The translations under genes and the position numbers were made by a program. Positions 1 through 64,000 of a stretch of DNA of 64,000 nt are shown here, one piece after another (the first letter of the stretch is position 1; every line of letters begins with the position of its first letter). The stretch is from Bacteroidota bacterium (GTDB lineage Bacteria; Bacteroidota; Bacteroidia; Cytophagales; Cytophagaceae). The DNA is taken from contig JAEWYS010000015.1 of assembly GCA_023458555.1 (NCBI GenBank), forward strand, positions 123,011-187,010. Direction: 5' to 3'. The notes beneath the pieces were generated by a model. That model saw only the letters and a program-made list of their open reading frames with translations. It was not told where the DNA came from and did no database searches.

Positions 1-628
1 TGAACGTCAATGGCCGGAATCACAGAAATGGATTGGAAAGAAGCTGGCAATTTATCATATTCATTCGGCCACTCCGGATAGCGGAGTTCTTGATTCAGAG
101 GAGGTGCTGGACAAGCTTTGGGAGCTGAAAAAAACAGGTATCGTAATAGGGCTTTCATTAAGCGGTACAGCTCAGTCTGAGACACTTGAGAAAGCGATGA
201 GTATAAGTAGGGACAGGCAGATGCTGTTTGGTTCAGTACAGGCAACCTGGAATATCCTGGAGCAATCTGCTACAGAAGGTCTTTTAAATGCAGCCAGAGC
301 CGGTATAGGCATCATAATTAAAGAAGCTCTGGCTAATGGCCGCCTGACAGAAAGAAACAATAATCCTGGTTTTCTGGAAAAACAGATTCTGTTAAGCCGG
401 ATAGCTGAAAAATATCAGGTAAGCATCGATGCCCTGTGTATGGCGTATGTTTTAAATCATCCCTGGACTCATATCGTACTGAGCGGGGCTTCAAATGTAG
501 AACAGCTGGAGTCAAACATAAAAGCAATTGAAATGCATATAACTCCGGATGATATGCAAATACTGTCCGGATTAAAGGAGCCGCGTGAAACTTATTGGAA
601 AGATCGGGCTGCTTTGGACTGGAATTAA
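1..628 (+). CDS. aldo/keto reductase family oxidoreductase, C-terminal part (5' end lies outside the window)
   Basis: The frame of the listed ORF 104..628 stays open back to the window edge (...IYHIHSATPDSGVLDSEEV precedes the listed Met). AKR-like segments are present: IIKEALANGRL, ALCMAYVLNHP, IVLSGASNVEQLESN. Confidence 0.7.
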   Translation, partial: ERQWPESQKWIGKKLAIYHIHSATPDSGVLDSEEVLDKLWELKKTGIVIGLSLSGTAQSETLEKAMSISRDRQMLFGSVQATWNILEQSATEGLLNAARAGIGIIIKEALANGRLTERNNNPGFLEKQILLSRIAEKYQVSIDALCMAYVLNHPWTHIVLSGASNVEQLESNIKAIEMHITPDDMQILSGLKEPRETYWKDRAALDWN

Positions 629-760
629 TGCTATAGGATTAATTCTATACAAAGAGGGCTTGGAGAATTATAGTTCCCTGCTGCGATCCCTGAGGCTTTA
701 TACAATAATATAAGGCATTTATTAAGTGTTCATTTAATATTATGATACTTAACTAATACA

Positions 761-795
761 AAGAGACTGTCTGATCTGATTCAGCACAGTCTCTT
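761..795. terminator. hairpin between convergent genes (possible bidirectional terminator)
   Basis: aagagactgt (761-770) pairs perfectly with acagtctctt (786-795). It lies between the stop at 628 (+) and the stop at 832 (-). Confidence 0.5.
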
Positions 796-831
796 ATTGT
801 TTGTGTTAAAGCAAAAGGGAATAGTTATTTA

Positions 832-1515
832 TTAAAATTTCAGACCGACAAATACTCGTGGGTTAAAATAGTTTGCTTTGTAATCCCAGTCAATTTCAAT
901 ATCCTCATCAGACGATGAACCGGTTCTTACATGGTGAAGTCTACCGAAGTGGGCTTCAAAGCCAAGTGTTATTACCTTTAATCTGAATTTTACGCCAGGG
1001 GTAAATGCCACTCCGGACATGGCATAACCGTGTCTCTCATCAAGGTCTCTAAGACGGTTGGTCCCCAGGTACAATGTCGGAGTAACATTGACAAAAATGT
1101 CCAACGCTACAGTATTGGTAGCAAAGGTTGCCATGGGGCCGAATTTTAATAAGCTCAGATAAAGAGAGGATGTCCTGGAGTTAATATCGCCAAGCAGCGT
1201 GTGATTGATTTTGTTTGATTTTACACTAAATCCGGCAGTAAGCCAGCTTACATTCATACCAAATCCGAATCGTTCTCCTTTGTGAAACATCCACTGGTTT
1301 CCGATTTCCAGAGAAGGCTGCAAACCAAGCGAGACTGTATTTCCGGATCCGACTACTTTGTATGTTGGTACACCAAGACCAAGATGCAGATAGAAGCCGC
1401 CTTGTACCATATCTTTTTCTTTTACTGCGGAGAAAGTTTCAGTTTTATCTCCATTGGCCAGGACGGTCAGAGCTGAAAACAAGGCAAGTACAATTGTAAA
1501 AGTTTTTTTCATCAT
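832..1515 (-). CDS. outer-membrane beta-barrel protein (porin-like), function unknown
   Basis: N-terminal signal peptide (MMKKTFTIVLALFSALTVLA). Alternating hydrophobic beta-strand pattern throughout. C-terminal ...VFVGLKF ends in Phe, as is typical of OM beta-barrels. Confidence 0.6.
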   Translation of the reverse strand: MMKKTFTIVLALFSALTVLANGDKTETFSAVKEKDMVQGGFYLHLGLGVPTYKVVGSGNTVSLGLQPSLEIGNQWMFHKGERFGFGMNVSWLTAGFSVKSNKINHTLLGDINSRTSSLYLSLLKFGPMATFATNTVALDIFVNVTPTLYLGTNRLRDLDERHGYAMSGVAFTPGVKFRLKVITLGFEAHFGRLHHVRTGSSSDEDIEIDWDYKANYFNPRVFVGLKF

Positions 1516-1780
1516 TGTATGTAATTAAGTATTTGATAAATAAAGTTTACTTTTTGGAGTAAAAGGTTATATAGTTATAAAGCTTATTGATAAAAAGTTT
1601 TATTTTATATTTAGTATTACCGGCAACAACGTTTTTTGTTTATGGGCAAGGTTGTCAAAATCTGAAGGAAAATAGCAGATAAGGGTGGACAGAAACAGAA
1701 GATGAGTCTAAACCGGCAGCTATTTTGGTCTTGTTTTTGTGTTGAAAAAGTATAGTATAACACCATAAAAAATAAATCCT

Positions 1781-2005
1781 ATGAAAAGAGTCATCTTTAG
1801 CGTCATCTTCGCATTGTTTTTTGTAGCGGGAACTTCCACTCTTTCTTATGCTTCAGTAGAAAAAAATCAGATTCAGCATACTGAAAAAAACTCCAAAGAC
1901 AAGGGAAAGAAGAAAAAGAAAGCCTGCAAAGAAAGTAATGAAGCAGGAGAGAAGTCCTGCTGTAAAAAAGGAGAAGCTCAGAAGTCATGTGGCGGAAAAC
2001 AATAA
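1781..2005 (+). CDS. small secreted Lys/Cys-rich protein (74 aa)
   Basis: A 24-aa signal peptide (…LSYA) is followed by a 50-aa mature part with 15 Lys (including KKKKK) and 4 Cys (ACK, SCC, SCG). A strong terminator follows immediately. Confidence 0.55.
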   Translation: MKRVIFSVIFALFFVAGTSTLSYASVEKNQIQHTEKNSKDKGKKKKKACKESNEAGEKSCCKKGEAQKSCGGKQ

Positions 2006-2034
2006 CCGCTGCTTTCCTGTGAGCTTTTTTGAAG

Positions 2035-2064
2035 AGCCTTTCATTCTAAATGAAAGGCTTTTTT
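2035..2064 (+). terminator. rho-independent terminator
   Basis: agcctttcat / atgaaaggct 10-bp stem with a 5-nt loop, followed by a T-run (2059-2064). Confidence 0.7.
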
Positions 2065-2111
2065 AGTACATTTACATTCCCCGAATCAACGAATAAGTAA
2101 TTATAGTATTT

Positions 2112-2906
2112 ATGCAGCAGTATCTGGATCTGATCAATCACATTTTGAAAGAAGGAGTACGCAAGGAAGATAGAACCGGAACCGGAACGATAAGCGTATT
2201 CGGATATCAGATGCGTTTTGATCTCGAAAAGGGATTTCCTCTCGTAACAACGAAGAAGGTACATCTGCGAAGTATTATACATGAATTACTCTGGTTCCTG
2301 AAAGGGGATACCAATATAAAATACCTTAAGGAAAATAAGGTTTCTATCTGGGATGAATGGGCAGATGAAAACGGTGAGCTGGGACCTGTATACGGATACC
2401 AGTGGCGTTCATGGCCGGATAGGGACGGGACATCAATTGACCAGATTGCACAGGTAATTGATCAGATTAAAAGAAATCCGGATTCCAGACGATTGATTGT
2501 AAGTGCATGGAATGTGGCCGATGTTAACAAAATGGCTTTGCCGCCATGTCACGCGTTTTTCCAGTTTTACGTAGCCGAAGGCAGACTTTCCTGCCAGTTG
2601 TACCAGCGGAGCGCTGACGTGTTTTTGGGAGTTCCGTTCAACATTGCATCCTATGCATTGCTAACCATGATGGTAGCACAGGTGACTGGTTTGAAGCCCG
2701 GCGAATTTGTTCATAGCTTTGGGGATACCCATTTGTATCTGAATCATCTGGATCAGGCCAGGTTGCAGCTTAGCCGGGCCCCTAGATCATTACCCCTAAT
2801 GCGGATCAATCCGGCTGTCAAAAACATAGCTGATTTTGTCTATGAAGATTTTTCGCTGGAGCAATATGATCCGCATCCGCATATTCCCGCTCCGGTTGCT
2901 ATCTAG
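2112..2906 (+). CDS. thyA: thymidylate synthase
   Basis: 264 aa. MQQYLDLI...RTGTGT...[13 protein letters not shown] (catalytic Cys)...[16 protein letters not shown]...GDTHLY, full-length ThyA pattern. Confidence 0.97.
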
Positions 2907-3708
2907 CAAATGGCAGAATTTTCGTTATTGATGATGTGGTGGCAAACTTCCGTTCATTAATTTGCCTTATGATACTCAGACCGGTTACATTGGACGTGAA
3001 GATAAATTCCGCTTCCATGAGATGATCCAGCGAAAAGCAGCCTTCCCGATAATCACAATTGTTTGCGCTAAGCAGCCGAAGAATGTTTTTTCGGTATATT
3101 CCGTCAACACAGCCGGTAGAAAGAGAAGGGATATATACTGTTCTGCTTCTGATCCAGTATATGTTTGACGAAAGACATTCGGAGACATGATTGTGCTGGT
3201 CAAGAAGAAGTATATCATCACCCTGCTGATTGCGCATTTCTATGCCTGCCAGGATATAATGCATACTGCTCATGCATTTGAAGGAGGAAATTAGCGAATA
3301 CTGATTTCGGATTTTCTCTCCGACAACAACCTGATCTTTAAACGCCGGAGCAGCCTTGAACGGAAATGCCTGAATAAGGAAATTGCATTCCCGGGAAACG
3401 GGAGTAAACAATCCGCCTTCTTTTCTCCAGATCATTAGCTTGATGCGGGCATTATCTTCACTAAATTTTTTAATCTGTAAAAGCTCACTGGTCAGTTTGT
3501 GAAGTGTATCATCGCTCAGTTCGGGAAAATCCATATCCGCTACATTACATGCTGCTTTTATCCGGGACAAATGGTCCTCAATGAAACGGATTTCGGAGTT
3601 TTTAAAATGCATGGTTTCGAAAAAACCATCTCCGTACTGAAAACCGCGATCAGATAGAGCCAGCAGTGGCTGACTGGTTAGTTCTCCGTTGTAAATGACG
3701 TAATCCAT
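2899..3708 (-). CDS. class IV aminotransferase-fold protein, aminodeoxychorismate lyase-like
   Basis: 269 aa. The N-terminus ...[13 protein letters not shown] is typical of fold-type IV PLP enzymes (PabC/IlvE family). Convergent with thyA, and the stops overlap by 8 nt. Confidence 0.6.
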
Positions 3709-3712
3709 GTAG

Positions 3713-4639
3713 TTAATTTTTTGCCGGTACCGGCTGTTTTTGCCGGCTTACCAGTAAGACACCTCCAATAACCATACATGTACCCAGAAGCTCTGCGTAG
3801 GAAATATGCTCATTCAGAAAAACAGCTGCTAAAGCTATTGTTGATACTGGCCCGATGCTGCCGATTATTGATGCCTTGTCAGAACCGATCAGCTTTATCC
3901 CGGTGGCAAGTAAAACAGCAGGAATAACCGTACAAAATACCGCCATTAAAAAACCGATGAGATATACTTTCCCGGTGGTTTGCAGATTAAAATCATTACT
4001 CAGAATACTATGTAAAAGTACGGCGACAGTTGATACAAGCATTGCATATCCTGTAAATCTTGATGCTCCGATTTTGGGTATCAGCCGGCCGCTTCCGATC
4101 AGATAAATGGCATATGTAAAAGCACTGCCGAAAACCAGCATACTACCTTTTACGACAGGTCCGGAAAGTGTTGGGGTATCTGAAACAAAAGCAATCAGAA
4201 TACCGGCGTAGGTAAGGATCAGCGCTCCCATTTCCTTTTTGCCGATGCGTGTTTTAAAGAACAAGGCAGACAATACTACAACCAGCGTAGGGTAGATAAA
4301 AACAATAAGACGTTCCAGACTGGCGGATATGTATTGAAGCCCGGCAAAATCAAAATAACTGGCCAGATAATATCCGCAGATTCCGAGAACTATAATGGTA
4401 ATGTGATCATGCAGGGTTATTTTCTCACTTTGTTCATACCTGTAAAAAAGCATTATAAGAAAGAAAGGCAGCGAAAACAGCATGCGCAGGTTCAGAAGCG
4501 TCATTATTCCAACGCCTTCTAATAATCCGAGTTTTACCAGAATGGCTTTGCCTGAAAAGAAAACAGCTCCGGCAAATACACAGATGGCTCCGGTAAAGGG
4601 TTTTACAGTTTCTTTAAATGTTTTGTGCTCCATATGCAA
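3713..4639 (-). CDS. EamA/DMT-family transporter
   Basis: About 10 hydrophobic TM segments arranged as two EamA-like halves. The ORF opens at TTG 4639. ATG at 4633 is the more likely start. Confidence 0.8.
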   Translation of the reverse strand: MHMEHKTFKETVKPFTGAICVFAGAVFFSGKAILVKLGLLEGVGIMTLLNLRMLFSLPFFLIMLFYRYEQSEKITLHDHITIIVLGICGYYLASYFDFAGLQYISASLERLIVFIYPTLVVVLSALFFKTRIGKKEMGALILTYAGILIAFVSDTPTLSGPVVKGSMLVFGSAFTYAIYLIGSGRLIPKIGASRFTGYAMLVSTVAVLLHSILSNDFNLQTTGKVYLIGFLMAVFCTVIPAVLLATGIKLIGSDKASIIGSIGPVSTIALAAVFLNEHISYAELLGTCMVIGGVLLVSRQKQPVPAKN

Positions 4640-4855
4640 AAAGCCTCTTTTAAGAGGCTTTCCGGTATATTTTTTGGTTTTCAGAATAACTTAACCTATA
4701 ATTAGTGTTTCATTGGGCAATATGAAACAGGCAGGAATTAAAGCCTGTTATGCCAGTATGTCAAATTTACGTCTTTATGAATGATAAACGAACCGTAAAC
4801 AGTGAAAATTTTATAAGGTGAGCGGAGATTATTAAATTTACTTTTTTAATAAGTT

Positions 4856-5860
4856 ATGTCGAAGAATACGTCATGCGTTGCCGTAATAGGAGGAGGAAGC
4901 TGGGCAACTGCTATAGTTAAAATATTGTCAGAAAATTCTCATTTGAAGATTAACTGGTGGATTCGTAATAACAGCCACGTAGAGCATATTAATAAATTCA
5001 GACATAATCCGGGATATCTGAGTGATGTCGAAATAGATGTCGCAAAAGTCCGGGCTTCATCCAGTCTGGAAGAAACAATAAAAGAAGCAGAAGTCGTAAT
5101 AATAGCTATTCCTGCTGCATTCATTAAAGAAGTGTTGAGTGGCCTTGATACATCGGTATTTCAGTCAAAAAACCTTGTATCAGCAGTCAAGGGAATGATT
5201 CCGGGAGAGAACCTGTTGATCAGCCAATACCTGGAAACCTATTTTGCGGTTCCGGACAACCTGATTTGTATGATCAGTGGTCCGTGTCATTCTGAAGAAG
5301 TAGCGCTTGAAAGACAGTCTTATCTGACCATAGCCGGACGATCGGAGAAGGAAGCAGACAGAGTTGCCAAATTACTGACCTGCCGGTATATTAAAACATC
5401 AGTTTCCCTGGATTTGTATGGCGTTGAGTATGCTGCTGTAATGAAAAATGTCTACGGTATAGCCTGTGGGATCGCCAGAGGATTAAATTACGGGGATAAC
5501 TTTCAGGCAGTACTTGTATCAAATGCCTTGGTTGAAATGGAGTATGCGCTTAGCGTTTTCTATCCGACGGAACGCAATGTTGCCCGATCGGCTTACAACG
5601 GGGATCTGCTGGTTACTACCTACTCTCAGTTTAGCAGAAACAGGACGCTGGGAAATATGCTTGGCCGGGGATATTCAGTAAAAACGGCTCTGGTTGAAAT
5701 GAATATGATCGCGGAAGGATATTATGGAGTTAAGTGTATCTATGAGCTGGCCGCAAAGTTCAATATTGAGCTTCCGATTATCCGGGCGGTTTATAATATT
5801 ATTTATGAACGTATTGCTCCTTCTGTCGAATACAATATACTTGAGAACCGGTTGAGCTGA
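4856..5860 (+). CDS. gpsA: NAD(P)H-dependent glycerol-3-phosphate dehydrogenase
   Basis: N-terminal Rossmann motif VIGGGSWATA. GpsA-like core (...VKGM..., ...GPCHSEEVA..., ...NALVEM...). 334 aa. Confidence 0.92.
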   Translation: MSKNTSCVAVIGGGSWATAIVKILSENSHLKINWWIRNNSHVEHINKFRHNPGYLSDVEIDVAKVRASSSLEETIKEAEVVIIAIPAAFIKEVLSGLDTSVFQSKNLVSAVKGMIPGENLLISQYLETYFAVPDNLICMISGPCHSEEVALERQSYLTIAGRSEKEADRVAKLLTCRYIKTSVSLDLYGVEYAAVMKNVYGIACGIARGLNYGDNFQAVLVSNALVEMEYALSVFYPTERNVARSAYNGDLLVTTYSQFSRNRTLGNMLGRGYSVKTALVEMNMIAEGYYGVKCIYELAAKFNIELPIIRAVYNIIYERIAPSVEYNILENRLS

Positions 5861-6448
5861 TCAGGGATAGATTTCCGGCTGAAGTTTCCGGAGGCTTTCA
5901 TATATCAGATGTACAGGAAGGCCCATTACGTTAAAATATGACCCTGTTATTTTTTCTACGCCAATAAGGCCAATCCAGTCCTGTATGCCGTAGCTTCCTG
6001 CCTTGTCATAAGGATTATAGCCGGACAGATAATAATTGATCTGCTTATCCGAAAGAATACGGAAACGAACTGTTGTCTTGTCGCTGAAATGCTCTTCATG
6101 ATTCTTTCCGAGCAGACAGACTCCCGTAATGACTTCGTGGGTTTGCCCGGACAGTCTTTTCAGCATATGGAAGGCTTCTTCCGGTGAAGAGGGTTTGCCT
6201 AGTATTTCATTGTTATGAATTACGACCGTATCAGCGGCAATGATAAGCTGATCACATGCTAATTCATCCAGAAAAGCTGCAGCTTTTTTTCTTGCCAGAA
6301 ATTCCGCAACCTGATATACATCCATATCGTCCGGAAAACTTTCATCGGTAGGCTTGGTCCGAACAGTAAAAAAAATCCCTGCTTCCGTCAGAAGTTGTTT
6401 TCTTCTTGGTGAACCGGAAGCAAGGATTATAGTATCAGGCTTTATCAA
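5861..6448 (-). CDS. maf: Maf-family nucleoside triphosphate pyrophosphatase
   Basis: IILASGSPRRKQLL..., ...ADTVV..., ...KAGSYGIQ... motifs. 195 aa. Confidence 0.9.
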   Translation of the reverse strand: MIKPDTIILASGSPRRKQLLTEAGIFFTVRTKPTDESFPDDMDVYQVAEFLARKKAAAFLDELACDQLIIAADTVVIHNNEILGKPSSPEEAFHMLKRLSGQTHEVITGVCLLGKNHEEHFSDKTTVRFRILSDKQINYYLSGYNPYDKAGSYGIQDWIGLIGVEKITGSYFNVMGLPVHLIYESLRKLQPEIYP

Positions 6449-6454
6449 TGTCGT

Positions 6455-7633
6455 CTATTTTCTTTTGCAAAGTCGTTTTGCTTCGAACTTCGCTTCTTTA
6501 TGCCCCATGTTTTCGGCTTTTTGCAGATCAGCACAGGCTCCGCTTTTATCACTGGTGCTCATTTTTGTAAGTCCTCTGAAGTAGAAAAGATCCGGATCAT
6601 TTGACAGTTCGAGTCCTTTGTTAAAATCATTGATTGCTTTATCTGTTTCACCGTTTTCAAAATAAAACAGTCCTCTGTTCAGATAAGCGTCTTTGCTGTG
6701 AGGCATCATCTGTACAACAGTATTGAAGTCATCTTCGGCACCCTTCACATCGCCTGACATTAGCTTTGCCTCGCCGCGGTGATAATATGCCTGTTCAAAT
6801 TTTGCTTCTATTTCGATCGCTTTGCTGAAATCCTTAATTGCTCCGGCATAATCCTGAGTGTTTGCCTTACTCATACCACGGTTAAAATAAGACTCCTGAT
6901 CCAGAGGGTCCAGCTGGATTACTTTGGAATAATCCTGAATGGCTCCCTGATAATCATTCAGGTGATTTTTTGCATAGGCCCGGTAGAAGTATGCATAATT
7001 ATATTTAGGATACAATTCGATTACTTTTGAAAAGTCTTCAACGGCTTCCTGATATTTACCCCATTCATTTTTAGCCAGCCCTCTCTTGTAATATGCCTCA
7101 AAGTTGTGAGCCATGTTGGTTTGGATGGCTTTGGTATAATCTTCAATAGCTCCCTGATAGTCGCTCAGAAGATATTTTGAATTTCCCATGTTCATCAGCG
7201 CATCGGTATTTTTAGGATCGATCAGCGATACCTGCTTGAAGTCTTCAATAGCCCCGCGATGGTCACCGATATTGGATTTTGCGTGCCCTCTTTTGGCAAG
7301 AGCATTCAGATTTTTATTGTCCAGCTCTATTGTTTTGGAAAAGTCCTCAATGGCAGATTCATTATCACCAAGCTCCATTTTGGCAAGACCACGCTGATAA
7401 TAAGCTTCTGCATGCTGCGGGTTGACATGAATTGCTTCATCAAAAGCAAGCATTGCTCCTATAAAGTCGCCATTTCTGAATTTCTCAAGACCTTTTGTCA
7501 TTTCCGGAAACTGATCCGTTTTGGCTTCGGTTTTTCCCTGAGGTTCTTTTGACAACTTTTGTGCATGAGATGCTGAAAAACAGCATACCCCAAGCAGAAT
7601 ACTTGAAAATATTATACTTTTTTTCATGGTCAA
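6455..7633 (-). CDS. secreted tetratricopeptide-repeat (TPR) protein
   Basis: Signal peptide, then about 9-10 34-aa repeats with a recurring xGAIEDFSKxIELxP / AYYxRGxAK pattern. Confidence 0.85.
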   Translation of the reverse strand: MTMKKSIIFSSILLGVCCFSASHAQKLSKEPQGKTEAKTDQFPEMTKGLEKFRNGDFIGAMLAFDEAIHVNPQHAEAYYQRGLAKMELGDNESAIEDFSKTIELDNKNLNALAKRGHAKSNIGDHRGAIEDFKQVSLIDPKNTDALMNMGNSKYLLSDYQGAIEDYTKAIQTNMAHNFEAYYKRGLAKNEWGKYQEAVEDFSKVIELYPKYNYAYFYRAYAKNHLNDYQGAIQDYSKVIQLDPLDQESYFNRGMSKANTQDYAGAIKDFSKAIEIEAKFEQAYYHRGEAKLMSGDVKGAEDDFNTVVQMMPHSKDAYLNRGLFYFENGETDKAINDFNKGLELSNDPDLFYFRGLTKMSTSDKSGACADLQKAENMGHKEAKFEAKRLCKRK

Positions 7634-8094
7634 TGTATTAAAAATTTAGCCCGATATTTAATGTAGTTGTAATTAGACGTTCGTGTAAAATAGTAAAAGC
7701 AAATTAAAGACCAAATCCGACAAAGGCTTATTACGCAAACAGATCCAGTTAGTTATGACCGGCCTGCTGCCAGCGATACTTTTTTGACTTTATTGCCCGA
7801 ATAATAGTCTGATTGTGTTTTTGAAACAACCGGGTAAATATAGGATAAATCTTTTACATATCAGTAATTTTATTCGGTGTTTGACACTGTTTTACTTTAC
7901 TATTCTGAATAAAAATGGCAGGCAGTTTTCCCCTGAACAATAAAAAGGAAGGAGAGTTGGCTAAGTGGGCTATTGGATACGTATCTATATGAAATATAAA
8001 TTGTTATTGATGGTTGATGTCTGTGAAAGATCCCTTTATGCAGTCAAAATGTTTAATTTTAATTTGACTTTTTTTACATGAATTTATTTATATG

Positions 8095-8102
8095 TACCTT
8101 TG
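8095..8102 (+). promoter_or_regulatory. putative Bacteroidota -7 promoter box (TAnnTTTG)
   Basis: TACCTTTG lies 46 nt upstream of the TTG start at 8148. The same cTTTGCaC context occurs upstream of both tRNA-Lys genes. Confidence 0.45.
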
Positions 8103-8147
8103 CCCGCAGAGTTTTTGAATATTTAACACTAAAACGAAAATAATACC

Positions 8148-9392
8148 TTGGATCTATTTGAAAAGTTATTGACTGACAGAGGTCCCCTTGGAAAACACTC
8201 ATCTGTCGCGCATGGTTATTTTGCATTTCCAAAACTGGAAGGAGAAATTGGCCCGAGGATGAAATTCAGGGGTAAGGAAGTTTTATGCTGGAGTCTTAAC
8301 AACTACCTTGGCCTTGCAAATCATCCTGAAGTAAGGAATACAGATGCAGATGCATCGCGGGAGTATGGTCTTGCTTATCCAATGGGAGCCAGAATGATGT
8401 CCGGTAATTCAAACCTTATCGAGCAGTTTGAAGCAGAGTTGTCCGAATTCGTAAAGAAAGAAGATACAATGCTTTTGAATTACGGGTATCAGGGGATTAT
8501 GTCAATTGTAGATGCACTTGTTGGTCGCCATGATGTGATTGTGTATGACAGCGAATGTCATGCAAGTATTGTTGACGGTGTAAGGCTACACCAGGGAAAA
8601 CGTTTTGTGTTTCCGCACAATGATATCGAAAACCTGAAGAAACAGCTCGAAAGAGCTACCAAGATTGTTGAAGAAACCAAAGGCGGTATTCTTGTTATTA
8701 CTGAAGGGGTATTTGGTATGGCTGGGGATATGGGCGATCTGAAGTCAATTGTCGCTCTGAAAGAAAAATATCAGTTCAGACTTCTTATTGATGATGCGCA
8801 TGGTTTCGGAACTATGGGTAAAACCGGAGCTGGCGCTGGGGAAGAACAGGGAGTTCAGGATAAGATTGATCTGTACTTCTCTACTTTTGCAAAGTCAATG
8901 GCCGGCATCGGAGCTTTCGTTTCCGGAGACGAAAAAGTACTGGAATATTTACGTTATAACACAAGATCTCAGATTTTTGCCAAGACGCTGCCAATGCCAA
9001 TGGTAATAGGATTGAGAAAAAGACTTGAATTGCTGAAGAAGAATCCGGAGCTTAAAGCTAATCTGTGGAAGATTGCCTCTGCTCTTCAAAACGGTTTGAA
9101 AGCCGAAGGGTTTAATATTGGACGAACACAATCGGTGGTAACACCTGTTATTTTGAGCGGGACGGAAGCGGAAGCTGCGCAGATGATTATAGACCTCAGA
9201 GAAAATTATGGTATTTTCTGCTCTATCGTAATATATCCGGTAGTACCTAAAGACATTATGATGCTGAGATTGATTCCTACAGCTGTTCATTCACTGGACG
9301 ATGTGCAATACACTATCAATGCTTTTAAAGAAGTCGCTCAGAAGCTCAAGAACGGAGTATATAATAAGTCATTATCAAATATTACCGTTTAA
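8148..9392 (+). CDS. alpha-oxoamine synthase family PLP enzyme (AONS/KBL/SPT-like acyltransferase)
   Basis: 414 aa. ...NNYLGLANHPEV..., DDAHGFG, and FSTFAKSMAG (PLP-binding Lys context). TTG start. No bio or tdh genes are adjacent. Confidence 0.85.
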   Translation: MDLFEKLLTDRGPLGKHSSVAHGYFAFPKLEGEIGPRMKFRGKEVLCWSLNNYLGLANHPEVRNTDADASREYGLAYPMGARMMSGNSNLIEQFEAELSEFVKKEDTMLLNYGYQGIMSIVDALVGRHDVIVYDSECHASIVDGVRLHQGKRFVFPHNDIENLKKQLERATKIVEETKGGILVITEGVFGMAGDMGDLKSIVALKEKYQFRLLIDDAHGFGTMGKTGAGAGEEQGVQDKIDLYFSTFAKSMAGIGAFVSGDEKVLEYLRYNTRSQIFAKTLPMPMVIGLRKRLELLKKNPELKANLWKIASALQNGLKAEGFNIGRTQSVVTPVILSGTEAEAAQMIIDLRENYGIFCSIVIYPVVPKDIMMLRLIPTAVHSLDDVQYTINAFKEVAQKLKNGVYNKSLSNITV

Positions 9393-9412
9393 GATAAAGC
9401 ATTATATAAAAT

Positions 9413-9440
9413 AAAAAGGGGGCAACTGCCCCCTTTTTAT
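9413..9440. terminator. bidirectional rho-independent terminator
   Basis: aaaaa-gggggc-aact-gccccc-ttttt. The A-run and T-run flanks serve the convergent genes ending at 9392 (+) and 9465 (-). Confidence 0.75.
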
Positions 9441-9464
9441 TTTATATAACTGAAAAAACTCAAC

Positions 9465-10335
9465 TCAGATAATCTCTTTTAAGCACTCTTCTATTTTGCT
9501 TTTTAAGATATCACTCCCTTTTACCAGTGGAAGACGCACATTGCTATTGCAGATATTGAGCAGCTCAAGAGTTGTTTTGATTCCTACCGGGTTACCTTCT
9601 TCATAAATACATGGATTGATCTGGACGAAGGTTCTTAATATTCCGGCTGCTGTCTCAAAGTCCGCTTTAAGAGCAGCATTTACCATTTTTGTGAATGGAG
9701 CAGGAAAGGCATTGGCAAGTACAGATATAACACCTTTGGCGCCAATGGAAATCAATGGCAGTGTCAGAAGATCATCTCCCGAGATAAGGACAAAATCCTT
9801 ACGGGTACATTTGCTGATTTCCAGCGCCTGCAGAATATTGCCTGATGCTTCTTTTATCCCGATAATATTGGGTAATTCGGCCAGCCGAAGGGTAGTGCGT
9901 GCTGTAAGGTTAGAACCTGTCCTGCCCGGGACATTATACAGGATTATGGGAAGGGGGGAGGCTTCTGCAATGGTTTTATAGTGCTGATAAAGGCCTTCCT
10001 GAGAAGGTTTATTGTAATATGGACTAACCGATAATATAGCAGATACACCAGTCCAGTCTAATTCATTCAGTAACTTTACGATTTCTCTGGTATTGTTACC
10101 GCCCAAGCCAAATACAATAGGCAGATTATGAGTGTTTTCTTTTTTGACAAAGGATAAAATGTCCAGTTTTTCCTGTTTGTCAGTAGTTGCCGACTCGCCT
10201 GTAGTTCCGTTTACAACCAGATAATCAACATTATTATCAGAAACATGGGTTAACAGCTTTTTCAGACCTGGATAATCAACTGAACCATCTTCCGCAAAAG
10301 GAGTGATCAATGCCACACCTGTACCTTCTAAACTG

Positions 10336-10343
<8 letters not shown>
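9465..10343 (-). CDS. dapA: 4-hydroxy-tetrahydrodipicolinate synthase
   Basis: GVALITPF..., VVNGTTGES..., and a DapA-like core. 292 aa. Confidence 0.92.
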
Positions 10344-13627
<3,284 letters not shown>

Positions 13628-13730
13628 GCTGCAAAGGTAACGAGGTTAACAAAAACTTAACCCATCATGTTATAAAAAAAACATTAAATAAGTACTCATT
13701 GAAGGGTAATTTAAGCATAGAGTAGATGTT

Positions 13731-14036
13731 ATGAAGTACACAATTAAACATGATCTTGTGAGCCGCAAATTCTTTACCGCCATCGGTGGTAAAGAATGTA
13801 TCTTGCGATATGAAAAGATAAGCGAAAATATCTGGGATTTCAGAATGATTTTTGTGCCGGCAAACCTTCGGAATAATGGTATAGCAGCCAAAGTAGTTGA
13901 ATATGCTTTGCAGTATGCAATGAAAAATTCAATAAAGATAAAGGCCGGATGTTCATACGTGAAGGAATATATAAGTCAGAATGATAAATATCAGGAAGCC
14001 TTGCTAAGACCGGGATATGCCGGAATAGCCGGTTAA
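13731..14036 (+). CDS. small GNAT-like N-acetyltransferase-fold protein (YjdJ-type)
   Basis: 101 aa. ...FVPANLRNNGIAAKVVEYALQYA...IKIKAGCSYV... matches the short GNAT_acetyltran_2 pattern. Confidence 0.6.
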   Translation: MKYTIKHDLVSRKFFTAIGGKECILRYEKISENIWDFRMIFVPANLRNNGIAAKVVEYALQYAMKNSIKIKAGCSYVKEYISQNDKYQEALLRPGYAGIAG

Positions 14037-14046
14037 AAAAAACAAA

Positions 14047-14076
14047 AAACCTGGAATTTTCCGGGTTTTTTGTTTT
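14047..14076 (+). terminator. rho-independent terminator
   Basis: aacctgga-attt-tccgggtt stem (one G-U pair), followed by TTTTTGTTTTT. Confidence 0.65.
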
Positions 14077-14135
14077 TACAGGGATAGTGAACTTTGTTCC
14101 CTATTATGTAGATTTGAGGCGGCAGGAGCTCTCTT

Positions 14136-14816
14136 ATGAAAAAAATAATCTTCCGGTTGCTGAACTGGCTCAAAAAACTGATTTTATTCTTTTTTTTGTC
14201 TACTGCACTGGTGGTTATTGCATATCGCTATATTAATCCTCCTTTCACTCCCTTAATGATTATTCGTTTTTTTGAACAATCATTTGGTCCATACGATTAT
14301 TATTACTCCAGCAAATGGACCGGGTATGGGAAAATATCTCCGGACTTCGTAAAGGCAGTGGTTGCATCTGAAGATCAGAAATACTGGAAACATAATGGAT
14401 TTGACTGGAAAGCAATGAAGAGTGCGTTTGACAGAAACCGACAGTCTGGTAAAAGTACGGTGGGTGGAAGCACAATCAGCCAGCAGGTTGCAAAAAATAT
14501 TTTTCTATGGCCGGGCAGGTCCTATGGCAGAAAGATACTGGAAGCTTATTTCACTTTTTTGATTGAGATTTGCTGGTCCAAGAAAAGAATTCTTGAGATA
14601 TATATGAACAAAATTGAAATGGGCAACGGCATATATGGAATCGAATCGGCATCGCGCTTCTACTTTAGAAAGAGCGCGGCGGAGCTTTCCCGGTCTGAAG
14701 CTGCACTGATTGCAGCTGTTTTGCCTAATCCGAGAGTGCTTAATCCCGCATATCCGACTTCCGGAGTTATCCGGAAAAAAAACTGGATCGAGATACAAAT
14801 GAAATATATAAACTGA
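14136..14816 (+). CDS. mtgA: monofunctional peptidoglycan glycosyltransferase
   Basis: N-terminal TM segment. GT51 motifs SEDQKYWKHNGFD and GGSTISQQVAKN. 226 aa with no transpeptidase domain. Confidence 0.9.
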   Translation: MKKIIFRLLNWLKKLILFFFLSTALVVIAYRYINPPFTPLMIIRFFEQSFGPYDYYYSSKWTGYGKISPDFVKAVVASEDQKYWKHNGFDWKAMKSAFDRNRQSGKSTVGGSTISQQVAKNIFLWPGRSYGRKILEAYFTFLIEICWSKKRILEIYMNKIEMGNGIYGIESASRFYFRKSAAELSRSEAALIAAVLPNPRVLNPAYPTSGVIRKKNWIEIQMKYIN

Positions 14817-14852
14817 TAATCAGTCAGATGATTGGGGTTTTGTTCATAATGA

Positions 14853-15722
14853 GTGTTAAAACTTTTAAAAAAGGTTAAACCTGCTATTTTTGAAACTATG
14901 AAGCCGGATTTTTCCAAAAACAAAAACCTGACATTAGCCAGCCAACTTCCTTCTGCATTTACTCTGTTTGATACGGATATCTTTAAAAGTAAGAAACCTG
15001 TGATCTTTCTGGATTTTGATGGTACGCTTGCTCCAATAGTCAGTAATCCTGAGGATGCCTGTTTATCCCTTGATATGTATGAACTATTAAAAAAACTGCT
15101 TGAGCAGGCCACCTGTGTTATTCTGACGGGTCGTGACAGAACAGATATAGAGCAGAGGATCAACCTGCAAGGGATAATTTTTGCAGGTAGTCACGGGTAT
15201 GAAATAAAGGGGAGTGAGCTGGAATGGGTGTATACGGAAGGACTGTCTTCGGTTGCTGCGCTGGACGTTGCACAAAATGAGCTGGATCTGTTGCTGGCTG
15301 ACGAACGGGGAGTTGTTGTGGAACGAAAAAAATTCGCTATTGCTGTCCATTACAGACATGTACCTGAGGAGAGAGTACAAAATGTTGTAGATAAAGTGCA
15401 GAGTATTATCGACCAGTACAGAAGCTGTTTAAAACCAGGACCCGGGAAAAAAGTCATGGAGCTGAAACCTAACTGTGAATGGAATAAAGGCAAAGCGCTG
15501 GACTGGTTAATGAGCAGATTAAACTTTGATCTGGAAAAACATGTTCCCGTATTTATAGGAGACGATCTTACTGATGAAGATGGTTTTGCCATGGTGCAGG
15601 AGAATGGTATCGGAATTGTTGTTTCTGAAGACAGACATCGCTATACTCAGGCTGGTTATTTGCTCGGAACCCCTGAGGATGTGTATACGTTTTTGTATCA
15701 GCTATCACAGAATATGCAATAG
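14853..15722 (+). CDS. otsB: trehalose-6-phosphate phosphatase (HAD family)
   Basis: HAD motif I LDFDGTLAPIV and motif IV GDDLTDEDGF. The ORF opens with GTG at 14853. An alternative ATG is at 14898. Confidence 0.82.
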   Translation: MLKLLKKVKPAIFETMKPDFSKNKNLTLASQLPSAFTLFDTDIFKSKKPVIFLDFDGTLAPIVSNPEDACLSLDMYELLKKLLEQATCVILTGRDRTDIEQRINLQGIIFAGSHGYEIKGSELEWVYTEGLSSVAALDVAQNELDLLLADERGVVVERKKFAIAVHYRHVPEERVQNVVDKVQSIIDQYRSCLKPGPGKKVMELKPNCEWNKGKALDWLMSRLNFDLEKHVPVFIGDDLTDEDGFAMVQENGIGIVVSEDRHRYTQAGYLLGTPEDVYTFLYQLSQNMQ

Positions 15723-15743
15723 TTATTGAGCCGGGAATAGTTA

Positions 15744-15929
15744 TCAATAAACTATTCCCCTGTAACTTTTACGAACCGGAAACTGTTCGTTTGGGTCCTT
15801 ATCCGGTAATAAATCATATTTCTGTCCCCTGTAGCTTAAGTCTCTCGGAATGGATTTCTTTTTTACACTTATCTTAGCCGTTTCAGGATTGTATTGTATT
15901 CCCCGGTATGAAAATCTGATTTTTTTCAT
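15744..15929 (-). CDS. small protein with three YRGxxY repeats (DUF4278-like)
   Basis: 61 aa: SYRGIQY ... SYRGQKY ... SYRGIVY. I recognise this repeat pattern from DUF4278-type proteins. Confidence 0.45.
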   Translation of the reverse strand: MKKIRFSYRGIQYNPETAKISVKKKSIPRDLSYRGQKYDLLPDKDPNEQFPVRKSYRGIVY

Positions 15930-16011
15930 AAGTTGTTTTCAGAATAACCTGTGTAGGAGAAGTTAGTTGCAATAACTTTTGAGAATATGCAGATGCAATT
16001 GTATATAAATG

Positions 16012-16041
16012 AAAAACCAACGGAAAACTTTCCGTTGGTTT
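16012..16041 (-). terminator. rho-independent terminator of the branching-enzyme gene
   Basis: aaaccaacgg / ccgttggttt stem. On the minus strand it is followed by TTTTT. It lies 38 nt downstream of the stop at 16079. Confidence 0.65.
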
Positions 16042-16078
16042 CAGGATCGCATTTTGGCCTGCTATGGTCCTAAAACAC

Positions 16079-18478
16079 TTATTTTACTTTCTTCAGAACT
16101 AAGGCCGTTCTGTTTGTCAGATATATACTAAGTTGCTGATCCGCGTCGGTGGAATAGGTAATTGAATCATCGATCCGGTCAAAACCTCCAAACTCCTGTT
16201 TGTCCGAGTTCAGTACTATTTTGTATGTTCCTTTGACAGGTACACGGAATTTGTAATCAAAGATGGAATTGGACGGGTTAAAGCTGAATACAAAAATAAG
16301 CTCGCCTCTTTCAAAAATAATTACCTTGTTCAGCATGTCCATATTTACCTGTGTAGCATATCCGGATCTTAGAATATCGTTTTTTCGGATTGTTTCTATC
16401 ATTGCTTTTTCAAATGCAGACAGATATTTGTACTTCAGCTTGGGACTGTCAACAAGGGTCCATTGTCTTCGGGCATATTTATAGGACCAGTTATTTCCCT
16501 GACGCGGGAAATCTATCCACTCCGGATGCCCGAATTCATTACCCATAAAATTCAGATAGGCTTCACCACCCAGAGCAATGGTAATAAGACGGATCATTTT
16601 ATGCAGAGCAATACCACGATCGATGATGTGATTCTGATCATCAACCATCATATGGTAGTACATTTCCTTGTCCATTAGCCAGAATGCCAATGTTTTGTCG
16701 CCTACGAGCGCCTGATCGTGAGATTCGGCGTATGCTATGGTGTTTTCTTTCCAGCGTCTGTTGGTAAGCACATCCCATATTTCATATATATTCCAGTCCT
16801 CATCGGTTTTTTCCTTCAGTATTTTTATCCAGTAATCCGGAATACCCATACCAAGCCGGTAATCAAAACCGATACCTCCTTCTTTGGTCGTACGGCAAAG
16901 TCCGGGCATGCCGCTTACATCCTCTGCGATAGATACAAAATTTTTATTGAGTGAGTGCAGCAGCTCGTTGGCTAGTTGAAGATAGGTGACAGTATCCCAG
17001 TCAACATCATATCTGAAGTATTTGTCATAATGATCAAAGCTGGTAAAGCCGTGATGGAAATACAGCATGGAGGTAACTCCGTCAAAGCGGAAGCCGTCAA
17101 AGTGAAACTCTTCAAGCCAGTATTTGCAGTTTGAAAGAAGGAATTCCTTCACTTCCCACTTTCCATAGTCAAAAAGCTTGGAGTCCCAGCCTTCATGGTA
17201 GCCCCGGCCGCCGGCGTGAAAATACTGATGATCGGATCCGTCAAACTCATTCAGACCTTCGGAAAGATTCTTTACGGCATGAGAGTGGACAATATCCATG
17301 ATAACGGCTATATCCATAGAGTGTGCTGTATCAATCAGCTTTTTGAGCTCATCGGGAGTGCCGAAACGAGAAGATGGTGCAAAAAAGTTTGACACATGAT
17401 ATCCAAAAGAGCCATAATAAGGATGTTCCTGCACTGCCATTAACTGAACGGCATTGTATCCCATCTTTTTTACTCGTGGGAGAATTTCTTCCGTGAATTC
17501 ATTGTATGTACCGACTCCTTCTTTCTCCTGCGACATACCTATATGGCATTCGTATATTACCAGGTCTTTGGAAGCATCGAACGAAAATTTCGAATCAGTC
17601 CATCTGAAAGCTGTTTCCGGCGCCCATATCTGTCCGGAGAAATCGTATGTCTGGGGATCCTGTATTACGCGTGTGATATATGCCGGAATACGGTCCATGG
17701 CCCCGCGATCAGATACAACATGCACCTTTACACGGCTTGTATGTACGAACTTATCCTTGTAGTCTTTGTATGGAAGAAAAATTTCCCAGATTCCACGGTC
17801 ATTTCTTTTCAACGGATGCGAAGATCTGTCCCAGTTATTAAAATCTCCGGTGAGAAACAGCTGATGAGCGGCAGGAGCCCATTCCCGGTACCACCAGCCT
17901 TTCTTTTTATCGTCGTAATTGATTCCGTAGTATTTATATGCGCTGGCAAACTTATCCAGAGAGTCTGCACCGGTTTCTATTTCTTTCAGTGCATTTTTAA
18001 AGCGATTATTCCGCTCAATGATATCCTGCTCATAAGGCTCTAACCATGGATCATCCACCACAATGGCCAGACGGGTTGTTTTTTCGCTTTTGAGTGAAGA
18101 CACACTTTGTTTAACTTCCTTTTTTGAAGCAGCAGGAGCTTTTTTTCCGGGTTCTCCGGCTTCTTTTTTTATGACCTCTTTTTTTACCTGTACAGGTGTA
18201 TTTTTAGAGGATTTTCTATCTTTTACCGAAGTAGCAGAAGCAACAGAAACGGTCGATGATGCTTTTTTATGAGATGTGCCATTGCTTTTTATAGATTTCT
18301 CCAACGGAACATCTTTTTTGGAAAGCGAGATTTTCCGATTGCCGCCCGCAGAAACGGAAGCTGTTTTATCGGATGATTTTGATTTAACAGGTTCAGCTCC
18401 TTTCTTTTTGATGCTTGCAGAAGTCGCTTTTATGGCTTTGGATACAGCTTTAACTTCTTTTTTGTCGGTCTTGCTCAT
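16079..18478 (-). CDS. glgB: 1,4-alpha-glucan branching enzyme (GH13, eukaryote-like type) with about 135-aa basic low-complexity N-terminal extension
   Basis: GH13 catalytic regions FDGFRFDGVTSM, SIAEDVSGMP and YAESHDQ. N-domain WWYREWAPAAHQLFLTGDFNNWD. Residues 1-135 are Lys/Ser/Ala-rich. Confidence 0.92.
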   Translation of the reverse strand: MSKTDKKEVKAVSKAIKATSASIKKKGAEPVKSKSSDKTASVSAGGNRKISLSKKDVPLEKSIKSNGTSHKKASSTVSVASATSVKDRKSSKNTPVQVKKEVIKKEAGEPGKKAPAASKKEVKQSVSSLKSEKTTRLAIVVDDPWLEPYEQDIIERNNRFKNALKEIETGADSLDKFASAYKYYGINYDDKKKGWWYREWAPAAHQLFLTGDFNNWDRSSHPLKRNDRGIWEIFLPYKDYKDKFVHTSRVKVHVVSDRGAMDRIPAYITRVIQDPQTYDFSGQIWAPETAFRWTDSKFSFDASKDLVIYECHIGMSQEKEGVGTYNEFTEEILPRVKKMGYNAVQLMAVQEHPYYGSFGYHVSNFFAPSSRFGTPDELKKLIDTAHSMDIAVIMDIVHSHAVKNLSEGLNEFDGSDHQYFHAGGRGYHEGWDSKLFDYGKWEVKEFLLSNCKYWLEEFHFDGFRFDGVTSMLYFHHGFTSFDHYDKYFRYDVDWDTVTYLQLANELLHSLNKNFVSIAEDVSGMPGLCRTTKEGGIGFDYRLGMGIPDYWIKILKEKTDEDWNIYEIWDVLTNRRWKENTIAYAESHDQALVGDKTLAFWLMDKEMYYHMMVDDQNHIIDRGIALHKMIRLITIALGGEAYLNFMGNEFGHPEWIDFPRQGNNWSYKYARRQWTLVDSPKLKYKYLSAFEKAMIETIRKNDILRSGYATQVNMDMLNKVIIFERGELIFVFSFNPSNSIFDYKFRVPVKGTYKIVLNSDKQEFGGFDRIDDSITYSTDADQQLSIYLTNRTALVLKKVK

Positions 18479-18604
18479 TAATTAAAAATAATTGAAGTCT
18501 ATAAAAATCAGCACATGGTCTTTTCATGAGTAGAGTCCATACTACTATGAATAGATATAATACTCATTTTTTTCGGAATAGTTTTCAAAAAGCAAAAATA
18601 AAAA

Positions 18605-18970
18605 CTAAAAACGGAATGGGATCATGACTACTGGGCCCCGATTGTGGAGCTTCATATATTTGTAGAAATGCCTGAAAGTGGGTTTCCGCATTGGCTGCAC
18701 CATTGTCTCTGTAGAATCAGATACAATATCTGTCGATACTTTTACTGAATCAGAGAATATGGAATCATTTTGGGATGGAATCATCTCCAATGCAGGCTTT
18801 TCTCTTTCCTGCCGGATTTCTTTTGTGTTTTTTTCAAGCTGTAATGAATCGGTCTGTACAGGTTCAATAGTCCGGGGAGCATCATTTACCGCCTTTTTTT
18901 CACACGCTGTAGCCAGCACAAACAATATTGTGCAGAGCAGGGGGATGAAAAATTGATAAATGCCTTTCAT
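18605..18970 (-). CDS. hypothetical lipoprotein
   Basis: 121 aa with a lipobox-like LATAC after a hydrophobic N-terminus. No recognisable domain. Confidence 0.45.
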   Translation of the reverse strand: MKGIYQFFIPLLCTILFVLATACEKKAVNDAPRTIEPVQTDSLQLEKNTKEIRQEREKPALEMIPSQNDSIFSDSVKVSTDIVSDSTETMVQPMRKPTFRHFYKYMKLHNRGPVVMIPFRF

Positions 18971-19298
18971 ATGCGCCGAAAACTTTTACAACAGATAATG
19001 TCAAATTTTAAACCAAATTTTTCTGTAATGAAAATTTGGAGTGGTTTAATTTCTTTTAGTATTAACTTTAAAAGGTGACAAGAGGTTTCATTTACAGTTA
19101 ATGCAATATTTAATTATTTGATTTTAAATATTTTAAATTATATTGTACTGATTCGAAAATGATACCGGATTTTAACTTTTTTGTTTGAAGAAATATTTTC
19201 GCTTTTTGCAGAATTTAATCTGAATGACACGATGTTATAAAGTTGGTCAGAATGAGTAAATAATGGTGAGATTAAGAAGGGCAATAAACTGAGTATTT

Positions 19299-19859
19299 AT
19301 GAATAGTAAAAGAACACAGACAGCGGGCCGGACGATTGTTTCCCTCTTTGCTTTTCTGCTGTTAGTGATAGCGGTGCTGGGTTTTGCTCCGACAGACTCA
19401 GGAGAAGGCAATTTCGGAGCAGATCCTGAAAAAGGGAAGCCTGCAGCACCGGGTTTTACGCTTAAGGACCTGGAAGGAAATGCCGTTAGTCTGAGTGATT
19501 TTAAGGGAAGAGTTATTTATATGGATATCTGGGCCAGCTGGTGTGCTCCCTGCATTATGCAGATCAACCGGTCAAAATCACTTAAAGAGCATTTCAGAGG
19601 AGAGGAAGATCTGGTTTTTTTATATGTTTCTATCGATCAGGATACAGCCAAATGGAAACGATTTTTAGAAGAACGGGAGGTGAGCGGTACACATTTAATT
19701 TCTCCGAAAGGAGAGGAGGAGGAAATACTGGAAAAATATAATGTCCCGAGTATTCCCCGCTTTATTCTTATTGATAAGGACGGAAATATCTCAGACTTTC
19801 ATGCAAAACCACCGTCAAATAAATCATTGATTAAAGACATTGAGAAACTTTTATTGTAA
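19299..19859 (+). CDS. TlpA-like thioredoxin-fold thiol-disulfide oxidoreductase
   Basis: N-terminal TM/signal anchor and WASWCAPC active site. Redoxin-like context (...APGFTLKDLEGN..., ...IPRFILIDKDG...). Confidence 0.85.
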   Translation: MNSKRTQTAGRTIVSLFAFLLLVIAVLGFAPTDSGEGNFGADPEKGKPAAPGFTLKDLEGNAVSLSDFKGRVIYMDIWASWCAPCIMQINRSKSLKEHFRGEEDLVFLYVSIDQDTAKWKRFLEEREVSGTHLISPKGEEEEILEKYNVPSIPRFILIDKDGNISDFHAKPPSNKSLIKDIEKLLL

Positions 19860-19950
19860 ATTTACTAAGAGAATATCTGATCTTATCTTTCTTACGTTCT
19901 CATGCACTTGTGTTATTACTGGTTTTAAATAGAAGTCTTTATCTAGTTCA

Positions 19951-22134
19951 ATGATTGATCGAATTGTACGGGTAGCCTGGCTCACTTTTCTGGGAAGCTG
20001 GCTCTTTTTGTTCCTTGTTATTGGTTGTGCGCGCATAAATCTGTTTGGATTGTTCGGGGAGCTCCCCGGATTGGAAATACTTGAAAATCCGAAAACAGAT
20101 GAAGCTTCACTGCTTTATTCTTCCGATGGCGAGGTTATCGGAAGTTATTATCGCGAAAAACGGACACCGGTTGATTACAATGAGTTGCCTGAACATCTGG
20201 TTAATGCACTGATAGCAACGGAAGATGAGCGTTTTGAACAACATTCGGGAGTTGATTTTAAAGGGACGTTTGCTATTTTTTATTATATGATTCAGGGGAA
20301 GAAACGAGGTTCAAGTACGCTTTCCCAACAAACAGCCAAAAATCTCTTTCAGCTGAGGGACTATGATGCCTATCAGGGGCCGCTCAGCAATAACATGCTG
20401 ATTACAAAAATAAAAGAATGGATTGTTGCCATTCAGATTGAGCGGGCGTACACAAAACGGGAGATTCTCACGATGTACCTGAATACGGTCTCGTTTGGCA
20501 GAAATACGCATGGAATTAAAAGTGCTGCAGAAACTTTTTTCAATGTCGTTCCATCCAGACTTACCGTTAACCAGGCGGCGCTGCTGGTTGGATTATTAAA
20601 AGGCCCTTCGGTTTATGATCCTGTCAGGCGGCTGGAAAGGGCGCTTTCCAGAAGAAACACTGTCTTGGCTCAGATGGAGAAGAGCGGTTTTATCAGTTCT
20701 GAGGAACGAAAAAAACTTGAGGAGAAACCCCTTGGGTTAAATTATCAGCCGGAAGGTGACGCAGCAGGCCCTGCTCCGTACCTCAGGGGGTATCTGAAAC
20801 CTTTTATACAGAAGTGGGCCAGAGAGAATAATCAGGACCTGTATGGAGGCGGTTTACGAATCTATACTACGGTAAATGCCAGAATGCAGACCTACCTCGA
20901 GCAGGCGGTTCAGCGTCATATGAAAGCATTGCAAAACCAGTATAATCAGCAATGGAAAGGAAAAACTCCGTGGAATGATCCCGATTTTATACAAAATCTT
21001 GCCAGAAAATCTGCCAGGTATGCAGAATATAAAAATGAAGGCCTCTCAGATAAGGAGTGCCTGGCCAGAATGAAAGAACCGGTTGAAATGATTTTGTTCG
21101 GATATGATAAACCACGTTCAGGCAAAATCAGCCCGCTTGATTCCATAAAATACATGGTGCAGTTTCTTCATACCGGTTCGCTTTCCGTAGATCCCGGAAG
21201 TGGTCAGATCAGGGCATATGTGGGAGATATAAATTATAAGTACTATAAGTATGATAATGTCTATCAGAGCAGAAGGCAGGCCGGGTCTACTTTTAAACCC
21301 TTTGTGTACGCCTACGCTATAGAAGAGGCTGGTCTTACTCCGTGCTCTGAAGTGCTGGATGTAGAAGTTGCTTATCCGTGGAAAGGTACTGTCTGGACTC
21401 CCCGCAACAGCAATAATACCTATTCCAATGCTCCGGTGACATTAAAGTATGGTCTTGCAAACTCTGTAAATACGGTGGCTGCCAATCTGATGATGCAGTC
21501 CGGACCGGATAATATTGTAAACTTTGCACGTAAGCTTGGCTTGGAAAGTACTATGGAAGCTGTGCCCTCTCTTGCGCTTGGGACCACAGACGTGTCTCTG
21601 TTTGAAATGGTGGCTGCTTATTGTGTATTTGTCAACGGTGGAACCTACATCAGACCGCATGCGTTGTTGCGTATCGAAGATAAGTATGGCAATGTTTTAT
21701 ATGAATTCAAGCCGGAAACCAGAGAAGTAATTACAGAGAGAACGGCTGCTTATATGGTTGAGCTGCTAAAGGCCGGATCAGAATTCGGAACTTCCAGAAG
21801 ACTTAAATCGGATTTTGGCATTGATGCCGAAATTGGCGGAAAAACAGGTACTACCCAAAACTCGGTTGATGGCTGGTTTATCGGAATATCACCTGATCTT
21901 GTTACCGGTATATGGGTAGGAGGGCAGAGCAGGGATATTCGTATAGCCGGCGGCTCCGGAGCAAGTCTGGCTTTGCCCATATGGGGATATTATATGGGAG
22001 CCGTATTAAAAGACCGGTCACTCGAGATTCGGAAAAAAGGGTATGGTTTTGCTGAGGAGCATATGAATTGTGGTGAAGGTGATAGCCTTACTATACTTCC
22101 TGTGGATGCATTAGAGGATCATTTAATGGAATAA
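19951..22134 (+). CDS. class A penicillin-binding protein (glycosyltransferase + transpeptidase)
   Basis: GT51 motifs ATEDERFEQHSGVD and GSSTLSQQTAKN. Transpeptidase motifs STFKP (SxxK), SVN and KTGTT. 727 aa. Confidence 0.93.
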   Translation: MIDRIVRVAWLTFLGSWLFLFLVIGCARINLFGLFGELPGLEILENPKTDEASLLYSSDGEVIGSYYREKRTPVDYNELPEHLVNALIATEDERFEQHSGVDFKGTFAIFYYMIQGKKRGSSTLSQQTAKNLFQLRDYDAYQGPLSNNMLITKIKEWIVAIQIERAYTKREILTMYLNTVSFGRNTHGIKSAAETFFNVVPSRLTVNQAALLVGLLKGPSVYDPVRRLERALSRRNTVLAQMEKSGFISSEERKKLEEKPLGLNYQPEGDAAGPAPYLRGYLKPFIQKWARENNQDLYGGGLRIYTTVNARMQTYLEQAVQRHMKALQNQYNQQWKGKTPWNDPDFIQNLARKSARYAEYKNEGLSDKECLARMKEPVEMILFGYDKPRSGKISPLDSIKYMVQFLHTGSLSVDPGSGQIRAYVGDINYKYYKYDNVYQSRRQAGSTFKPFVYAYAIEEAGLTPCSEVLDVEVAYPWKGTVWTPRNSNNTYSNAPVTLKYGLANSVNTVAANLMMQSGPDNIVNFARKLGLESTMEAVPSLALGTTDVSLFEMVAAYCVFVNGGTYIRPHALLRIEDKYGNVLYEFKPETREVITERTAAYMVELLKAGSEFGTSRRLKSDFGIDAEIGGKTGTTQNSVDGWFIGISPDLVTGIWVGGQSRDIRIAGGSGASLALPIWGYYMGAVLKDRSLEIRKKGYGFAEEHMNCGEGDSLTILPVDALEDHLME

Positions 22135-22137
22135 ATA

Positions 22138-22728
22138 GTGAACTATCTTGCACATTCATTACTTTCCAGTGGTTTTAACGATGTCATGATCGGCAATTTT
22201 ATTGCGGATTCGGTAAAAGGAACTGATGCGCTTGAAACATTGCGATTGGGGATAAGAGAAGGTATTCTGTTGCACAGAAGAATTGATCATTTTACCGATA
22301 GCCACTCTGCTTTTGTAAGAAGCAGAAAGCGGTTATTGCCACACCATGGACATTATTCAGCTGTTATTGTCGATATTGTCTATGACCATTTTCTCGCTTC
22401 CGATTTTGAGCAGTATTCTGACATTGACCTGATTTCTTTCACACAGAAAGTGTATACATTACTTTCTTCAAATAAAATGATCCTTCCGTCAAAAATACAG
22501 GCCATGTTACCTTATATGCAAAGAGATAACTGGCTTTTGAACTATGGTAATCTGGAGGGGCTAGACAAGGCCCTCAATGGTTTGTCGGAAAGAGCGCGGT
22601 TCCCCAATCGTATGAATGTTGCGATACATGATCTGCTTGATCAGTATGAGGATTTTCGTGCTGACTTTCACGAATGTTTTACTGATTTGCAACAATATAC
22701 TCATAGATGGCTGGAGACTGGAGTATAG
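22138..22728 (+). CDS. acpH: acyl carrier protein phosphodiesterase
   Basis: The GTG start gives MNYLAHSLLS...GNFIADSVKG...HRRIDHFTD, the AcpH N-terminal signature. It starts 3 nt after the PBP stop. Confidence 0.82.
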   Translation: MNYLAHSLLSSGFNDVMIGNFIADSVKGTDALETLRLGIREGILLHRRIDHFTDSHSAFVRSRKRLLPHHGHYSAVIVDIVYDHFLASDFEQYSDIDLISFTQKVYTLLSSNKMILPSKIQAMLPYMQRDNWLLNYGNLEGLDKALNGLSERARFPNRMNVAIHDLLDQYEDFRADFHECFTDLQQYTHRWLETGV

Positions 22729-22750
22729 GCCGGGTTCTGATGTAAAAGAC

Positions 22751-23629
22751 TTATTCTTTCTGATACTTTTTCCCAAGGGAGATATTTAGTATTATGCCTC
22801 CAAAGATCAGCAGCATACCGGCCAGTGTCAGAAGGTTAAAAGCCTCATCGAATAGAGTGTATCCGTATACCAGGGCAAGTATTACCCCTAAAAAGTATAT
22901 ATGGGCGACTTTCCCGACTTCTTCGAGCTGATACGATCTCGTGAGGAACCATTGGCCTAAATGAGTGAAAACAGCTACGCAGGCCAGAATCAGCCATTGC
23001 TCCGGATCAGGACTAACCCATTGGTAAATGGTAACCGGAAAAATGACAGGAATGGTGATGAGAGGAAAATAGAACATAATCACGGAAGGATGGTCCGTGG
23101 TTTTTAGTTTACGCACTAAAAAATGGGCGCAACCAGCGAAAAAAGTCCCGCCTAATGCGATCAGCAAGTTTTCTGTTGAAATTCGTGTATCATATCCTTT
23201 GATCAGGAATACTCCTGAAAATGAAAGAAGTATGGTGATCCATTGAACAGGGGTAACTTTTTCGTTTAGAAAAGCAGCCGCAAGTAAAAGTGTGCATACG
23301 GGCATGAGGTTGCTGATCGTGACAGCAGAAGCCAGCGGAATACGTTGTATTGAAGTAAAAAACAGGACAAGGCTTACTATACCACAAAGTCCCCGCAATA
23401 CCAGAGTCTTTTTATTGTTACCCCATGGATTAATGTCATTTTTTACAAAATCTCCGATACACATTGATAATGAAAAAACAGACCGGATCATGATAATCTG
23501 TACCACAGGAATACCCGGAAGCGCTTTTACGCACAGATGCATCAGAGAAAACGCACAGATGCTGATCAGCATGAATTTTACACCCGGTGTGAAATCCCTG
23601 AGAAGATAAGTCCTGAAATAATTAGTCAA
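22751..23629 (-). CDS. EamA/DMT-family transporter
   Basis: 292 aa, about 10 TM segments, two EamA-like halves. Confidence 0.8.
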   Translation of the reverse strand: MTNYFRTYLLRDFTPGVKFMLISICAFSLMHLCVKALPGIPVVQIIMIRSVFSLSMCIGDFVKNDINPWGNNKKTLVLRGLCGIVSLVLFFTSIQRIPLASAVTISNLMPVCTLLLAAAFLNEKVTPVQWITILLSFSGVFLIKGYDTRISTENLLIALGGTFFAGCAHFLVRKLKTTDHPSVIMFYFPLITIPVIFPVTIYQWVSPDPEQWLILACVAVFTHLGQWFLTRSYQLEEVGKVAHIYFLGVILALVYGYTLFDEAFNLLTLAGMLLIFGGIILNISLGKKYQKE

Positions 23630-23650
23630 TGAATTAAAGGGGTTAAGATT

Positions 23651-24379
23651 CTATTCTTGTCTGATGATATAAAGATCACTGGCTTTAATATAGCCGGTTT
23701 TGTCATTAAACTCAACCTGATACCATATATCAGTCTGATCGATCAGGCTGACTCTGTGTCCTGAGCCTGTGATTTCCAGCAGATCGGAACCAGGGGAAGG
23801 GGCGGACATAATCAGCGTATTTTTATTAACGATGACGGCATGCAAAGGCTGAATATTGAAATTGACAATGTAAAACAATACCAGCAATATGCAAATAAAT
23901 AAAAGAGGACGCATACCCAGATTATTCCCTTTGACTTTTTTCAGGTTAAGGTGAGCAAAATAGAATCCGGATACAATCAGAGCAGATAAAAGAATATAGT
24001 AGTAATATTTTTGATATAATGTATTGAAATATTGACTATCCGTGTATTGGTATCCGCTAAGGTTGTTGATAAGGGCAAGCTCCTCCATTTTTAAGTGTAT
24101 ATCCGGATCCGGATTTATTTTATAAAGGGTATTGAGGGTGACCAGCGCTCCACTTATGTCACCGGATGTTTCCTGCATGTAGGCAAGCTTGAGAAAAAGC
24201 GCCGGGGAAAACGATCCATTATCCAGAATGGAACGATATGCTGCTATGGCTTCTGTGCGTTGGTTAACTCTGAACAGAGAGTCTGCCTGAACTAATGGAC
24301 TATTTTTAGCTGAAGAAGTATTTGAAAATGAAATTGTAATAAAAAAAACTAAAAAAAAAATAAATATTTTCTGTCGCAT
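23651..24379 (-). CDS. TPR - 2xTM - SH3b protein (BatE-like architecture)
   Basis: Signal peptide, TPR-like helical region, two hydrophobic segments, and a C-terminal SH3b-like segment (...VSLIDQTDIWYQVEFNDKTGYIKASDLYI). Same layout as the BatE gene at 55432..56181. Confidence 0.65.
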   Translation of the reverse strand: MRQKIFIFFLVFFITISFSNTSSAKNSPLVQADSLFRVNQRTEAIAAYRSILDNGSFSPALFLKLAYMQETSGDISGALVTLNTLYKINPDPDIHLKMEELALINNLSGYQYTDSQYFNTLYQKYYYYILLSALIVSGFYFAHLNLKKVKGNNLGMRPLLFICILLVLFYIVNFNIQPLHAVIVNKNTLIMSAPSPGSDLLEITGSGHRVSLIDQTDIWYQVEFNDKTGYIKASDLYIIRQE

Positions 24380-24404
24380 AGTTTGTATTTAAACCAATAG
24401 CTAT

Positions 24405-24412
24405 TACCTTTG
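24405..24412 (+). promoter_or_regulatory. putative -7 promoter box (TAnnTTTG) for tRNA-Lys copy 1
   Basis: TACCTTTG lies 46 nt upstream of the mature tRNA 5' end. Confidence 0.5.
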
Positions 24413-24457
24413 CACAGCAATTACGACAAAGAATTGCACAAAAAAAAGAAAAAAGTT

Positions 24458-24530
24458 GACTTCTTAGCTCAGTAGGTAGAGCACATCCCTTTTAAGGATG
24501 GGGTCCTGGGTTCGAGCCCCAGAGGAGTCA
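24458..24530 (+). tRNA. tRNA-Lys (anticodon UUU), copy 1
   Basis: 73-nt cloverleaf folded by hand. Acceptor gacttct/aggagtc (one G-U), D-arm gctc..gagc, anticodon stem catcc/ggatg with loop CTTTTAA, T-arm ctggg-ttcgagc-cccag. No encoded CCA. Confidence 0.93.
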
Positions 24531-24537
24531 CAAACGA

Positions 24538-24566
24538 AGCCCTCGCAGTTTTGCAGGGCTTTTTTG
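24538..24566 (+). terminator. rho-independent terminator after tRNA-Lys copy 1
   Basis: gccct(c)gca-gttt-tgcagggc hairpin, followed by TTTTTTGTTTT. Confidence 0.7.
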
Positions 24567-24756
24567 TTTTATTGTGTAGTCGTTTGTAATTGTATTTTTT
24601 TTATATTATTCTTGAGAAGCTGATGAGGTGTCCGGAATCATTTTTCTGAAAGTTTCATACCGGGGGACAGCTTTGGGGGAGTACTATGTTGTTAAGTAGG
24701 GTTACTTTTCATAGCTTAAAAAGAATGGCAAAATTTGCATTTATATAAATAGCTGC

Positions 24757-24764
24757 TATCTTTG
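24757..24764 (+). promoter_or_regulatory. putative -7 promoter box (TAnnTTTG) for tRNA-Lys copy 2
   Basis: TATCTTTG lies 34 nt upstream of the mature tRNA 5' end. Confidence 0.5.
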
Positions 24765-24797
24765 CACCGCATTTGAAAAAATGTATTCGGATAAGTT

Positions 24798-24870
24798 GAC
24801 TTCTTAGCTCAGTAGGTAGAGCACATCCCTTTTAAGGATGGGGTCCTGGGTTCGAGCCCCAGAGGAGTCA
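24798..24870 (+). tRNA. tRNA-Lys (anticodon UUU), copy 2
   Basis: Sequence is identical to copy 1 over all 73 nt. Confidence 0.93.
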
Positions 24871-24878
24871 CAAACAAA

Positions 24879-24914
24879 AGCCCTCGCAGTGTTTTGCAGG
24901 GCTTTTCTGTTTTG
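24879..24914 (+). terminator. rho-independent terminator after tRNA-Lys copy 2
   Basis: agccctcgcag-tgtt-ttgcagggct hairpin, followed by TTTTCTGTTTTGTT. It is a near-copy of the first terminator. Confidence 0.65.
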
Positions 24915-24922
24915 TTAAAAAA

Positions 24923-25693
24923 CTATTCGAATATCAGGTGCTTTACAGATTCTCCTGAGTTTATCAGTTCCAGAAGAGAATCGATTCCGATTTCAAGATG
25001 CTTCCCGGCAAATCTATTAGTTACTTCCTTGTCGCTTCTGGAGGTTTTGACCCCTTCCGGATCCATTGGATTGTCTGAAACCAGCAACAATGCTCCGTGT
25101 GGAATACCATTGGCAAAGCCTACGACAAATATGGTCGCAGTTTCCATGTCGATTCCCATAGCCCGGATATCCCTCAGGTATTCTTTAAAACCCTCATCAT
25201 GCTCCCATACTCTGCGGTTGGTTGTATAGATCGTACCTGTCCAATAATCCAGCTCATGTTTTTTTATAGTAGAAGACACTGAGCGCTGGAGCCGGAAAGA
25301 AGGCAGAGCCGGAATCTCAGGTGGAAGATAGTCATCGCTGGTTCCCTCACCCCGAATAGCTGCGATAGGAAGTATCAGATCTCCTATTTTTGTTTTTTTC
25401 AGACCACCACATTTGCCGAGGAATAAAGCTGCCTTGGGCATGATTGCGCTTAATAAGTCCATTACGGTAGCCGCCATGGCGCTTCCCATTCCAAAATTTA
25501 TAATTGTAATATTATGAGCAGTTGCGGTTTGCATTGGCTTGTCATACCCTTTGATTTCCACATCAAAACGGCTGGCAAACATCTCGACATAATTAATAAA
25601 GTTTGTCAATAAAATGTATTGACCAAATTCATCCAAGGCAGTACCGGTATATCTGGGTAACCAGTCCGATACAATTTCATCTTTAGTCTTCAT
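24923..25693 (-). CDS. AMP nucleosidase-like nucleoside phosphorylase-fold protein (short form)
   Basis: 256 aa. PNP_UDP-type core (...NFGMGSAMAATVMD..., ...GKCGGL..., ...GIDMETATIF...). It resembles the catalytic domain of AMP nucleosidase and lacks the N-terminal regulatory domain. Confidence 0.75.
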   Translation of the reverse strand: MKTKDEIVSDWLPRYTGTALDEFGQYILLTNFINYVEMFASRFDVEIKGYDKPMQTATAHNITIINFGMGSAMAATVMDLLSAIMPKAALFLGKCGGLKKTKIGDLILPIAAIRGEGTSDDYLPPEIPALPSFRLQRSVSSTIKKHELDYWTGTIYTTNRRVWEHDEGFKEYLRDIRAMGIDMETATIFVVGFANGIPHGALLLVSDNPMDPEGVKTSRSDKEVTNRFAGKHLEIGIDSLLELINSGESVKHLIFE

Positions 25694-25716
25694 ATATCTA
25701 TCCTCCTTTTGTAAAT

Positions 25717-26166
25717 TTGAGTATGATTTGCCTTAATCTGCCACCGGTTTCATTCAGGTATAAAGACCTTAACGGAAAAAAGGCGGTTTTTGATATCCTG
25801 CGAAAGAAATATATAATTCTTACTCCGGAAGAATGGGTCCGGCAGCATTTTATTCATTTTCTGATTAATCATTGCAGGTATCCGAAGGCGCTCATTAAGA
25901 TTGAATCAGGGCTTCGTTACAACTCGTTGAATGGCAGAAGCGATATTATTGTATTTGACCGTTCCGGGCAGGTTTTTATGCTGATTGAGTGTAAATCTTC
26001 TGAGTTATCGCTGTCAGATAAAGTATTTGAGCAGGCATCCCGCTATAATATTCACTACAAGGCACGTTATCTTGTTATCACGAATGGTCTGCAGCATTTT
26101 TGCTGTCGGATAATACATGAAACAGGCAGCTATGAGTTTGTGGAGCAGCTGCCTGCGTTTGAATGA
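25717..26166 (+). CDS. stand-alone HsdR_N-type PD-(D/E)xK nuclease-fold protein
   Basis: 149 aa. ...RSDIIVFDRSGQVFMLIECKS... gives the D...ExK nuclease motif typical of the type I restriction enzyme R N-terminal domain. No HsdM/HsdS/helicase nearby. TTG start at 25717 or ATG at 25723. Confidence 0.7.
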   Translation: MSMICLNLPPVSFRYKDLNGKKAVFDILRKKYIILTPEEWVRQHFIHFLINHCRYPKALIKIESGLRYNSLNGRSDIIVFDRSGQVFMLIECKSSELSLSDKVFEQASRYNIHYKARYLVITNGLQHFCCRIIHETGSYEFVEQLPAFE

Positions 26167-26169
26167 TAT

Positions 26170-27273
26170 TTATCCGACTTCTTCAAAAGGTAAGTTCAGG
26201 CTTTCTGCCAATAGTTTATGTACTATTTTGCCATGAACAATATTCAACCCTTCTTTTAACCCGGTATTTTCCCTGATTGCATTTTTCCAGCCTTTGTTTG
26301 CCAGTTGCAGGATAAACGGAAGTGTTGCATTGGTTAATGCCAGTGTTGAACTATGAGGTACTGCTCCGGGCATGTTGGCAACACAATAATGAACAACCCC
26401 GTCTATAACATATATAGGAGCTTCGTGAGTAGTTGGCCGGCATGTTTCTATGCAGCCACCCTGATCTACGGCTACATCTACTAATACAGTGCCTGGGCGC
26501 ATTAATTTGAGCATATCCGCTGATATCAGCACCGGAGCTTTGGCTCCGGGGATCAGTACAGCGCCAATAATCAGATCGGCCTGAGAAACCGTGTCACGAA
26601 TATTTGTGGAGTTGGAGTATATGGTTGTTACATTGGAAGGAAGAATATCTGATAAATGACGTAAGCGGTCGATATTTATATCAAACAAGGTGACATTGGC
26701 TCCAAGACCGGCAGCCATTTTTGCGGCATTAGCTCCCACTATGCCTCCACCAAGCACAATAACATTAGCGGGGGGGACCCCGGGTACTCCACCCAGCAGG
26801 ACACCTCTTCCGCCCATAGGCTTTTCAAGATATTTCGCTCCTTCCTGAACACTCATTCGGCCGGCTATTTCTGACATTGGTGTAAGAAGAGGGAGTGACT
26901 TATCTGATTTTGTGACTGTTTCATATGCGATACATACTGCGCCTGATTTGCACATCGATTCGGTCAATTCCAGTGACGAAGCAAAGTGAAAATAGGAGAA
27001 AACAATATGGTGTTTCTCGATCAGATTATATTCTTCCCGCAGCGGTTCCTTAACTTTGATGATCAGCTCTGTGGTTTTGTAGATTGATTCAAGCGTATCT
27101 GCAATCTTTGCACCTTTTTCCATGTAATCGGAATCAGAAAAACCGGAACCAGCTCCTGCATCCTGCTGAATATAGACTTCGTGTCCGCAATTGACTAATT
27201 CTGCTACTCCAGCCGGAGTGACAGCTACACGGTATTCATTCTTTTTTATTTCTTTAGGTACTCCTATTTTCAT
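26170..27273 (-). CDS. ald: alanine dehydrogenase
   Basis: [23 protein letters not shown]..., NAD-binding [12 protein letters not shown]. 367 aa. Confidence 0.95.
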
Positions 27274-27318
27274 ATAATATTTAACTTCAATGTTGAATCA
27301 GAGTTGTTGCTGATATAT

Positions 27319-27356
27319 AAAAAAAAAGCCATCCCACATTGGAATGGCTTTTTTTG
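27319..27356 (-). terminator. rho-independent terminator (A/T-flanked hairpin)
   Basis: aaaaaaaa-agccatccc-acatt-ggaatggct-ttttttt. It lies downstream of the minus-strand gene ending at 27368. Confidence 0.7.
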
Positions 27357-27367
27357 AATTAATATTT

Positions 27368-28147
27368 TTATTTAAAAGGTGTCTGGTTGCTTTCCTTCAA
27401 AGGACTTTGATTCGAAAGATTTTCGACCACTTCAGCCTGTAGTATGATTTGCATAAGCGGATTATTCAGATCATTGGTGGTTAACGACACGATATCTCTA
27501 TTGGGCCCGTCCTGATAAGGGTTGTACACAAGCTCCAGTTTGCCGGATTTTCCCGGCTCCAGAGTAGCAGGAGTAAGTGTATATTTAATGCAGTTGCAGG
27601 CAGACTGAGCTTTGGTAATTGTTAAAGGAGTTTTACCTGTATTCTTTACCTGAAATTCTTTAACAACCTTTTGTCCTCTTTCAATTTTCCCAAAGTTATA
27701 TTCGTTCTTATCAAGTTTCAGCTGAGCTGATTTTTTTAATTCTTCCGGAGAATATTGGGGCTTTTCCTCTTCTTTGTTAACAACACCTTTGATAAACAAT
27801 ACTTTGCTTGATTCTATTGCATTGGAAGTGATTGTAATGCTTTTGTTAAAAACACCCGGACGTCCTTTGCTGTTGTAGGATGCTTTGATAACACCCGTTC
27901 CCCCGGGAGGAACAGGATCTTTGGTCCAGTTTGGAGTGGTGCATCCGCAGGATGCTCTTACATTTGTAATAATAATAGGAGTAGTACCGGTATTGGTGAA
28001 AGTAAATTCATGCTCAGCCTGAATGCCTTCGCTGAAGGTGCCAAAGTCGAACGATTCTTCTTTGAATTCAAATTCTCCGGTCTGAGCAAATGCGCTCCAT
28101 ACCAGCAGCAGACAACTGCCTAATAAAAGTGTCAGATTTTTTACCAT
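27368..28147 (-). CDS. secreted protein with two DUF1573 domains
   Basis: Signal peptide. Two repeats carry the DUF1573 hallmark (F.F.NTG..PL.I..V.ASCGCT: RASCGCTTPNWTK and QSACNCIKYTL). Confidence 0.8.
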   Translation of the reverse strand: MVKNLTLLLGSCLLLVWSAFAQTGEFEFKEESFDFGTFSEGIQAEHEFTFTNTGTTPIIITNVRASCGCTTPNWTKDPVPPGGTGVIKASYNSKGRPGVFNKSITITSNAIESSKVLFIKGVVNKEEEKPQYSPEELKKSAQLKLDKNEYNFGKIERGQKVVKEFQVKNTGKTPLTITKAQSACNCIKYTLTPATLEPGKSGKLELVYNPYQDGPNRDIVSLTTNDLNNPLMQIILQAEVVENLSNQSPLKESNQTPFK

Positions 28148-28271
28148 GTTGAAAATATGTTATTAATTATAAAACCATTTATGAAATGAAGTATTGAAAA
28201 AACTCCCAAATATTATTCCATTTTTTAAAAGACACAAATTTTATTTGGTTTGATCCTAAAACCTTTTTACA

Positions 28272-28279
28272 TATTTTTG
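28272..28279 (+). promoter_or_regulatory. putative -7 promoter box (TAnnTTTG)
   Basis: TATTTTTG lies 53 nt upstream of the GTG start at 28332. Confidence 0.35.
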
Positions 28280-28331
28280 ACGTTAAACTGTAAATAAAGG
28301 TAGGCATTTTTTCCATCAAATCTAGAATATA

Positions 28332-30761
28332 GTGGATACTCAGGAAGTAATACCAAATCTTAGCATATCAAAAGAAGAAGTTCTTAATGATTATCGCATT
28401 GCCTGCGAAAGCAGACAGGCGAGTATTCTTGGACGTAAGGAAGTATTCATGGGGAAAGCTAAATTTGGCATATTTGGTACAGGTAAAGAACTTGCGCAGA
28501 TTGCCATGGCGAAGTATTTCCGTGAAGGCGATTTCCGTTCAGGCTATTACAGGGATCAGACATTCATGATGGCTATTGGAGAATTGACTATCAAACAGTA
28601 TTTTTCCCAATTATATGCGCATACGGATGTTGAGGTAGAGCCTCATTCTGCCGGAAGAATGATGATTGGCCACTATTGCACCAGAAGTCTTGATAATGAG
28701 GGCAAATGGAAAGATCTGACCAAAATAAAAAATTCAAGTCCTGATATATCTCCGACAGGAGCACAAATGCCTCGGCTTGTTGGTCTGGCATACGCTTCAA
28801 AACTGTACAGAAATAATAAAGATCTTCATTACCTTAAGCAGTTTTCTGTCAATGGAAATGAAATTGCTTTTGGTACTATAGGAAATGCAGCAACAGCAGA
28901 AGGCATTTTTTTTGAAGCGGTAAATGCTGCCGGAGTTTTGCAGATTCCTATGATTGTATCTATATGGGATGATGCATACGGAATTTCCGTACCTCAGGAG
29001 TATCAGACTACTAAAGTGGATATATCTGCCATGTTTACCGGCTTTCGCAGAACCAGGGACGAGCGCGGAATTGAAATATATAAGGTGAATGGCTGGAATT
29101 ATGAAGCACTGTGCGCTACCTATAAAGAGGCAGCTGAGCTTGCGCGACAGGAGCATGTTCCTTCACTTATTCATGTAGCTGAACTTACACAGCCTCTGGG
29201 ACATTCTACTTCTGGTTCGCATGAACGCTACAAGTCAAAGGAAAGACTTGCCTGGGAAGAAGAATTTGATTGTAACAAGAAATTCAGAGAGTGGATACTT
29301 GATTCTGAGATTGTTTCTGAGGGAGAACTGCTTGCTATAGAAAAGGCGGCTGTTGATACTGTCAGAAAAGCCAGACAGGAAGCCTGGAGCGATTTTGTAG
29401 AATCAATGAAAGGAGATCTGGATCTGGCTCTTCAGCTAATCAGAGAGGCGGCAGATAGCTCATCCGATAATCAGGAAGCGCTGAATGATATTTATAATGA
29501 GCTTTCCAGAACACTCAATCCGATACGAAGTGATGCATACAAGGCTGTAAAAAAGACACTGAGAATTATCCGCAGAGAAGACAACCGGATAAAGCCAAAG
29601 CTCATAGGCTGGCTGGAAAGAGCTACCAGAGAAAATGCAGAGCGGTATAATTCGCATTTATACAGTCAGTCAGAAGATAGTGCGCTGCATGTTAAGGAAA
29701 TATCGCCTGCTTATGCTGATGATGCCGAATCAGTAGATGGAAGGGAAGTACTGCAGGCCAATTTTGAAGCGCTTATGCTAAAAGATGCCAGAGTATTTGC
29801 TTTTGGCGAAGACGTGGGAGTGATCGGAGATGTGAACCAGGGACTGGCTGGTTTGCAGCAAAAGTTTGGTAAACTCCGGGTAATAGATACAGGTATTCGC
29901 GAACTTTCCATTGTAGGACAGGGAATAGGTGCCTCCATGAGGGGGTTAAGGCCAATAGCAGAGATTCAGTATCTTGATTATCTTATATTTGCTATTCAGA
30001 CATTGTCGGATGATCTGGCGACTCTGCATTATCGTACCAAAGGAGGACAGAAGGCTCCGATGATTATCAGAACCAGGGGGCATCGTCTTGAAGGAATGTT
30101 CCATTCCGGATCACCAATGAGTCTCATTCTTGGCAGTCTCAGGGGAGTGTATGTGCTTGTACCGCGCAATATGACCCAGGCCGCAGGTTTCTATAATACC
30201 ATGTTAAAATCCGATGATCCGGCTATTATTATTGAGAGTCTGAATGGTTATCGTCTGAAAGAAAAGATGCCCTCTAATCTCGGAGAATATACGGTGCCTC
30301 TCGGAGTACCGGAGATACTGAGAGAGGGAGATGATATTACCATTGTTACCTACGGGTCTATGTGCCGTATTGTCATGGATGCAGCCGAGCAGTTGCAGGA
30401 AGTCGGAATTTCGTGCGAAGTAATTGATGTACAGACATTGATTCCTTTTGACAGAAATCATCTGATAGTCGAGTCTGTTAAGAAAACGAACAGAGCTATT
30501 TTTACAGATGAGGATGTGCCGGGGGGAGCTTCTGCCTATATGCTCCAAAAAGTTCTGGAAGAGCAGAATGCTTACCGATACCTGGATGCCAGGCCCGTGA
30601 CGATTCCGGGCAAAGCGCACAGACCGGCTTATGCATCTGACGGAGATTATTTTTCCAAACCCAATACAGAAGATATATTCGATGCGGCTTATGCTATGAT
30701 GCATGAAGCAGATCCTGATAACTTTCCTGAATTGTACCCGACAGATAATATGAATGGATGA
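28332..30761 (+). CDS. fused alpha/beta E1 component of a 2-oxoacid dehydrogenase (TPP-dependent)
   Basis: 809 aa. The N-terminal half is E1-alpha-like (TPP-binding region ...GTIGNAATAEGIFFEAVNAA...IWDDAYGIS). The C-terminal half is E1-beta/transketolase-Pyr-like (...FGEDVG...GIRELSIVGQGIG...). GTG start. Confidence 0.87.
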   Translation: MDTQEVIPNLSISKEEVLNDYRIACESRQASILGRKEVFMGKAKFGIFGTGKELAQIAMAKYFREGDFRSGYYRDQTFMMAIGELTIKQYFSQLYAHTDVEVEPHSAGRMMIGHYCTRSLDNEGKWKDLTKIKNSSPDISPTGAQMPRLVGLAYASKLYRNNKDLHYLKQFSVNGNEIAFGTIGNAATAEGIFFEAVNAAGVLQIPMIVSIWDDAYGISVPQEYQTTKVDISAMFTGFRRTRDERGIEIYKVNGWNYEALCATYKEAAELARQEHVPSLIHVAELTQPLGHSTSGSHERYKSKERLAWEEEFDCNKKFREWILDSEIVSEGELLAIEKAAVDTVRKARQEAWSDFVESMKGDLDLALQLIREAADSSSDNQEALNDIYNELSRTLNPIRSDAYKAVKKTLRIIRREDNRIKPKLIGWLERATRENAERYNSHLYSQSEDSALHVKEISPAYADDAESVDGREVLQANFEALMLKDARVFAFGEDVGVIGDVNQGLAGLQQKFGKLRVIDTGIRELSIVGQGIGASMRGLRPIAEIQYLDYLIFAIQTLSDDLATLHYRTKGGQKAPMIIRTRGHRLEGMFHSGSPMSLILGSLRGVYVLVPRNMTQAAGFYNTMLKSDDPAIIIESLNGYRLKEKMPSNLGEYTVPLGVPEILREGDDITIVTYGSMCRIVMDAAEQLQEVGISCEVIDVQTLIPFDRNHLIVESVKKTNRAIFTDEDVPGGASAYMLQKVLEEQNAYRYLDARPVTIPGKAHRPAYASDGDYFSKPNTEDIFDAAYAMMHEADPDNFPELYPTDNMNG

Positions 30762-31150
30762 AAAATGATCATCCGGTGATCTTTTTTGATGGTGTCTGTG
30801 GATTGTGTAACAGGTTTGTTGATTTTGTTATTCGCAGAGATAAGGAGAAAAAATTTCTTTTTGCACCTTTGCAGGGAGCTACTGCCAGCAAGCATAATCT
30901 TTCGCTCGGAAAGTATAATTCGGTAGTCTTGTGGCAAGGTGGTAAGTATCAGGTCAAGTCTTCTGCCGCTATTGCTATACTGTCACAGCTTCCGGGATTG
31001 TTCAGGCTGGCAAAGATTTTACTATTCATACCTGAGAGCATTAGGGATTGGGTGTACGATATAGTAGCAGACAATCGTTATCGCTGGTTTGGTAAAAAGA
31101 AAGTATGCCGGATTCCTTCCAAAGAAGAGCGGTTGCGGTTTATGCCTTAA
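30758..31150 (+). CDS. DCC-family thiol-disulfide oxidoreductase (DUF393)
   Basis: N-terminal FFDGVCGLCNRFVDFV (DxxCxxC). 130 aa. The start overlaps the E1 stop in ATGA. Confidence 0.85.
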   Translation: MKNDHPVIFFDGVCGLCNRFVDFVIRRDKEKKFLFAPLQGATASKHNLSLGKYNSVVLWQGGKYQVKSSAAIAILSQLPGLFRLAKILLFIPESIRDWVYDIVADNRYRWFGKKKVCRIPSKEERLRFMP

Positions 31151-31168
31151 AAGTTCTGGGCAATTACC

Positions 31169-32152
31169 CTATCCTTCGTATAGCAGGTTGCATCCCCGGA
31201 TCTCCGAATTGTCCAGTCGTCCCAGTACTCTAAATCCTTCCGGTGTACAGATACCAATATCTTCGGTTTCTATAAAGCAGCAGCTGTCGATATTGGCAAG
31301 ATCCGCCACTTTGATTACTCCGCTTCGTATTCCGGTATTGTCACAAAAAGGATCATTGATCTCTCTGGTCATTATTTTCATCCAGGGTGGCGTGAGGAAA
31401 AAGCCATTGTTGCTGGAATATGCCTGCGACAATAATTCAGTCATACCGTATTCGGAATGTATTTTACTCAGCTGGAAATTTTCTAATAACGTCTGATGCA
31501 GTTCTTCTTTTGTCAGCTCTTTTCTACGCCCCTTCATGCCACCGGTTTCGATAAGGGTTATGTCCGGAAGCGATAGTCCGGTTTCTGCCAGATCCAGCAA
31601 TGCGTATGCTACCCCAAAAAGGAATACTTTACGAGATGTTTGGGCTGCTTGTCTTAATGTTTCCAGAAGCCCATCAGTTGATTTTATAAATCCCGACAAA
31701 GGAGAGTGGCTTTTCCGGATGAAATAATTGATCATATAAATCAGCGAGGAATGAGGATTCTCCTGATATGAGGGTAATAGCGCGAGAATTATAGTATTAT
31801 CAAGATCGGAATAAAACTGCTGGAATACTTTTTCAGATACCCGGAGATACCAGTCCGGGTCTGCGATGTAGTGAGTGCTGCGTTGCATTCCGGTAGTGCC
31901 GCTGCTCAGGAATTTTGTCTGTACTAGCGGGGTTCCTGAAAGTACGCTGTGGGTTTTAAAAAATGAAATTGGCAGAAAAGGTATCTGCTCCGGATGACTA
32001 ATTGTGACCGGGTCAATGCTGAGTGATTGAAGATATTGGCTGTATACCGGATTTTTGGCAGCCTGCCATCGGAAAATTTCCATAGCCATCTGCGAAAATG
32101 CACTATGACTCAGGTTTAGTATCTGATTTTTATAACTATTTGCCGGACTCAT
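31169..32152 (-). CDS. LuxE-like acyl-protein synthetase / adenylate-forming (ANL-type) enzyme
   Basis: 327 aa. FLSSGTTG nucleotide-binding loop, ...ETGGMKG..., ...SEYGMTEL..., as in the LuxE/PaaK-related family. Confidence 0.72.
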   Translation of the reverse strand: MSPANSYKNQILNLSHSAFSQMAMEIFRWQAAKNPVYSQYLQSLSIDPVTISHPEQIPFLPISFFKTHSVLSGTPLVQTKFLSSGTTGMQRSTHYIADPDWYLRVSEKVFQQFYSDLDNTIILALLPSYQENPHSSLIYMINYFIRKSHSPLSGFIKSTDGLLETLRQAAQTSRKVFLFGVAYALLDLAETGLSLPDITLIETGGMKGRRKELTKEELHQTLLENFQLSKIHSEYGMTELLSQAYSSNNGFFLTPPWMKIMTREINDPFCDNTGIRSGVIKVADLANIDSCCFIETEDIGICTPEGFRVLGRLDNSEIRGCNLLYEG

Positions 32153-32180
32153 CTGTTTTCAATTGATAAATTTTTGCAGG

Positions 32181-32837
32181 ATGCGTTTTACCGGAATTAT
32201 ATTTTACGTTATCATCTTTATTCTGGGTTGTGACAGGGCTCCGGAATACCCTGCACGACCAACGATCCGGTTTGAAAAGATCCGGCGTTTTGTTATTATG
32301 AATCCCTATACACTCAGTCAAACAGACTCCATAATCATTACAGTACAGTTTGAAGACGGGGATGGAGACCTTGGCCTTTCCGATCAGGACGTATATTACC
32401 CATATCAGCCGTATGATTTTGTACTGGATGATGACGGCAATATACTAAAATTATCATCAAGCGGAGGATCGGAAAGTTATAATCCATGTTATTACATAAT
32501 CGGAAATTACGCAGGAACGAATTCCGGAATTGATACCTTCCGGGTAAATTACAACCCTGATCATTTTAATTTTTTTGCAGATATGTGGATTAAGGAAGGA
32601 GCTGTCTTTAAACGATATGATACCTGTTACTCGCCGCTGAACGGACGTTTTCCGTTATTGTCGCCCAGAAACTACGAAGGGCCGATTGACGGAGAACTTT
32701 CATTTACCATTTCTGATCAGCCCTGGCTTGCTGAAATTCTCAACGGTAAAATCGTAAAATTTCAAATCTATATTCAGGACAGAGCGCTTCATAAAAGTAA
32801 TGTGGTTGAGACTTCCGAAATTCAGTTCAGGTACTGA
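32181..32837 (+). CDS. hypothetical lipoprotein
   Basis: The ORF opens at TTG 32163. ATG 32181 gives MRFTGIIFYVIIFILGCD, a lipoprotein signal with lipobox Cys. Acidic EDGDGDLGLSDQD segment. No recognised domain. Confidence 0.55.
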   Translation: MRFTGIIFYVIIFILGCDRAPEYPARPTIRFEKIRRFVIMNPYTLSQTDSIIITVQFEDGDGDLGLSDQDVYYPYQPYDFVLDDDGNILKLSSSGGSESYNPCYYIIGNYAGTNSGIDTFRVNYNPDHFNFFADMWIKEGAVFKRYDTCYSPLNGRFPLLSPRNYEGPIDGELSFTISDQPWLAEILNGKIVKFQIYIQDRALHKSNVVETSEIQFRY

Positions 32838-32895
32838 TTTTTAGCAAAAAAATAGCTAACTTGAATCTGATTCCTATTAAAACAGCCTTACAACA

Positions 32896-34821
32896 TTGTC
32901 CATTTCTCAGGATATTATAGAGACTATAAAGCAATCGGCTTCCATTGAAGAAGTCATTGGTGATTTTGTCAGTCTGAAAAAGAAAGGGCATTATTATTTA
33001 GGATGCTGTCCTTTTCATGATGAAAAAACACCTTCTTTTACTGTAACTCCGGCTAAAGGGATATTCAAATGTTTTGGCTGTGGAAAAGCAGGCGACTCTA
33101 TTCAGTTTCTGATGGAGCTGGAGGGCCTGAATTATCCGGAAGCATTGAAGTATCTGGCGGCCAAATATGGTATTGAGGTTCAGGAAACTGTTTCTCCCGA
33201 AGCTATTGCCCAACAGACAGAGAAGGAAAGCTTACTTATTGTTCTTTCCTACGCGTCTCAGTATTATGAGGATCTTCTATGGAATTCGGATGAAGGCAAA
33301 TCTATTGGCTTAAGCTATTTTAAGGAACGCGGTTTTAATCAGGATACGATACGGAAGTTTGGTCTGGGATTTAGCCGGGAGAGCTGGGATGGTTTGACCA
33401 AAAGCGCACTGGATAACGGATATTCGAAAGAGTTTCTGCTAAAAGCAGGCCTTAGCCTGGAAAATGCGGATAGTAACAGTCTTTATGACCGGTTCAGAGG
33501 GAGAGTTATTTTTCCTATCCATAATCTTACCGGAAAGCCTATAGGATTTGGAGCCCGGATACTTAAAGCGGATAAAAAACAGCCGAAATATCTTAATAGT
33601 CCGGAAACCGAAGTATATCATAAAAGTAAGGTTCTATACGGACTTTACCAGGCCAAGCAGGCTATAAGGCATGAGGACAATTGTTTTCTGGTAGAAGGCT
33701 ATACAGATGTAATATCCTTGTATCAGGGTGGGATACATAATGTAGTGGCTTCGTCCGGAACATCACTGACGGAAGATCAGATTAAGCTTATTCACCGGTA
33801 TACGAATAATATCACTGTTCTTTATGACGGAGATGTGGCAGGGTTGAAAGCCTCAATGAGAGGTATTGACCTTATTCTGGCTCAGGGTATGGACGTGAAG
33901 GTGGTTGCGTTTCCGGATGGCGAAGACCCGGATAGCTATGTTCGCAAGATAGGGGGGGATGCCTTTAAAAACTATGTACACCAGAATGCCAGGGACTTTA
34001 TAACCTATAAGACAGAGCTGGCTCTGCTGGAAGCAGGCAACGATCCGATTAAAAAAGCATCGGTAATCAGGGATATTGTAGAAAGTATTGCCAGAATTCC
34101 GGATTCTATCAAGCGAGCTGTCTTTTTTCAGCAATGTAGCCAGCTTTTAAATATTGCCGAGGATATTCTGATTGCCGAGTACAATAAGATTCAGCTGAAA
34201 GACCGGAAAAAGGATGAAGAAAACCGTCAGCAGGCGGATGTGTCTGTTTCAGAATTTTCCCAGACCACTGTCAATGAGAAGAGTTCTGTAAAGAAAGATC
34301 TGTATTCTTCTGCAGTAGAGATGCAGGAAAAAGAAATTGTCAGATTGTTGCTGAAGTTTGGAAATGAGCAGTTTGATACAACAAATTTTGCATCGTACGT
34401 ATTATCCGAAATAGAAGATCTGACCTTTTCTATTCCGATATACCGGCGTCTTCTTGAGCTGATCAGAGAAGACTTTGACGAGCTTGGGGTTATTCGGGAG
34501 CAAAAATTTTTTTCCCACCCGGATGAAGAAGTCCGTTCCGAGGCAATTGCCCTTATTACTTCACGCTATGCGATCAGTGAAAAATGGACAAAATATGAAA
34601 TATTTGTTCCGACGGACGAAGAGATTTTACCTAATTTGGGATTTCTTACGATCCTTCGACTGAAGTTTCGAAGCATCAAGTACATGATCCGGGAAAATAT
34701 GCAGGAAATCAAAAATGCGGAAGCTGACAATAAAGATGTCATGACATTGCTGCAGGTGCATAAACAGCTTAAGGAAGCCGAAAAAGAAATTGCATCCATG
34801 CTTGGTATTGTGATTTCATGA
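32896..34821 (+). CDS. dnaG: DNA primase
   Basis: Zinc-ribbon CPFHDEKTPSFTV...CFGCG, TOPRIM region (...LVEGYTDVISL..., ...LYDGDVAG...). 641 aa, TTG start. Confidence 0.95.
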   Translation: MSISQDIIETIKQSASIEEVIGDFVSLKKKGHYYLGCCPFHDEKTPSFTVTPAKGIFKCFGCGKAGDSIQFLMELEGLNYPEALKYLAAKYGIEVQETVSPEAIAQQTEKESLLIVLSYASQYYEDLLWNSDEGKSIGLSYFKERGFNQDTIRKFGLGFSRESWDGLTKSALDNGYSKEFLLKAGLSLENADSNSLYDRFRGRVIFPIHNLTGKPIGFGARILKADKKQPKYLNSPETEVYHKSKVLYGLYQAKQAIRHEDNCFLVEGYTDVISLYQGGIHNVVASSGTSLTEDQIKLIHRYTNNITVLYDGDVAGLKASMRGIDLILAQGMDVKVVAFPDGEDPDSYVRKIGGDAFKNYVHQNARDFITYKTELALLEAGNDPIKKASVIRDIVESIARIPDSIKRAVFFQQCSQLLNIAEDILIAEYNKIQLKDRKKDEENRQQADVSVSEFSQTTVNEKSSVKKDLYSSAVEMQEKEIVRLLLKFGNEQFDTTNFASYVLSEIEDLTFSIPIYRRLLELIREDFDELGVIREQKFFSHPDEEVRSEAIALITSRYAISEKWTKYEIFVPTDEEILPNLGFLTILRLKFRSIKYMIRENMQEIKNAEADNKDVMTLLQVHKQLKEAEKEIASMLGIVIS

Positions 34822-34879
34822 AAAGTGGTATTTTATTCCTCCAATAATACATTTATCTTGTAAAAATTTTTATGAAAGG

Positions 34880-36007
34880 ATGAATATTGCTGTTAATACC
34901 AGATTGCTATTGAAAGACAGGCTGGAAGGGATTGGATGGTTTACATATGAAACACTTAAAAGAATAACTCAACAGCACAAAGAGCATATTTTTTATTTTT
35001 TGTTTGACAGAAAGTTTGATGAAGATTTTATCTTTTCAGACAATATAGTTCCTATGGTGGTGTCGCCTCAGGCAAGGCATCCGTTTTTGTATGCTACCTG
35101 GTTTGATATATCTGTACCAATGGCTCTGAGGAAGGTGAAGCCGGATCTGTTTCTTAGTCCTGACGGGATGCTTTCTCTTACGACCGGCTATAAGTCGCTG
35201 CCGGTAATCCATGATTTAAATTTTGAGCATTTCCCAAATGATCTGCCCAGACTGACCCAATTGTATTATCATCATTATTTCCCCCGGTTTGCCCGTAAAG
35301 CCAGACGTATAGCCACGGTTTCAGAGTTTAGCCGGGAAGATATTGTCAGAATATATGGTATTGACAGGGAAAGAATCGATGTGGTTTATAATGGTGCCAA
35401 TGAGTTTTATCAGCCGATATTGCCTGCCAGGCAAATACAGACGCGGACCATCTATGCAAAAGGATGTCCGTATTTCCTTTTTGTAGGAGCACTTCATCCA
35501 AGAAAGAATCTGGCGAATCTTTTTTACGCCTTTGATGCTTACAAGAAATCGACAGGGCTGGATACCAAACTGATGATTGTGGGGCAAAAAAAATGGTGGA
35601 CGGAAGATATCAAGAAAGCCTATAAATCCATGGAGCATAAAAAGGAAGTAATATTTACAGGAAGACTTTCTACGATAGAGCTTCGCAATGTAATAGCTTC
35701 AGCTCTCGCCATGGTTTATGTGTCGGTGTTTGAGGGTTTTGGTATTCCAGTGCTTGAAGCAATGTATTGTGACACCCCGGTTATTACCAGTAATGTATCA
35801 TCTATGCCGGAAGTAGGTGGTGACGCGGTCGTTACTGTAAATCCTTTTTCAATTGACAGTATCAGAGAGGGCTTGCAGAAAGTAGCGCTTGATCCGGCAC
35901 TTCGAAGTAGTCTGATAGCAAAAGGGAGAATACGGAAAGAATGTTTTTCCTGGCAAAAAACTGCTGATAAATTATGGCACTCGATTGAACTGGCTGTTGA
36001 ATCCTGA
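34880..36007 (+). CDS. GT4-family glycosyltransferase
   Basis: C-terminal FEGFGIPVLEAMYCDTPVITS (E-x7-E motif). 375 aa. Confidence 0.87.
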   Translation: MNIAVNTRLLLKDRLEGIGWFTYETLKRITQQHKEHIFYFLFDRKFDEDFIFSDNIVPMVVSPQARHPFLYATWFDISVPMALRKVKPDLFLSPDGMLSLTTGYKSLPVIHDLNFEHFPNDLPRLTQLYYHHYFPRFARKARRIATVSEFSREDIVRIYGIDRERIDVVYNGANEFYQPILPARQIQTRTIYAKGCPYFLFVGALHPRKNLANLFYAFDAYKKSTGLDTKLMIVGQKKWWTEDIKKAYKSMEHKKEVIFTGRLSTIELRNVIASALAMVYVSVFEGFGIPVLEAMYCDTPVITSNVSSMPEVGGDAVVTVNPFSIDSIREGLQKVALDPALRSSLIAKGRIRKECFSWQKTADKLWHSIELAVES

Positions 36008-36066
36008 TAAAGGTAAAAGGCAGAGAGCCTGTTTGTGCAAGCACGGGCTCGCTGCCTCATTTTATC

Positions 36067-37638
36067 TTACAGGACTATCAGCTCTACTTTTCTGGAAGAG
36101 TTTCCGGTTACTTTATTGTACATATCGCCATAGCCTACAGCTTTTAACCGTTCCGGGCTTATACCCTTTGATGAAAGATAGCTGCGGATGCTTTCTGCTT
36201 CCTGCTGAGTCCGGTTGTTATGATAAATCAGGCTGACTTCATTTACAATGACGGTATCTACCAATGGAATGCTTTCGTCATTGGCTGTTCTTCTTAATAT
36301 TTTAGTTTTAATACTTACAGTTGAGTCTACTTCTGTCAGATCATCCCGCTGAATGGTATCTTTTTGAATACTTTTAGTATGGACAGCGATTTCCAGAGAT
36401 ATTTCAGGATTGTCTTTGAGTGTTTTGACAATTTTATCCAGTTCTCCCTTGCCTAATTTTATCCCGGCTCCGGGTGTGAAATCAACTCGGGAAAGCTCCA
36501 TCGTATTTCCGGCTTTTAGTGATGTCAGACCAATAAACTCAGGGGCAGGTGTGGAGTTGGTGAAAATCAGTGTTTCATGGAAATAACCCTTAGCCATTGG
36601 AAGTATAGTGACCTCGTAAGTATCGTTACCCGAAAGTACGGTTTTAAACTTGCCGGAGCTTCCTTCTGTATATAATTCATTAATAATTGCCGGATTATCG
36701 GGGGTACTAATCTGAATTTTGGCAGCGATAGTTTTCGGGCTGTTCTTTTCATTTACTGTACTATGAAGCACCAGATGCTTTTGAGGGAGAAAGTTTTCAG
36801 ACAGCTTAATCTTAAAAAGATCATCTTTGTCGTGTTCTGTTGCTGTTATGATTGCATACTCACCTTTTTCAGGGATACTTATATAAAGATCGTCTTTTTC
36901 AGTGTTGACAAAAGATAAAGGAGTCGGGGAAGACCATTGTCCATCTGCCTGTAAAACACTTTTATAAAGATCAAAGCCGCCTTTTCCCTTTTCACGGGCA
37001 GATGCAAAAACTAATGTTCGGTTATCAGATAAGATTTTGGGAGAGCATTCGCATCCGGTATTTATCGGTGAAGGCAGGGTCACAGGCTCACTCCAGGTAT
37101 TTGCCTTGAGCTCACTGATCATGATTGTACCACACTCTATTCCTGAGGGACTTTTTTTTCCGTTAAGACGTACAAAGTATAGCTTTTTGTCGTCGGCGCT
37201 TATGGACGGACTTATTTCGGGGGCAGTTGAATTGACCGGTTTGGCAAGATTGACAGGCGGGGTCCACTTATCACCTTGTTTTCTGGACATCCAGATATCA
37301 GAATTGCCAACTCCGCCATATCTGGCAGAGGAGAAAAAGATAACGGAACCGTCGTAGTTCAGGTTCCAGTCCTTATCATTGGTTGTTTTGTTGTAAAGTC
37401 CGGAAAGCTCTTCGGGGCGGCTCCACATTGATGCAGCCTGTCTTGTGATGACAGGGTATAACCTTTCATCTCCGTAATCCGTTTCAAAGACCATATACTT
37501 GCCGTTGCCGCTTATCGAAGGATTACGATCATTGCTCAGGGGGTTATTGACCGGGCGTCCCAGATTGATTTTACTTTGAGAATGAGCCTGAATAAAAGCG
37601 GCCAGCAACAGAGTTGAAAAAAAAAACTTATTTATCAT
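36067..37638 (-). CDS. PD40/TolB-like beta-propeller repeat protein with C-terminal OmpA-like domain
   Basis: Signal peptide. Repeated PD40-like motifs (NPSISGNGKYMVFETD, LNYDGSVIFFSSAR, SPSISADDKKLYFVR, SPKILSDNRTLVFASAR). C-terminus ...AESIRSYLSSKGISPERLKAVGYGD is OmpA-like. Confidence 0.78.
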   Translation of the reverse strand: MINKFFFSTLLLAAFIQAHSQSKINLGRPVNNPLSNDRNPSISGNGKYMVFETDYGDERLYPVITRQAASMWSRPEELSGLYNKTTNDKDWNLNYDGSVIFFSSARYGGVGNSDIWMSRKQGDKWTPPVNLAKPVNSTAPEISPSISADDKKLYFVRLNGKKSPSGIECGTIMISELKANTWSEPVTLPSPINTGCECSPKILSDNRTLVFASAREKGKGGFDLYKSVLQADGQWSSPTPLSFVNTEKDDLYISIPEKGEYAIITATEHDKDDLFKIKLSENFLPQKHLVLHSTVNEKNSPKTIAAKIQISTPDNPAIINELYTEGSSGKFKTVLSGNDTYEVTILPMAKGYFHETLIFTNSTPAPEFIGLTSLKAGNTMELSRVDFTPGAGIKLGKGELDKIVKTLKDNPEISLEIAVHTKSIQKDTIQRDDLTEVDSTVSIKTKILRRTANDESIPLVDTVIVNEVSLIYHNNRTQQEAESIRSYLSSKGISPERLKAVGYGDMYNKVTGNSSRKVELIVL

Positions 37639-37784
37639 GATACAAATTCAGAAATATTAAACAAGTACAGGTGTTTGAGAGTAAATCTATTTTATTGGAA
37701 TTTTTAATATAAAAAAATATTGTAGTTTCTTTGCACAAGTCTACGATTATTTTTACTCGAAAGTTAACTTTTAGTTTCTAAATT

Positions 37785-39689
37785 GTGGCAAGAAAAAGAA
37801 CAAGTACTACAACTGTTAAAAGTAAAAGCAGTGTAACCACGAATCCGAATTCAGTGAAGAAGATGAATCTGCAGGAACAACCAGATGAAAACTTTTTAAT
37901 AGAAGTTGCCTGGGAAGTATGTAATCAGGTTGGCGGTATTTATACCGTTATTCGTTCAAAAGTACCTTCGACAGGTGATAAATGGGATGGAAATTATTTA
38001 TTGCTGGGTCCTTACTTTCATGGGAAGGCTTCTGCTGAATTTGAACCGGTATATTCCATAGATCCGGATGATCCTATCGGAAAGGTTGTCGGAAGGATGA
38101 GGGATCAGGGATTTGAGGTGTATTATGGTTACTGGCTGGTTTCCGGCCGGCCTAAGGTTGTATTATTTAACCCATTTAATGTCTATCCAAGACTCGGGGA
38201 AATCAAGTATCTGTTGTGGGCAGATCATGATATATCGTTGCCTGATGGTGATGACTTGCTGAATCAGGTAGTGGCGTTTGGTTTCATGGTGAAGACCTTT
38301 CTCAAGGAATTAGTTGCAGAGCAGACGTTCAATAAGAGAATTGTAACTCATTTTCATGAATGGATGGTCGGAACGGTCATTCCGGATATACGAAAGGATA
38401 ATCTTCCGATTACAACTGTATTTACCACACATGCTACTTTGCTCGGTCGTTATCTGGCCATGAACGATCACGAGTTTTATGAGCATCTGCCTTTTTATGA
38501 CTGGAATGCAGAAGCGAAAAACTTCAATATTGAGGCGATGGTCAGGATTGAAAGATCAGCAGCTCACGGATCTCATGTATTTACAACAGTAAGTGATGTG
38601 ACGGGAAGGGAGTGTAAGTATTTGCTGGGACGAGAAGTGGATCTGGTATTGCCCAACGGGTTGAATATTGAGCGTTTTACAGCGCTTCATGAATTTCAGA
38701 ATCTTCATCTACAATATAAAGAGCAAATTCATGAATTTGTAATGGGGCACTTTTTCCAGAGTTACTCGTTTGATCTTGATAAGACTCTTTACTTTTTTAC
38801 TTCCGGCCGGTATGAATACCGAAATAAAGGCTATGATCTGACACTTGAAGCATTGGCCCGTCTTAACTGGAAGATGAAAGAGGCGGGAATCGATACAACT
38901 GTTGTAATGTTTTTCATTACAAAGCAACCGTTTTCCACCATCAATCCCAAAGTGTTGCAGTCTCGTGCCGTAATGGAAGAAATACGGGAAACCTGTGAGG
39001 CAATCGAAAAGCAGGTTGGTAATCGTCTGTTCTGCGCTGCAGCAGAAAGTAATGACGGAAAACTGCCTGATTTGAATATTTATGTTGATGAGTACTGGAA
39101 ACTACGGTTACGCAGAACGCTGCTCTCCTGGAAATCACAGGAGTTGCCTATTGTGGTTACACATAACCTGTACCATGATGATACGGATGAAATACTAAAC
39201 TTTATTCGTTCTGCTAATCTGGTTAATAATGCGCACGACAGAGTTAAGATGGTTTATCACCCTGACTTTATTTCTCCGACAAATCCTTTGTTTGGTATGG
39301 AGTACGGACAATTTGTGCGTGGATGTAATCTTGGAATATTCCCCAGTTATTATGAGCCATGGGGATATACACCGCTTGAATGTATGGCCAGTGGGGTACC
39401 TGCTGTAACCAGTGATTTGTCGGGTTTTGGGGATTATGTAATCAAGAATGTAGAAAACCCTGAGAAAAAAGGTATATATGTGGTGAAACGTGTAGATGAT
39501 AACTTTTATTCTTCTGCCGAGCAACTGGCAGAAATGTTGTTTTCATTTGTCAGGATGTCCAGAAGAGATCGCATTCAGCAACGTAATCTTGTAGAAAACT
39601 CATCAGAGGATTTTGACTGGCAGAATCTTACTAAATATTATGACGAAGCATACAGGCTGGCTTTCGAACGTATTGGCTGGACAGAATGA
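37785..39689 (+). CDS. GT3-type (animal/fungal-like) glycogen synthase
   Basis: LIEVAWEVCNQVGGIYTVIRSK near the N-terminus and ...FPSYYEPWGYTPLECMASGVPAVTSDLSGFG... near the C-terminus are GT3 glycogen synthase hallmarks. The ORF opens at GTG 37785. The first ATG is at 37863. Confidence 0.87.
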   Translation: MARKRTSTTTVKSKSSVTTNPNSVKKMNLQEQPDENFLIEVAWEVCNQVGGIYTVIRSKVPSTGDKWDGNYLLLGPYFHGKASAEFEPVYSIDPDDPIGKVVGRMRDQGFEVYYGYWLVSGRPKVVLFNPFNVYPRLGEIKYLLWADHDISLPDGDDLLNQVVAFGFMVKTFLKELVAEQTFNKRIVTHFHEWMVGTVIPDIRKDNLPITTVFTTHATLLGRYLAMNDHEFYEHLPFYDWNAEAKNFNIEAMVRIERSAAHGSHVFTTVSDVTGRECKYLLGREVDLVLPNGLNIERFTALHEFQNLHLQYKEQIHEFVMGHFFQSYSFDLDKTLYFFTSGRYEYRNKGYDLTLEALARLNWKMKEAGIDTTVVMFFITKQPFSTINPKVLQSRAVMEEIRETCEAIEKQVGNRLFCAAAESNDGKLPDLNIYVDEYWKLRLRRTLLSWKSQELPIVVTHNLYHDDTDEILNFIRSANLVNNAHDRVKMVYHPDFISPTNPLFGMEYGQFVRGCNLGIFPSYYEPWGYTPLECMASGVPAVTSDLSGFGDYVIKNVENPEKKGIYVVKRVDDNFYSSAEQLAEMLFSFVRMSRRDRIQQRNLVENSSEDFDWQNLTKYYDEAYRLAFERIGWTE

Positions 39690-39732
39690 CAGACAAGACA
39701 GGGCAGATAAGTTATAACAATAATTACATGAA

Positions 39733-39757
39733 AGCCGGGATTAGCCCCCGGTTTTTT
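39733..39757 (+). terminator. possible terminator of the glycogen synthase gene
   Basis: gccggg-atta-gcccccggt short GC stem followed by TTTTTTCTTTTT. It overlaps the 3' end of the convergent gene. Confidence 0.45.
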
Positions 39758-40988
39758 CTTTTTCAGGGTTATCAGAGAAAGGAAAGGTTTGTGACAGCAG
39801 GGTCGTAAAAAAGACAAAAAAAACAATTCCTTTGTTCTTTTCCAGCATGGATTCTGTCAGGCAGCATATTGCAAATAATACGATTAGTATCATGTGCAGG
39901 CGATTGGTCCCCTGCCATAACGGTGCTAATAATATAAAAAGCAGAACCAACAAGCCCACTATTCCGGAGCTTAACCAGGTTTGCAGATATTGATTATGGG
40001 CATTGTAACTTCGCTCATATAATGCAGGACTCCAGCTATGTTGCTGATAACAGTTATTAAGACTTTCCTGAGCATCACCAGCTCCGACCCCGGTCAGCCA
40101 GTGTTGACTAATAATTTCTTTGCTGCATAATAATTGGGCGATTCTCAGATTTACCGAGTTGAAATGAATATCTACCGGGGGCTTAAAGGCAGTATTGCTT
40201 ATTTCGGAAATCCGGCTTTTGAGAAGAGGAGTCCGGAGAGAGAAATAACCAACAAAACCGATGAGAGTCAAAAGGCCGAGAGAGAACAGCCAGCCATAGC
40301 GAACTTTTAACAAAACACCGGTTGCCATTGCAAAGGTTATTATAAGTAAAGCCAATAAAGGCATTCTGGCTCCGGTCATCAGGATGAGTACGAATAAAAT
40401 CAGTAGTGTAATAAATAGTAACGCTTTGGAGAATCCGGAGCCGGTTAAGCTCAATTTAAATGCAATGATTGCGAAAGCAAAGACTGTATACATTGCAAGA
40501 TAACTGGGATGTAACTGCACGTACTGCACAGCTGTTTCCCGAAAAAAATAACTGAGGTCCGTGGTCGTATTGTAAGTAGTGAAATACTGATAGAAGAGCC
40601 AGCTGAATGAAAGCAGTACTCCGGTTACAAAACAGGAAAGAATGTGCCTGATATGCGGTCTGATACAGGAGAGAGCCGGAATCACCGCTAAGGGAACCAA
40701 TAGCAGGCTTAGATGCTTTTCCAGGATAAATCCTCCATACGATTTGTTGGATGACCATAGAATTGATATTGCATAAATTACAAACAGAGCTGTCAGTGAA
40801 AGAAGTATACTATTACGACTATTTTTTCTTAAATCATGCAGATAGCCTTTGCGAAAAATAAGCAGGGCGGCGCTAGTTACCAGTAAGATATTGGAAAATT
40901 TCAGGGAGAAGGGAAGCGTCAAAGCAAACAGATAAAGAACTCCAAGGCTTAATTTCCATTGATAAAAGGAAATTACATTCTTATTCAT
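39741..40988 (-). CDS. O-antigen ligase/polymerase-family (Wzy_C-type) membrane protein
   Basis: 415 aa, about 10-12 TM segments, with the family loop motif ...SYNAHNQYLQTWLSSGIVGLL... Confidence 0.68.
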   Translation of the reverse strand: MNKNVISFYQWKLSLGVLYLFALTLPFSLKFSNILLVTSAALLIFRKGYLHDLRKNSRNSILLSLTALFVIYAISILWSSNKSYGGFILEKHLSLLLVPLAVIPALSCIRPHIRHILSCFVTGVLLSFSWLFYQYFTTYNTTTDLSYFFRETAVQYVQLHPSYLAMYTVFAFAIIAFKLSLTGSGFSKALLFITLLILFVLILMTGARMPLLALLIITFAMATGVLLKVRYGWLFSLGLLTLIGFVGYFSLRTPLLKSRISEISNTAFKPPVDIHFNSVNLRIAQLLCSKEIISQHWLTGVGAGDAQESLNNCYQQHSWSPALYERSYNAHNQYLQTWLSSGIVGLLVLLFILLAPLWQGTNRLHMILIVLFAICCLTESMLEKNKGIVFFVFFTTLLSQTFPFSDNPEKEKTGG

Positions 40989-40991
40989 TGC

Positions 40992-42164
40992 TCAGGCAAT
41001 TTTTACGGTTAGATCGGAAGCCGACTTTTCTTTAAATGAAGATTTGTTATTTCTTGTTTGATATGTTTTTGCAACATAATTCTTTATTTGCTGCACAAAG
41101 ATGCTTTCATCAAAGTTTTCAGCATGGCTTCTTATAAAGGAAGGACAAAATTCAAGTTTCTCAAATGTTTTGATTGCTGCAATCAGGCTTTCAGGTGTTT
41201 GCTTGTCAAAAAACAGGGCAGTGGCTTTCAGCGAGTCTTTTGTATATGGAATCATTGTTTCCAGAACTCCGCCCTGACCAAAAGCTATCACAGGTCTTCC
41301 GGAAGCATTTGCTTCAAGTGGAGTGATGCCGTAATCTTCTTTCTGGGCAAAAACAAATGCTTTACATTCGGAGTACAACTGCGCCAGTTCTTTGGCAGAA
41401 AGTCCGCTTTTAAATGTAATGTTTGACTTTGCAGATCGTTTAAGAGCTTCTTCCATAGAACCTCTTCCTACGATTATGAGCGGATAACCTAGCTGGTTGA
41501 AGGCCTCGACGATTAAATCTACCTTTTTGTAGCTTTCGAGTCTGCATACAACAAGATAATAATCTTTTATCTGCTTAGAGATATAGAAGCTTTTACTGTT
41601 GACGGGTGGATTTATTACTTCAATATGAGACTTAAAATTATATACCGAAGCAATTCGTCGGGTAACTTCGTATGTATTCGCTATAAAATGATCGGAACGC
41701 CTGGCAGACTTGTAGTCAATTTTTCGTAAAAGTCTGATTACTATACTGAAAGCGACTTTAAGTAGCCCGCTGGCATTCGTATACTGTCGGTAAGACTCAG
41801 GATACCATGCCAGCCGGAATGGCGTATGGCAATAATTGATAACTAATGTTCCCGGTGAAATTCGGGCATACTTGGCGACATATGTAGAGGACATCAGAAC
41901 CACATCATATCCGGAAATATTCATTTGCTTCATCGCTATTATGCCGAATGGAAAAAATAAGCGGCGCATAATATTCTCAGATGAGCAGATCTTGTTAAAC
42001 CAGGAAGTACGAACAGTACAACTGGAAAAATCAGGATAGGTGAGATGTGATCTGAAAGCCATAGTATATATCGGAGCATTGGGAAAAGCCTGATGAAAAC
42101 ATCGAACAACTTGTTCTGCTCCCCCTCTTCGCATTAACTCATCATGCACTATGGCAATCTTCAT
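40992..42164 (-). CDS. GT4-family glycosyltransferase
   Basis: 390 aa. ...EDYGITPLEANASGRPVIAF... (E-x7-E-like). N-terminal MKIAIVHDELMRRGGAE. Confidence 0.83.
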   Translation of the reverse strand: MKIAIVHDELMRRGGAEQVVRCFHQAFPNAPIYTMAFRSHLTYPDFSSCTVRTSWFNKICSSENIMRRLFFPFGIIAMKQMNISGYDVVLMSSTYVAKYARISPGTLVINYCHTPFRLAWYPESYRQYTNASGLLKVAFSIVIRLLRKIDYKSARRSDHFIANTYEVTRRIASVYNFKSHIEVINPPVNSKSFYISKQIKDYYLVVCRLESYKKVDLIVEAFNQLGYPLIIVGRGSMEEALKRSAKSNITFKSGLSAKELAQLYSECKAFVFAQKEDYGITPLEANASGRPVIAFGQGGVLETMIPYTKDSLKATALFFDKQTPESLIAAIKTFEKLEFCPSFIRSHAENFDESIFVQQIKNYVAKTYQTRNNKSSFKEKSASDLTVKIA

Positions 42165-42269
42165 ATAGTATAAATTAAATCCTATTATTTATTGGACTAA
42201 ATACCGAAATTATATAAAAAAAATTGAAAAAGAAATCTATAACACGGAAACTTATACTTTACATCATGT

Positions 42270-43325
42270 TTATTGCATTGCTTCAGAAATGTAATGCATA
42301 AGCTTTATCGATGAATCCTCCCATGAGAATCGTCTGATGTTTTCGAGACCCTTTTTATGTAAATACGCTTGAAGTTCCGAATTGTAACAGACTTCTTTTA
42401 ATTTATTTGCTATATCAGCAGTATCATACGGATTAACGTATACACTTGCATCGCCACATACCTCTCTCAGGCTGGGGATATCTGATACAATTGTAGGGCA
42501 GCCTGAGGCCATTGCTTCCAGTGGAGGGATACCAAAGCCTTCGTAAAAAGAAGGGTAAATAAAAAGGCTTGCCCGTTGATAAAGGGATGCAAGATCATGA
42601 TCACTAATATGACCCGTAAATACAATTTTATCTTTGTATATATTATTGTCTGAGGTTAGTGTGACCTGATCAAACAGCTTGTTTCTGGCACCGACAATAA
42701 CAAGTTTGTATTCATCCAGATTGGCTTTTATGAAGGCTTCGATAAGCGAAGAAAAATTTTTTTTGGGATCTAATGAAGATACTGCTAATATGATTTTTTC
42801 CTTATCTACTGACGCTCCGGCAGAAAAGAATGAAGATACAGAATTCTGTATAATAGCCGGATTCACTCCAAAACGATCTTTTATTCTGCTTTGAGAAAAT
42901 GAACTGACAGTGAAAATTTTCTGTGAATTTTTTATAATAGATGGCAGCAGTATTTTATAGGTCAGCCGAAATGTAAAAGAGTAGCTTTCGGGAACATCAT
43001 ATATTGCCAGATCGTGAACGGTCGCAGCTTTGTTTTTATAAAATACAGGTGCTGTATTAGCCAGATTAATAAGAAACGGATTACCGTGTTTTACCAGAAA
43101 CAAGGGTAAATCAATTTGTTCCCAGAGATGTCCTTTGGTTATTCCGACTGTTATAACCCCAAGCTGATTGGCCAGATTATGATGATATATGTTATGCGGA
43201 GCAACAAAGATGATCTCCGGCATCAGCTTCTTTAATCTAAGAGAGAGCTCGATAGCAAAACGCTGTACTCCGGATATTTTCTGAGTTAAAAAACGTGCAT
43301 TAACTACTATAGTTGGGTTTTTCAT
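42270..43325 (-). CDS. GT4-family glycosyltransferase (mannosyltransferase-like)
   Basis: 351 aa. YEGFGIPPLEAMASGCPTIVS motif. N-terminal ...VNARFLTQKISGVQR. Confidence 0.87.
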   Translation of the reverse strand: MKNPTIVVNARFLTQKISGVQRFAIELSLRLKKLMPEIIFVAPHNIYHHNLANQLGVITVGITKGHLWEQIDLPLFLVKHGNPFLINLANTAPVFYKNKAATVHDLAIYDVPESYSFTFRLTYKILLPSIIKNSQKIFTVSSFSQSRIKDRFGVNPAIIQNSVSSFFSAGASVDKEKIILAVSSLDPKKNFSSLIEAFIKANLDEYKLVIVGARNKLFDQVTLTSDNNIYKDKIVFTGHISDHDLASLYQRASLFIYPSFYEGFGIPPLEAMASGCPTIVSDIPSLREVCGDASVYVNPYDTADIANKLKEVCYNSELQAYLHKKGLENIRRFSWEDSSIKLMHYISEAMQ

Positions 43326-44604
43326 CCTTAAGAGAAATAATTAATCCAATAAAAACCCAGATAAAAAGCACTGAGAAAGTGGGGAATGCATTGAAGCATA
43401 TCAAGAGGGCTATCAATCCGTATCGTAAGACTCTGCTTGTATCTTTGCTTGTCATCCTGTATAAGGCAATAATGAACATAAAGAAGATTGATGCTCCGAT
43501 GATACCGGTTTCACAAAGCATCTCCATAAAGACATTGTTAGGAATCGGTTTCTTATTGGTATAGGGAGATGTTGCTAATGTATTATAATGATCATAATGA
43601 AGAGCATAGTTTGACAGGCCAATACCAAGCAAAGGATTGTCGAGTGTTATATCTTTAGAGACTTTGACAGAGTTTAATCTGTCCATTTTGGAGAACGAAG
43701 CGTTTGATTTTTTGCCCGCAACAACTTTATCTACAAGAATAAACCGAACCGAAGGAGAAAGCAGGGAAAGTCCGAAGACAGATATCATAAATGCCAGTAT
43801 GAAAAGCAGATGGAGAATGTAACGCATTCTGAAGTATCTTTTGAAAAGATAGCATATCAGAAAAAGGAAAGTTGACAGAATTGCAATCGTAGATAAAGTC
43901 GGAAGTATGGAAAACAGAAAGAAAAGTCCTTGTTTCTGTTTGTTGAAATAAAAAGCGATAACACCGGTTATAAGAAGAAAAACACCCATATAGTTACCTT
44001 CTTTGAAGGTACCGCAGCGAATTACGCTAAACTTAGCAGAAAGATTAAGTTTTTGGGGTGTTTCATCCATACCGGGTAAAAGAAACGGAGAATAATCATA
44101 AAAGCTAGCGATTGCAAGATACCAGGTATAGAGGGCAGCTATAGTTGCCCCCCAGAAAAGCAGTCTGGTAAAGCGTTTGGGATTTGTTCTAAATGCGTTG
44201 GCTGCTACGAGCATTGCAGCAACATTAAGATACAGATAGAACAATTTAAGCAGGCTGTCAAGCTTATAGCTTGATCTGGATTCGAAAACCTTTCTTGGAT
44301 AAGGATAACCCCATTTTAAGTGGATTATGGTGGATATAGTTGCAAAGAAGATAAAAAGAATGATTAATCTTACGGCAATACTGTCCAGACCCCAAACCTG
44401 TAGCCTTAAAGACAATACCAGCGTAATGCCAATACTGGCGACAGATAGCAGCAGGGCAATTTCAGATATTTTCAGGGGAAACCCAAGATTTATTGTCAGC
44501 GCATAATTGAAAGGCAGAAACAGAAAAAGTAAGGCTACAATGATATTATCATAGATATTGTATGCTAAGCGGGGGGATATAGGAAGGGATGCTTGCCTGA
44601 TCAT
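43300..44604 (-). CDS. O-antigen polymerase/ligase-family (Wzy-like) membrane protein
   Basis: 434 aa, polytopic. Loop motif ...IPNNVFMEMLCETGIIGASIFF... parallels the HN..L....E.GIIG motif of the gene at 39741..40988. It overlaps the downstream GT4 start by 26 nt. Confidence 0.65.
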   Translation of the reverse strand: MIRQASLPISPRLAYNIYDNIIVALLFLFLPFNYALTINLGFPLKISEIALLLSVASIGITLVLSLRLQVWGLDSIAVRLIILFIFFATISTIIHLKWGYPYPRKVFESRSSYKLDSLLKLFYLYLNVAAMLVAANAFRTNPKRFTRLLFWGATIAALYTWYLAIASFYDYSPFLLPGMDETPQKLNLSAKFSVIRCGTFKEGNYMGVFLLITGVIAFYFNKQKQGLFFLFSILPTLSTIAILSTFLFLICYLFKRYFRMRYILHLLFILAFMISVFGLSLLSPSVRFILVDKVVAGKKSNASFSKMDRLNSVKVSKDITLDNPLLGIGLSNYALHYDHYNTLATSPYTNKKPIPNNVFMEMLCETGIIGASIFFMFIIALYRMTSKDTSRVLRYGLIALLICFNAFPTFSVLFIWVFIGLIISLKDEKPNYSS

Positions 44605-44804
44605 TAAATTAATTAAAATGGGTTGAGCGCATTCTTTTTAACGAAGCCTTCGCTAAAATTTTATGTAACAGATAGTATTTTGTTGCAAAAATATTTTGAT
44701 AGTACAAACATACAAAGCAAAGTCAAGAGCTGCAATATGTGTAAGCGTTTACAATATTTTCGATGAAAAAGCAGTTTAGGTGTAAAATATAGAACAGGAT
44801 TTTA

Positions 44805-44812
44805 TATTTTTG
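44805..44812 (+). promoter_or_regulatory. putative -7 promoter box (TAnnTTTG)
   Basis: TATTTTTG lies 39 nt upstream of ATG 44851. Confidence 0.4.
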
Positions 44813-44850
44813 TCTCCTTTGAACAGACTTTCAATATTAAAAAAATAAGA

Positions 44851-45765
44851 ATGGAAAAACCATATTATCCGCCTCCTTCCTCAGACGAAATTAACCTGTT
44901 GCCTGTCCTGAGATATGTAAAAAGGAAGATTGATGGGATTTTTAATATTATCGGGAACATTTTTTACCTGATAAGAGTACATTCCCTCTATTTACTACAA
45001 TTCATAATTCTGGGAGTAATTGTCGGAGTTGCCTATATGTACCTGAAAACACCTGTGTACAAATCTACGGCTATTTATACTTCTAATCTTATGAATAATC
45101 AGTATAATGAAGCATTTATTAACGAGTTGCGGTGGCTTGCCAGAGAGAAAAACTACGATGAGTTGGCTAAGATACTGGTGATGGATTACGAAGATGTTCA
45201 GAATATAAAAAAGATAGAGTATGAAGCTTTTGAGGTCATTACAAAGGACACGCTGATGAGCTCTTCTTTCAAAGTGCATGTCTATGTAAAGGATGAGAGA
45301 CTATTTGACAGCCTTCAGTATAAGCTGTTGGGCTATATGGAGAATAATATCTATGCAAATAAAAGAAAATTGGCTAAGGAACAAAGTCTCAGATTATTTT
45401 CAGAAAAAATGAATGATGAAATTGTAGAGCTTGACAGCATAAAGAAGATTGTTAGCTTGCAAAGCGGTCAGTTGAATTCATTGGTAGAAACCTACCGCCA
45501 GGTCATAGAGCTATATATGGATCGTTATAAATTGATGGAGCAAATGGCTTTGATGAATAATTATGAACTGATTCAGGAGTTTTCTAATTTCCGGAAACCA
45601 TACAGTCCAAGACTTAGAGAACTATTGCTTATTGTTACTGTATTTGGCTGTGTGGGTCTTTTCTTTGCCAATAATAGGGAGAAAAAGAAGAAATTAGCTT
45701 TTTCCGGGGAAAAGCAGTCCGACAATATAGAGAAGCAAACTTTAAAAGAAGAAGCTTCTGTATAA
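44851..45765 (+). CDS. polysaccharide co-polymerase (Wzz-like chain-length determinant) candidate
   Basis: 304 aa. One TM segment near residues 45-65 and one near the C-terminus flank a helical/coiled region (PCP topology). No kinase domain. The position next to wzx/wzy-like genes supports the call. Confidence 0.5.
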   Translation: MEKPYYPPPSSDEINLLPVLRYVKRKIDGIFNIIGNIFYLIRVHSLYLLQFIILGVIVGVAYMYLKTPVYKSTAIYTSNLMNNQYNEAFINELRWLAREKNYDELAKILVMDYEDVQNIKKIEYEAFEVITKDTLMSSSFKVHVYVKDERLFDSLQYKLLGYMENNIYANKRKLAKEQSLRLFSEKMNDEIVELDSIKKIVSLQSGQLNSLVETYRQVIELYMDRYKLMEQMALMNNYELIQEFSNFRKPYSPRLRELLLIVTVFGCVGLFFANNREKKKKLAFSGEKQSDNIEKQTLKEEASV

Positions 45766-45791
45766 AAGTTCAAGTTTATGTGCTTAAGAGG

Positions 45792-45830
45792 AAAAGAAGG
45801 TTTCTTTCATAGCAGAAACCTTCTTTTTTA
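45792..45830 (+). terminator. rho-independent terminator
   Basis: Perfect 14-bp stem aaaagaaggtttct / agaaaccttctttt (45792-45805 / 45814-45827) with an 8-nt loop, then a T-run. Confidence 0.78.
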
Positions 45831-45930
45831 TTATGAAAAGCATATATTACAGGTTGATCTCATGGCTGGGTAAGTTGTCTAATTTATCTTTCAGCCCGTA
45901 GTCTGTAAGATCGTAATTATTGCTACACAA

Positions 45931-47199
45931 TTGAAAATTCGCTCAGATCAAATTCGCTTAGTCAAGAACTTTTCTTCATTGGCGCTGATTCAGGCCACGA
46001 ATTTTGTATTGCCATTGATGGTTATTCCCCATCAGGTCAGAGTTCTGGGAATTGAAAAGTTCGGTCTTGTTAGTTTTGCTCAGGTAGTTGCTCTGTATCT
46101 CGTGATCTTTTCAGAATACGGCTTTAATCTGTCTGCAACTAAAAGTGTTTCAGAAAACCGAAACAATCCGGCTAAGCTTGGTAAGATCTTCAATTCTGTT
46201 TTATATACCCGACTTTTACTTTGTGTGGCCGGATTTGTCATTACGGTAATACTTACTTTTACTGTTCCTGATTTTAGGCAGCATTACCTATTGTTTTTAT
46301 ATTCCTCAAGTATGTTTTTTGGCCAGGCTCTTGTACCTGTCTGGTTCTTTCTTGGTGTAGAGAAAATGAAATTTATTACGTATCTGAATGTGATATCCAA
46401 AGTTCTTTTTACTCTGTTGACTTTTGTTATTATTCGCAAAGAGTCGGATTATATTTATGCCAATATGCTGCATGGACTTGGAAGTATGGTTGCTGGAATA
46501 ATTGCGCTGATCTTTGTCCAACGTTTTTTTAAAATACGGCTGGGGTTTCCGGGAATAAAACGGGTTTACAAGACATTGAATGACGGGTTTGCAATATTTA
46601 TTTCAAATTTTGCAACAAACATATATATGAATATCAATATTGTAATACTTCAGTTTGTGGCTAATGCTGAAATAGTAGGATTATATAGTATTGCAGAAAA
46701 GGTTCTGATTGCCGGAAAACATCTGGTGTCAGTTATTTTTCAAACGGTTTATCCGTATGTTTGTAAGCTTAAAACAGAGTCGGAAAAGGCTCTTACTGTT
46801 TTTTTTACCCGGTTTAATTATGTCTCCGCTTTTTTCTTTCTGCTGTTTGGCTTGGGAGTGTATGTTTTTTCGGATACAATTATTTTTCTATTGTCAAACG
46901 AGACAAATGAATACTCAGCCTTCCTGCTAAAAAATATGAGTTTTATTCCTTTGATTATCGGGGTTAATATTGCAACCTATCAAACTTTGCTTATATATAA
47001 TTATAAGAGGGCTTTTTCAATAATAATGGTGTCAGCATCTCTGCTAAATATAGGTCTGAATATTATATTGGGAAAAGAACTGGGTGGCCTGGGAACAGTA
47101 TATACCATAGCTATCACGGAAATGTATGTCTTGGTAACAATGAATGTGTTTCTTTTTGTTAAAGACAGAATTAATTACTACTACCCGGTTAAATTATAA
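45931..47199 (+). CDS. wzx: Wzx-type oligosaccharide flippase (polysaccharide biosynthesis protein family)
   Basis: 422 aa, about 12 TM segments. N-terminal ...KNFSSLALIQATNFVLPLMVIPHQVRVLGIEKFGLVSFAQ... is typical of Wzx/RfbX. TTG start. Confidence 0.78.
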   Translation: MKIRSDQIRLVKNFSSLALIQATNFVLPLMVIPHQVRVLGIEKFGLVSFAQVVALYLVIFSEYGFNLSATKSVSENRNNPAKLGKIFNSVLYTRLLLCVAGFVITVILTFTVPDFRQHYLLFLYSSSMFFGQALVPVWFFLGVEKMKFITYLNVISKVLFTLLTFVIIRKESDYIYANMLHGLGSMVAGIIALIFVQRFFKIRLGFPGIKRVYKTLNDGFAIFISNFATNIYMNINIVILQFVANAEIVGLYSIAEKVLIAGKHLVSVIFQTVYPYVCKLKTESEKALTVFFTRFNYVSAFFFLLFGLGVYVFSDTIIFLLSNETNEYSAFLLKNMSFIPLIIGVNIATYQTLLIYNYKRAFSIIMVSASLLNIGLNIILGKELGGLGTVYTIAITEMYVLVTMNVFLFVKDRINYYYPVKL

Positions 47200-47276
47200 A
47201 AGGTCTTTTGCTCTGGGAATTTTAAGCTCTCCTTTTTCTGTGTCGATTTAGTATACAGGGGGTAGCTGTGTTGCAA

Positions 47277-49121
47277 CTATCTAGGCAGAGCAGCTTCCCG
47301 ATCGAGAATAAGTACCTGCCAGTCCGTTACTTCTTTATAGCCTAACAGGGCCATGCGTTCGAGTATCTTTCGTTTAAAAAGCGTACAGGTTGATTTACGC
47401 ATTTCCAGCATTTGTGCAAGTGTATCGGAAGTAATTTTATTCCGTGAAGAGACCAGATACATCAGATAGAATGCTTTAACAATAGGGAATTTAAGTTTAT
47501 GAAATATAGTATTGGAAGTAATTGATTCATTGTAACCGCAGCAATTGCACCGGCGGTCAAAAATCTTTTTTCCCTTACCGGCATTTCTCTCCCCGCACTT
47601 TTTACAACAAAAACCCTGGCTTCTTTTTAATTCCTCCAGAAAACGGTAGCAGGCAAGTTCATCCGGATATACTTTGACAAACTCTTCAAAGTCAACATGT
47701 GTTTTCATTACCCTTGTCCGTGCAATTTCATGTATTCCTTTTTTCAGTTCCCGGTTGGTCATATCAAGCATCAGATTCATCCGGGTGATTTCATTTGCCT
47801 GGATTTCAAGTTTAGTCATAGCTTCACTAAGCTGCCGTGTTCTTTCAGCTACTTTTTGTTCAAGCTCTCTATTGATCTTCTCTTCAAGCATTTTTTTCTC
47901 CTTCATCTCGATCAGTACTTTTTGCTGGGCAGCTTCTCTCATTTTGATTTCATTCCTCATACGATCAGCCAGAGATACTGATAAAAATACGATATCCAGC
48001 AATATCCCGATATTCATACTATATACAGTTACAGCATGGGAGATAAGGAAGCCTTTATACTCCAGTATACATACTCCGGCGCCTAGAAAAAGCGCAGAAT
48101 AAGCCAGCACAAAGTATCTGGCGGACCGGTCTCCTTTTCTTAAAAAGAACATTCCGATTAGTAATGCAACCAGAAGAACGGCTGCATCAACAAATAAAAT
48201 GGACTGGCTGACAGGAAAAAAAGCCAGAGATAATCCCATAAAAAAAAAGCGGAATAGTATCAGAATATTGACGAGCTTATTTAAGCGTGGGGATTTTTGT
48301 TTTAAGCCAAGGAAGCTTTTGGTAAATAACAGGGCGAAAAGTGTGGTACCGCAAAGTGATACTACACTCAGGTGCATATTGATTGCCGGATATGAAGGCC
48401 AGAGATATTGAAATGCTACTCCATTGATACACATAGAGTACAATGCAAAGCTTAGGACATAGCCTACATAAAATAAATAGGGTTTCTTTCTTATCGAAAT
48501 AAACAACAGAAAGTTGTATGTTGCCATCATCAGAATGATGCCGTAAAAAAGTCCCAGCAGATAGTATTCCCCCAGCGCATATCCGATAAATTTCTTATAC
48601 GATCGGATACAGGGAACCAATACATTTTCATTGGCAGACTCAATCCGTATAAAAAATGTTCCTGACTCTCCGGGGAAGAGAGGGAGATCAAATTCAAAAT
48701 TCTTATGAGCAAATAATCGTGTATTGAACCGACGCAGGTTGCCGGAATGAAGTTCTCTGATAGTGCCATCGGGACGGATGTGATAGAAGCTTATGTAATT
48801 GATATCATGATCAAATATTTCGATAAGCCAGTCAGTATCGGAATTGCTTTTGTTGATAACAGAAAACCTCAGCCAGTAAGCTGATAATTTGTTTTTATTG
48901 ACCGGAAACATGCTCTGAGCGTATTGAAATCTGCTTTCCCGGGAAAAGGAGCTTACATCATGGATGGTAAGAGTTCGCAGACTGTCTTCGAGTATTCCAA
49001 GCCATTGATGGCGTACTCCAATCTCCTCAATGGAATCAGAAAGAATAATTTTGTTTTTAGAGCAGACCAAATGACTTGTAAGTAATAATATATATGTTAA
49101 CAGGGTTATTTTAAAATACAT
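47277..49121 (-). CDS. 7TMR-DISM receptor (DISMED2 ectodomain + 7TM) - coiled coil - IS1595-type transposase zinc-ribbon/HTH module
   Basis: Signal peptide. Ectodomain with ...AYWLRFSVINKSNSDTDWLIEIFDHDINYISFYHIRPDG... (7TMR-DISMED2-like). Seven hydrophobic helices at about aa 185-395. Heptad-rich KMREAAQQKVLIEMKEKKMLEEKINRELEQKVAERTRQL. Then MKTHVDFEEFVKVYPDELACYRFLEELKRSQGFCCKKCG...RRCNCCGYNESITSNTIFHKLKFPIVKAFYLMYLVSS..., the Zn_Tnp_IS1595 pattern (CxxC...CxxC) plus HTH. The protein ends 143 aa after that Met with no DDE domain. Confidence 0.85.
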   Translation of the reverse strand: MYFKITLLTYILLLTSHLVCSKNKIILSDSIEEIGVRHQWLGILEDSLRTLTIHDVSSFSRESRFQYAQSMFPVNKNKLSAYWLRFSVINKSNSDTDWLIEIFDHDINYISFYHIRPDGTIRELHSGNLRRFNTRLFAHKNFEFDLPLFPGESGTFFIRIESANENVLVPCIRSYKKFIGYALGEYYLLGLFYGIILMMATYNFLLFISIRKKPYLFYVGYVLSFALYSMCINGVAFQYLWPSYPAINMHLSVVSLCGTTLFALLFTKSFLGLKQKSPRLNKLVNILILFRFFFMGLSLAFFPVSQSILFVDAAVLLVALLIGMFFLRKGDRSARYFVLAYSALFLGAGVCILEYKGFLISHAVTVYSMNIGILLDIVFLSVSLADRMRNEIKMREAAQQKVLIEMKEKKMLEEKINRELEQKVAERTRQLSEAMTKLEIQANEITRMNLMLDMTNRELKKGIHEIARTRVMKTHVDFEEFVKVYPDELACYRFLEELKRSQGFCCKKCGERNAGKGKKIFDRRCNCCGYNESITSNTIFHKLKFPIVKAFYLMYLVSSRNKITSDTLAQMLEMRKSTCTLFKRKILERMALLGYKEVTDWQVLILDREAALPR

Positions 49122-49218
49122 GATGCGTTATGCCCAATAGTTGTCTGTGAAAATATTATTCAGTTTTATTACATAAAATGACAAAGGTTAAGATGTATGT
49201 CTTTTAAATGTTGTATAA

Positions 49219-49234
49219 TTTTTTTCCTGCAGAT
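49219..49234. repeat. direct repeat copy 1 (TTTTTTTCCTGCAGAT)
   Basis: Exact 16-nt match to 49319..49334. It lies in the divergent spacer between the 7TMR-DISM gene and the S8 peptidase gene. Confidence 0.9.
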
Positions 49235-49318
49235 TTTACTGTTTTGTGTACCTGTTTTTCTTGTCTTCTAAACGGTTTTTAGAGTCTGCTAAAAAACACT
49301 TTTCAGCATTGTGTTTTC

Positions 49319-49334
49319 TTTTTTTCCTGCAGAT
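49319..49334. repeat. direct repeat copy 2 (TTTTTTTCCTGCAGAT)
   Basis: Exact 16-nt match to 49219..49234, offset by exactly 100 bp. It ends 68 nt upstream of ATG 49402. Confidence 0.9.
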
Positions 49335-49401
49335 GGCTGTGTTTCGGAAGTATTGCTTTCTACAATTGCGCTTAATTATCTAAAATTTTTAACCAATTTG
49401 T

Positions 49402-52400
49402 ATGAGAAAAAGAACACGTATCATTTCGATGTTGCTGTTGCTGGGTTTTTCTGCAACAGCACAGCACCAGTATGAGATTAAATTTCGGTCTCATTCGTTT
49501 ACGCCGCCGGAAAGGAAAGCAGAAACTAATCAAAGACAGTCCCGGACTGGTACTGCTCCCGGATATTACCTTGTTCAGTTTGAGGATATTCCTGATAAAA
49601 AGCAAAGAGAACTGCTGACTTTAAAGGGGATTGAGCTGCTGAATTATGTACCGGATATGACTTATGAAGCATATGTCAGCAAACGACTTAGCAGCTCGGA
49701 TCTTGATCTGGCAGGGGTACGAAGTATGGTAAAGGTACCGGCAGAGAGTAAGCTCAGTCTCGAATTGGGTTATGGAAAAATACCTGCTCATGCGCGATCG
49801 GGCAGTACAGCCATTGATGTAGACCTTTTTTTATACAAACCGGAAGATAGAAATCTGGTTGAGGAATCCCTTAAGAATACTAAGGCAAAGGTGATAGGAA
49901 GGGACCAGAAACTTACCGTACGGATAGATAAAGAACATGTCAAAAGGCTTGCTCAAATAGAAGAAGTTCGCTTTATCGATTTCATTCCTGCCCCCTTTAC
50001 CGTATATCTGAACGGAGTGATTTCAGGGCAAAAGGCTTCGGTTCTGCGTTCAGTTTTGGCAGGAGAACGAGGCTTGACCGGAAAAGGTGTGAATATCGGT
50101 GTCGGTGATAATGGTTTTGTTGAGAATCACCTGGATTTTCAGCAGCGATTAACCAATATGTATCAGGATATCAACGAGGGGATGCACCAGGATCATGTGT
50201 CAGGTATTCTTGCCGGCGCCGGTAATATGAATGCCAGATATCAGGGGGTGGCTCCCGGAGCCGTCTTGTATACGGACCGGACTCATGAGATTATCAATAA
50301 CGCCGTTGCTAATCTACAGCAGAAAAACATAGTTATTACAAATAACTCATATGGAGTAATATGTGCGGTAAAGGCAGCCGGCACGTATGACAGCTATTCA
50401 GTGCTATTGGATAATCAGGTGGCAGATGAGGAAGAAATTCTGCACGTAATTGCATCTGGTAATGAGGCTACACTTAATTGTACACCTTCTTATTCAAATG
50501 GATTTGTAAGTGTTTCTTCGGGTATTCAGAGCGCCAAGAATGCGCTTACGGTTGGAAACGTTGATAAAAACAACGTTATACACTCTATGTCGAGCAAAGG
50601 TCCGACTCTTGATGGTCGTATTAAGCCTGAAGTTGTTGGTATAGGAACCGATGTTACTTCTACAATTCCTTACAACAGCTACGTGAATGCATCCGGAACA
50701 AGTATGGCTACCCCAGCGGTTACCGGTACCCTTGCGCTGCTGCATCAGCGCTATAGTCAGCTTCATAACGGCGATAGGGCTTCCGGAGCTTTGCTAAAGG
50801 CGGTTGTATGTAATACTGCTGATGATCTGGGTAATCCGGGACCGGATTTTACTTACGGGTTTGGAAAGATTAATGCCTTAAAGGCCGTCCAGACTCTGGA
50901 AAATCAGACTTATTTCACTGAAGAAGTAGATCATAATGCTCAGAAAACATTTTCAATAAGTGTCCCTTCCGGAGCAAAAGAATTGAAGGCAATGCTATAC
51001 TGGCATGATCCTGCAGGCTCACCCAGCGCATCCAATGCATTGGTAAATAACCTGAATCTTCGTGTAGTCAACAATGGTATACAATACAGTCCCTGGGTGC
51101 TTGATCCGACCAATTTTGCTGTTGATAATCCGGCAGTACGCGGCATAGATTACCTCAATAACATTGAACAGGTTACGATTACCAACCCAACGGCAGGGAC
51201 GACTCAGTTATTGGTAGACGGCTTTATTGTTCCTTCAGGTCCTCAGCGATTCTATCTGGTGTATGAGGTAATTACTTCTGGTATAACACTTACTTATCCT
51301 TATGGAGGAGAAAGTCTTGTGCCGGGAGAAACTATTCCTATTCAATGGGAAGCGGCAGGTAATGGTGATATGACTGCTGAATATAGCTTAGACAATGGTG
51401 CTTCCTGGACAACGATTGCCAATGGAATTAATGCCTCGGACAGAAAATATGACTGGGTTGTTCCCGCCGCTGTTTCCGGGGAAGCAAAAATCCGTGTTAC
51501 TGATGGCGTCTATGCCGGTGAAAGTATCGGTACATTCAGCATTGCAGGTATTCCACAAAATGTCACTCTGATTACTGATTGTGGTCTTACAGGGCAGCTT
51601 TCCTGGGATACATTAGCCGGAGCGGTATCATACAATGTGTATATGCTTTCGCCGGCTGATACGGTCATGCAGATCGTAGCAAATGTCCATACTACTTCAT
51701 ACCAGCTGACAACTTCACAGGTTAGCCCTGATAACTGGTTTGCTGTTCAGGCAGTTTTGGCTGATAGCGGGAAGAGTCTGAGATCTGTTGCCATAAGAAA
51801 TATTACCAGAACTGTCTCTAATCTTCCTTATTCAGAATCTTTTGACTTGGGTACGGGAAGCTGGATTGTCAATGGGTACAACTCGTCATGGCAACACGGC
51901 GCTCCGGCCGGAACTATAATTACTGGTACATCTGAAGCCTGGGTAACAAATCTGACGGGCGATCACAATCCTAATGAATTATCCTATATTGAATCGGGGT
52001 GTTTTGATGTTTCCGAAGTTACAGAACCGGTATATTTTTCCTTTCAGCAATATCTGGCGTTGGGAAGTTCCGATCAGGCGGCTTTTGTAGATTACACTAA
52101 TGATGGTGGAATCACCTGGCAGCGTTTGGGGGATAATACATCAGGAATATCCAACTGGTATACGGCCAATCACCCGGTGGTTGGTTATGCATGGACAAAC
52201 CAGAATGCTGCCTGGAGACCTGTTGTACACAGAATTGAAACTTCTCAGTTTGGTGCTGATAAGGTACTAAAGTTCCGGATCGGATTTTATTCCGGTTCTG
52301 CTGCCGGAATAAGTGAAGGCATTGGTGTTGACGACTTCAGGCTGGATATAACGGATCCTTCTGTTCCTGTGATCTGCTCTTCCGGATCAACCTTTCAATA

Positions 52401-54438
52401 TATGTATGCTGAAAACAGTTACAGCCACTTTACGGATATAGCTCATACTTCTGATGGAGGATATATAGCTACTGGCACTGCAAGGCCATATGAGCCTGTT
52501 TATGTTAACTCCGGCATTGTAGTGACAAAGTTTGATCAGGAAGGGCAAATCGACTGGGCACAGACGTTTTCAAGGGGCATCGGCTTTTTTGCTTCTTTCG
52601 GGGACAAGGTATTGCCAGTTTCCGATGGGTATGTTGTTTCCGCGTTGTGGCAGTTACAGCCTATGGGTATTCCTTCCGGTTCAATTATCAAATTCGGCTT
52701 GTCCGGAGATGTATTATGGTCATATAATATCAATCATCCGACCAATAAGATGCTGGGGGCAACCATAACAGGAATGCTGGAAGATACGGATAAAGGAATT
52801 GTGGTAACCGGCCAGTCAGGGAATTCTGGAGATACGGATATTTTTGCCGCTAAATTTGATAGGTCTGGCAAGCTGCTATGGATAGAATTCTATGCATTGG
52901 ATGGTGTATCAGAGGAACCTTCCGCAATATTGCCGATGGGAAATGACCGTTATGCAATTGTAGGGCGTAAAAATCTTCAGGCAGATGAATTGGTTCTGCT
53001 TATTGTGGGACGCGGAGGTGAATTGCTGGAATATACCAGAACTCCGACATCTATGAATACTTCTCTGAATACAATGGAAAGAAATCACGGAGCCGTACTG
53101 ACCTCAGATGGCTATATTGCCGGGTTTAACCATGCGTACATATATAAAATGGATCTGGAGGGCAACATAGTATGGCTGAAAAATGCAGGTAATATCATTA
53201 CCTTAAGAGAGCTTTCCGAAACTTCAGATGGATACCTGATAGCAGGAGGGGTGGTTCAGCAATCTGAACCAATACATCAGGATATGATTGCTCTTAAGGT
53301 GGACATGAATGGCAATCTTGTTAAGGCGGTAAGCATCGGTAGTGAAGAATCGGATGAAGAAGTGCGGGGTCTGGCTGCAGATTGTTCAGGTATTGTACTT
53401 GCCGGACGTAAAAGTGAAAATTCTTTTGTTGTGAGAACAGACAATGCCCTCTGGGGTGGCTGTGATGAAAAAACGGAAGTGCCCGTTTTGACGAATACGC
53501 TGTATGATTCTCCAATATCTGTCAGCTCATCAGCCTATAGAATTGTTGTTATATATTCCGGGAGTTACAACGGCGTTTTGGCTTCTGATGTAATGACAAG
53601 TAGCTGTACTCCGCAGGATACGACTGTGGTAGAAGAATCGGTTGAAATAAGTGGTATACAGGTCATTTGTAAGCAAAGCTCTTCTGAAAACCATCACACT
53701 CAGACCTATTCAGTGGTGAATCCCAAAGTTGGTGCCACGTATACATGGTCGGTCAGTACAGGCAGCATACAAAGCGGGCAGGGAACAGCCAATGCAACGA
53801 TCTTGTTTCCGTCCGGTACTGGTGTGGTAACTATTGAAGTTACAGAAAGCTATGCAGGAAATTTACTGTCGGGTGAGCGCGAGGTTTCCATGAATATCCG
53901 GCCATCTTCACCTGGGAGCATTACCGGTCCCGGAGGCTATGGAGCAGTATGCTTTAATCAACAGGGAGTAATGTATCAGGTTAGTGGCTCTTCTCCCGGT
54001 TATTTGTGGCAATTACCTTCCGGTTCGGTGATAGCTTCAGGAGAAGGAACCAATACCGTTACCGTGGATTTTGGTACACAACCGGGTAATATTACAGTTT
54101 TTGCACAGAATGGGGAAGGATGCAACAGCTATTCCGGATCGAATATCTGGGTTGGACCAATAGCATGCGGTGGCAGAATTACTGCTTTGTCAGAAATAGA
54201 AGAGCTGGGTTTTGCAGTATGGCCACAGCCGGCAAGTTCGTCAATCAGGGTTCAGGCTTCTGCTCCGATTGTGAATGCCAGGTTAATGACAGCCGGCGGA
54301 AGCACATTGCTGGATCTGCGTGGTAATAATGCTATGGAGATCAGCCTGAATGTGTCCTATCTTTCTGAAGGTATGTATATACTTCAGGTGCAGACGGAAG
54401 ATGCCATTTATACGAGACAGATAATCATATCTCAATAG
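49402..54438 (+). CDS. 1678-aa multidomain S8 (subtilisin-family) serine peptidase with T9SS C-terminal sorting domain
   Basis: Signal peptide (…FSATAQ) and propeptide-like YLVQFEDIP... Catalytic triad contexts VGDNG (Asp), HQDHVSGILAG (His), NNSYG (oxyanion Asn) and SGTSMATPAVTG (Ser). Downstream come Ig/FN3-like regions, about 7 propeller-like repeats and two PKD-like modules. The terminal ...WPQPASSSIRVQ...GMYILQVQTEDAIYTRQIIISQ is typical of a Por/T9SS CTD. Confidence 0.92.
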   Translation: MRKRTRIISMLLLLGFSATAQHQYEIKFRSHSFTPPERKAETNQRQSRTGTAPGYYLVQFEDIPDKKQRELLTLKGIELLNYVPDMTYEAYVSKRLSSSDLDLAGVRSMVKVPAESKLSLELGYGKIPAHARSGSTAIDVDLFLYKPEDRNLVEESLKNTKAKVIGRDQKLTVRIDKEHVKRLAQIEEVRFIDFIPAPFTVYLNGVISGQKASVLRSVLAGERGLTGKGVNIGVGDNGFVENHLDFQQRLTNMYQDINEGMHQDHVSGILAGAGNMNARYQGVAPGAVLYTDRTHEIINNAVANLQQKNIVITNNSYGVICAVKAAGTYDSYSVLLDNQVADEEEILHVIASGNEATLNCTPSYSNGFVSVSSGIQSAKNALTVGNVDKNNVIHSMSSKGPTLDGRIKPEVVGIGTDVTSTIPYNSYVNASGTSMATPAVTGTLALLHQRYSQLHNGDRASGALLKAVVCNTADDLGNPGPDFTYGFGKINALKAVQTLENQTYFTEEVDHNAQKTFSISVPSGAKELKAMLYWHDPAGSPSASNALVNNLNLRVVNNGIQYSPWVLDPTNFAVDNPAVRGIDYLNNIEQVTITNPTAGTTQLLVDGFIVPSGPQRFYLVYEVITSGITLTYPYGGESLVPGETIPIQWEAAGNGDMTAEYSLDNGASWTTIANGINASDRKYDWVVPAAVSGEAKIRVTDGVYAGESIGTFSIAGIPQNVTLITDCGLTGQLSWDTLAGAVSYNVYMLSPADTVMQIVANVHTTSYQLTTSQVSPDNWFAVQAVLADSGKSLRSVAIRNITRTVSNLPYSESFDLGTGSWIVNGYNSSWQHGAPAGTIITGTSEAWVTNLTGDHNPNELSYIESGCFDVSEVTEPVYFSFQQYLALGSSDQAAFVDYTNDGGITWQRLGDNTSGISNWYTANHPVVGYAWTNQNAAWRPVVHRIETSQFGADKVLKFRIGFYSGSAAGISEGIGVDDFRLDITDPSVPVICSSGSTFQYMYAENSYSHFTDIAHTSDGGYIATGTARPYEPVYVNSGIVVTKFDQEGQIDWAQTFSRGIGFFASFGDKVLPVSDGYVVSALWQLQPMGIPSGSIIKFGLSGDVLWSYNINHPTNKMLGATITGMLEDTDKGIVVTGQSGNSGDTDIFAAKFDRSGKLLWIEFYALDGVSEEPSAILPMGNDRYAIVGRKNLQADELVLLIVGRGGELLEYTRTPTSMNTSLNTMERNHGAVLTSDGYIAGFNHAYIYKMDLEGNIVWLKNAGNIITLRELSETSDGYLIAGGVVQQSEPIHQDMIALKVDMNGNLVKAVSIGSEESDEEVRGLAADCSGIVLAGRKSENSFVVRTDNALWGGCDEKTEVPVLTNTLYDSPISVSSSAYRIVVIYSGSYNGVLASDVMTSSCTPQDTTVVEESVEISGIQVICKQSSSENHHTQTYSVVNPKVGATYTWSVSTGSIQSGQGTANATILFPSGTGVVTIEVTESYAGNLLSGEREVSMNIRPSSPGSITGPGGYGAVCFNQQGVMYQVSGSSPGYLWQLPSGSVIASGEGTNTVTVDFGTQPGNITVFAQNGEGCNSYSGSNIWVGPIACGGRITALSEIEELGFAVWPQPASSSIRVQASAPIVNARLMTAGGSTLLDLRGNNAMEISLNVSYLSEGMYILQVQTEDAIYTRQIIISQ

Positions 54439-54469
54439 TATTGCTTTACTACTGATTGTGCTTTATTCT

Positions 54470-54503
54470 CAGGAGGCAGGTTTACCCTGCTTCCTGTTTT
54501 TTT
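54470..54503 (+). terminator. rho-independent terminator of the S8 peptidase gene
   Basis: caggaggcagg-tttac-cctgcttcctg (one G-U), followed by TTTTTTT. Confidence 0.7.
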
Positions 54504-54555
54504 ATCAGTAATATTTCAAAAGATATCCGGCAATCGGCAGGGAAATTGTCAAACG

Positions 54556-54580
54556 AAAAAGGCTGCCCTTGCGGACAGCC
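54556..54580 (-). terminator. rho-independent terminator of the SOD gene
   Basis: On the minus strand: gggctgtcc-gcaa-gggcagcc, followed by TTTTT. It lies 11 nt downstream of the stop at 54591. Confidence 0.6.
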
Positions 54581-54590
54581 CTGTCGGATT

Positions 54591-55265
54591 TTATTTTTTA
54601 CTTTTCGCTTTATCGAATCGTTGAGAAACCTCATTCCAGTTTACGATATTCCAGAATGCATTGATGTAATCAGGTCGCTTATTCTGATATTTCAGGTAAT
54701 AAGCATGTTCCCAGACATCCAGGCCTAATACTGGCGTACCTTTTACAGGTGCCAGATCCATCAGGGGATTATCCTGATTTGCAGAGGTGGTGATCTGAAG
54801 CTTGCCCTCATTTGTTACAACAAGCCATGCCCAGCCGGAGCCAAACCGTGTTTTGGCAGAGTCGCTAAACTGGGTTTTAAAATTGTCGAAAGAGCCGAAG
54901 GATTTGTTTATGGCATCAGCCAGTTTTCCCTGAGGCTGTCCACCGCCATTGGGGGTAAGTATGGTCCAGAAAAGCGTATGATTATAATGTCCGCCGGCAT
55001 TGTTTCTGACTGCAGGACCATAGGTGCCGGCATTTTTCAGCAGATCATCAAGGGATTTATCCTTTAGCTTGGGATCTGTTTCGATTGCTTTGTTGAGGTT
55101 GGTTACATAGCCTGCATGATGCTTGGAATGATGTATTTCCATTGTCTGGGCATCAAAGTTCGGTTCAAGAGCATTGTAATCGTAGGGAAGGGCAGGCAGT
55201 GTAAATTGGGCAAAGGCGCCGTTTAATGTAAAAATGGCACCGGCTAATAAAAATAACTTTTTCAT
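54591..55265 (-). CDS. Fe/Mn-family superoxide dismutase with N-terminal signal peptide
   Basis: [20 protein letters not shown] precedes the canonical [13 protein letters not shown]...HHSKHH...DVWEHAYY motifs. Confidence 0.93.
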
Positions 55266-55431
55266 ACTGATAATAAATTTTTAAATATATCGGATATTAC
55301 CGGATAATCTTTCTGGTGGAAATACTATCCAATGATAATAAAATAGCGGCAAATACCGGTCCGTAATTTGCGAATTGTTGGTCACACAAGGAATTTTTCT
55401 GTGAGAGCGGGTAACTCCTGTATACTCTGGA

Positions 55432-56181
55432 TTATATTCTTTCGATCGATTCTGCCGGAATCCAGCCAATATGGCCGTTGGGTAATTTGATTTTACTATA
55501 CGGACCAGTATGCTGCAGCAATTCAACTTTCAGGCCTTCATGTATAACAAACAGCTTATTGCCTGCATCTCCCGGGGCGCTTGTAACTGTAATACTCGGA
55601 TCAAATACAATCCCGTAATTCCGGTCATACAGTTCTTTCCGGCTTTGCCAGGCCATAAAAAACATAATAAATGAGAGAAACAGGCAGATGGCTGACATCC
55701 CCATAAACAAACGCTTTGAGGCTGCCTGGCGGAGATAGATAAAAAGAAAAAGAGTTAGGAGAAAAAGAAAGAAAAAAGCAATACTCAGAATAGCCCACGA
55801 ATCAACGGCCAATTGCCGGAGAAAATTTTCCCAGAACTGGCCCTGGTTGAGTGCTTCGACTTCGTCCGCGATCTTTGAGTTAGCCAGTTCCAGATTAAAC
55901 AGCAAATCTTCATCATGCGGATTAAGTCGTTTGGCTCTTTCATAATAAAGGATGGCGGATGGGATATTATTCAGCTTGAAATAGGTATTCCCGATATTAT
56001 AATAGAGCTCGAATGAATGATAACCTTTATCATCAAGTGCTCTGAAATGTTCAAGCGCCGCCGGAAAATTTCCTTCGGCATAGGCATGCCTTCCCGATTC
56101 GATCAGTGACTGGTCGGAAACCTGTGCAGCTGTATACAGACCCGAAAAACAAAAACCAATGATGAATAATAACGTTCTCAT
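55432..56181 (-). CDS. batE: BatE-like protein (TPR - TM - SH3b)
   Basis: Last gene of the Bat-type operon. Signal peptide, TPR (LYYNIGNTYFKLNN, ILYYERAKRLNP), two TM segments, and C-terminal SH3b-like ...YSKIKLPNGHIGWIPAESIERI. Confidence 0.72.
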   Translation of the reverse strand: MRTLLFIIGFCFSGLYTAAQVSDQSLIESGRHAYAEGNFPAALEHFRALDDKGYHSFELYYNIGNTYFKLNNIPSAILYYERAKRLNPHDEDLLFNLELANSKIADEVEALNQGQFWENFLRQLAVDSWAILSIAFFFLFLLTLFLFIYLRQAASKRLFMGMSAICLFLSFIMFFMAWQSRKELYDRNYGIVFDPSITVTSAPGDAGNKLFVIHEGLKVELLQHTGPYSKIKLPNGHIGWIPAESIERI

Positions 56182-56182
56182 A

Positions 56183-57994
56183 TTATGATTTTATTTCTTC
56201 TTCCAGTGTGCTTATGATTTTAATCCCGGCTTCGTGTTCTTCGGACAAAGGCGTATCTCTGCCAATCGGAGCATATTGTGCCATTTCACATTTTTCCATT
56301 AGCTGTATGAGTTGCGCAATAGTGTCATCACTAACCTTTTGCTCAGACAGGGCTTTTCTTATTTTATCCTTGGACAAGTCAGCAGTTTTAAGGTTTAGCT
56401 TGTCTTCCAGATACGTCCATAATGCTTTGAGCAGCTCCTGATAATAGATGGTTCTTTGATTTTCATGAAGCGCTTTTTCGGCCACTTTAAGCCTTTTTCT
56501 GGCCTGAGTTCCTGCTTTGCGTTTCTTGCTTCCGATACGATCAAGCGATTGCTTTCGTTTTTTCCTGGTAAAAATAAAAAGAGCAGCAAAACCAATTATT
56601 CCTGTTAAATAGCTGATATAGAAAGAAGTGCTTCCAAACCATATTTTCTGCTTTGTGCTTAATGAATAGTCATTTGTCTTTATATACCGGATGTCATTTC
56701 CTATGACTTTGATATCAGACCGGTTGCCAGAATAATCGATGCCACCGGCAGTTGCGGACTGAGCGCCTTTTTGTACGGTGATTTCATAGGATTCACTGCG
56801 CAGTTTTTCAAGCTTTCCGGTTGTCGGATTGAAACAATTAAGTTCGATAGAAGGGATGGTATAATTACCCGCATGACGGGGGATGAGGATATATTCAACG
56901 GTTTTGCTGCCGGAAACTCCATTGCCTGTAACCTTTATATTCTGGGTTACTTCCGGATCAAAAACTTCAAAATCTACCGGAAAACTTATGCGGAACGGAT
57001 TACCGGTCTTCAGATTACCCTTACCGGTGAGCTTTAGTTTCAATGAGACGGATTCATTGGCATTAACCTCTGTTTTACTGATTTCTGACTGTAGTTTCAG
57101 ACTGCCAACAATATCTGTTTCTGCCGGTATGTTTTTTACCGAGATTTTTACAGGAGGGCTTTTCAGTGTTTTGTTAACCCGCTGATAGCTGGTATGCTCG
57201 AAGAAATCATCAAAAAACGGATCGTTAAAGAAGTTACGTCCCCGTTGTTTCTGGCGTACCTCCTGAATGGCTACCACTTCCAGGTCAATAGGATCAATTG
57301 TAACGCTTCCGGACTTTTGTGGTATCAGCACAAATTCAGACAAGACTCCGACATTGTACAACTGTCCGTCGACATTTTCTTTTTCCCAGTTAACCACGTT
57401 GTCTTTGCGTTCTATATTTTCGCGCCAGAAACCGTCAAACTGGGGAATTTTGACATCGCTTAACTGTTGCAACTGGACTCTGGTATAAAGTTTTACCGTA
57501 GCGACTAGTGCTTCTCCTTTGTAAACTGATTTTTTGTCAACGGAAATACGGACAAAAAGATCCTTATCTGAAATCCCCGGAGCATTTTCCTGCCGGTCAT
57601 TGCCGGAAGCAGAGGCATTGCCTGCAACTACTTCGATGGTTACAGGATTGGATGTATAGTGCTTTCCGTCAACTGTAATGCTGGCAGGCGCGATGGTAAA
57701 CTTCCCGGCCTTTTTTGATTCGAGAACATAGGAGTACCGAATGGATACTGATTGCTGCATCCGGCCATTGATGATGCTGATCGAGCTGCTTGTACTTTTG
57801 GAGGGACCGTTGAGTACGGAGAATTCACTCATATCCGCTCCTTTAAAGTCTTTCCCTTCTTTGTTTACCTCATAGGTCAGATAAAACCGCTCATTCGTTC
57901 GTACTGATTTGGGAGCCTGACCGGAAAACACAACATCCTGACCATACAGCATTGCGGTCGTCAGCAGGAAAAATATAGACAGAAGATGCTTCAT
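56183..57994 (-). CDS. batD: BatD-like oxygen-tolerance protein
   Basis: The start is taken at ATG 57994 (MKHLLSIFFLLTTAMLYGQ signal peptide) rather than ORF-track 58105, which would overlap batC. Large extracytoplasmic Ig-like region, one TM (…FYISYLTGIIGFAALFIF), and a basic cytoplasmic tail. Confidence 0.78.
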   Translation of the reverse strand: MKHLLSIFFLLTTAMLYGQDVVFSGQAPKSVRTNERFYLTYEVNKEGKDFKGADMSEFSVLNGPSKSTSSSISIINGRMQQSVSIRYSYVLESKKAGKFTIAPASITVDGKHYTSNPVTIEVVAGNASASGNDRQENAPGISDKDLFVRISVDKKSVYKGEALVATVKLYTRVQLQQLSDVKIPQFDGFWRENIERKDNVVNWEKENVDGQLYNVGVLSEFVLIPQKSGSVTIDPIDLEVVAIQEVRQKQRGRNFFNDPFFDDFFEHTSYQRVNKTLKSPPVKISVKNIPAETDIVGSLKLQSEISKTEVNANESVSLKLKLTGKGNLKTGNPFRISFPVDFEVFDPEVTQNIKVTGNGVSGSKTVEYILIPRHAGNYTIPSIELNCFNPTTGKLEKLRSESYEITVQKGAQSATAGGIDYSGNRSDIKVIGNDIRYIKTNDYSLSTKQKIWFGSTSFYISYLTGIIGFAALFIFTRKKRKQSLDRIGSKKRKAGTQARKRLKVAEKALHENQRTIYYQELLKALWTYLEDKLNLKTADLSKDKIRKALSEQKVSDDTIAQLIQLMEKCEMAQYAPIGRDTPLSEEHEAGIKIISTLEEEIKS

Positions 57995-57995
57995 A

Positions 57996-58778
57996 TTACC
58001 AGTTTTTTTCGATGTGTTTGGGTTCTGATTTTTCTTCCTTAAGGCGAATATTTTTTCTGAGCTGTTCTTCATCCTGTTCAAGTGCATTAAGTAATCGTTC
58101 CGCATCCTCGCGACTCATTGAACCTTTACCTGGATTGGGCTGCTGCTGGTTTTGTTCTTTTCCAGGATCGCTTTTGTCCTTTTGTCCGTTCTGCTCATCT
58201 GACTGTTTCTGCTCCTGTTCCTTACTGTCTTTTTGCTGCTCATTCTCCTGCTTCTGGCCATCTTTTGACTTGTCGTCGTTTTGATTTTGCTTGTTATCGT
58301 CCTTGTTTTCCTTATTATCTTTATTCTGTTTATACTGCTGGTTTTGCTGATCTTCCAGCATTTTTCGGGCATAAGCCAGATTGTATCTGGTATCGTCATC
58401 CTGAGGGTTTTTTCTCAGAGCCTGCTTATAGGCATCGATACTTTGCTTGTAATTTTTCTGTTGCAGATAGGTATTGCCCAAGTTGTGCCATGCCATAGCT
58501 TCCTGTGCCGTTTCTCTGGCGAGGTTGGCGGCCAGCTGAAACTGGCTGGCGGCTTTTTCAAGGCTGTCCTGTTTGTACCATGCATTGCCCTGATTGAACG
58601 CAGCCTCAAAAGATCCGTGATTCAGGTCACTTGCAAGACTATATTCGCTGACTGCTTCCGGATATAATCCTTTATCATATAGTTCATTTCCTTTTTTCAA
58701 ATGACTGTATTCATCCTGTGCATAACCGTGATACACCAGTCCCGATAATGTCGCTATTATGATCAAAATCTTTTTCAT
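57996..58778 (-). CDS. batC: BatC-like TPR protein with Q/N/K/D/E-rich low-complexity segment
   Basis: Signal peptide, TPR repeats (AAFNQGNAWYKQ, AWHNLGNTYLQQ, TRYNLAYA), then aa 142-218 composed almost only of Q, N, K, D, E. Confidence 0.75.
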   Translation of the reverse strand: MKKILIIIATLSGLVYHGYAQDEYSHLKKGNELYDKGLYPEAVSEYSLASDLNHGSFEAAFNQGNAWYKQDSLEKAASQFQLAANLARETAQEAMAWHNLGNTYLQQKNYKQSIDAYKQALRKNPQDDDTRYNLAYARKMLEDQQNQQYKQNKDNKENKDDNKQNQNDDKSKDGQKQENEQQKDSKEQEQKQSDEQNGQKDKSDPGKEQNQQQPNPGKGSMSREDAERLLNALEQDEEQLRKNIRLKEEKSEPKHIEKNW

Positions 58779-59818
58779 ATCTGTGCATCGGATAGTTTGA
58801 AACGTGCCAGAAACTTATTTTTTCTGGGCAAAATCATGAGCTCAATAACGAGTAACGCAAGGGCAATAAGCAAATAAAGCTGATAATCATCTTCATAATC
58901 AATGACCATTTTTTCCTTAAACTCAGTCTTTTCCATACCTTTTAGCTGCTCGTATATTCTGTCCAGACCAATGCCGTAGTTATTGGCCAGTATAAAGCTG
59001 CCCTTGCCGGCAGCTGCTATTTCGTTCAGCAATTGCTCATTGAGGCGGGAAACGACCACATTGCCCTGTCTGTCCTTGCGAAATTCTTTTTTTCCGTAAC
59101 GATTGACTGTCGGAATAGGAACTCCTTCTTTTCTTCCAAGCCCGATTGTATGAACGGATATGCCGGCTTCTGCTGCTTGCCTGGCTATGTCCACAGCATT
59201 TTCTTCGTGATTCTCGCCATCCGTTATGAGGATTATTGCCTTATCGCTTTTTTTGTCCTCAGAAAAGGACTTCATTGCCATTTTGAGCGCTCCGCCGATA
59301 TCTGTTCCCTGAGTGCTGATAATGTCCGTATCGATACCTCGGAGATACATTTTAATAACGGCATAGTCTGTCGTCAGTGGTACTGGATAAAATGATTTAC
59401 CGGCAAAAATGATTAATCCGACACGGTCACCACGGATTTTGCTCAAAAGCTGAATGATTTCCTGACGGGCTTTCTCCAGCCGGCTTGGGCTTATATCCTC
59501 TGCTTTCATACTGTTGGAAATATCAAGAGCGATGATTACTTCAGCCCCTTTTACTTTTACCTTGTCCATACGGGCTCCGGTCTGAGGGTTGGCAATGGCT
59601 ATAATAAGAAAAACCAGTCCGATCAGTAGGGTTATATTTTTCCAGATCAGACTGCCTGGCGATGAAGCAGCAAAGAGCTGTTGACGTATATGCTCAGGTC
59701 CGAGAAGTCTGTATGTTTTTTTTCTGTAGTAATTACGAAGGATGAAAAGAAGCAACAATACCGGGATTATCAGTAATACCCAGAACGCATACGTATATTC
59801 AAATTTCCAGTTTTCCAT
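58775..59818 (-). CDS. batB: VWA-domain membrane protein (BatB-like)
   Basis: N-terminal TMs and MIDAS LDISNSM in a von Willebrand A domain (…IILITDGENH…). C-terminal TM. 4-nt overlap with batC. Confidence 0.85.
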   Translation of the reverse strand: MENWKFEYTYAFWVLLIIPVLLLLFILRNYYRKKTYRLLGPEHIRQQLFAASSPGSLIWKNITLLIGLVFLIIAIANPQTGARMDKVKVKGAEVIIALDISNSMKAEDISPSRLEKARQEIIQLLSKIRGDRVGLIIFAGKSFYPVPLTTDYAVIKMYLRGIDTDIISTQGTDIGGALKMAMKSFSEDKKSDKAIILITDGENHEENAVDIARQAAEAGISVHTIGLGRKEGVPIPTVNRYGKKEFRKDRQGNVVVSRLNEQLLNEIAAAGKGSFILANNYGIGLDRIYEQLKGMEKTEFKEKMVIDYEDDYQLYLLIALALLVIELMILPRKNKFLARFKLSDAQI

Positions 59819-59824
59819 GTCTTT

Positions 59825-60799
59825 CTATGAAAGTATAGCTAAAAAAGTGTTTCTCAGAAAAACTTCAATAAGCAAAAGTGCCAGCGCAATAATAGCCAGC
59901 GGATAAAACTCTTCGGTACTGTTTTGGTACTCAGTGACGTCCAGCTTGGTTTTTTCCAGCTGGTCAATCTCATCATAAATACCGCTCAAGGTATTTTTGT
60001 CTTTGGCACGAAAGTATTTTCCGCCAGTCTGTGTGGCAATTTCCCTGAGCATACGCTCGTCAAGCTCGGCTTTTATAGGGCCATAGGGAGTCATTACAGT
60101 TGCCTGATCGGTACCGACTCCTACAGTATATACTTTAACTCCTTCTGCCTGTGCAAGCTCAGCTGCCGTACGCGGTGAGACAGAGCCCTGATTATTGACT
60201 CCGTCTGTGAGCAAAATGACAATCCTGCTGGCCGCATCGCTTTTTCTCAACCGGTTAACGGCTGTAGCAAGTCCCATACCTATACCTGTACCATCTTTCA
60301 GCAGTTTGGGTTCGATCTGGTCCATCAACTGATTCAGATTGGCGTGATCGGTAGTAAGTGGACACTGAGTAAGACTTTCTCCTGCAAATATGACCAGCCC
60401 GATACGATCGTATGGTCGTTTGCGAACAAACTCTTTGGCTACTTCTTTGGAAACCTGCAGGCGATCGGGTTTGAAATCTGTGGCCAGCATACTGATGGAC
60501 ACATCCTGTGAAATAATGATATCTATGCCCTCTACAGAAGAATCTTTCCAGCTGTCAAATGTCTGAGGACGGCAAAGAGCTACAATAATGCAGGAGAGTG
60601 CAAGTATTCGAAGTACAAACGGTATATGGCGCAAATACACACGAAATCCGGGTTTGATATCCCTGAATACACTTGTGCCGGAGACGGTATAAGCAGGATA
60701 AATCCGTCGCTGCCGCACTATATACCATACGATAAGGGGTATAAGGCCGATAAACAGGTAGAAATATTCCGGATTCTTAAATGCTATATCATTCATCAT
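59825..60799 (-). CDS. batA: VWA-domain membrane protein (BatA-like)
   Basis: N-terminal TMs, MIDAS SQDVSISM, ...VILLTDGVNN..., and a C-terminal TM. Confidence 0.85.
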   Translation of the reverse strand: MMNDIAFKNPEYFYLFIGLIPLIVWYIVRQRRIYPAYTVSGTSVFRDIKPGFRVYLRHIPFVLRILALSCIIVALCRPQTFDSWKDSSVEGIDIIISQDVSISMLATDFKPDRLQVSKEVAKEFVRKRPYDRIGLVIFAGESLTQCPLTTDHANLNQLMDQIEPKLLKDGTGIGMGLATAVNRLRKSDAASRIVILLTDGVNNQGSVSPRTAAELAQAEGVKVYTVGVGTDQATVMTPYGPIKAELDERMLREIATQTGGKYFRAKDKNTLSGIYDEIDQLEKTKLDVTEYQNSTEEFYPLAIIALALLLIEVFLRNTFLAILS

Positions 60800-61743
60800 T
60801 CAGTCTCCTCTTTTGATTGATCATGAGAAGTGCGCTCAATAAACTGCCGGGCACTGTTCATGCTTTGTTCATTTTCGGGTGCCAGCGGAGTATATTTAGC
60901 GAACTTGACCGCATCTGCAAGCCGCAGTAGTTGCCCGAGGTTTTCGTACAGCTGCTTATCTGTGCCAGCCGGAGAATATTTCAGCATTGCAAGGATAGCG
61001 CCGGACGTCTGCTCGAGAGCAGGAATAGCGAATCGGGCTTCGATATAACGTCTGACAATTTCGGTCAGGTTGCTATGATATGCTTTATGCTGGTTTTTTT
61101 GCCAGAGCTTTTCACTTTCCAGTTTTTGCAGCGCTTCGAGTGCGACAATATGCGCAGGTATGACAGGAGCGGAGGGTACAGGTGTCTGTCGGGGCTGTTT
61201 TCTGCGATACAGCAGATACCATACAAGAGCTGCAACCGGAACAAGCAACAGAAGCCACCACATCCATGTGTAATTGCCGGGTAGAACAGGTGCCGGTATA
61301 ATAGTAACAGGCTTTATATCTTTGGGTGCCTGTGCCGTATCTACTGCAACATCCTGAACATAAAAGGAAACCGGCTGACTCTTCAATGTATCTCTGGTAA
61401 GACTGTCATATATGATAAATTTAAATGCCGGAATAGTATGAGCGCCTGTGTCAAAGGATGTAATGGTTAACTGACGAATATAGTCGCGTCTATCTTTCTT
61501 CTGAATGGAGTCGGTTTGGCTTTGCTCAATGACTTCTATGGCTGATGTAAGCGTGTCTCCTGATGCAGATATCGTACAAAAGAAATCAGCATTTACTGAG
61601 GCCCGGAGTTGCAGGGTCGTCTGTTCACCAATACGAATGGTATCCCGGGCAGGAATTGCTTCAACCCGGTGGTTCTGAGTATAACCGGGAAAGGAGAATA
61701 TCAGCAGGGGCAGCAGTCCAAAAATCAATATATTCTTCATCAT
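60796..61743 (-). CDS. membrane protein of the Bat operon (extracytoplasmic Ig-like part + TM + DUF4381-like helical tail)
   Basis: Signal peptide, about 150-aa extracytoplasmic region, TM (WMWWLLLLVPVAALVWYLLY), then ...ALEALQKLE...IVRRYIEARF...LRLADAVKFAKY... as in DUF4381-type operon members. 4-nt overlaps on both sides. Confidence 0.6.
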   Translation of the reverse strand: MMKNILIFGLLPLLIFSFPGYTQNHRVEAIPARDTIRIGEQTTLQLRASVNADFFCTISASGDTLTSAIEVIEQSQTDSIQKKDRRDYIRQLTITSFDTGAHTIPAFKFIIYDSLTRDTLKSQPVSFYVQDVAVDTAQAPKDIKPVTIIPAPVLPGNYTWMWWLLLLVPVAALVWYLLYRRKQPRQTPVPSAPVIPAHIVALEALQKLESEKLWQKNQHKAYHSNLTEIVRRYIEARFAIPALEQTSGAILAMLKYSPAGTDKQLYENLGQLLRLADAVKFAKYTPLAPENEQSMNSARQFIERTSHDQSKEETE

Positions 61744-62606
61744 CGGTTTTTAAACAGCATAATCAGTGGGTTAACATAGGATTGATCAGTACGGATTTCC
61801 GTATAGTCGATTCCCGCTTTACGGAACAGGTTTTTAGTCCGTGCAGCCTGCTCTTTACGATGTTTACCAAACTGTTCCCGTACAGCTTTGCTCGCTGTGT
61901 CAACATACAGTTCCTGTCCGCTTTCGGCATCGAGCATCCGGACGATACCAAGATCGGGAAGCTCTTCTTCCAGAGGGTCATAGATGCGCAGTCCGATCAG
62001 ATCATGTTTATTGCGGGCAGATCGCAAAGACTGTTCTATATCCTGATAATCCATGAAATCAGAAATCAAGAAGGCCGTACAACGTTTTTTGATGACGTTC
62101 ACAAAGTATCCTAACGTTTCGGAAATATTGGTGTCTTTTTGCTCCGGTTCAAAATTAAGAAGTTCGCGAATCAGTGTGAGCACATGGCTCCGTCCTTTTT
62201 TGGGAGGAATAAACTTTTCAATTTTCCCGCTAAACAGAATCGCTCCGATTTTATCATTGTTCTGTATGGCAGAAAATGCCAGAACAGCTGCGACTTCTGT
62301 TATCCGTTCTTTTTTCAGACCGTAGTTTCCGCCATACGCACCGGACGCGCTTACATCGATCAGTAGCATGAGGGTCAGCTCACGCTCTTCTTCGAAAATT
62401 TTAATATACGGATGATTGAAACGGGCGGTAACTTTCCAGTCTATAGTCCGGATATCATCACCGGGCTGATATTCTCTGACCTCACTAAAGGCCATTCCGC
62501 GCCCTTTGAAAGCACTGTGATACTCTCCGGCAAAAATATTGGTTGAAAGGCCTTTGGTTTTTATTTCGATAGCGCGAACCTTCTTTAACAATTCAGATGT
62601 CTGCAT
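61740..62606 (-). CDS. DUF58-family protein (MoxR-operon partner)
   Basis: ...FSEVREYQPGDDIRTIDWKVTAR... DUF58 signature and a VWA-like remnant (LLIDVSASG). Confidence 0.87.
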   Translation of the reverse strand: MQTSELLKKVRAIEIKTKGLSTNIFAGEYHSAFKGRGMAFSEVREYQPGDDIRTIDWKVTARFNHPYIKIFEEERELTLMLLIDVSASGAYGGNYGLKKERITEVAAVLAFSAIQNNDKIGAILFSGKIEKFIPPKKGRSHVLTLIRELLNFEPEQKDTNISETLGYFVNVIKKRCTAFLISDFMDYQDIEQSLRSARNKHDLIGLRIYDPLEEELPDLGIVRMLDAESGQELYVDTASKAVREQFGKHRKEQAARTKNLFRKAGIDYTEIRTDQSYVNPLIMLFKNR

Positions 62607-62633
62607 GCTTCTTCTGTTCTTTGTAAAAAAGGT

Positions 62634-63638
62634 TTATGGAACTTCTACTTTATTGAGTATTTCAGTGATAATATGCTGAGTCGTTACATTGTCCGCCTCA
62701 GCCTCGTAGCTAAGACCAATCCGGTGGCGAAGCACGTCATGACATACTTCCCGGACATCTTCCGGAATCACATAACCCCGGTGATGGATGAAGGCATATG
62801 CTCTGGCTGCAATAGCGAGACTTATGCTGGCACGCGGAGAGGCTCCGAAACTGATGTAGTTTTTGACAGAGCCAAGCCCTGCACCTTCCGGATCGCGGGT
62901 TGCAAATACCAGATCAACGATATAATTCTCGATTTTTTCATCCAGATATATTTCGGTTACCAGATTGCGGGCGTTTATGATATCCTGAGGTTTTACTACT
63001 GGTAAAGCGAAAGGTCTTTGTTTTCCGATATTCTGACGTATGATGCGTTTTTCTTCCTCTTTTTTAGGATAATCAATGATCACTTTCAGCATAAAACGGT
63101 CTACCTGAGCTTCCGGAAGAGGATAGGTTCCTTCCTGTTCGACCGGGTTCTGGGTTGCCAGTACCAGAAAAGGCTCTTCCATCCGGTAACTGGTATCACC
63201 AATAGTGACCTGTCGTTCCTGCATTACTTCAAGCAGTGCACTTTGTACTTTAGCCGGGGCGCGGTTTATTTCGTCGGCCAGGATAAAGTTGGAAAAAATC
63301 GGTCCTTTGCGAAGCGTAAATTCTTCATTTCGCTGGCTATATACCATAGTACCGATCAGGTCTGCCGGAAGCAGATCGGGAGTGAACTGTATACGGCTAA
63401 AATCGACATCAATGGCTGTTGCCAGGGTATTTATTGCCAGTGTTTTGGCTAAGCCAGGGACGCCTTCGAGTAAAATATGACCATTAGCCAGCAAGGCAAT
63501 GATCAACCGTTCAGACAGTTTTTCCTGTCCGACTATGACCTTGTTCATTTCCATTCGGAGAAGGTCGATAAACGCACTTTCCCTGGCTATTTTTTCATTA
63601 ATTTCTCTAATGTCAATTCCTGTTTCTGTCGCGTTCAT
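62634..63638 (-). CDS. MoxR-family AAA+ ATPase
   Basis: Walker A LLEGVPGLAKT, Walker B ...ILADEINRA..., sensor ...VLATQNP... The start is taken at ATG 63638 (MNATETG...). The ORF track extends to 63701. Confidence 0.92.
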   Translation of the reverse strand: MNATETGIDIREINEKIARESAFIDLLRMEMNKVIVGQEKLSERLIIALLANGHILLEGVPGLAKTLAINTLATAIDVDFSRIQFTPDLLPADLIGTMVYSQRNEEFTLRKGPIFSNFILADEINRAPAKVQSALLEVMQERQVTIGDTSYRMEEPFLVLATQNPVEQEGTYPLPEAQVDRFMLKVIIDYPKKEEEKRIIRQNIGKQRPFALPVVKPQDIINARNLVTEIYLDEKIENYIVDLVFATRDPEGAGLGSVKNYISFGASPRASISLAIAARAYAFIHHRGYVIPEDVREVCHDVLRHRIGLSYEAEADNVTTQHIITEILNKVEVP

Positions 63639-63933
63639 AAATTCATTTACTAAAATCGTTGAATATAAAAAGTAGTGATCCGGGACAAAATACCGGGCCA
63701 TTAACTCTGCATTTGTGAATGGCCTGATATCAAAAGTCAGACCATTTTTTATTTAGGCGTAATGATGCCTGAAAATTAAGAATCTGCTTTGGCGATGCGG
63801 TTAAAATTATTTAGGATAAATCTTTTTTTCAAGCCGGATCCGAAAAAATGTCAGAGACTTTCCGACAGGCGGTAAATTTGAATGACTGTCTGGTGTATGA
63901 TAAATAGTTGTTATCCAGACATGAATAAAGGAG

Positions 63934-63961
63934 GCTCCCCTGGCTGACAGGGCAGGGGAGC
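63934..63961. other. GC-rich hairpin near the window edge (possible terminator of an off-window gene)
   Basis: gctcccctg (63934-63942) pairs perfectly with caggggagc (63953-63961). An alternative inner pairing ccctg/caggg exists. Confidence 0.3.
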
Positions 63962-64000
63962 ATTGGAGATTGATATCGGGATATTCGTTATTTCTTCGTT

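What the first reader, a model, noticed from the sequence alone, without database searches (positions are those of the whole stretch)
47277..49121. 7TMR-DISM surface receptor whose only output is a transposase-derived (IS1595-type) zinc-ribbon/HTH module
**Seen in the sequence.** A single uninterrupted 614-aa ORF contains, in order:
- a signal peptide
- a 7TMR-DISMED2-like ectodomain (AYWLRFSVINKSNSDTDWLIEIFDHDINYISFYH)
- seven TM helices
- a heptad-rich linker of about 70 aa
- a 143-aa tail beginning MKTHVDFEEFVKVYPDELACYRFLEELKRSQGFCCKKCG...RRCNCCGYNESITSNTIFHKLKFPIVKAFYLMYL...

The tail matches the N-terminal zinc-ribbon (CxxC...CxxC) plus HTH of IS1595-family transposases. It starts at what looks like the original transposase Met (codon 47706-47708). 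The ORF stops (…QVLILDREAALPR) about where the DDE catalytic domain would begin, and only 77 bp separate it from the next gene, so no transposase core is present.

**Established knowledge.** 7TMR-DISM receptors normally signal through histidine kinase, GGDEF, cyclase or phosphatase modules.

**Inference.** This looks like a one-component, membrane-tethered DNA-binding regulator built from a domesticated transposase DNA-binding domain. It may couple an extracellular (carbohydrate?) signal to expression of the adjacent giant T9SS protease and/or the neighbouring glycan cluster. I am not aware of a described system with this architecture.
Basis: partly seen in the sequence, partly recalled or inferred. 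Interest (0 to 1): 0.78.

Follow-up and report, generated by a model that had tools for sequence, protein, structure and literature searches.

The report
Membrane receptor with transposase-derived DNA-binding tail
This gene encodes a seven-helix surface receptor whose only intracellular part is a DNA-binding module copied long ago from an IS1595 transposase, and it belongs to a large, apparently undescribed family of Bacteroidota sensor-regulators, most of which sit next to nutrient-uptake genes.

Summary
The ORF at 47277-49121(-) encodes 614 aa: a signal peptide, a 7TMR-DISMED2 ectodomain, seven TM helices, an ~85-aa continuous helix and a 143-aa cytoplasmic tail.

**Tail origin.**
- The tail is 37-47% identical over almost its whole length to the N-terminal zinc-ribbon plus HTH of bona fide IS1595 transposases.
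- It ends at the first strand of their DDE domain.
- Pfam alone would have missed this (PF12760 E=0.2 here).

**Not an IS remnant.**
- At least 645 clusters at 50% identity match the tail, mostly ~600-650-aa receptors.
- The tail is the best-conserved part of the protein.
- It is also fused to Reg_prop/Y_Y_Y sensors.
- In a neighbour-joining tree, all receptor tails form one clade that excludes the transposases.

**Genomic context.** In 51 of 80 related loci the receptor gene lies directly upstream of a SusC/SusD pair. A receptor-specific pair of operator-like sites (aATGTTTTTnnnnCGnnAAA, 65-66 bp apart) sits between them.

**In the window.** There is no SusC/D. A matching pair (TGTCTTYTAA, 64 bp apart) lies between the receptor gene and the divergent T9SS S8 peptidase gene, 140 bp from its ATG. 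The pair is conserved upstream of orthologues that have other neighbours.

**Best reading.** This is a membrane-tethered one-component transcription regulator. DNA binding, ligand and target are inferred, not shown.

The parts
47277..49121 (-). Whole receptor-regulator ORF (614 aa plus stop codon at 47277-47279)
   Evidence: ORF list and sequence. A 100% identical protein is on record from independent assemblies.
49059..49121 (-). Signal peptide, aa 1-21
   Evidence: Hydrophobic segment at aa 3-21. N-terminal helix aa 2-16 with low confidence at 17-21 in the AF2 model.
48621..49004 (-). 7TMR-DISMED2 extracytoplasmic beta-sandwich sensor domain, aa 40-167
   Evidence: Pfam PF07696, E 1.8e-28. 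All-beta region aa 25-174 in the AF2 model.
47961..48569 (-). 7TMR-DISM seven-helix membrane domain, aa 185-387
   Evidence: Pfam PF07695, E 1.8e-46. Seven hydrophobic segments at aa 188-382, with K/R-rich loops at 207-218, 272-285 and 327-335.
47709..47960 (-). Cytoplasmic linker helix (signalling-helix or coiled-coil type), aa 388-471
   Evidence: The AF2 helix 368-473 is continuous with TM7, with a low-confidence hinge at 460-474. Conserved motif ELExKVAERTxEL in the family alignment.
47280..47708 (-). IS1595-transposase-derived tail, aa 472-614. Contains an N-terminal helix pair, a Cys4 zinc ribbon, a three-helix HTH and a vestigial first DDE strand (W601..LILD)
   Evidence: tblastn and BLASTP to IS1595 transposases. 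Profile search. AF2 pLDDT 90.6. It is the most conserved region of the protein.
47532..47666 (-). Zinc ribbon, aa 486-530 (Cys 506, 509, 525, 528; extra invariant Cys 491)
   Evidence: Invariant C20/C35/C38/C54/C57 in tail alignment A1. PF12760 covers the full profile but below its cut-off here. Relatives score above the cut-off (P0105 at 26.6 bits, P0214 at 29.3 bits).
47343..47483 (-). Helix-turn-helix, aa 547-593. Putative recognition helix is RKSTCTLFKRKILERM
   Evidence: AF2 helices 547-559, 565-572 and 576-593. Conserved L572, R575, T578, F582 and K585. Weak local fold matches to wHTH regulators only.
49198..49207 (+). Distal copy of the operator-like element, TGTCTTTTAA
   Evidence: Pattern search gives 3 matches in 64 kb against 0.55 expected, two of them here. 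Conserved in orthologous loci.
49262..49271 (+). Proximal copy of the operator-like element, TGTCTTCTAA (extended form TTGTCTTCTAAACG). It lies 64 bp from the distal copy and 140 bp upstream of the S8 peptidase ATG
   Evidence: TTGTCTTNTAANCG occurs once in the window. It also occurs once, upstream of the receptor gene, in each of L002, L005-7, L085-87 and L091.
49402..54438 (+). Divergent 1678-aa S8 peptidase with PKD and Por_Secre_tail (T9SS cargo). This is the candidate regulated gene
   Evidence: Pfam. The neighbour is retained in the 80%-identical orthologue. Site geometry mirrors that upstream of SusC in related loci.

Best explanation
The gene encodes a membrane-anchored one-component transcription regulator.

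**Proposed mechanism.**
- An extracytoplasmic 7TMR-DISMED2 domain senses a ligand. By family context this is probably a glycan or another polymer breakdown product.
- The signal passes through the seven-helix bundle and a long, presumably dimeric, cytoplasmic helix.
- It reaches a zinc-ribbon plus helix-turn-helix module that was domesticated once from an IS1595 transposase DNA-binding domain.
- That module binds a pair of TGTYTTTTAA-type sites spaced about six helical turns apart and controls the adjacent promoter.

**Targets.** In most sampled relatives the controlled genes are a downstream SusC/SusD transporter pair. In this window the pair of sites lies between the receptor gene and the divergent T9SS-secreted S8 peptidase gene. 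The likely targets are therefore that peptidase and/or the receptor gene itself.

**Shown:**
- the protein architecture, its topology and the homology of the tail to IS1595 transposases;
- the conservation of the family and its gene neighbourhood (synteny);
- the conserved DNA elements.

**Inferred:** DNA binding by the tail, dimerisation, ligand, direction of regulation and identity of the target.
For: **Architecture and topology:**

**Tail homology to real IS1595 transposases, over aa ~7-143 and ending at the DDE boundary:**

**Tail structure:** it folds confidently (pLDDT 90.6) into a helix pair, a zinc ribbon and a tri-helical HTH.

**Family size and conservation.**
- 2693 clusters at 50% identity match the tail at E<1e-3 and 645 at E<1e-10. 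Most are 580-650 aa with the tail at the C-terminus.
- The tail is the most conserved region: 48% mean identity, against 32-39% for the other domains.

**Modularity.** The same tail is attached to Reg_prop+Y_Y_Y sensors, the sensor type of Bacteroides hybrid two-component regulators.

**Single origin.** In the NJ tree, 46 7TM and 9 Reg_prop tails form one clade containing 0 of 37 transposases.

**Synteny.**
- 51 of 80 loci show receptor, then SusC-like, SusD-like and Laminin_G_3 genes on the same strand.
- Other loci carry GH81-CHU_C, GH16 or GH144-like genes.

**Operator-like element in the SusC-linked loci.**
- Two sites lie 65-66 bp apart in 28 loci, and several are palindromic.
- 76 of 79 PWM hits in 1.09 Mb lie just downstream of the receptor gene.
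- The same two-site layout appears in held-out loci.
- Overall, 34 loci have two hits 64-67 bp apart.

**In the window.**
- Two TGTCTTYTAA copies lie 64 bp apart and 140 bp from the S8 ATG.
- The two-copy element with 63-64 bp spacing recurs upstream of orthologues at 52-80% identity whose divergent neighbour is different. The element therefore tracks the receptor gene.
Against: - There is no experimental evidence of DNA binding for any family member.
- No solved structure resembles the whole tail.
- PF12760 is below its cut-off in this protein.
- The window has no SusC/D, and the PWM built from SusC-linked loci does not score the window's sites. The link between the two motif versions rests on a shared core and shared spacing.
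- The window motif was defined post hoc. Only L091 is an independent test.
- One 50%-identical relative (L092) lacks the element.
- The sites could be promoter elements, or could be bound by another factor.
- Closer relatives have varied neighbours: Crp-like, LytTR, TPR. S8 as the target is supported only by geometry and by an 80% orthologue too close to be informative.
- My gene calls in the loci are crude (ATG-only ORFs), and the tree has no bootstrap support.
Confidence: 0.65

Rival explanations
1. Recent IS1595 insertion remnant. A transposase fragment fused by accident to a 7TMR-DISM gene and replaced a kinase or cyclase output, leaving a decaying, non-functional tail.
For: - The tail is clearly transposase-derived and even keeps a vestige of the first DDE strand.
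- Other 7TMR-DISM proteins carry HATPase, GGDEF or SpoIIE outputs.
Against: - About 50 full-length homologues at 29-80% identity carry the same fusion, and there are hundreds of clusters in the exhaustive search.
- The tail is the best-conserved part of the protein.
- Receptor tails form a clade separate from the transposases.
- There is no DDE domain.
- No kinase-bearing orthologue was seen at this position.
Confidence: 0.02
2. The tail is made and acts separately. An internal start at M472 yields a soluble 143-aa zinc-ribbon/HTH protein, or regulated proteolysis releases it. The DNA-binding species would then not be membrane-tethered.
For: - M472 coincides roughly with the transposase N-terminus.
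- A low-confidence hinge at aa 460-474 precedes the tail.
- Stand-alone ~140-148-aa homologues exist on long contigs.
Against: - Met is not conserved at this position in the family, where L, H or T occur.
- The continuous reading frame and the linker are conserved throughout.
- No signal for an internal promoter or cleavage site was identified. Neither can be tested with these tools.
Confidence: 0.15
3. The tail is not a transcription-factor domain. It binds a protein partner or RNA, or it acts on IS1595 elements (for example as a transposition inhibitor, like other truncated transposases). The conserved DNA repeats would then be promoter elements or sites for another regulator.
For: - DNA binding is untested.
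- The fold search gives no significant match to a DNA-bound structure.
- Truncated transposases acting as inhibitors are known from established knowledge (IS1 InsA, Tn5 Inh).
- A conserved CGTTTGAAATC element beside the proximal site could be a promoter box.
Against: - The dual sites are found almost exclusively next to receptor genes: 76 of 79 hits.
- They follow the receptor across three different neighbour contexts.
- No other regulator gene is common to these loci.
- The ends of related IS elements (TTGAATTAGGCAC; Chondrinema AATAGGGTTACCC...) do not resemble the sites.
- Conserved basic residues lie in the HTH.
Confidence: 0.15
4. The regulator is real, but the S8 peptidase is not its target. 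The dual site serves only autoregulation of the receptor gene, and the true regulon lies elsewhere in the genome.
For: - The element tracks the receptor gene while the divergent neighbour changes: S8 peptidase here, Crp-like in Sporocytophaga and L091.
- A third TGTCTTTTAA lies in another divergent intergenic region, at 28225-28234.
Against: - The sites read toward the divergent gene, as the SusC-linked sites read toward SusC.
- The proximal-site-to-ATG distance (140 bp) falls in the SusC range of 128-184 bp.
- The S8 neighbour is kept in the 80% orthologue.
Confidence: 0.3

Closest known systems
Bacteroides hybrid two-component systems (HTCS; e.g. BT4663, BT1754), the regulators of polysaccharide utilization loci (established knowledge)
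   Same: - Both are inner-membrane proteins with an extracytoplasmic glycan sensor and a C-terminal DNA-binding domain in one polypeptide.
- Both are encoded next to the SusC/SusD genes they control.
- A sister class of the present family uses the very same sensor type, Reg_prop + Y_Y_Y (L066).
   Different: - This protein has no HisKA, HATPase, receiver or AraC-type HTH, so there is no phosphorelay.
- The output is a coiled-coil plus an IS1595-derived zinc-ribbon/HTH.
- The sensor here is 7TMR-DISMED2 with 7 TM helices.
- This window has no SusC/D.
7TMR-DISM receptors (Anantharaman & Aravind 2003; e.g. LadS, RetS, NicD, RgsP)
   Same: The DISMED2 ectodomain plus the 7TM module both score well above the Pfam cut-offs. 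A helical linker leads to a cytoplasmic output.
   Different: Described outputs are histidine kinase, GGDEF/EAL, cyclase and PP2C/SpoIIE, as also seen among the distant hits. I found no description of a direct DNA-binding output.
IS1595-family transposases (ISXO2-like; PF12760 + PF12762)
   Same: The N-terminal ~130-140 residues (helix pair, Cys4 zinc ribbon, HTH) are homologous at 32-47% identity.
   Different: - There is no DDE catalytic domain.
- It is not mobile.
- It is fused to a receptor.
- It forms a separate clade.
- The associated DNA sites are unlike the IS ends examined.
Membrane-bound one-component transcription regulators (ToxR, TcpP, CadC, ChiS)
   Same: The concept is shared: a DNA-binding domain tethered to the membrane and controlled directly by an extracytoplasmic sensor, without a phosphorelay to a separate regulator.
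   Different: - ToxR and CadC have an N-terminal OmpR-type wHTH, one TM helix and a C-terminal periplasmic sensor, which is the reverse topology.
- They are unrelated domains in different phyla.
Domesticated transposase DNA-binding domains used as transcription factors (e.g. ZBED6, THAP proteins in eukaryotes)
   Same: A transposase DNA-binding domain is retained under purifying selection after loss of the catalytic core and is reused for host gene regulation.
   Different: Those are eukaryotic, soluble nuclear proteins from other transposon superfamilies. Here the domain serves as the output module of a bacterial membrane receptor.

Membership tests
7TMR-DISM receptor family | 7TMR-DISMED2 (or DISMED1) extracytoplasmic domain | tested here: met
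   PF07696 at aa 40-167, E 1.8e-28, 99.6 bits against a cut-off of 22.
7TMR-DISM receptor family | Seven-helix 7TMR-DISM_7TM membrane module | tested here: met
   PF07695 at aa 185-387, E 1.8e-46. Seven hydrophobic segments. Seven helices in the AF2 model.
7TMR-DISM receptor family | Cytoplasmic output of a described type (kinase, GGDEF/EAL, cyclase, PP2C) | tested here: not met
   No such Pfam or NCBIfam domain is present. The output is the IS1595-type tail.
IS1595-family transposase | N-terminal zinc-ribbon (PF12760) plus HTH region | tested here: met
   The Pfam score is below cut-off for this protein (12.1 against 25.4 bits). Pairwise and profile homology to annotated transposases over aa ~7-143 is clear. 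Relatives score above the cut-off.
IS1595-family transposase | DDE_Tnp_IS1595 catalytic domain (PF12762) | tested here: not met
   There is no PF12762 hit. The ORF stops at the residue aligned with about position 145 of a transposase whose DDE domain starts at 131. Only 77 bp separate it from the next gene.
IS1595-family transposase | Mobile element with terminal inverted repeats and multiple copies | tested here: not met
   There is a single tail copy in the window. The gene is syntenic with the S8 peptidase in an orthologue. Flanking inverted repeats were not specifically searched for.
PUL sensor-regulators (functional class: regulator encoded beside SusC/SusD) | Adjacent SusC-like TonB-dependent transporter and SusD-like gene | tested here: not met
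   There are no SusC/SusD homologues anywhere in the window. The feature is met in 51 of 80 related loci.
Hybrid two-component system (HTCS) | HisKA + HATPase + receiver + AraC HTH in one chain | tested here: not met
   None of these domains is present. The resemblance is functional only.
Sequence-specific DNA-binding transcription regulator | Demonstrated binding to a defined operator and an effect on transcription | not testable with these tools
   The only evidence is indirect. It consists of the HTH fold and receptor-linked dual sites.

The most novel reading that the evidence does not exclude
A single ancient domestication of the IS1595 transposase DNA-binding domain produced a modular output domain for Bacteroidota membrane sensors, both 7TMR-DISM and Reg_prop/Y_Y_Y.
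- These sensors form a previously unrecognised, widespread class of phosphorelay-free regulators of SusC/SusD loci and of T9SS-secreted degradative enzymes.
- They act from the membrane on dual operators spaced six helical turns apart.
- The window's member controls the giant S8 peptidase.
Probability: 0.55. Interest if true: 0.85.

Novelty: new variant of a known kind. Interest (0 to 1): 0.78.

Why it matters
**For polysaccharide utilization.** Regulation of these loci is understood mainly through HTCS, SusR and ECF-sigma/anti-sigma systems of gut Bacteroides. Many environmental Cytophagales loci have no such regulator assigned. If this reading is right, this family supplies a further regulator class for a large set of loci. 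It comes with a predicted operator that makes regulons computable and testable.

**For signalling.** It would give the 7TMR-DISM receptors, whose signalling is poorly understood, a simple transcriptional read-out.

**For evolution.** It would be a clear bacterial example of a transposase DNA-binding domain domesticated into a host signalling output.

**For annotation.** Pipelines currently label relatives as 'transposase', 'sensor histidine kinase' or 'chromosome partitioning protein'. These labels are misleading.

Tried and rejected
1. **Locus search with the broad alignment.** The search for related loci with tail alignment A1 failed because no stretch was conserved enough. I repeated it with the narrower alignment A2.
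2. **Structural matches.**
   - The first fold search was lost and the model vanished, so I repeated it.
   - The PDB fold search gave no hit at E<=1e-3. It showed only weak local matches to zinc-ribbon ribosomal proteins and wHTH regulators.
   - The PDB sequence-profile search found nothing significant.
3. **SusC-linked PWM on the window.** The best score was 15.1, inside an unrelated ORF, with nothing in 49122-49401. The window's sites emerged only from comparison with orthologous upstream regions.
4. **Other repeats in the intergenic region.** There is a 23-nt direct repeat TTTTTTTCCTGCAGAT (49212-49234 and 49312-49334) and a 19-nt repeat at 49254/49275. Only one copy of each is conserved in the 80% orthologue, so I do not count them as operators.
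5. **Do the sites derive from IS ends?** The Chondrinema IS inverted repeats and the 13-bp repeats TTGAATTAGGCAC of the closest ~296-aa transposase show no resemblance.
6. **Is the Crp-like neighbour of Sporocytophaga orthologues present beyond the S8 gene?** No. That ORF is a superoxide dismutase.
7. **Covariation between recognition-helix residues and operator core.** I inspected this but did not quantify it, because closely related loci confound it.
8. **Literature.** Searches for 7TMR-DISM with zinc ribbon, transposase, SusC or PUL, and for PF12760 and IS1595 domestication, found no description. The library holds only open-access papers.
9. **Organism.** The cluster look-up returned no name for the window's organism.
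Full report

Yes. Window 47277..49121(-) is one uninterrupted 614-aa ORF with an ATG start. The identical protein is on record from independent NCBI, ENA and Logan assemblies. A sequencing frameshift that fuses two genes is therefore very unlikely.

- Pfam gives 7TMR-DISMED2 at aa 40-167 (E 1.8e-28) and 7TMR-DISM_7TM at aa 185-387 (E 1.8e-46).
- A hydropathy scan finds a signal peptide (aa 3-21) and seven membrane segments (aa 188-382). The K/R-rich loops at 207-218, 272-285 and 327-335 place the N-terminal domain outside and the C-terminus in the cytoplasm.
- An AlphaFold2 model of the whole protein (36-sequence alignment, mean pLDDT 82.8) shows a beta-sandwich ectodomain and seven helices.
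- In the same model, one continuous helix runs from TM7 to residue 473. A low-confidence hinge at 460-474 and a separate globular tail follow it.
- The 77-bp gap to the next gene, a convergent Wzx-type flippase, is correct.

**2. Is the tail really IS1595-derived?**

PF12760 scores E 0.2 / 12.1 bits against a 25.4-bit cut-off, although it spans the whole profile. Direct comparison settles the question.

- tblastn of the 143-aa tail against plasmids hits annotated IS1595 transposases. Chondrinema litorale scores E 3e-19, and ISCsp2 of Comamonas and others scores E 8e-9.
- BLASTP gives 37% identity over tail residues 10-143 to the 300-aa Chondrinema protein, and 32% over residues 7-138 to ISCsp2.
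- Both transposases carry DDE_Tnp_IS1595, starting at residue 131 and 139 respectively.
- A profile of 27 receptor tails hits ~296-aa PF12760+PF12762 transposases at E 1e-36 to 1e-44. These are 40-47% identical to the window's tail.

The homology therefore covers the helix pair, the Cys4 ribbon and the HTH, not only the 46-residue Pfam ribbon. The tail ends where the catalytic domain begins. Its last conserved motif (W601..L.LD) aligns with the first DDE strand and first Asp of the transposases.

On its own the tail folds with pLDDT 90.6 into helices 7-13 and 17-31, ribbon strands, and helices 76-88, 94-101 and 105-122. Nothing in the PDB resembles the whole domain. There are only weak local matches to zinc-ribbon ribosomal proteins and winged-HTH regulators.

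M472 lies within 2-11 residues of the transposase N-termini. That position is not a conserved Met in the family.

**3. Accident or family?**

It is a family.

- About 50 full-length proteins (590-693 aa, 29-80% identity, 84-100% coverage) from Sporocytophaga, Pedobacter, Mangrovivirga, Hymenobacter and many metagenomes share the architecture. All have the tail at the C-terminus.
- An exhaustive search with the tail alone finds 2693 clusters at 50% identity at E<1e-3 and 645 at E<1e-10. Most of the best 150 are 580-650 aa with the match at the C-terminus.
- A second class of ~980-1070 aa carries the same tail behind Reg_prop repeats, a Y_Y_Y domain and a coiled coil. That is the sensor of Bacteroides hybrid two-component regulators.
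- A third class is stand-alone ~140-148-aa proteins on long contigs.

Within the family the tail is the most conserved region. Mean identity to the window protein is 48%, against 32% for the ectodomain, 38% for the 7TM module and 39% for the linker.

A neighbour-joining tree (122 sequences, rooted on ISCsp2) places all 46 7TM and 9 Reg_prop tails in one clade that contains none of 37 transposases. This suggests one domestication followed by shuffling between sensors. The tree has no bootstrap values.

These results exclude the 'recent IS remnant' alternative.

**4. What do relatives sit next to?**

A scan of one genome per species found at least 461 confirmed loci. The 80 kept are mostly Cytophagales, with some Sphingobacteriales, Chitinophagaceae and Flavobacteriales MAGs.

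Using my own ORF calls and BLAST clustering:

- 51 of 80 loci have, immediately downstream on the same strand (gaps mostly 209-320 bp), a ~1010-aa gene, a ~510-aa gene and a third gene.
- In Chryseolinea serpens these are a SusC-like transporter (CarbopepD_reg_2 + Plug), a SusD/RagB protein and a Laminin_G_3/Big_7 protein. A PF10091 'glucoamylase' gene lies upstream.
- A Reg_prop-class member shows the same arrangement (L066).
- Other loci pair the receptor with a 1776-aa GH81 enzyme carrying a CHU_C T9SS signal, and with GH16.

The family is thus consistently linked to uptake or secretion genes for polymer degradation.

**5. A receptor-specific DNA element.**

The receptor-to-susC spacers share a conserved block, CGTTTGAAATCAATGTTTTT. 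They also carry two direct copies of aATGTTTTTnnnnCGnnAAA.

- The two copies lie exactly 65-66 bp apart in 28 loci.
- Several copies are palindromes: TGTTTTTATTGGATAAAAACA in L014, TGTTTTTTTTCCGGAAAAAACA in L035, and a perfect 32-nt palindrome in L023. This is what a dimeric HTH protein would recognise.
- A 22-nt weight matrix built from these sites gives 79 hits scoring 17 or more in 1.09 Mb. Of these, 76 lie in the spacer just downstream of a receptor gene.
- Loci not used for training show the same two-site, 64-67-bp layout.
- In all, 34 loci have two hits at that spacing.
- The two sites of a locus are slightly more alike than sites of different loci (0.515 against 0.454, permutation p 0.0008).
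- The proximal site lies 128-184 bp upstream of the susC ATG.

The receptor is the only regulator-like gene common to these loci.

**6. The window itself.**

The window contains no SusC/SusD homologue and only one tail copy. The neighbours are:

- a divergent 1678-aa S8 peptidase with PKD and Por_Secre_tail domains;
- a convergent polysaccharide-biosynthesis cluster (Wzx, Wzy, GT4).

The SusC-type matrix does not score the window's spacers. This fits a different recognition helix: RKSTCxxFKxKI here, against LRvNTvWaFkhKV in the SusC-linked receptors.

Comparing regions upstream of orthologous receptor genes revealed a subfamily version of the element.

| Locus | Identity to window protein | Divergent neighbour | Element |
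|---|---|---|---|
| Window | – | S8 peptidase | two copies, 64 bp apart |
| L088 | 80% | S8 peptidase | two copies, 64 bp apart |
| Five Sporocytophaga loci | ~52% | Crp-like gene | two copies, 63 bp apart |
| L091 | 58% | Crp-like gene | two copies, 64 bp apart |
| L092 | 50% | TPR protein | absent |

- Read in the receptor's direction the element is TTA[AG]A[AG]GAC[AG]. Its reverse complement is TGTCTTYTAA.
- In the window the copies are at 49198-49207 and 49262-49271 on the + strand. TGTCTTYTAA has only 3 matches in 64 kb (0.55 expected), two of them here.
- The longer form TTGTCTTNTAANCG occurs once in the window. It also occurs once upstream of the receptor gene in each Sporocytophaga locus and in L091.
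- For L091, the one lineage not used to define the pattern, I estimate the chance of two same-strand matches at this spacing in 420 bp at about 2e-7. This is my own arithmetic from base frequencies.

The core TGTYTTTTAA(G/A)CG matches the left half of the SusC-type site. The Sporocytophaga proximal copy, TTGTTGTCTTTTAAGCGAAAAA, even scores 14.7-16.3 with the SusC matrix.

The sites read toward the divergent gene, just as the SusC-type sites read toward susC. The proximal copy is 140 bp from the S8 ATG, inside the SusC range.

This geometry is the only evidence that S8 is the target. The 80% orthologue keeps the S8 neighbour but is too close to be informative. In more distant orthologues the element stays with the receptor while the neighbour changes, which fits autoregulation equally well.

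**7. Mechanism proposed.**

- A ligand binds the DISMED2 domain.
- The change passes through the 7TM bundle and the ~85-aa helix. That helix carries the ELExKVAERTxEL motif common to kinase linkers and is presumably a parallel dimer.
- This sets the relative position of two zinc-ribbon/HTH modules, which bind the dual sites and switch the neighbouring promoter.

The steps shown are the architecture, topology, homology, conservation, synteny and site conservation. The steps inferred are DNA binding, dimerisation, ligand, the sign of regulation, and whether the tail stays tethered.

**8. Comparison with known systems and novelty.**

- It works most like a Bacteroides hybrid two-component regulator. 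But it lacks every phosphorelay domain and the AraC HTH, so it is not a member.
- It is a bona fide 7TMR-DISM receptor with an output type I could not find described.
- It is not a transposase, because it has no DDE domain.
- It resembles ToxR, CadC and ChiS only in concept.

Nine literature searches and four paper look-ups found no description of this fusion, or of an IS1595-derived regulator. That library holds only open-access papers. Databases do list the domain combination implicitly.

I rate it a new variant of a known kind: a membrane one-component, PUL-type regulator with a new, transposase-derived DNA-binding output. It is of high interest because it defines a large, testable family.

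Noticed in passing
window 28225-28234 (-): This is the only other TGTCTTYTAA match in the window. It lies in the divergent spacer between a DUF1573/Ig-like protein gene (27368-28147, -) and an E1-dehydrogenase/transketolase-type gene (28332-30761, +). It is about 80 bp from the DUF1573 ATG. It is a single copy, with no partner 64 bp away that I could see.
   Followed up: partly
window 49212-49234 and 49312-49334 (+): A 23-nt direct repeat, TGTwTwmTTTTTTTCCTGCAGAT, is present twice, 100 bp apart. It sits in the same spacer as the candidate operator. Only the second copy is largely conserved in the 80% orthologue (L088).
   Followed up: partly
proteins P0105, P0145, P0158, P0184, P0214; locus L066:4229-7435: A second receptor class of ~1000-1070 aa joins the same IS1595-type tail to Reg_prop repeats and a Y_Y_Y domain, the sensor of Bacteroides HTCS regulators. 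In L066 it is followed by SusC/SusD-like genes, but the SusC-type weight matrix finds no site there.
   Followed up: partly
proteins P0281, P0288, P0293-P0295, P0301, P0302, P0306 and others: A separate clade of stand-alone ~140-148-aa zinc-ribbon/HTH proteins has no DDE domain. Some are on contigs of 65-124 kb, and they are annotated 'transposase' in Bacteroidales MAGs. They may be soluble domesticated relatives or transposition regulators.
   Followed up: no
loci L065, L068, L073, L080: In Flavobacteriales or Bacteroidetes MAGs the receptor gene follows a ~1776-aa GH81 enzyme with a CHU_C T9SS signal. It precedes GH16 and unknown genes. These look like beta-1,3-glucan loci without a detected SusC cluster. 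Operator-like sites lie downstream of the receptor gene (L068 7469-7563) and upstream of the GH81 gene (L073 277-298).
   Followed up: partly
loci L093-L100: A very compact IS1595-family element of ~960 bp encodes a 295-aa transposase. It has 13-bp terminal inverted repeats, TTGAATTAGGCAC, and is seen at several different insertion sites.
   Followed up: partly
window 39741-47199: A polysaccharide-biosynthesis cluster (GT4 glycosyltransferase, Wzy_C O-antigen-ligase-like, a 304-aa protein without a Pfam match, and a Wzx-type flippase) ends convergently 77 bp from the receptor gene. I found no evidence linking it to the receptor.
   Followed up: partly
window 54591-58105 (-): Downstream of the S8 peptidase gene lie an Fe/Mn superoxide dismutase, a 249-aa TPR protein and a BatD-like protein. 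A 249-aa TPR protein is also the divergent neighbour of the receptor homologue P0013 (L092). I did not compare the two TPR proteins.
   Followed up: no
plasmid or chromid records of Persicobacter sp. JZB09: One replicon, CP012852.1, holds 14 separate places matching the tail, and other replicons hold 1-4. The family is therefore strongly expanded in some genomes.
   Followed up: no
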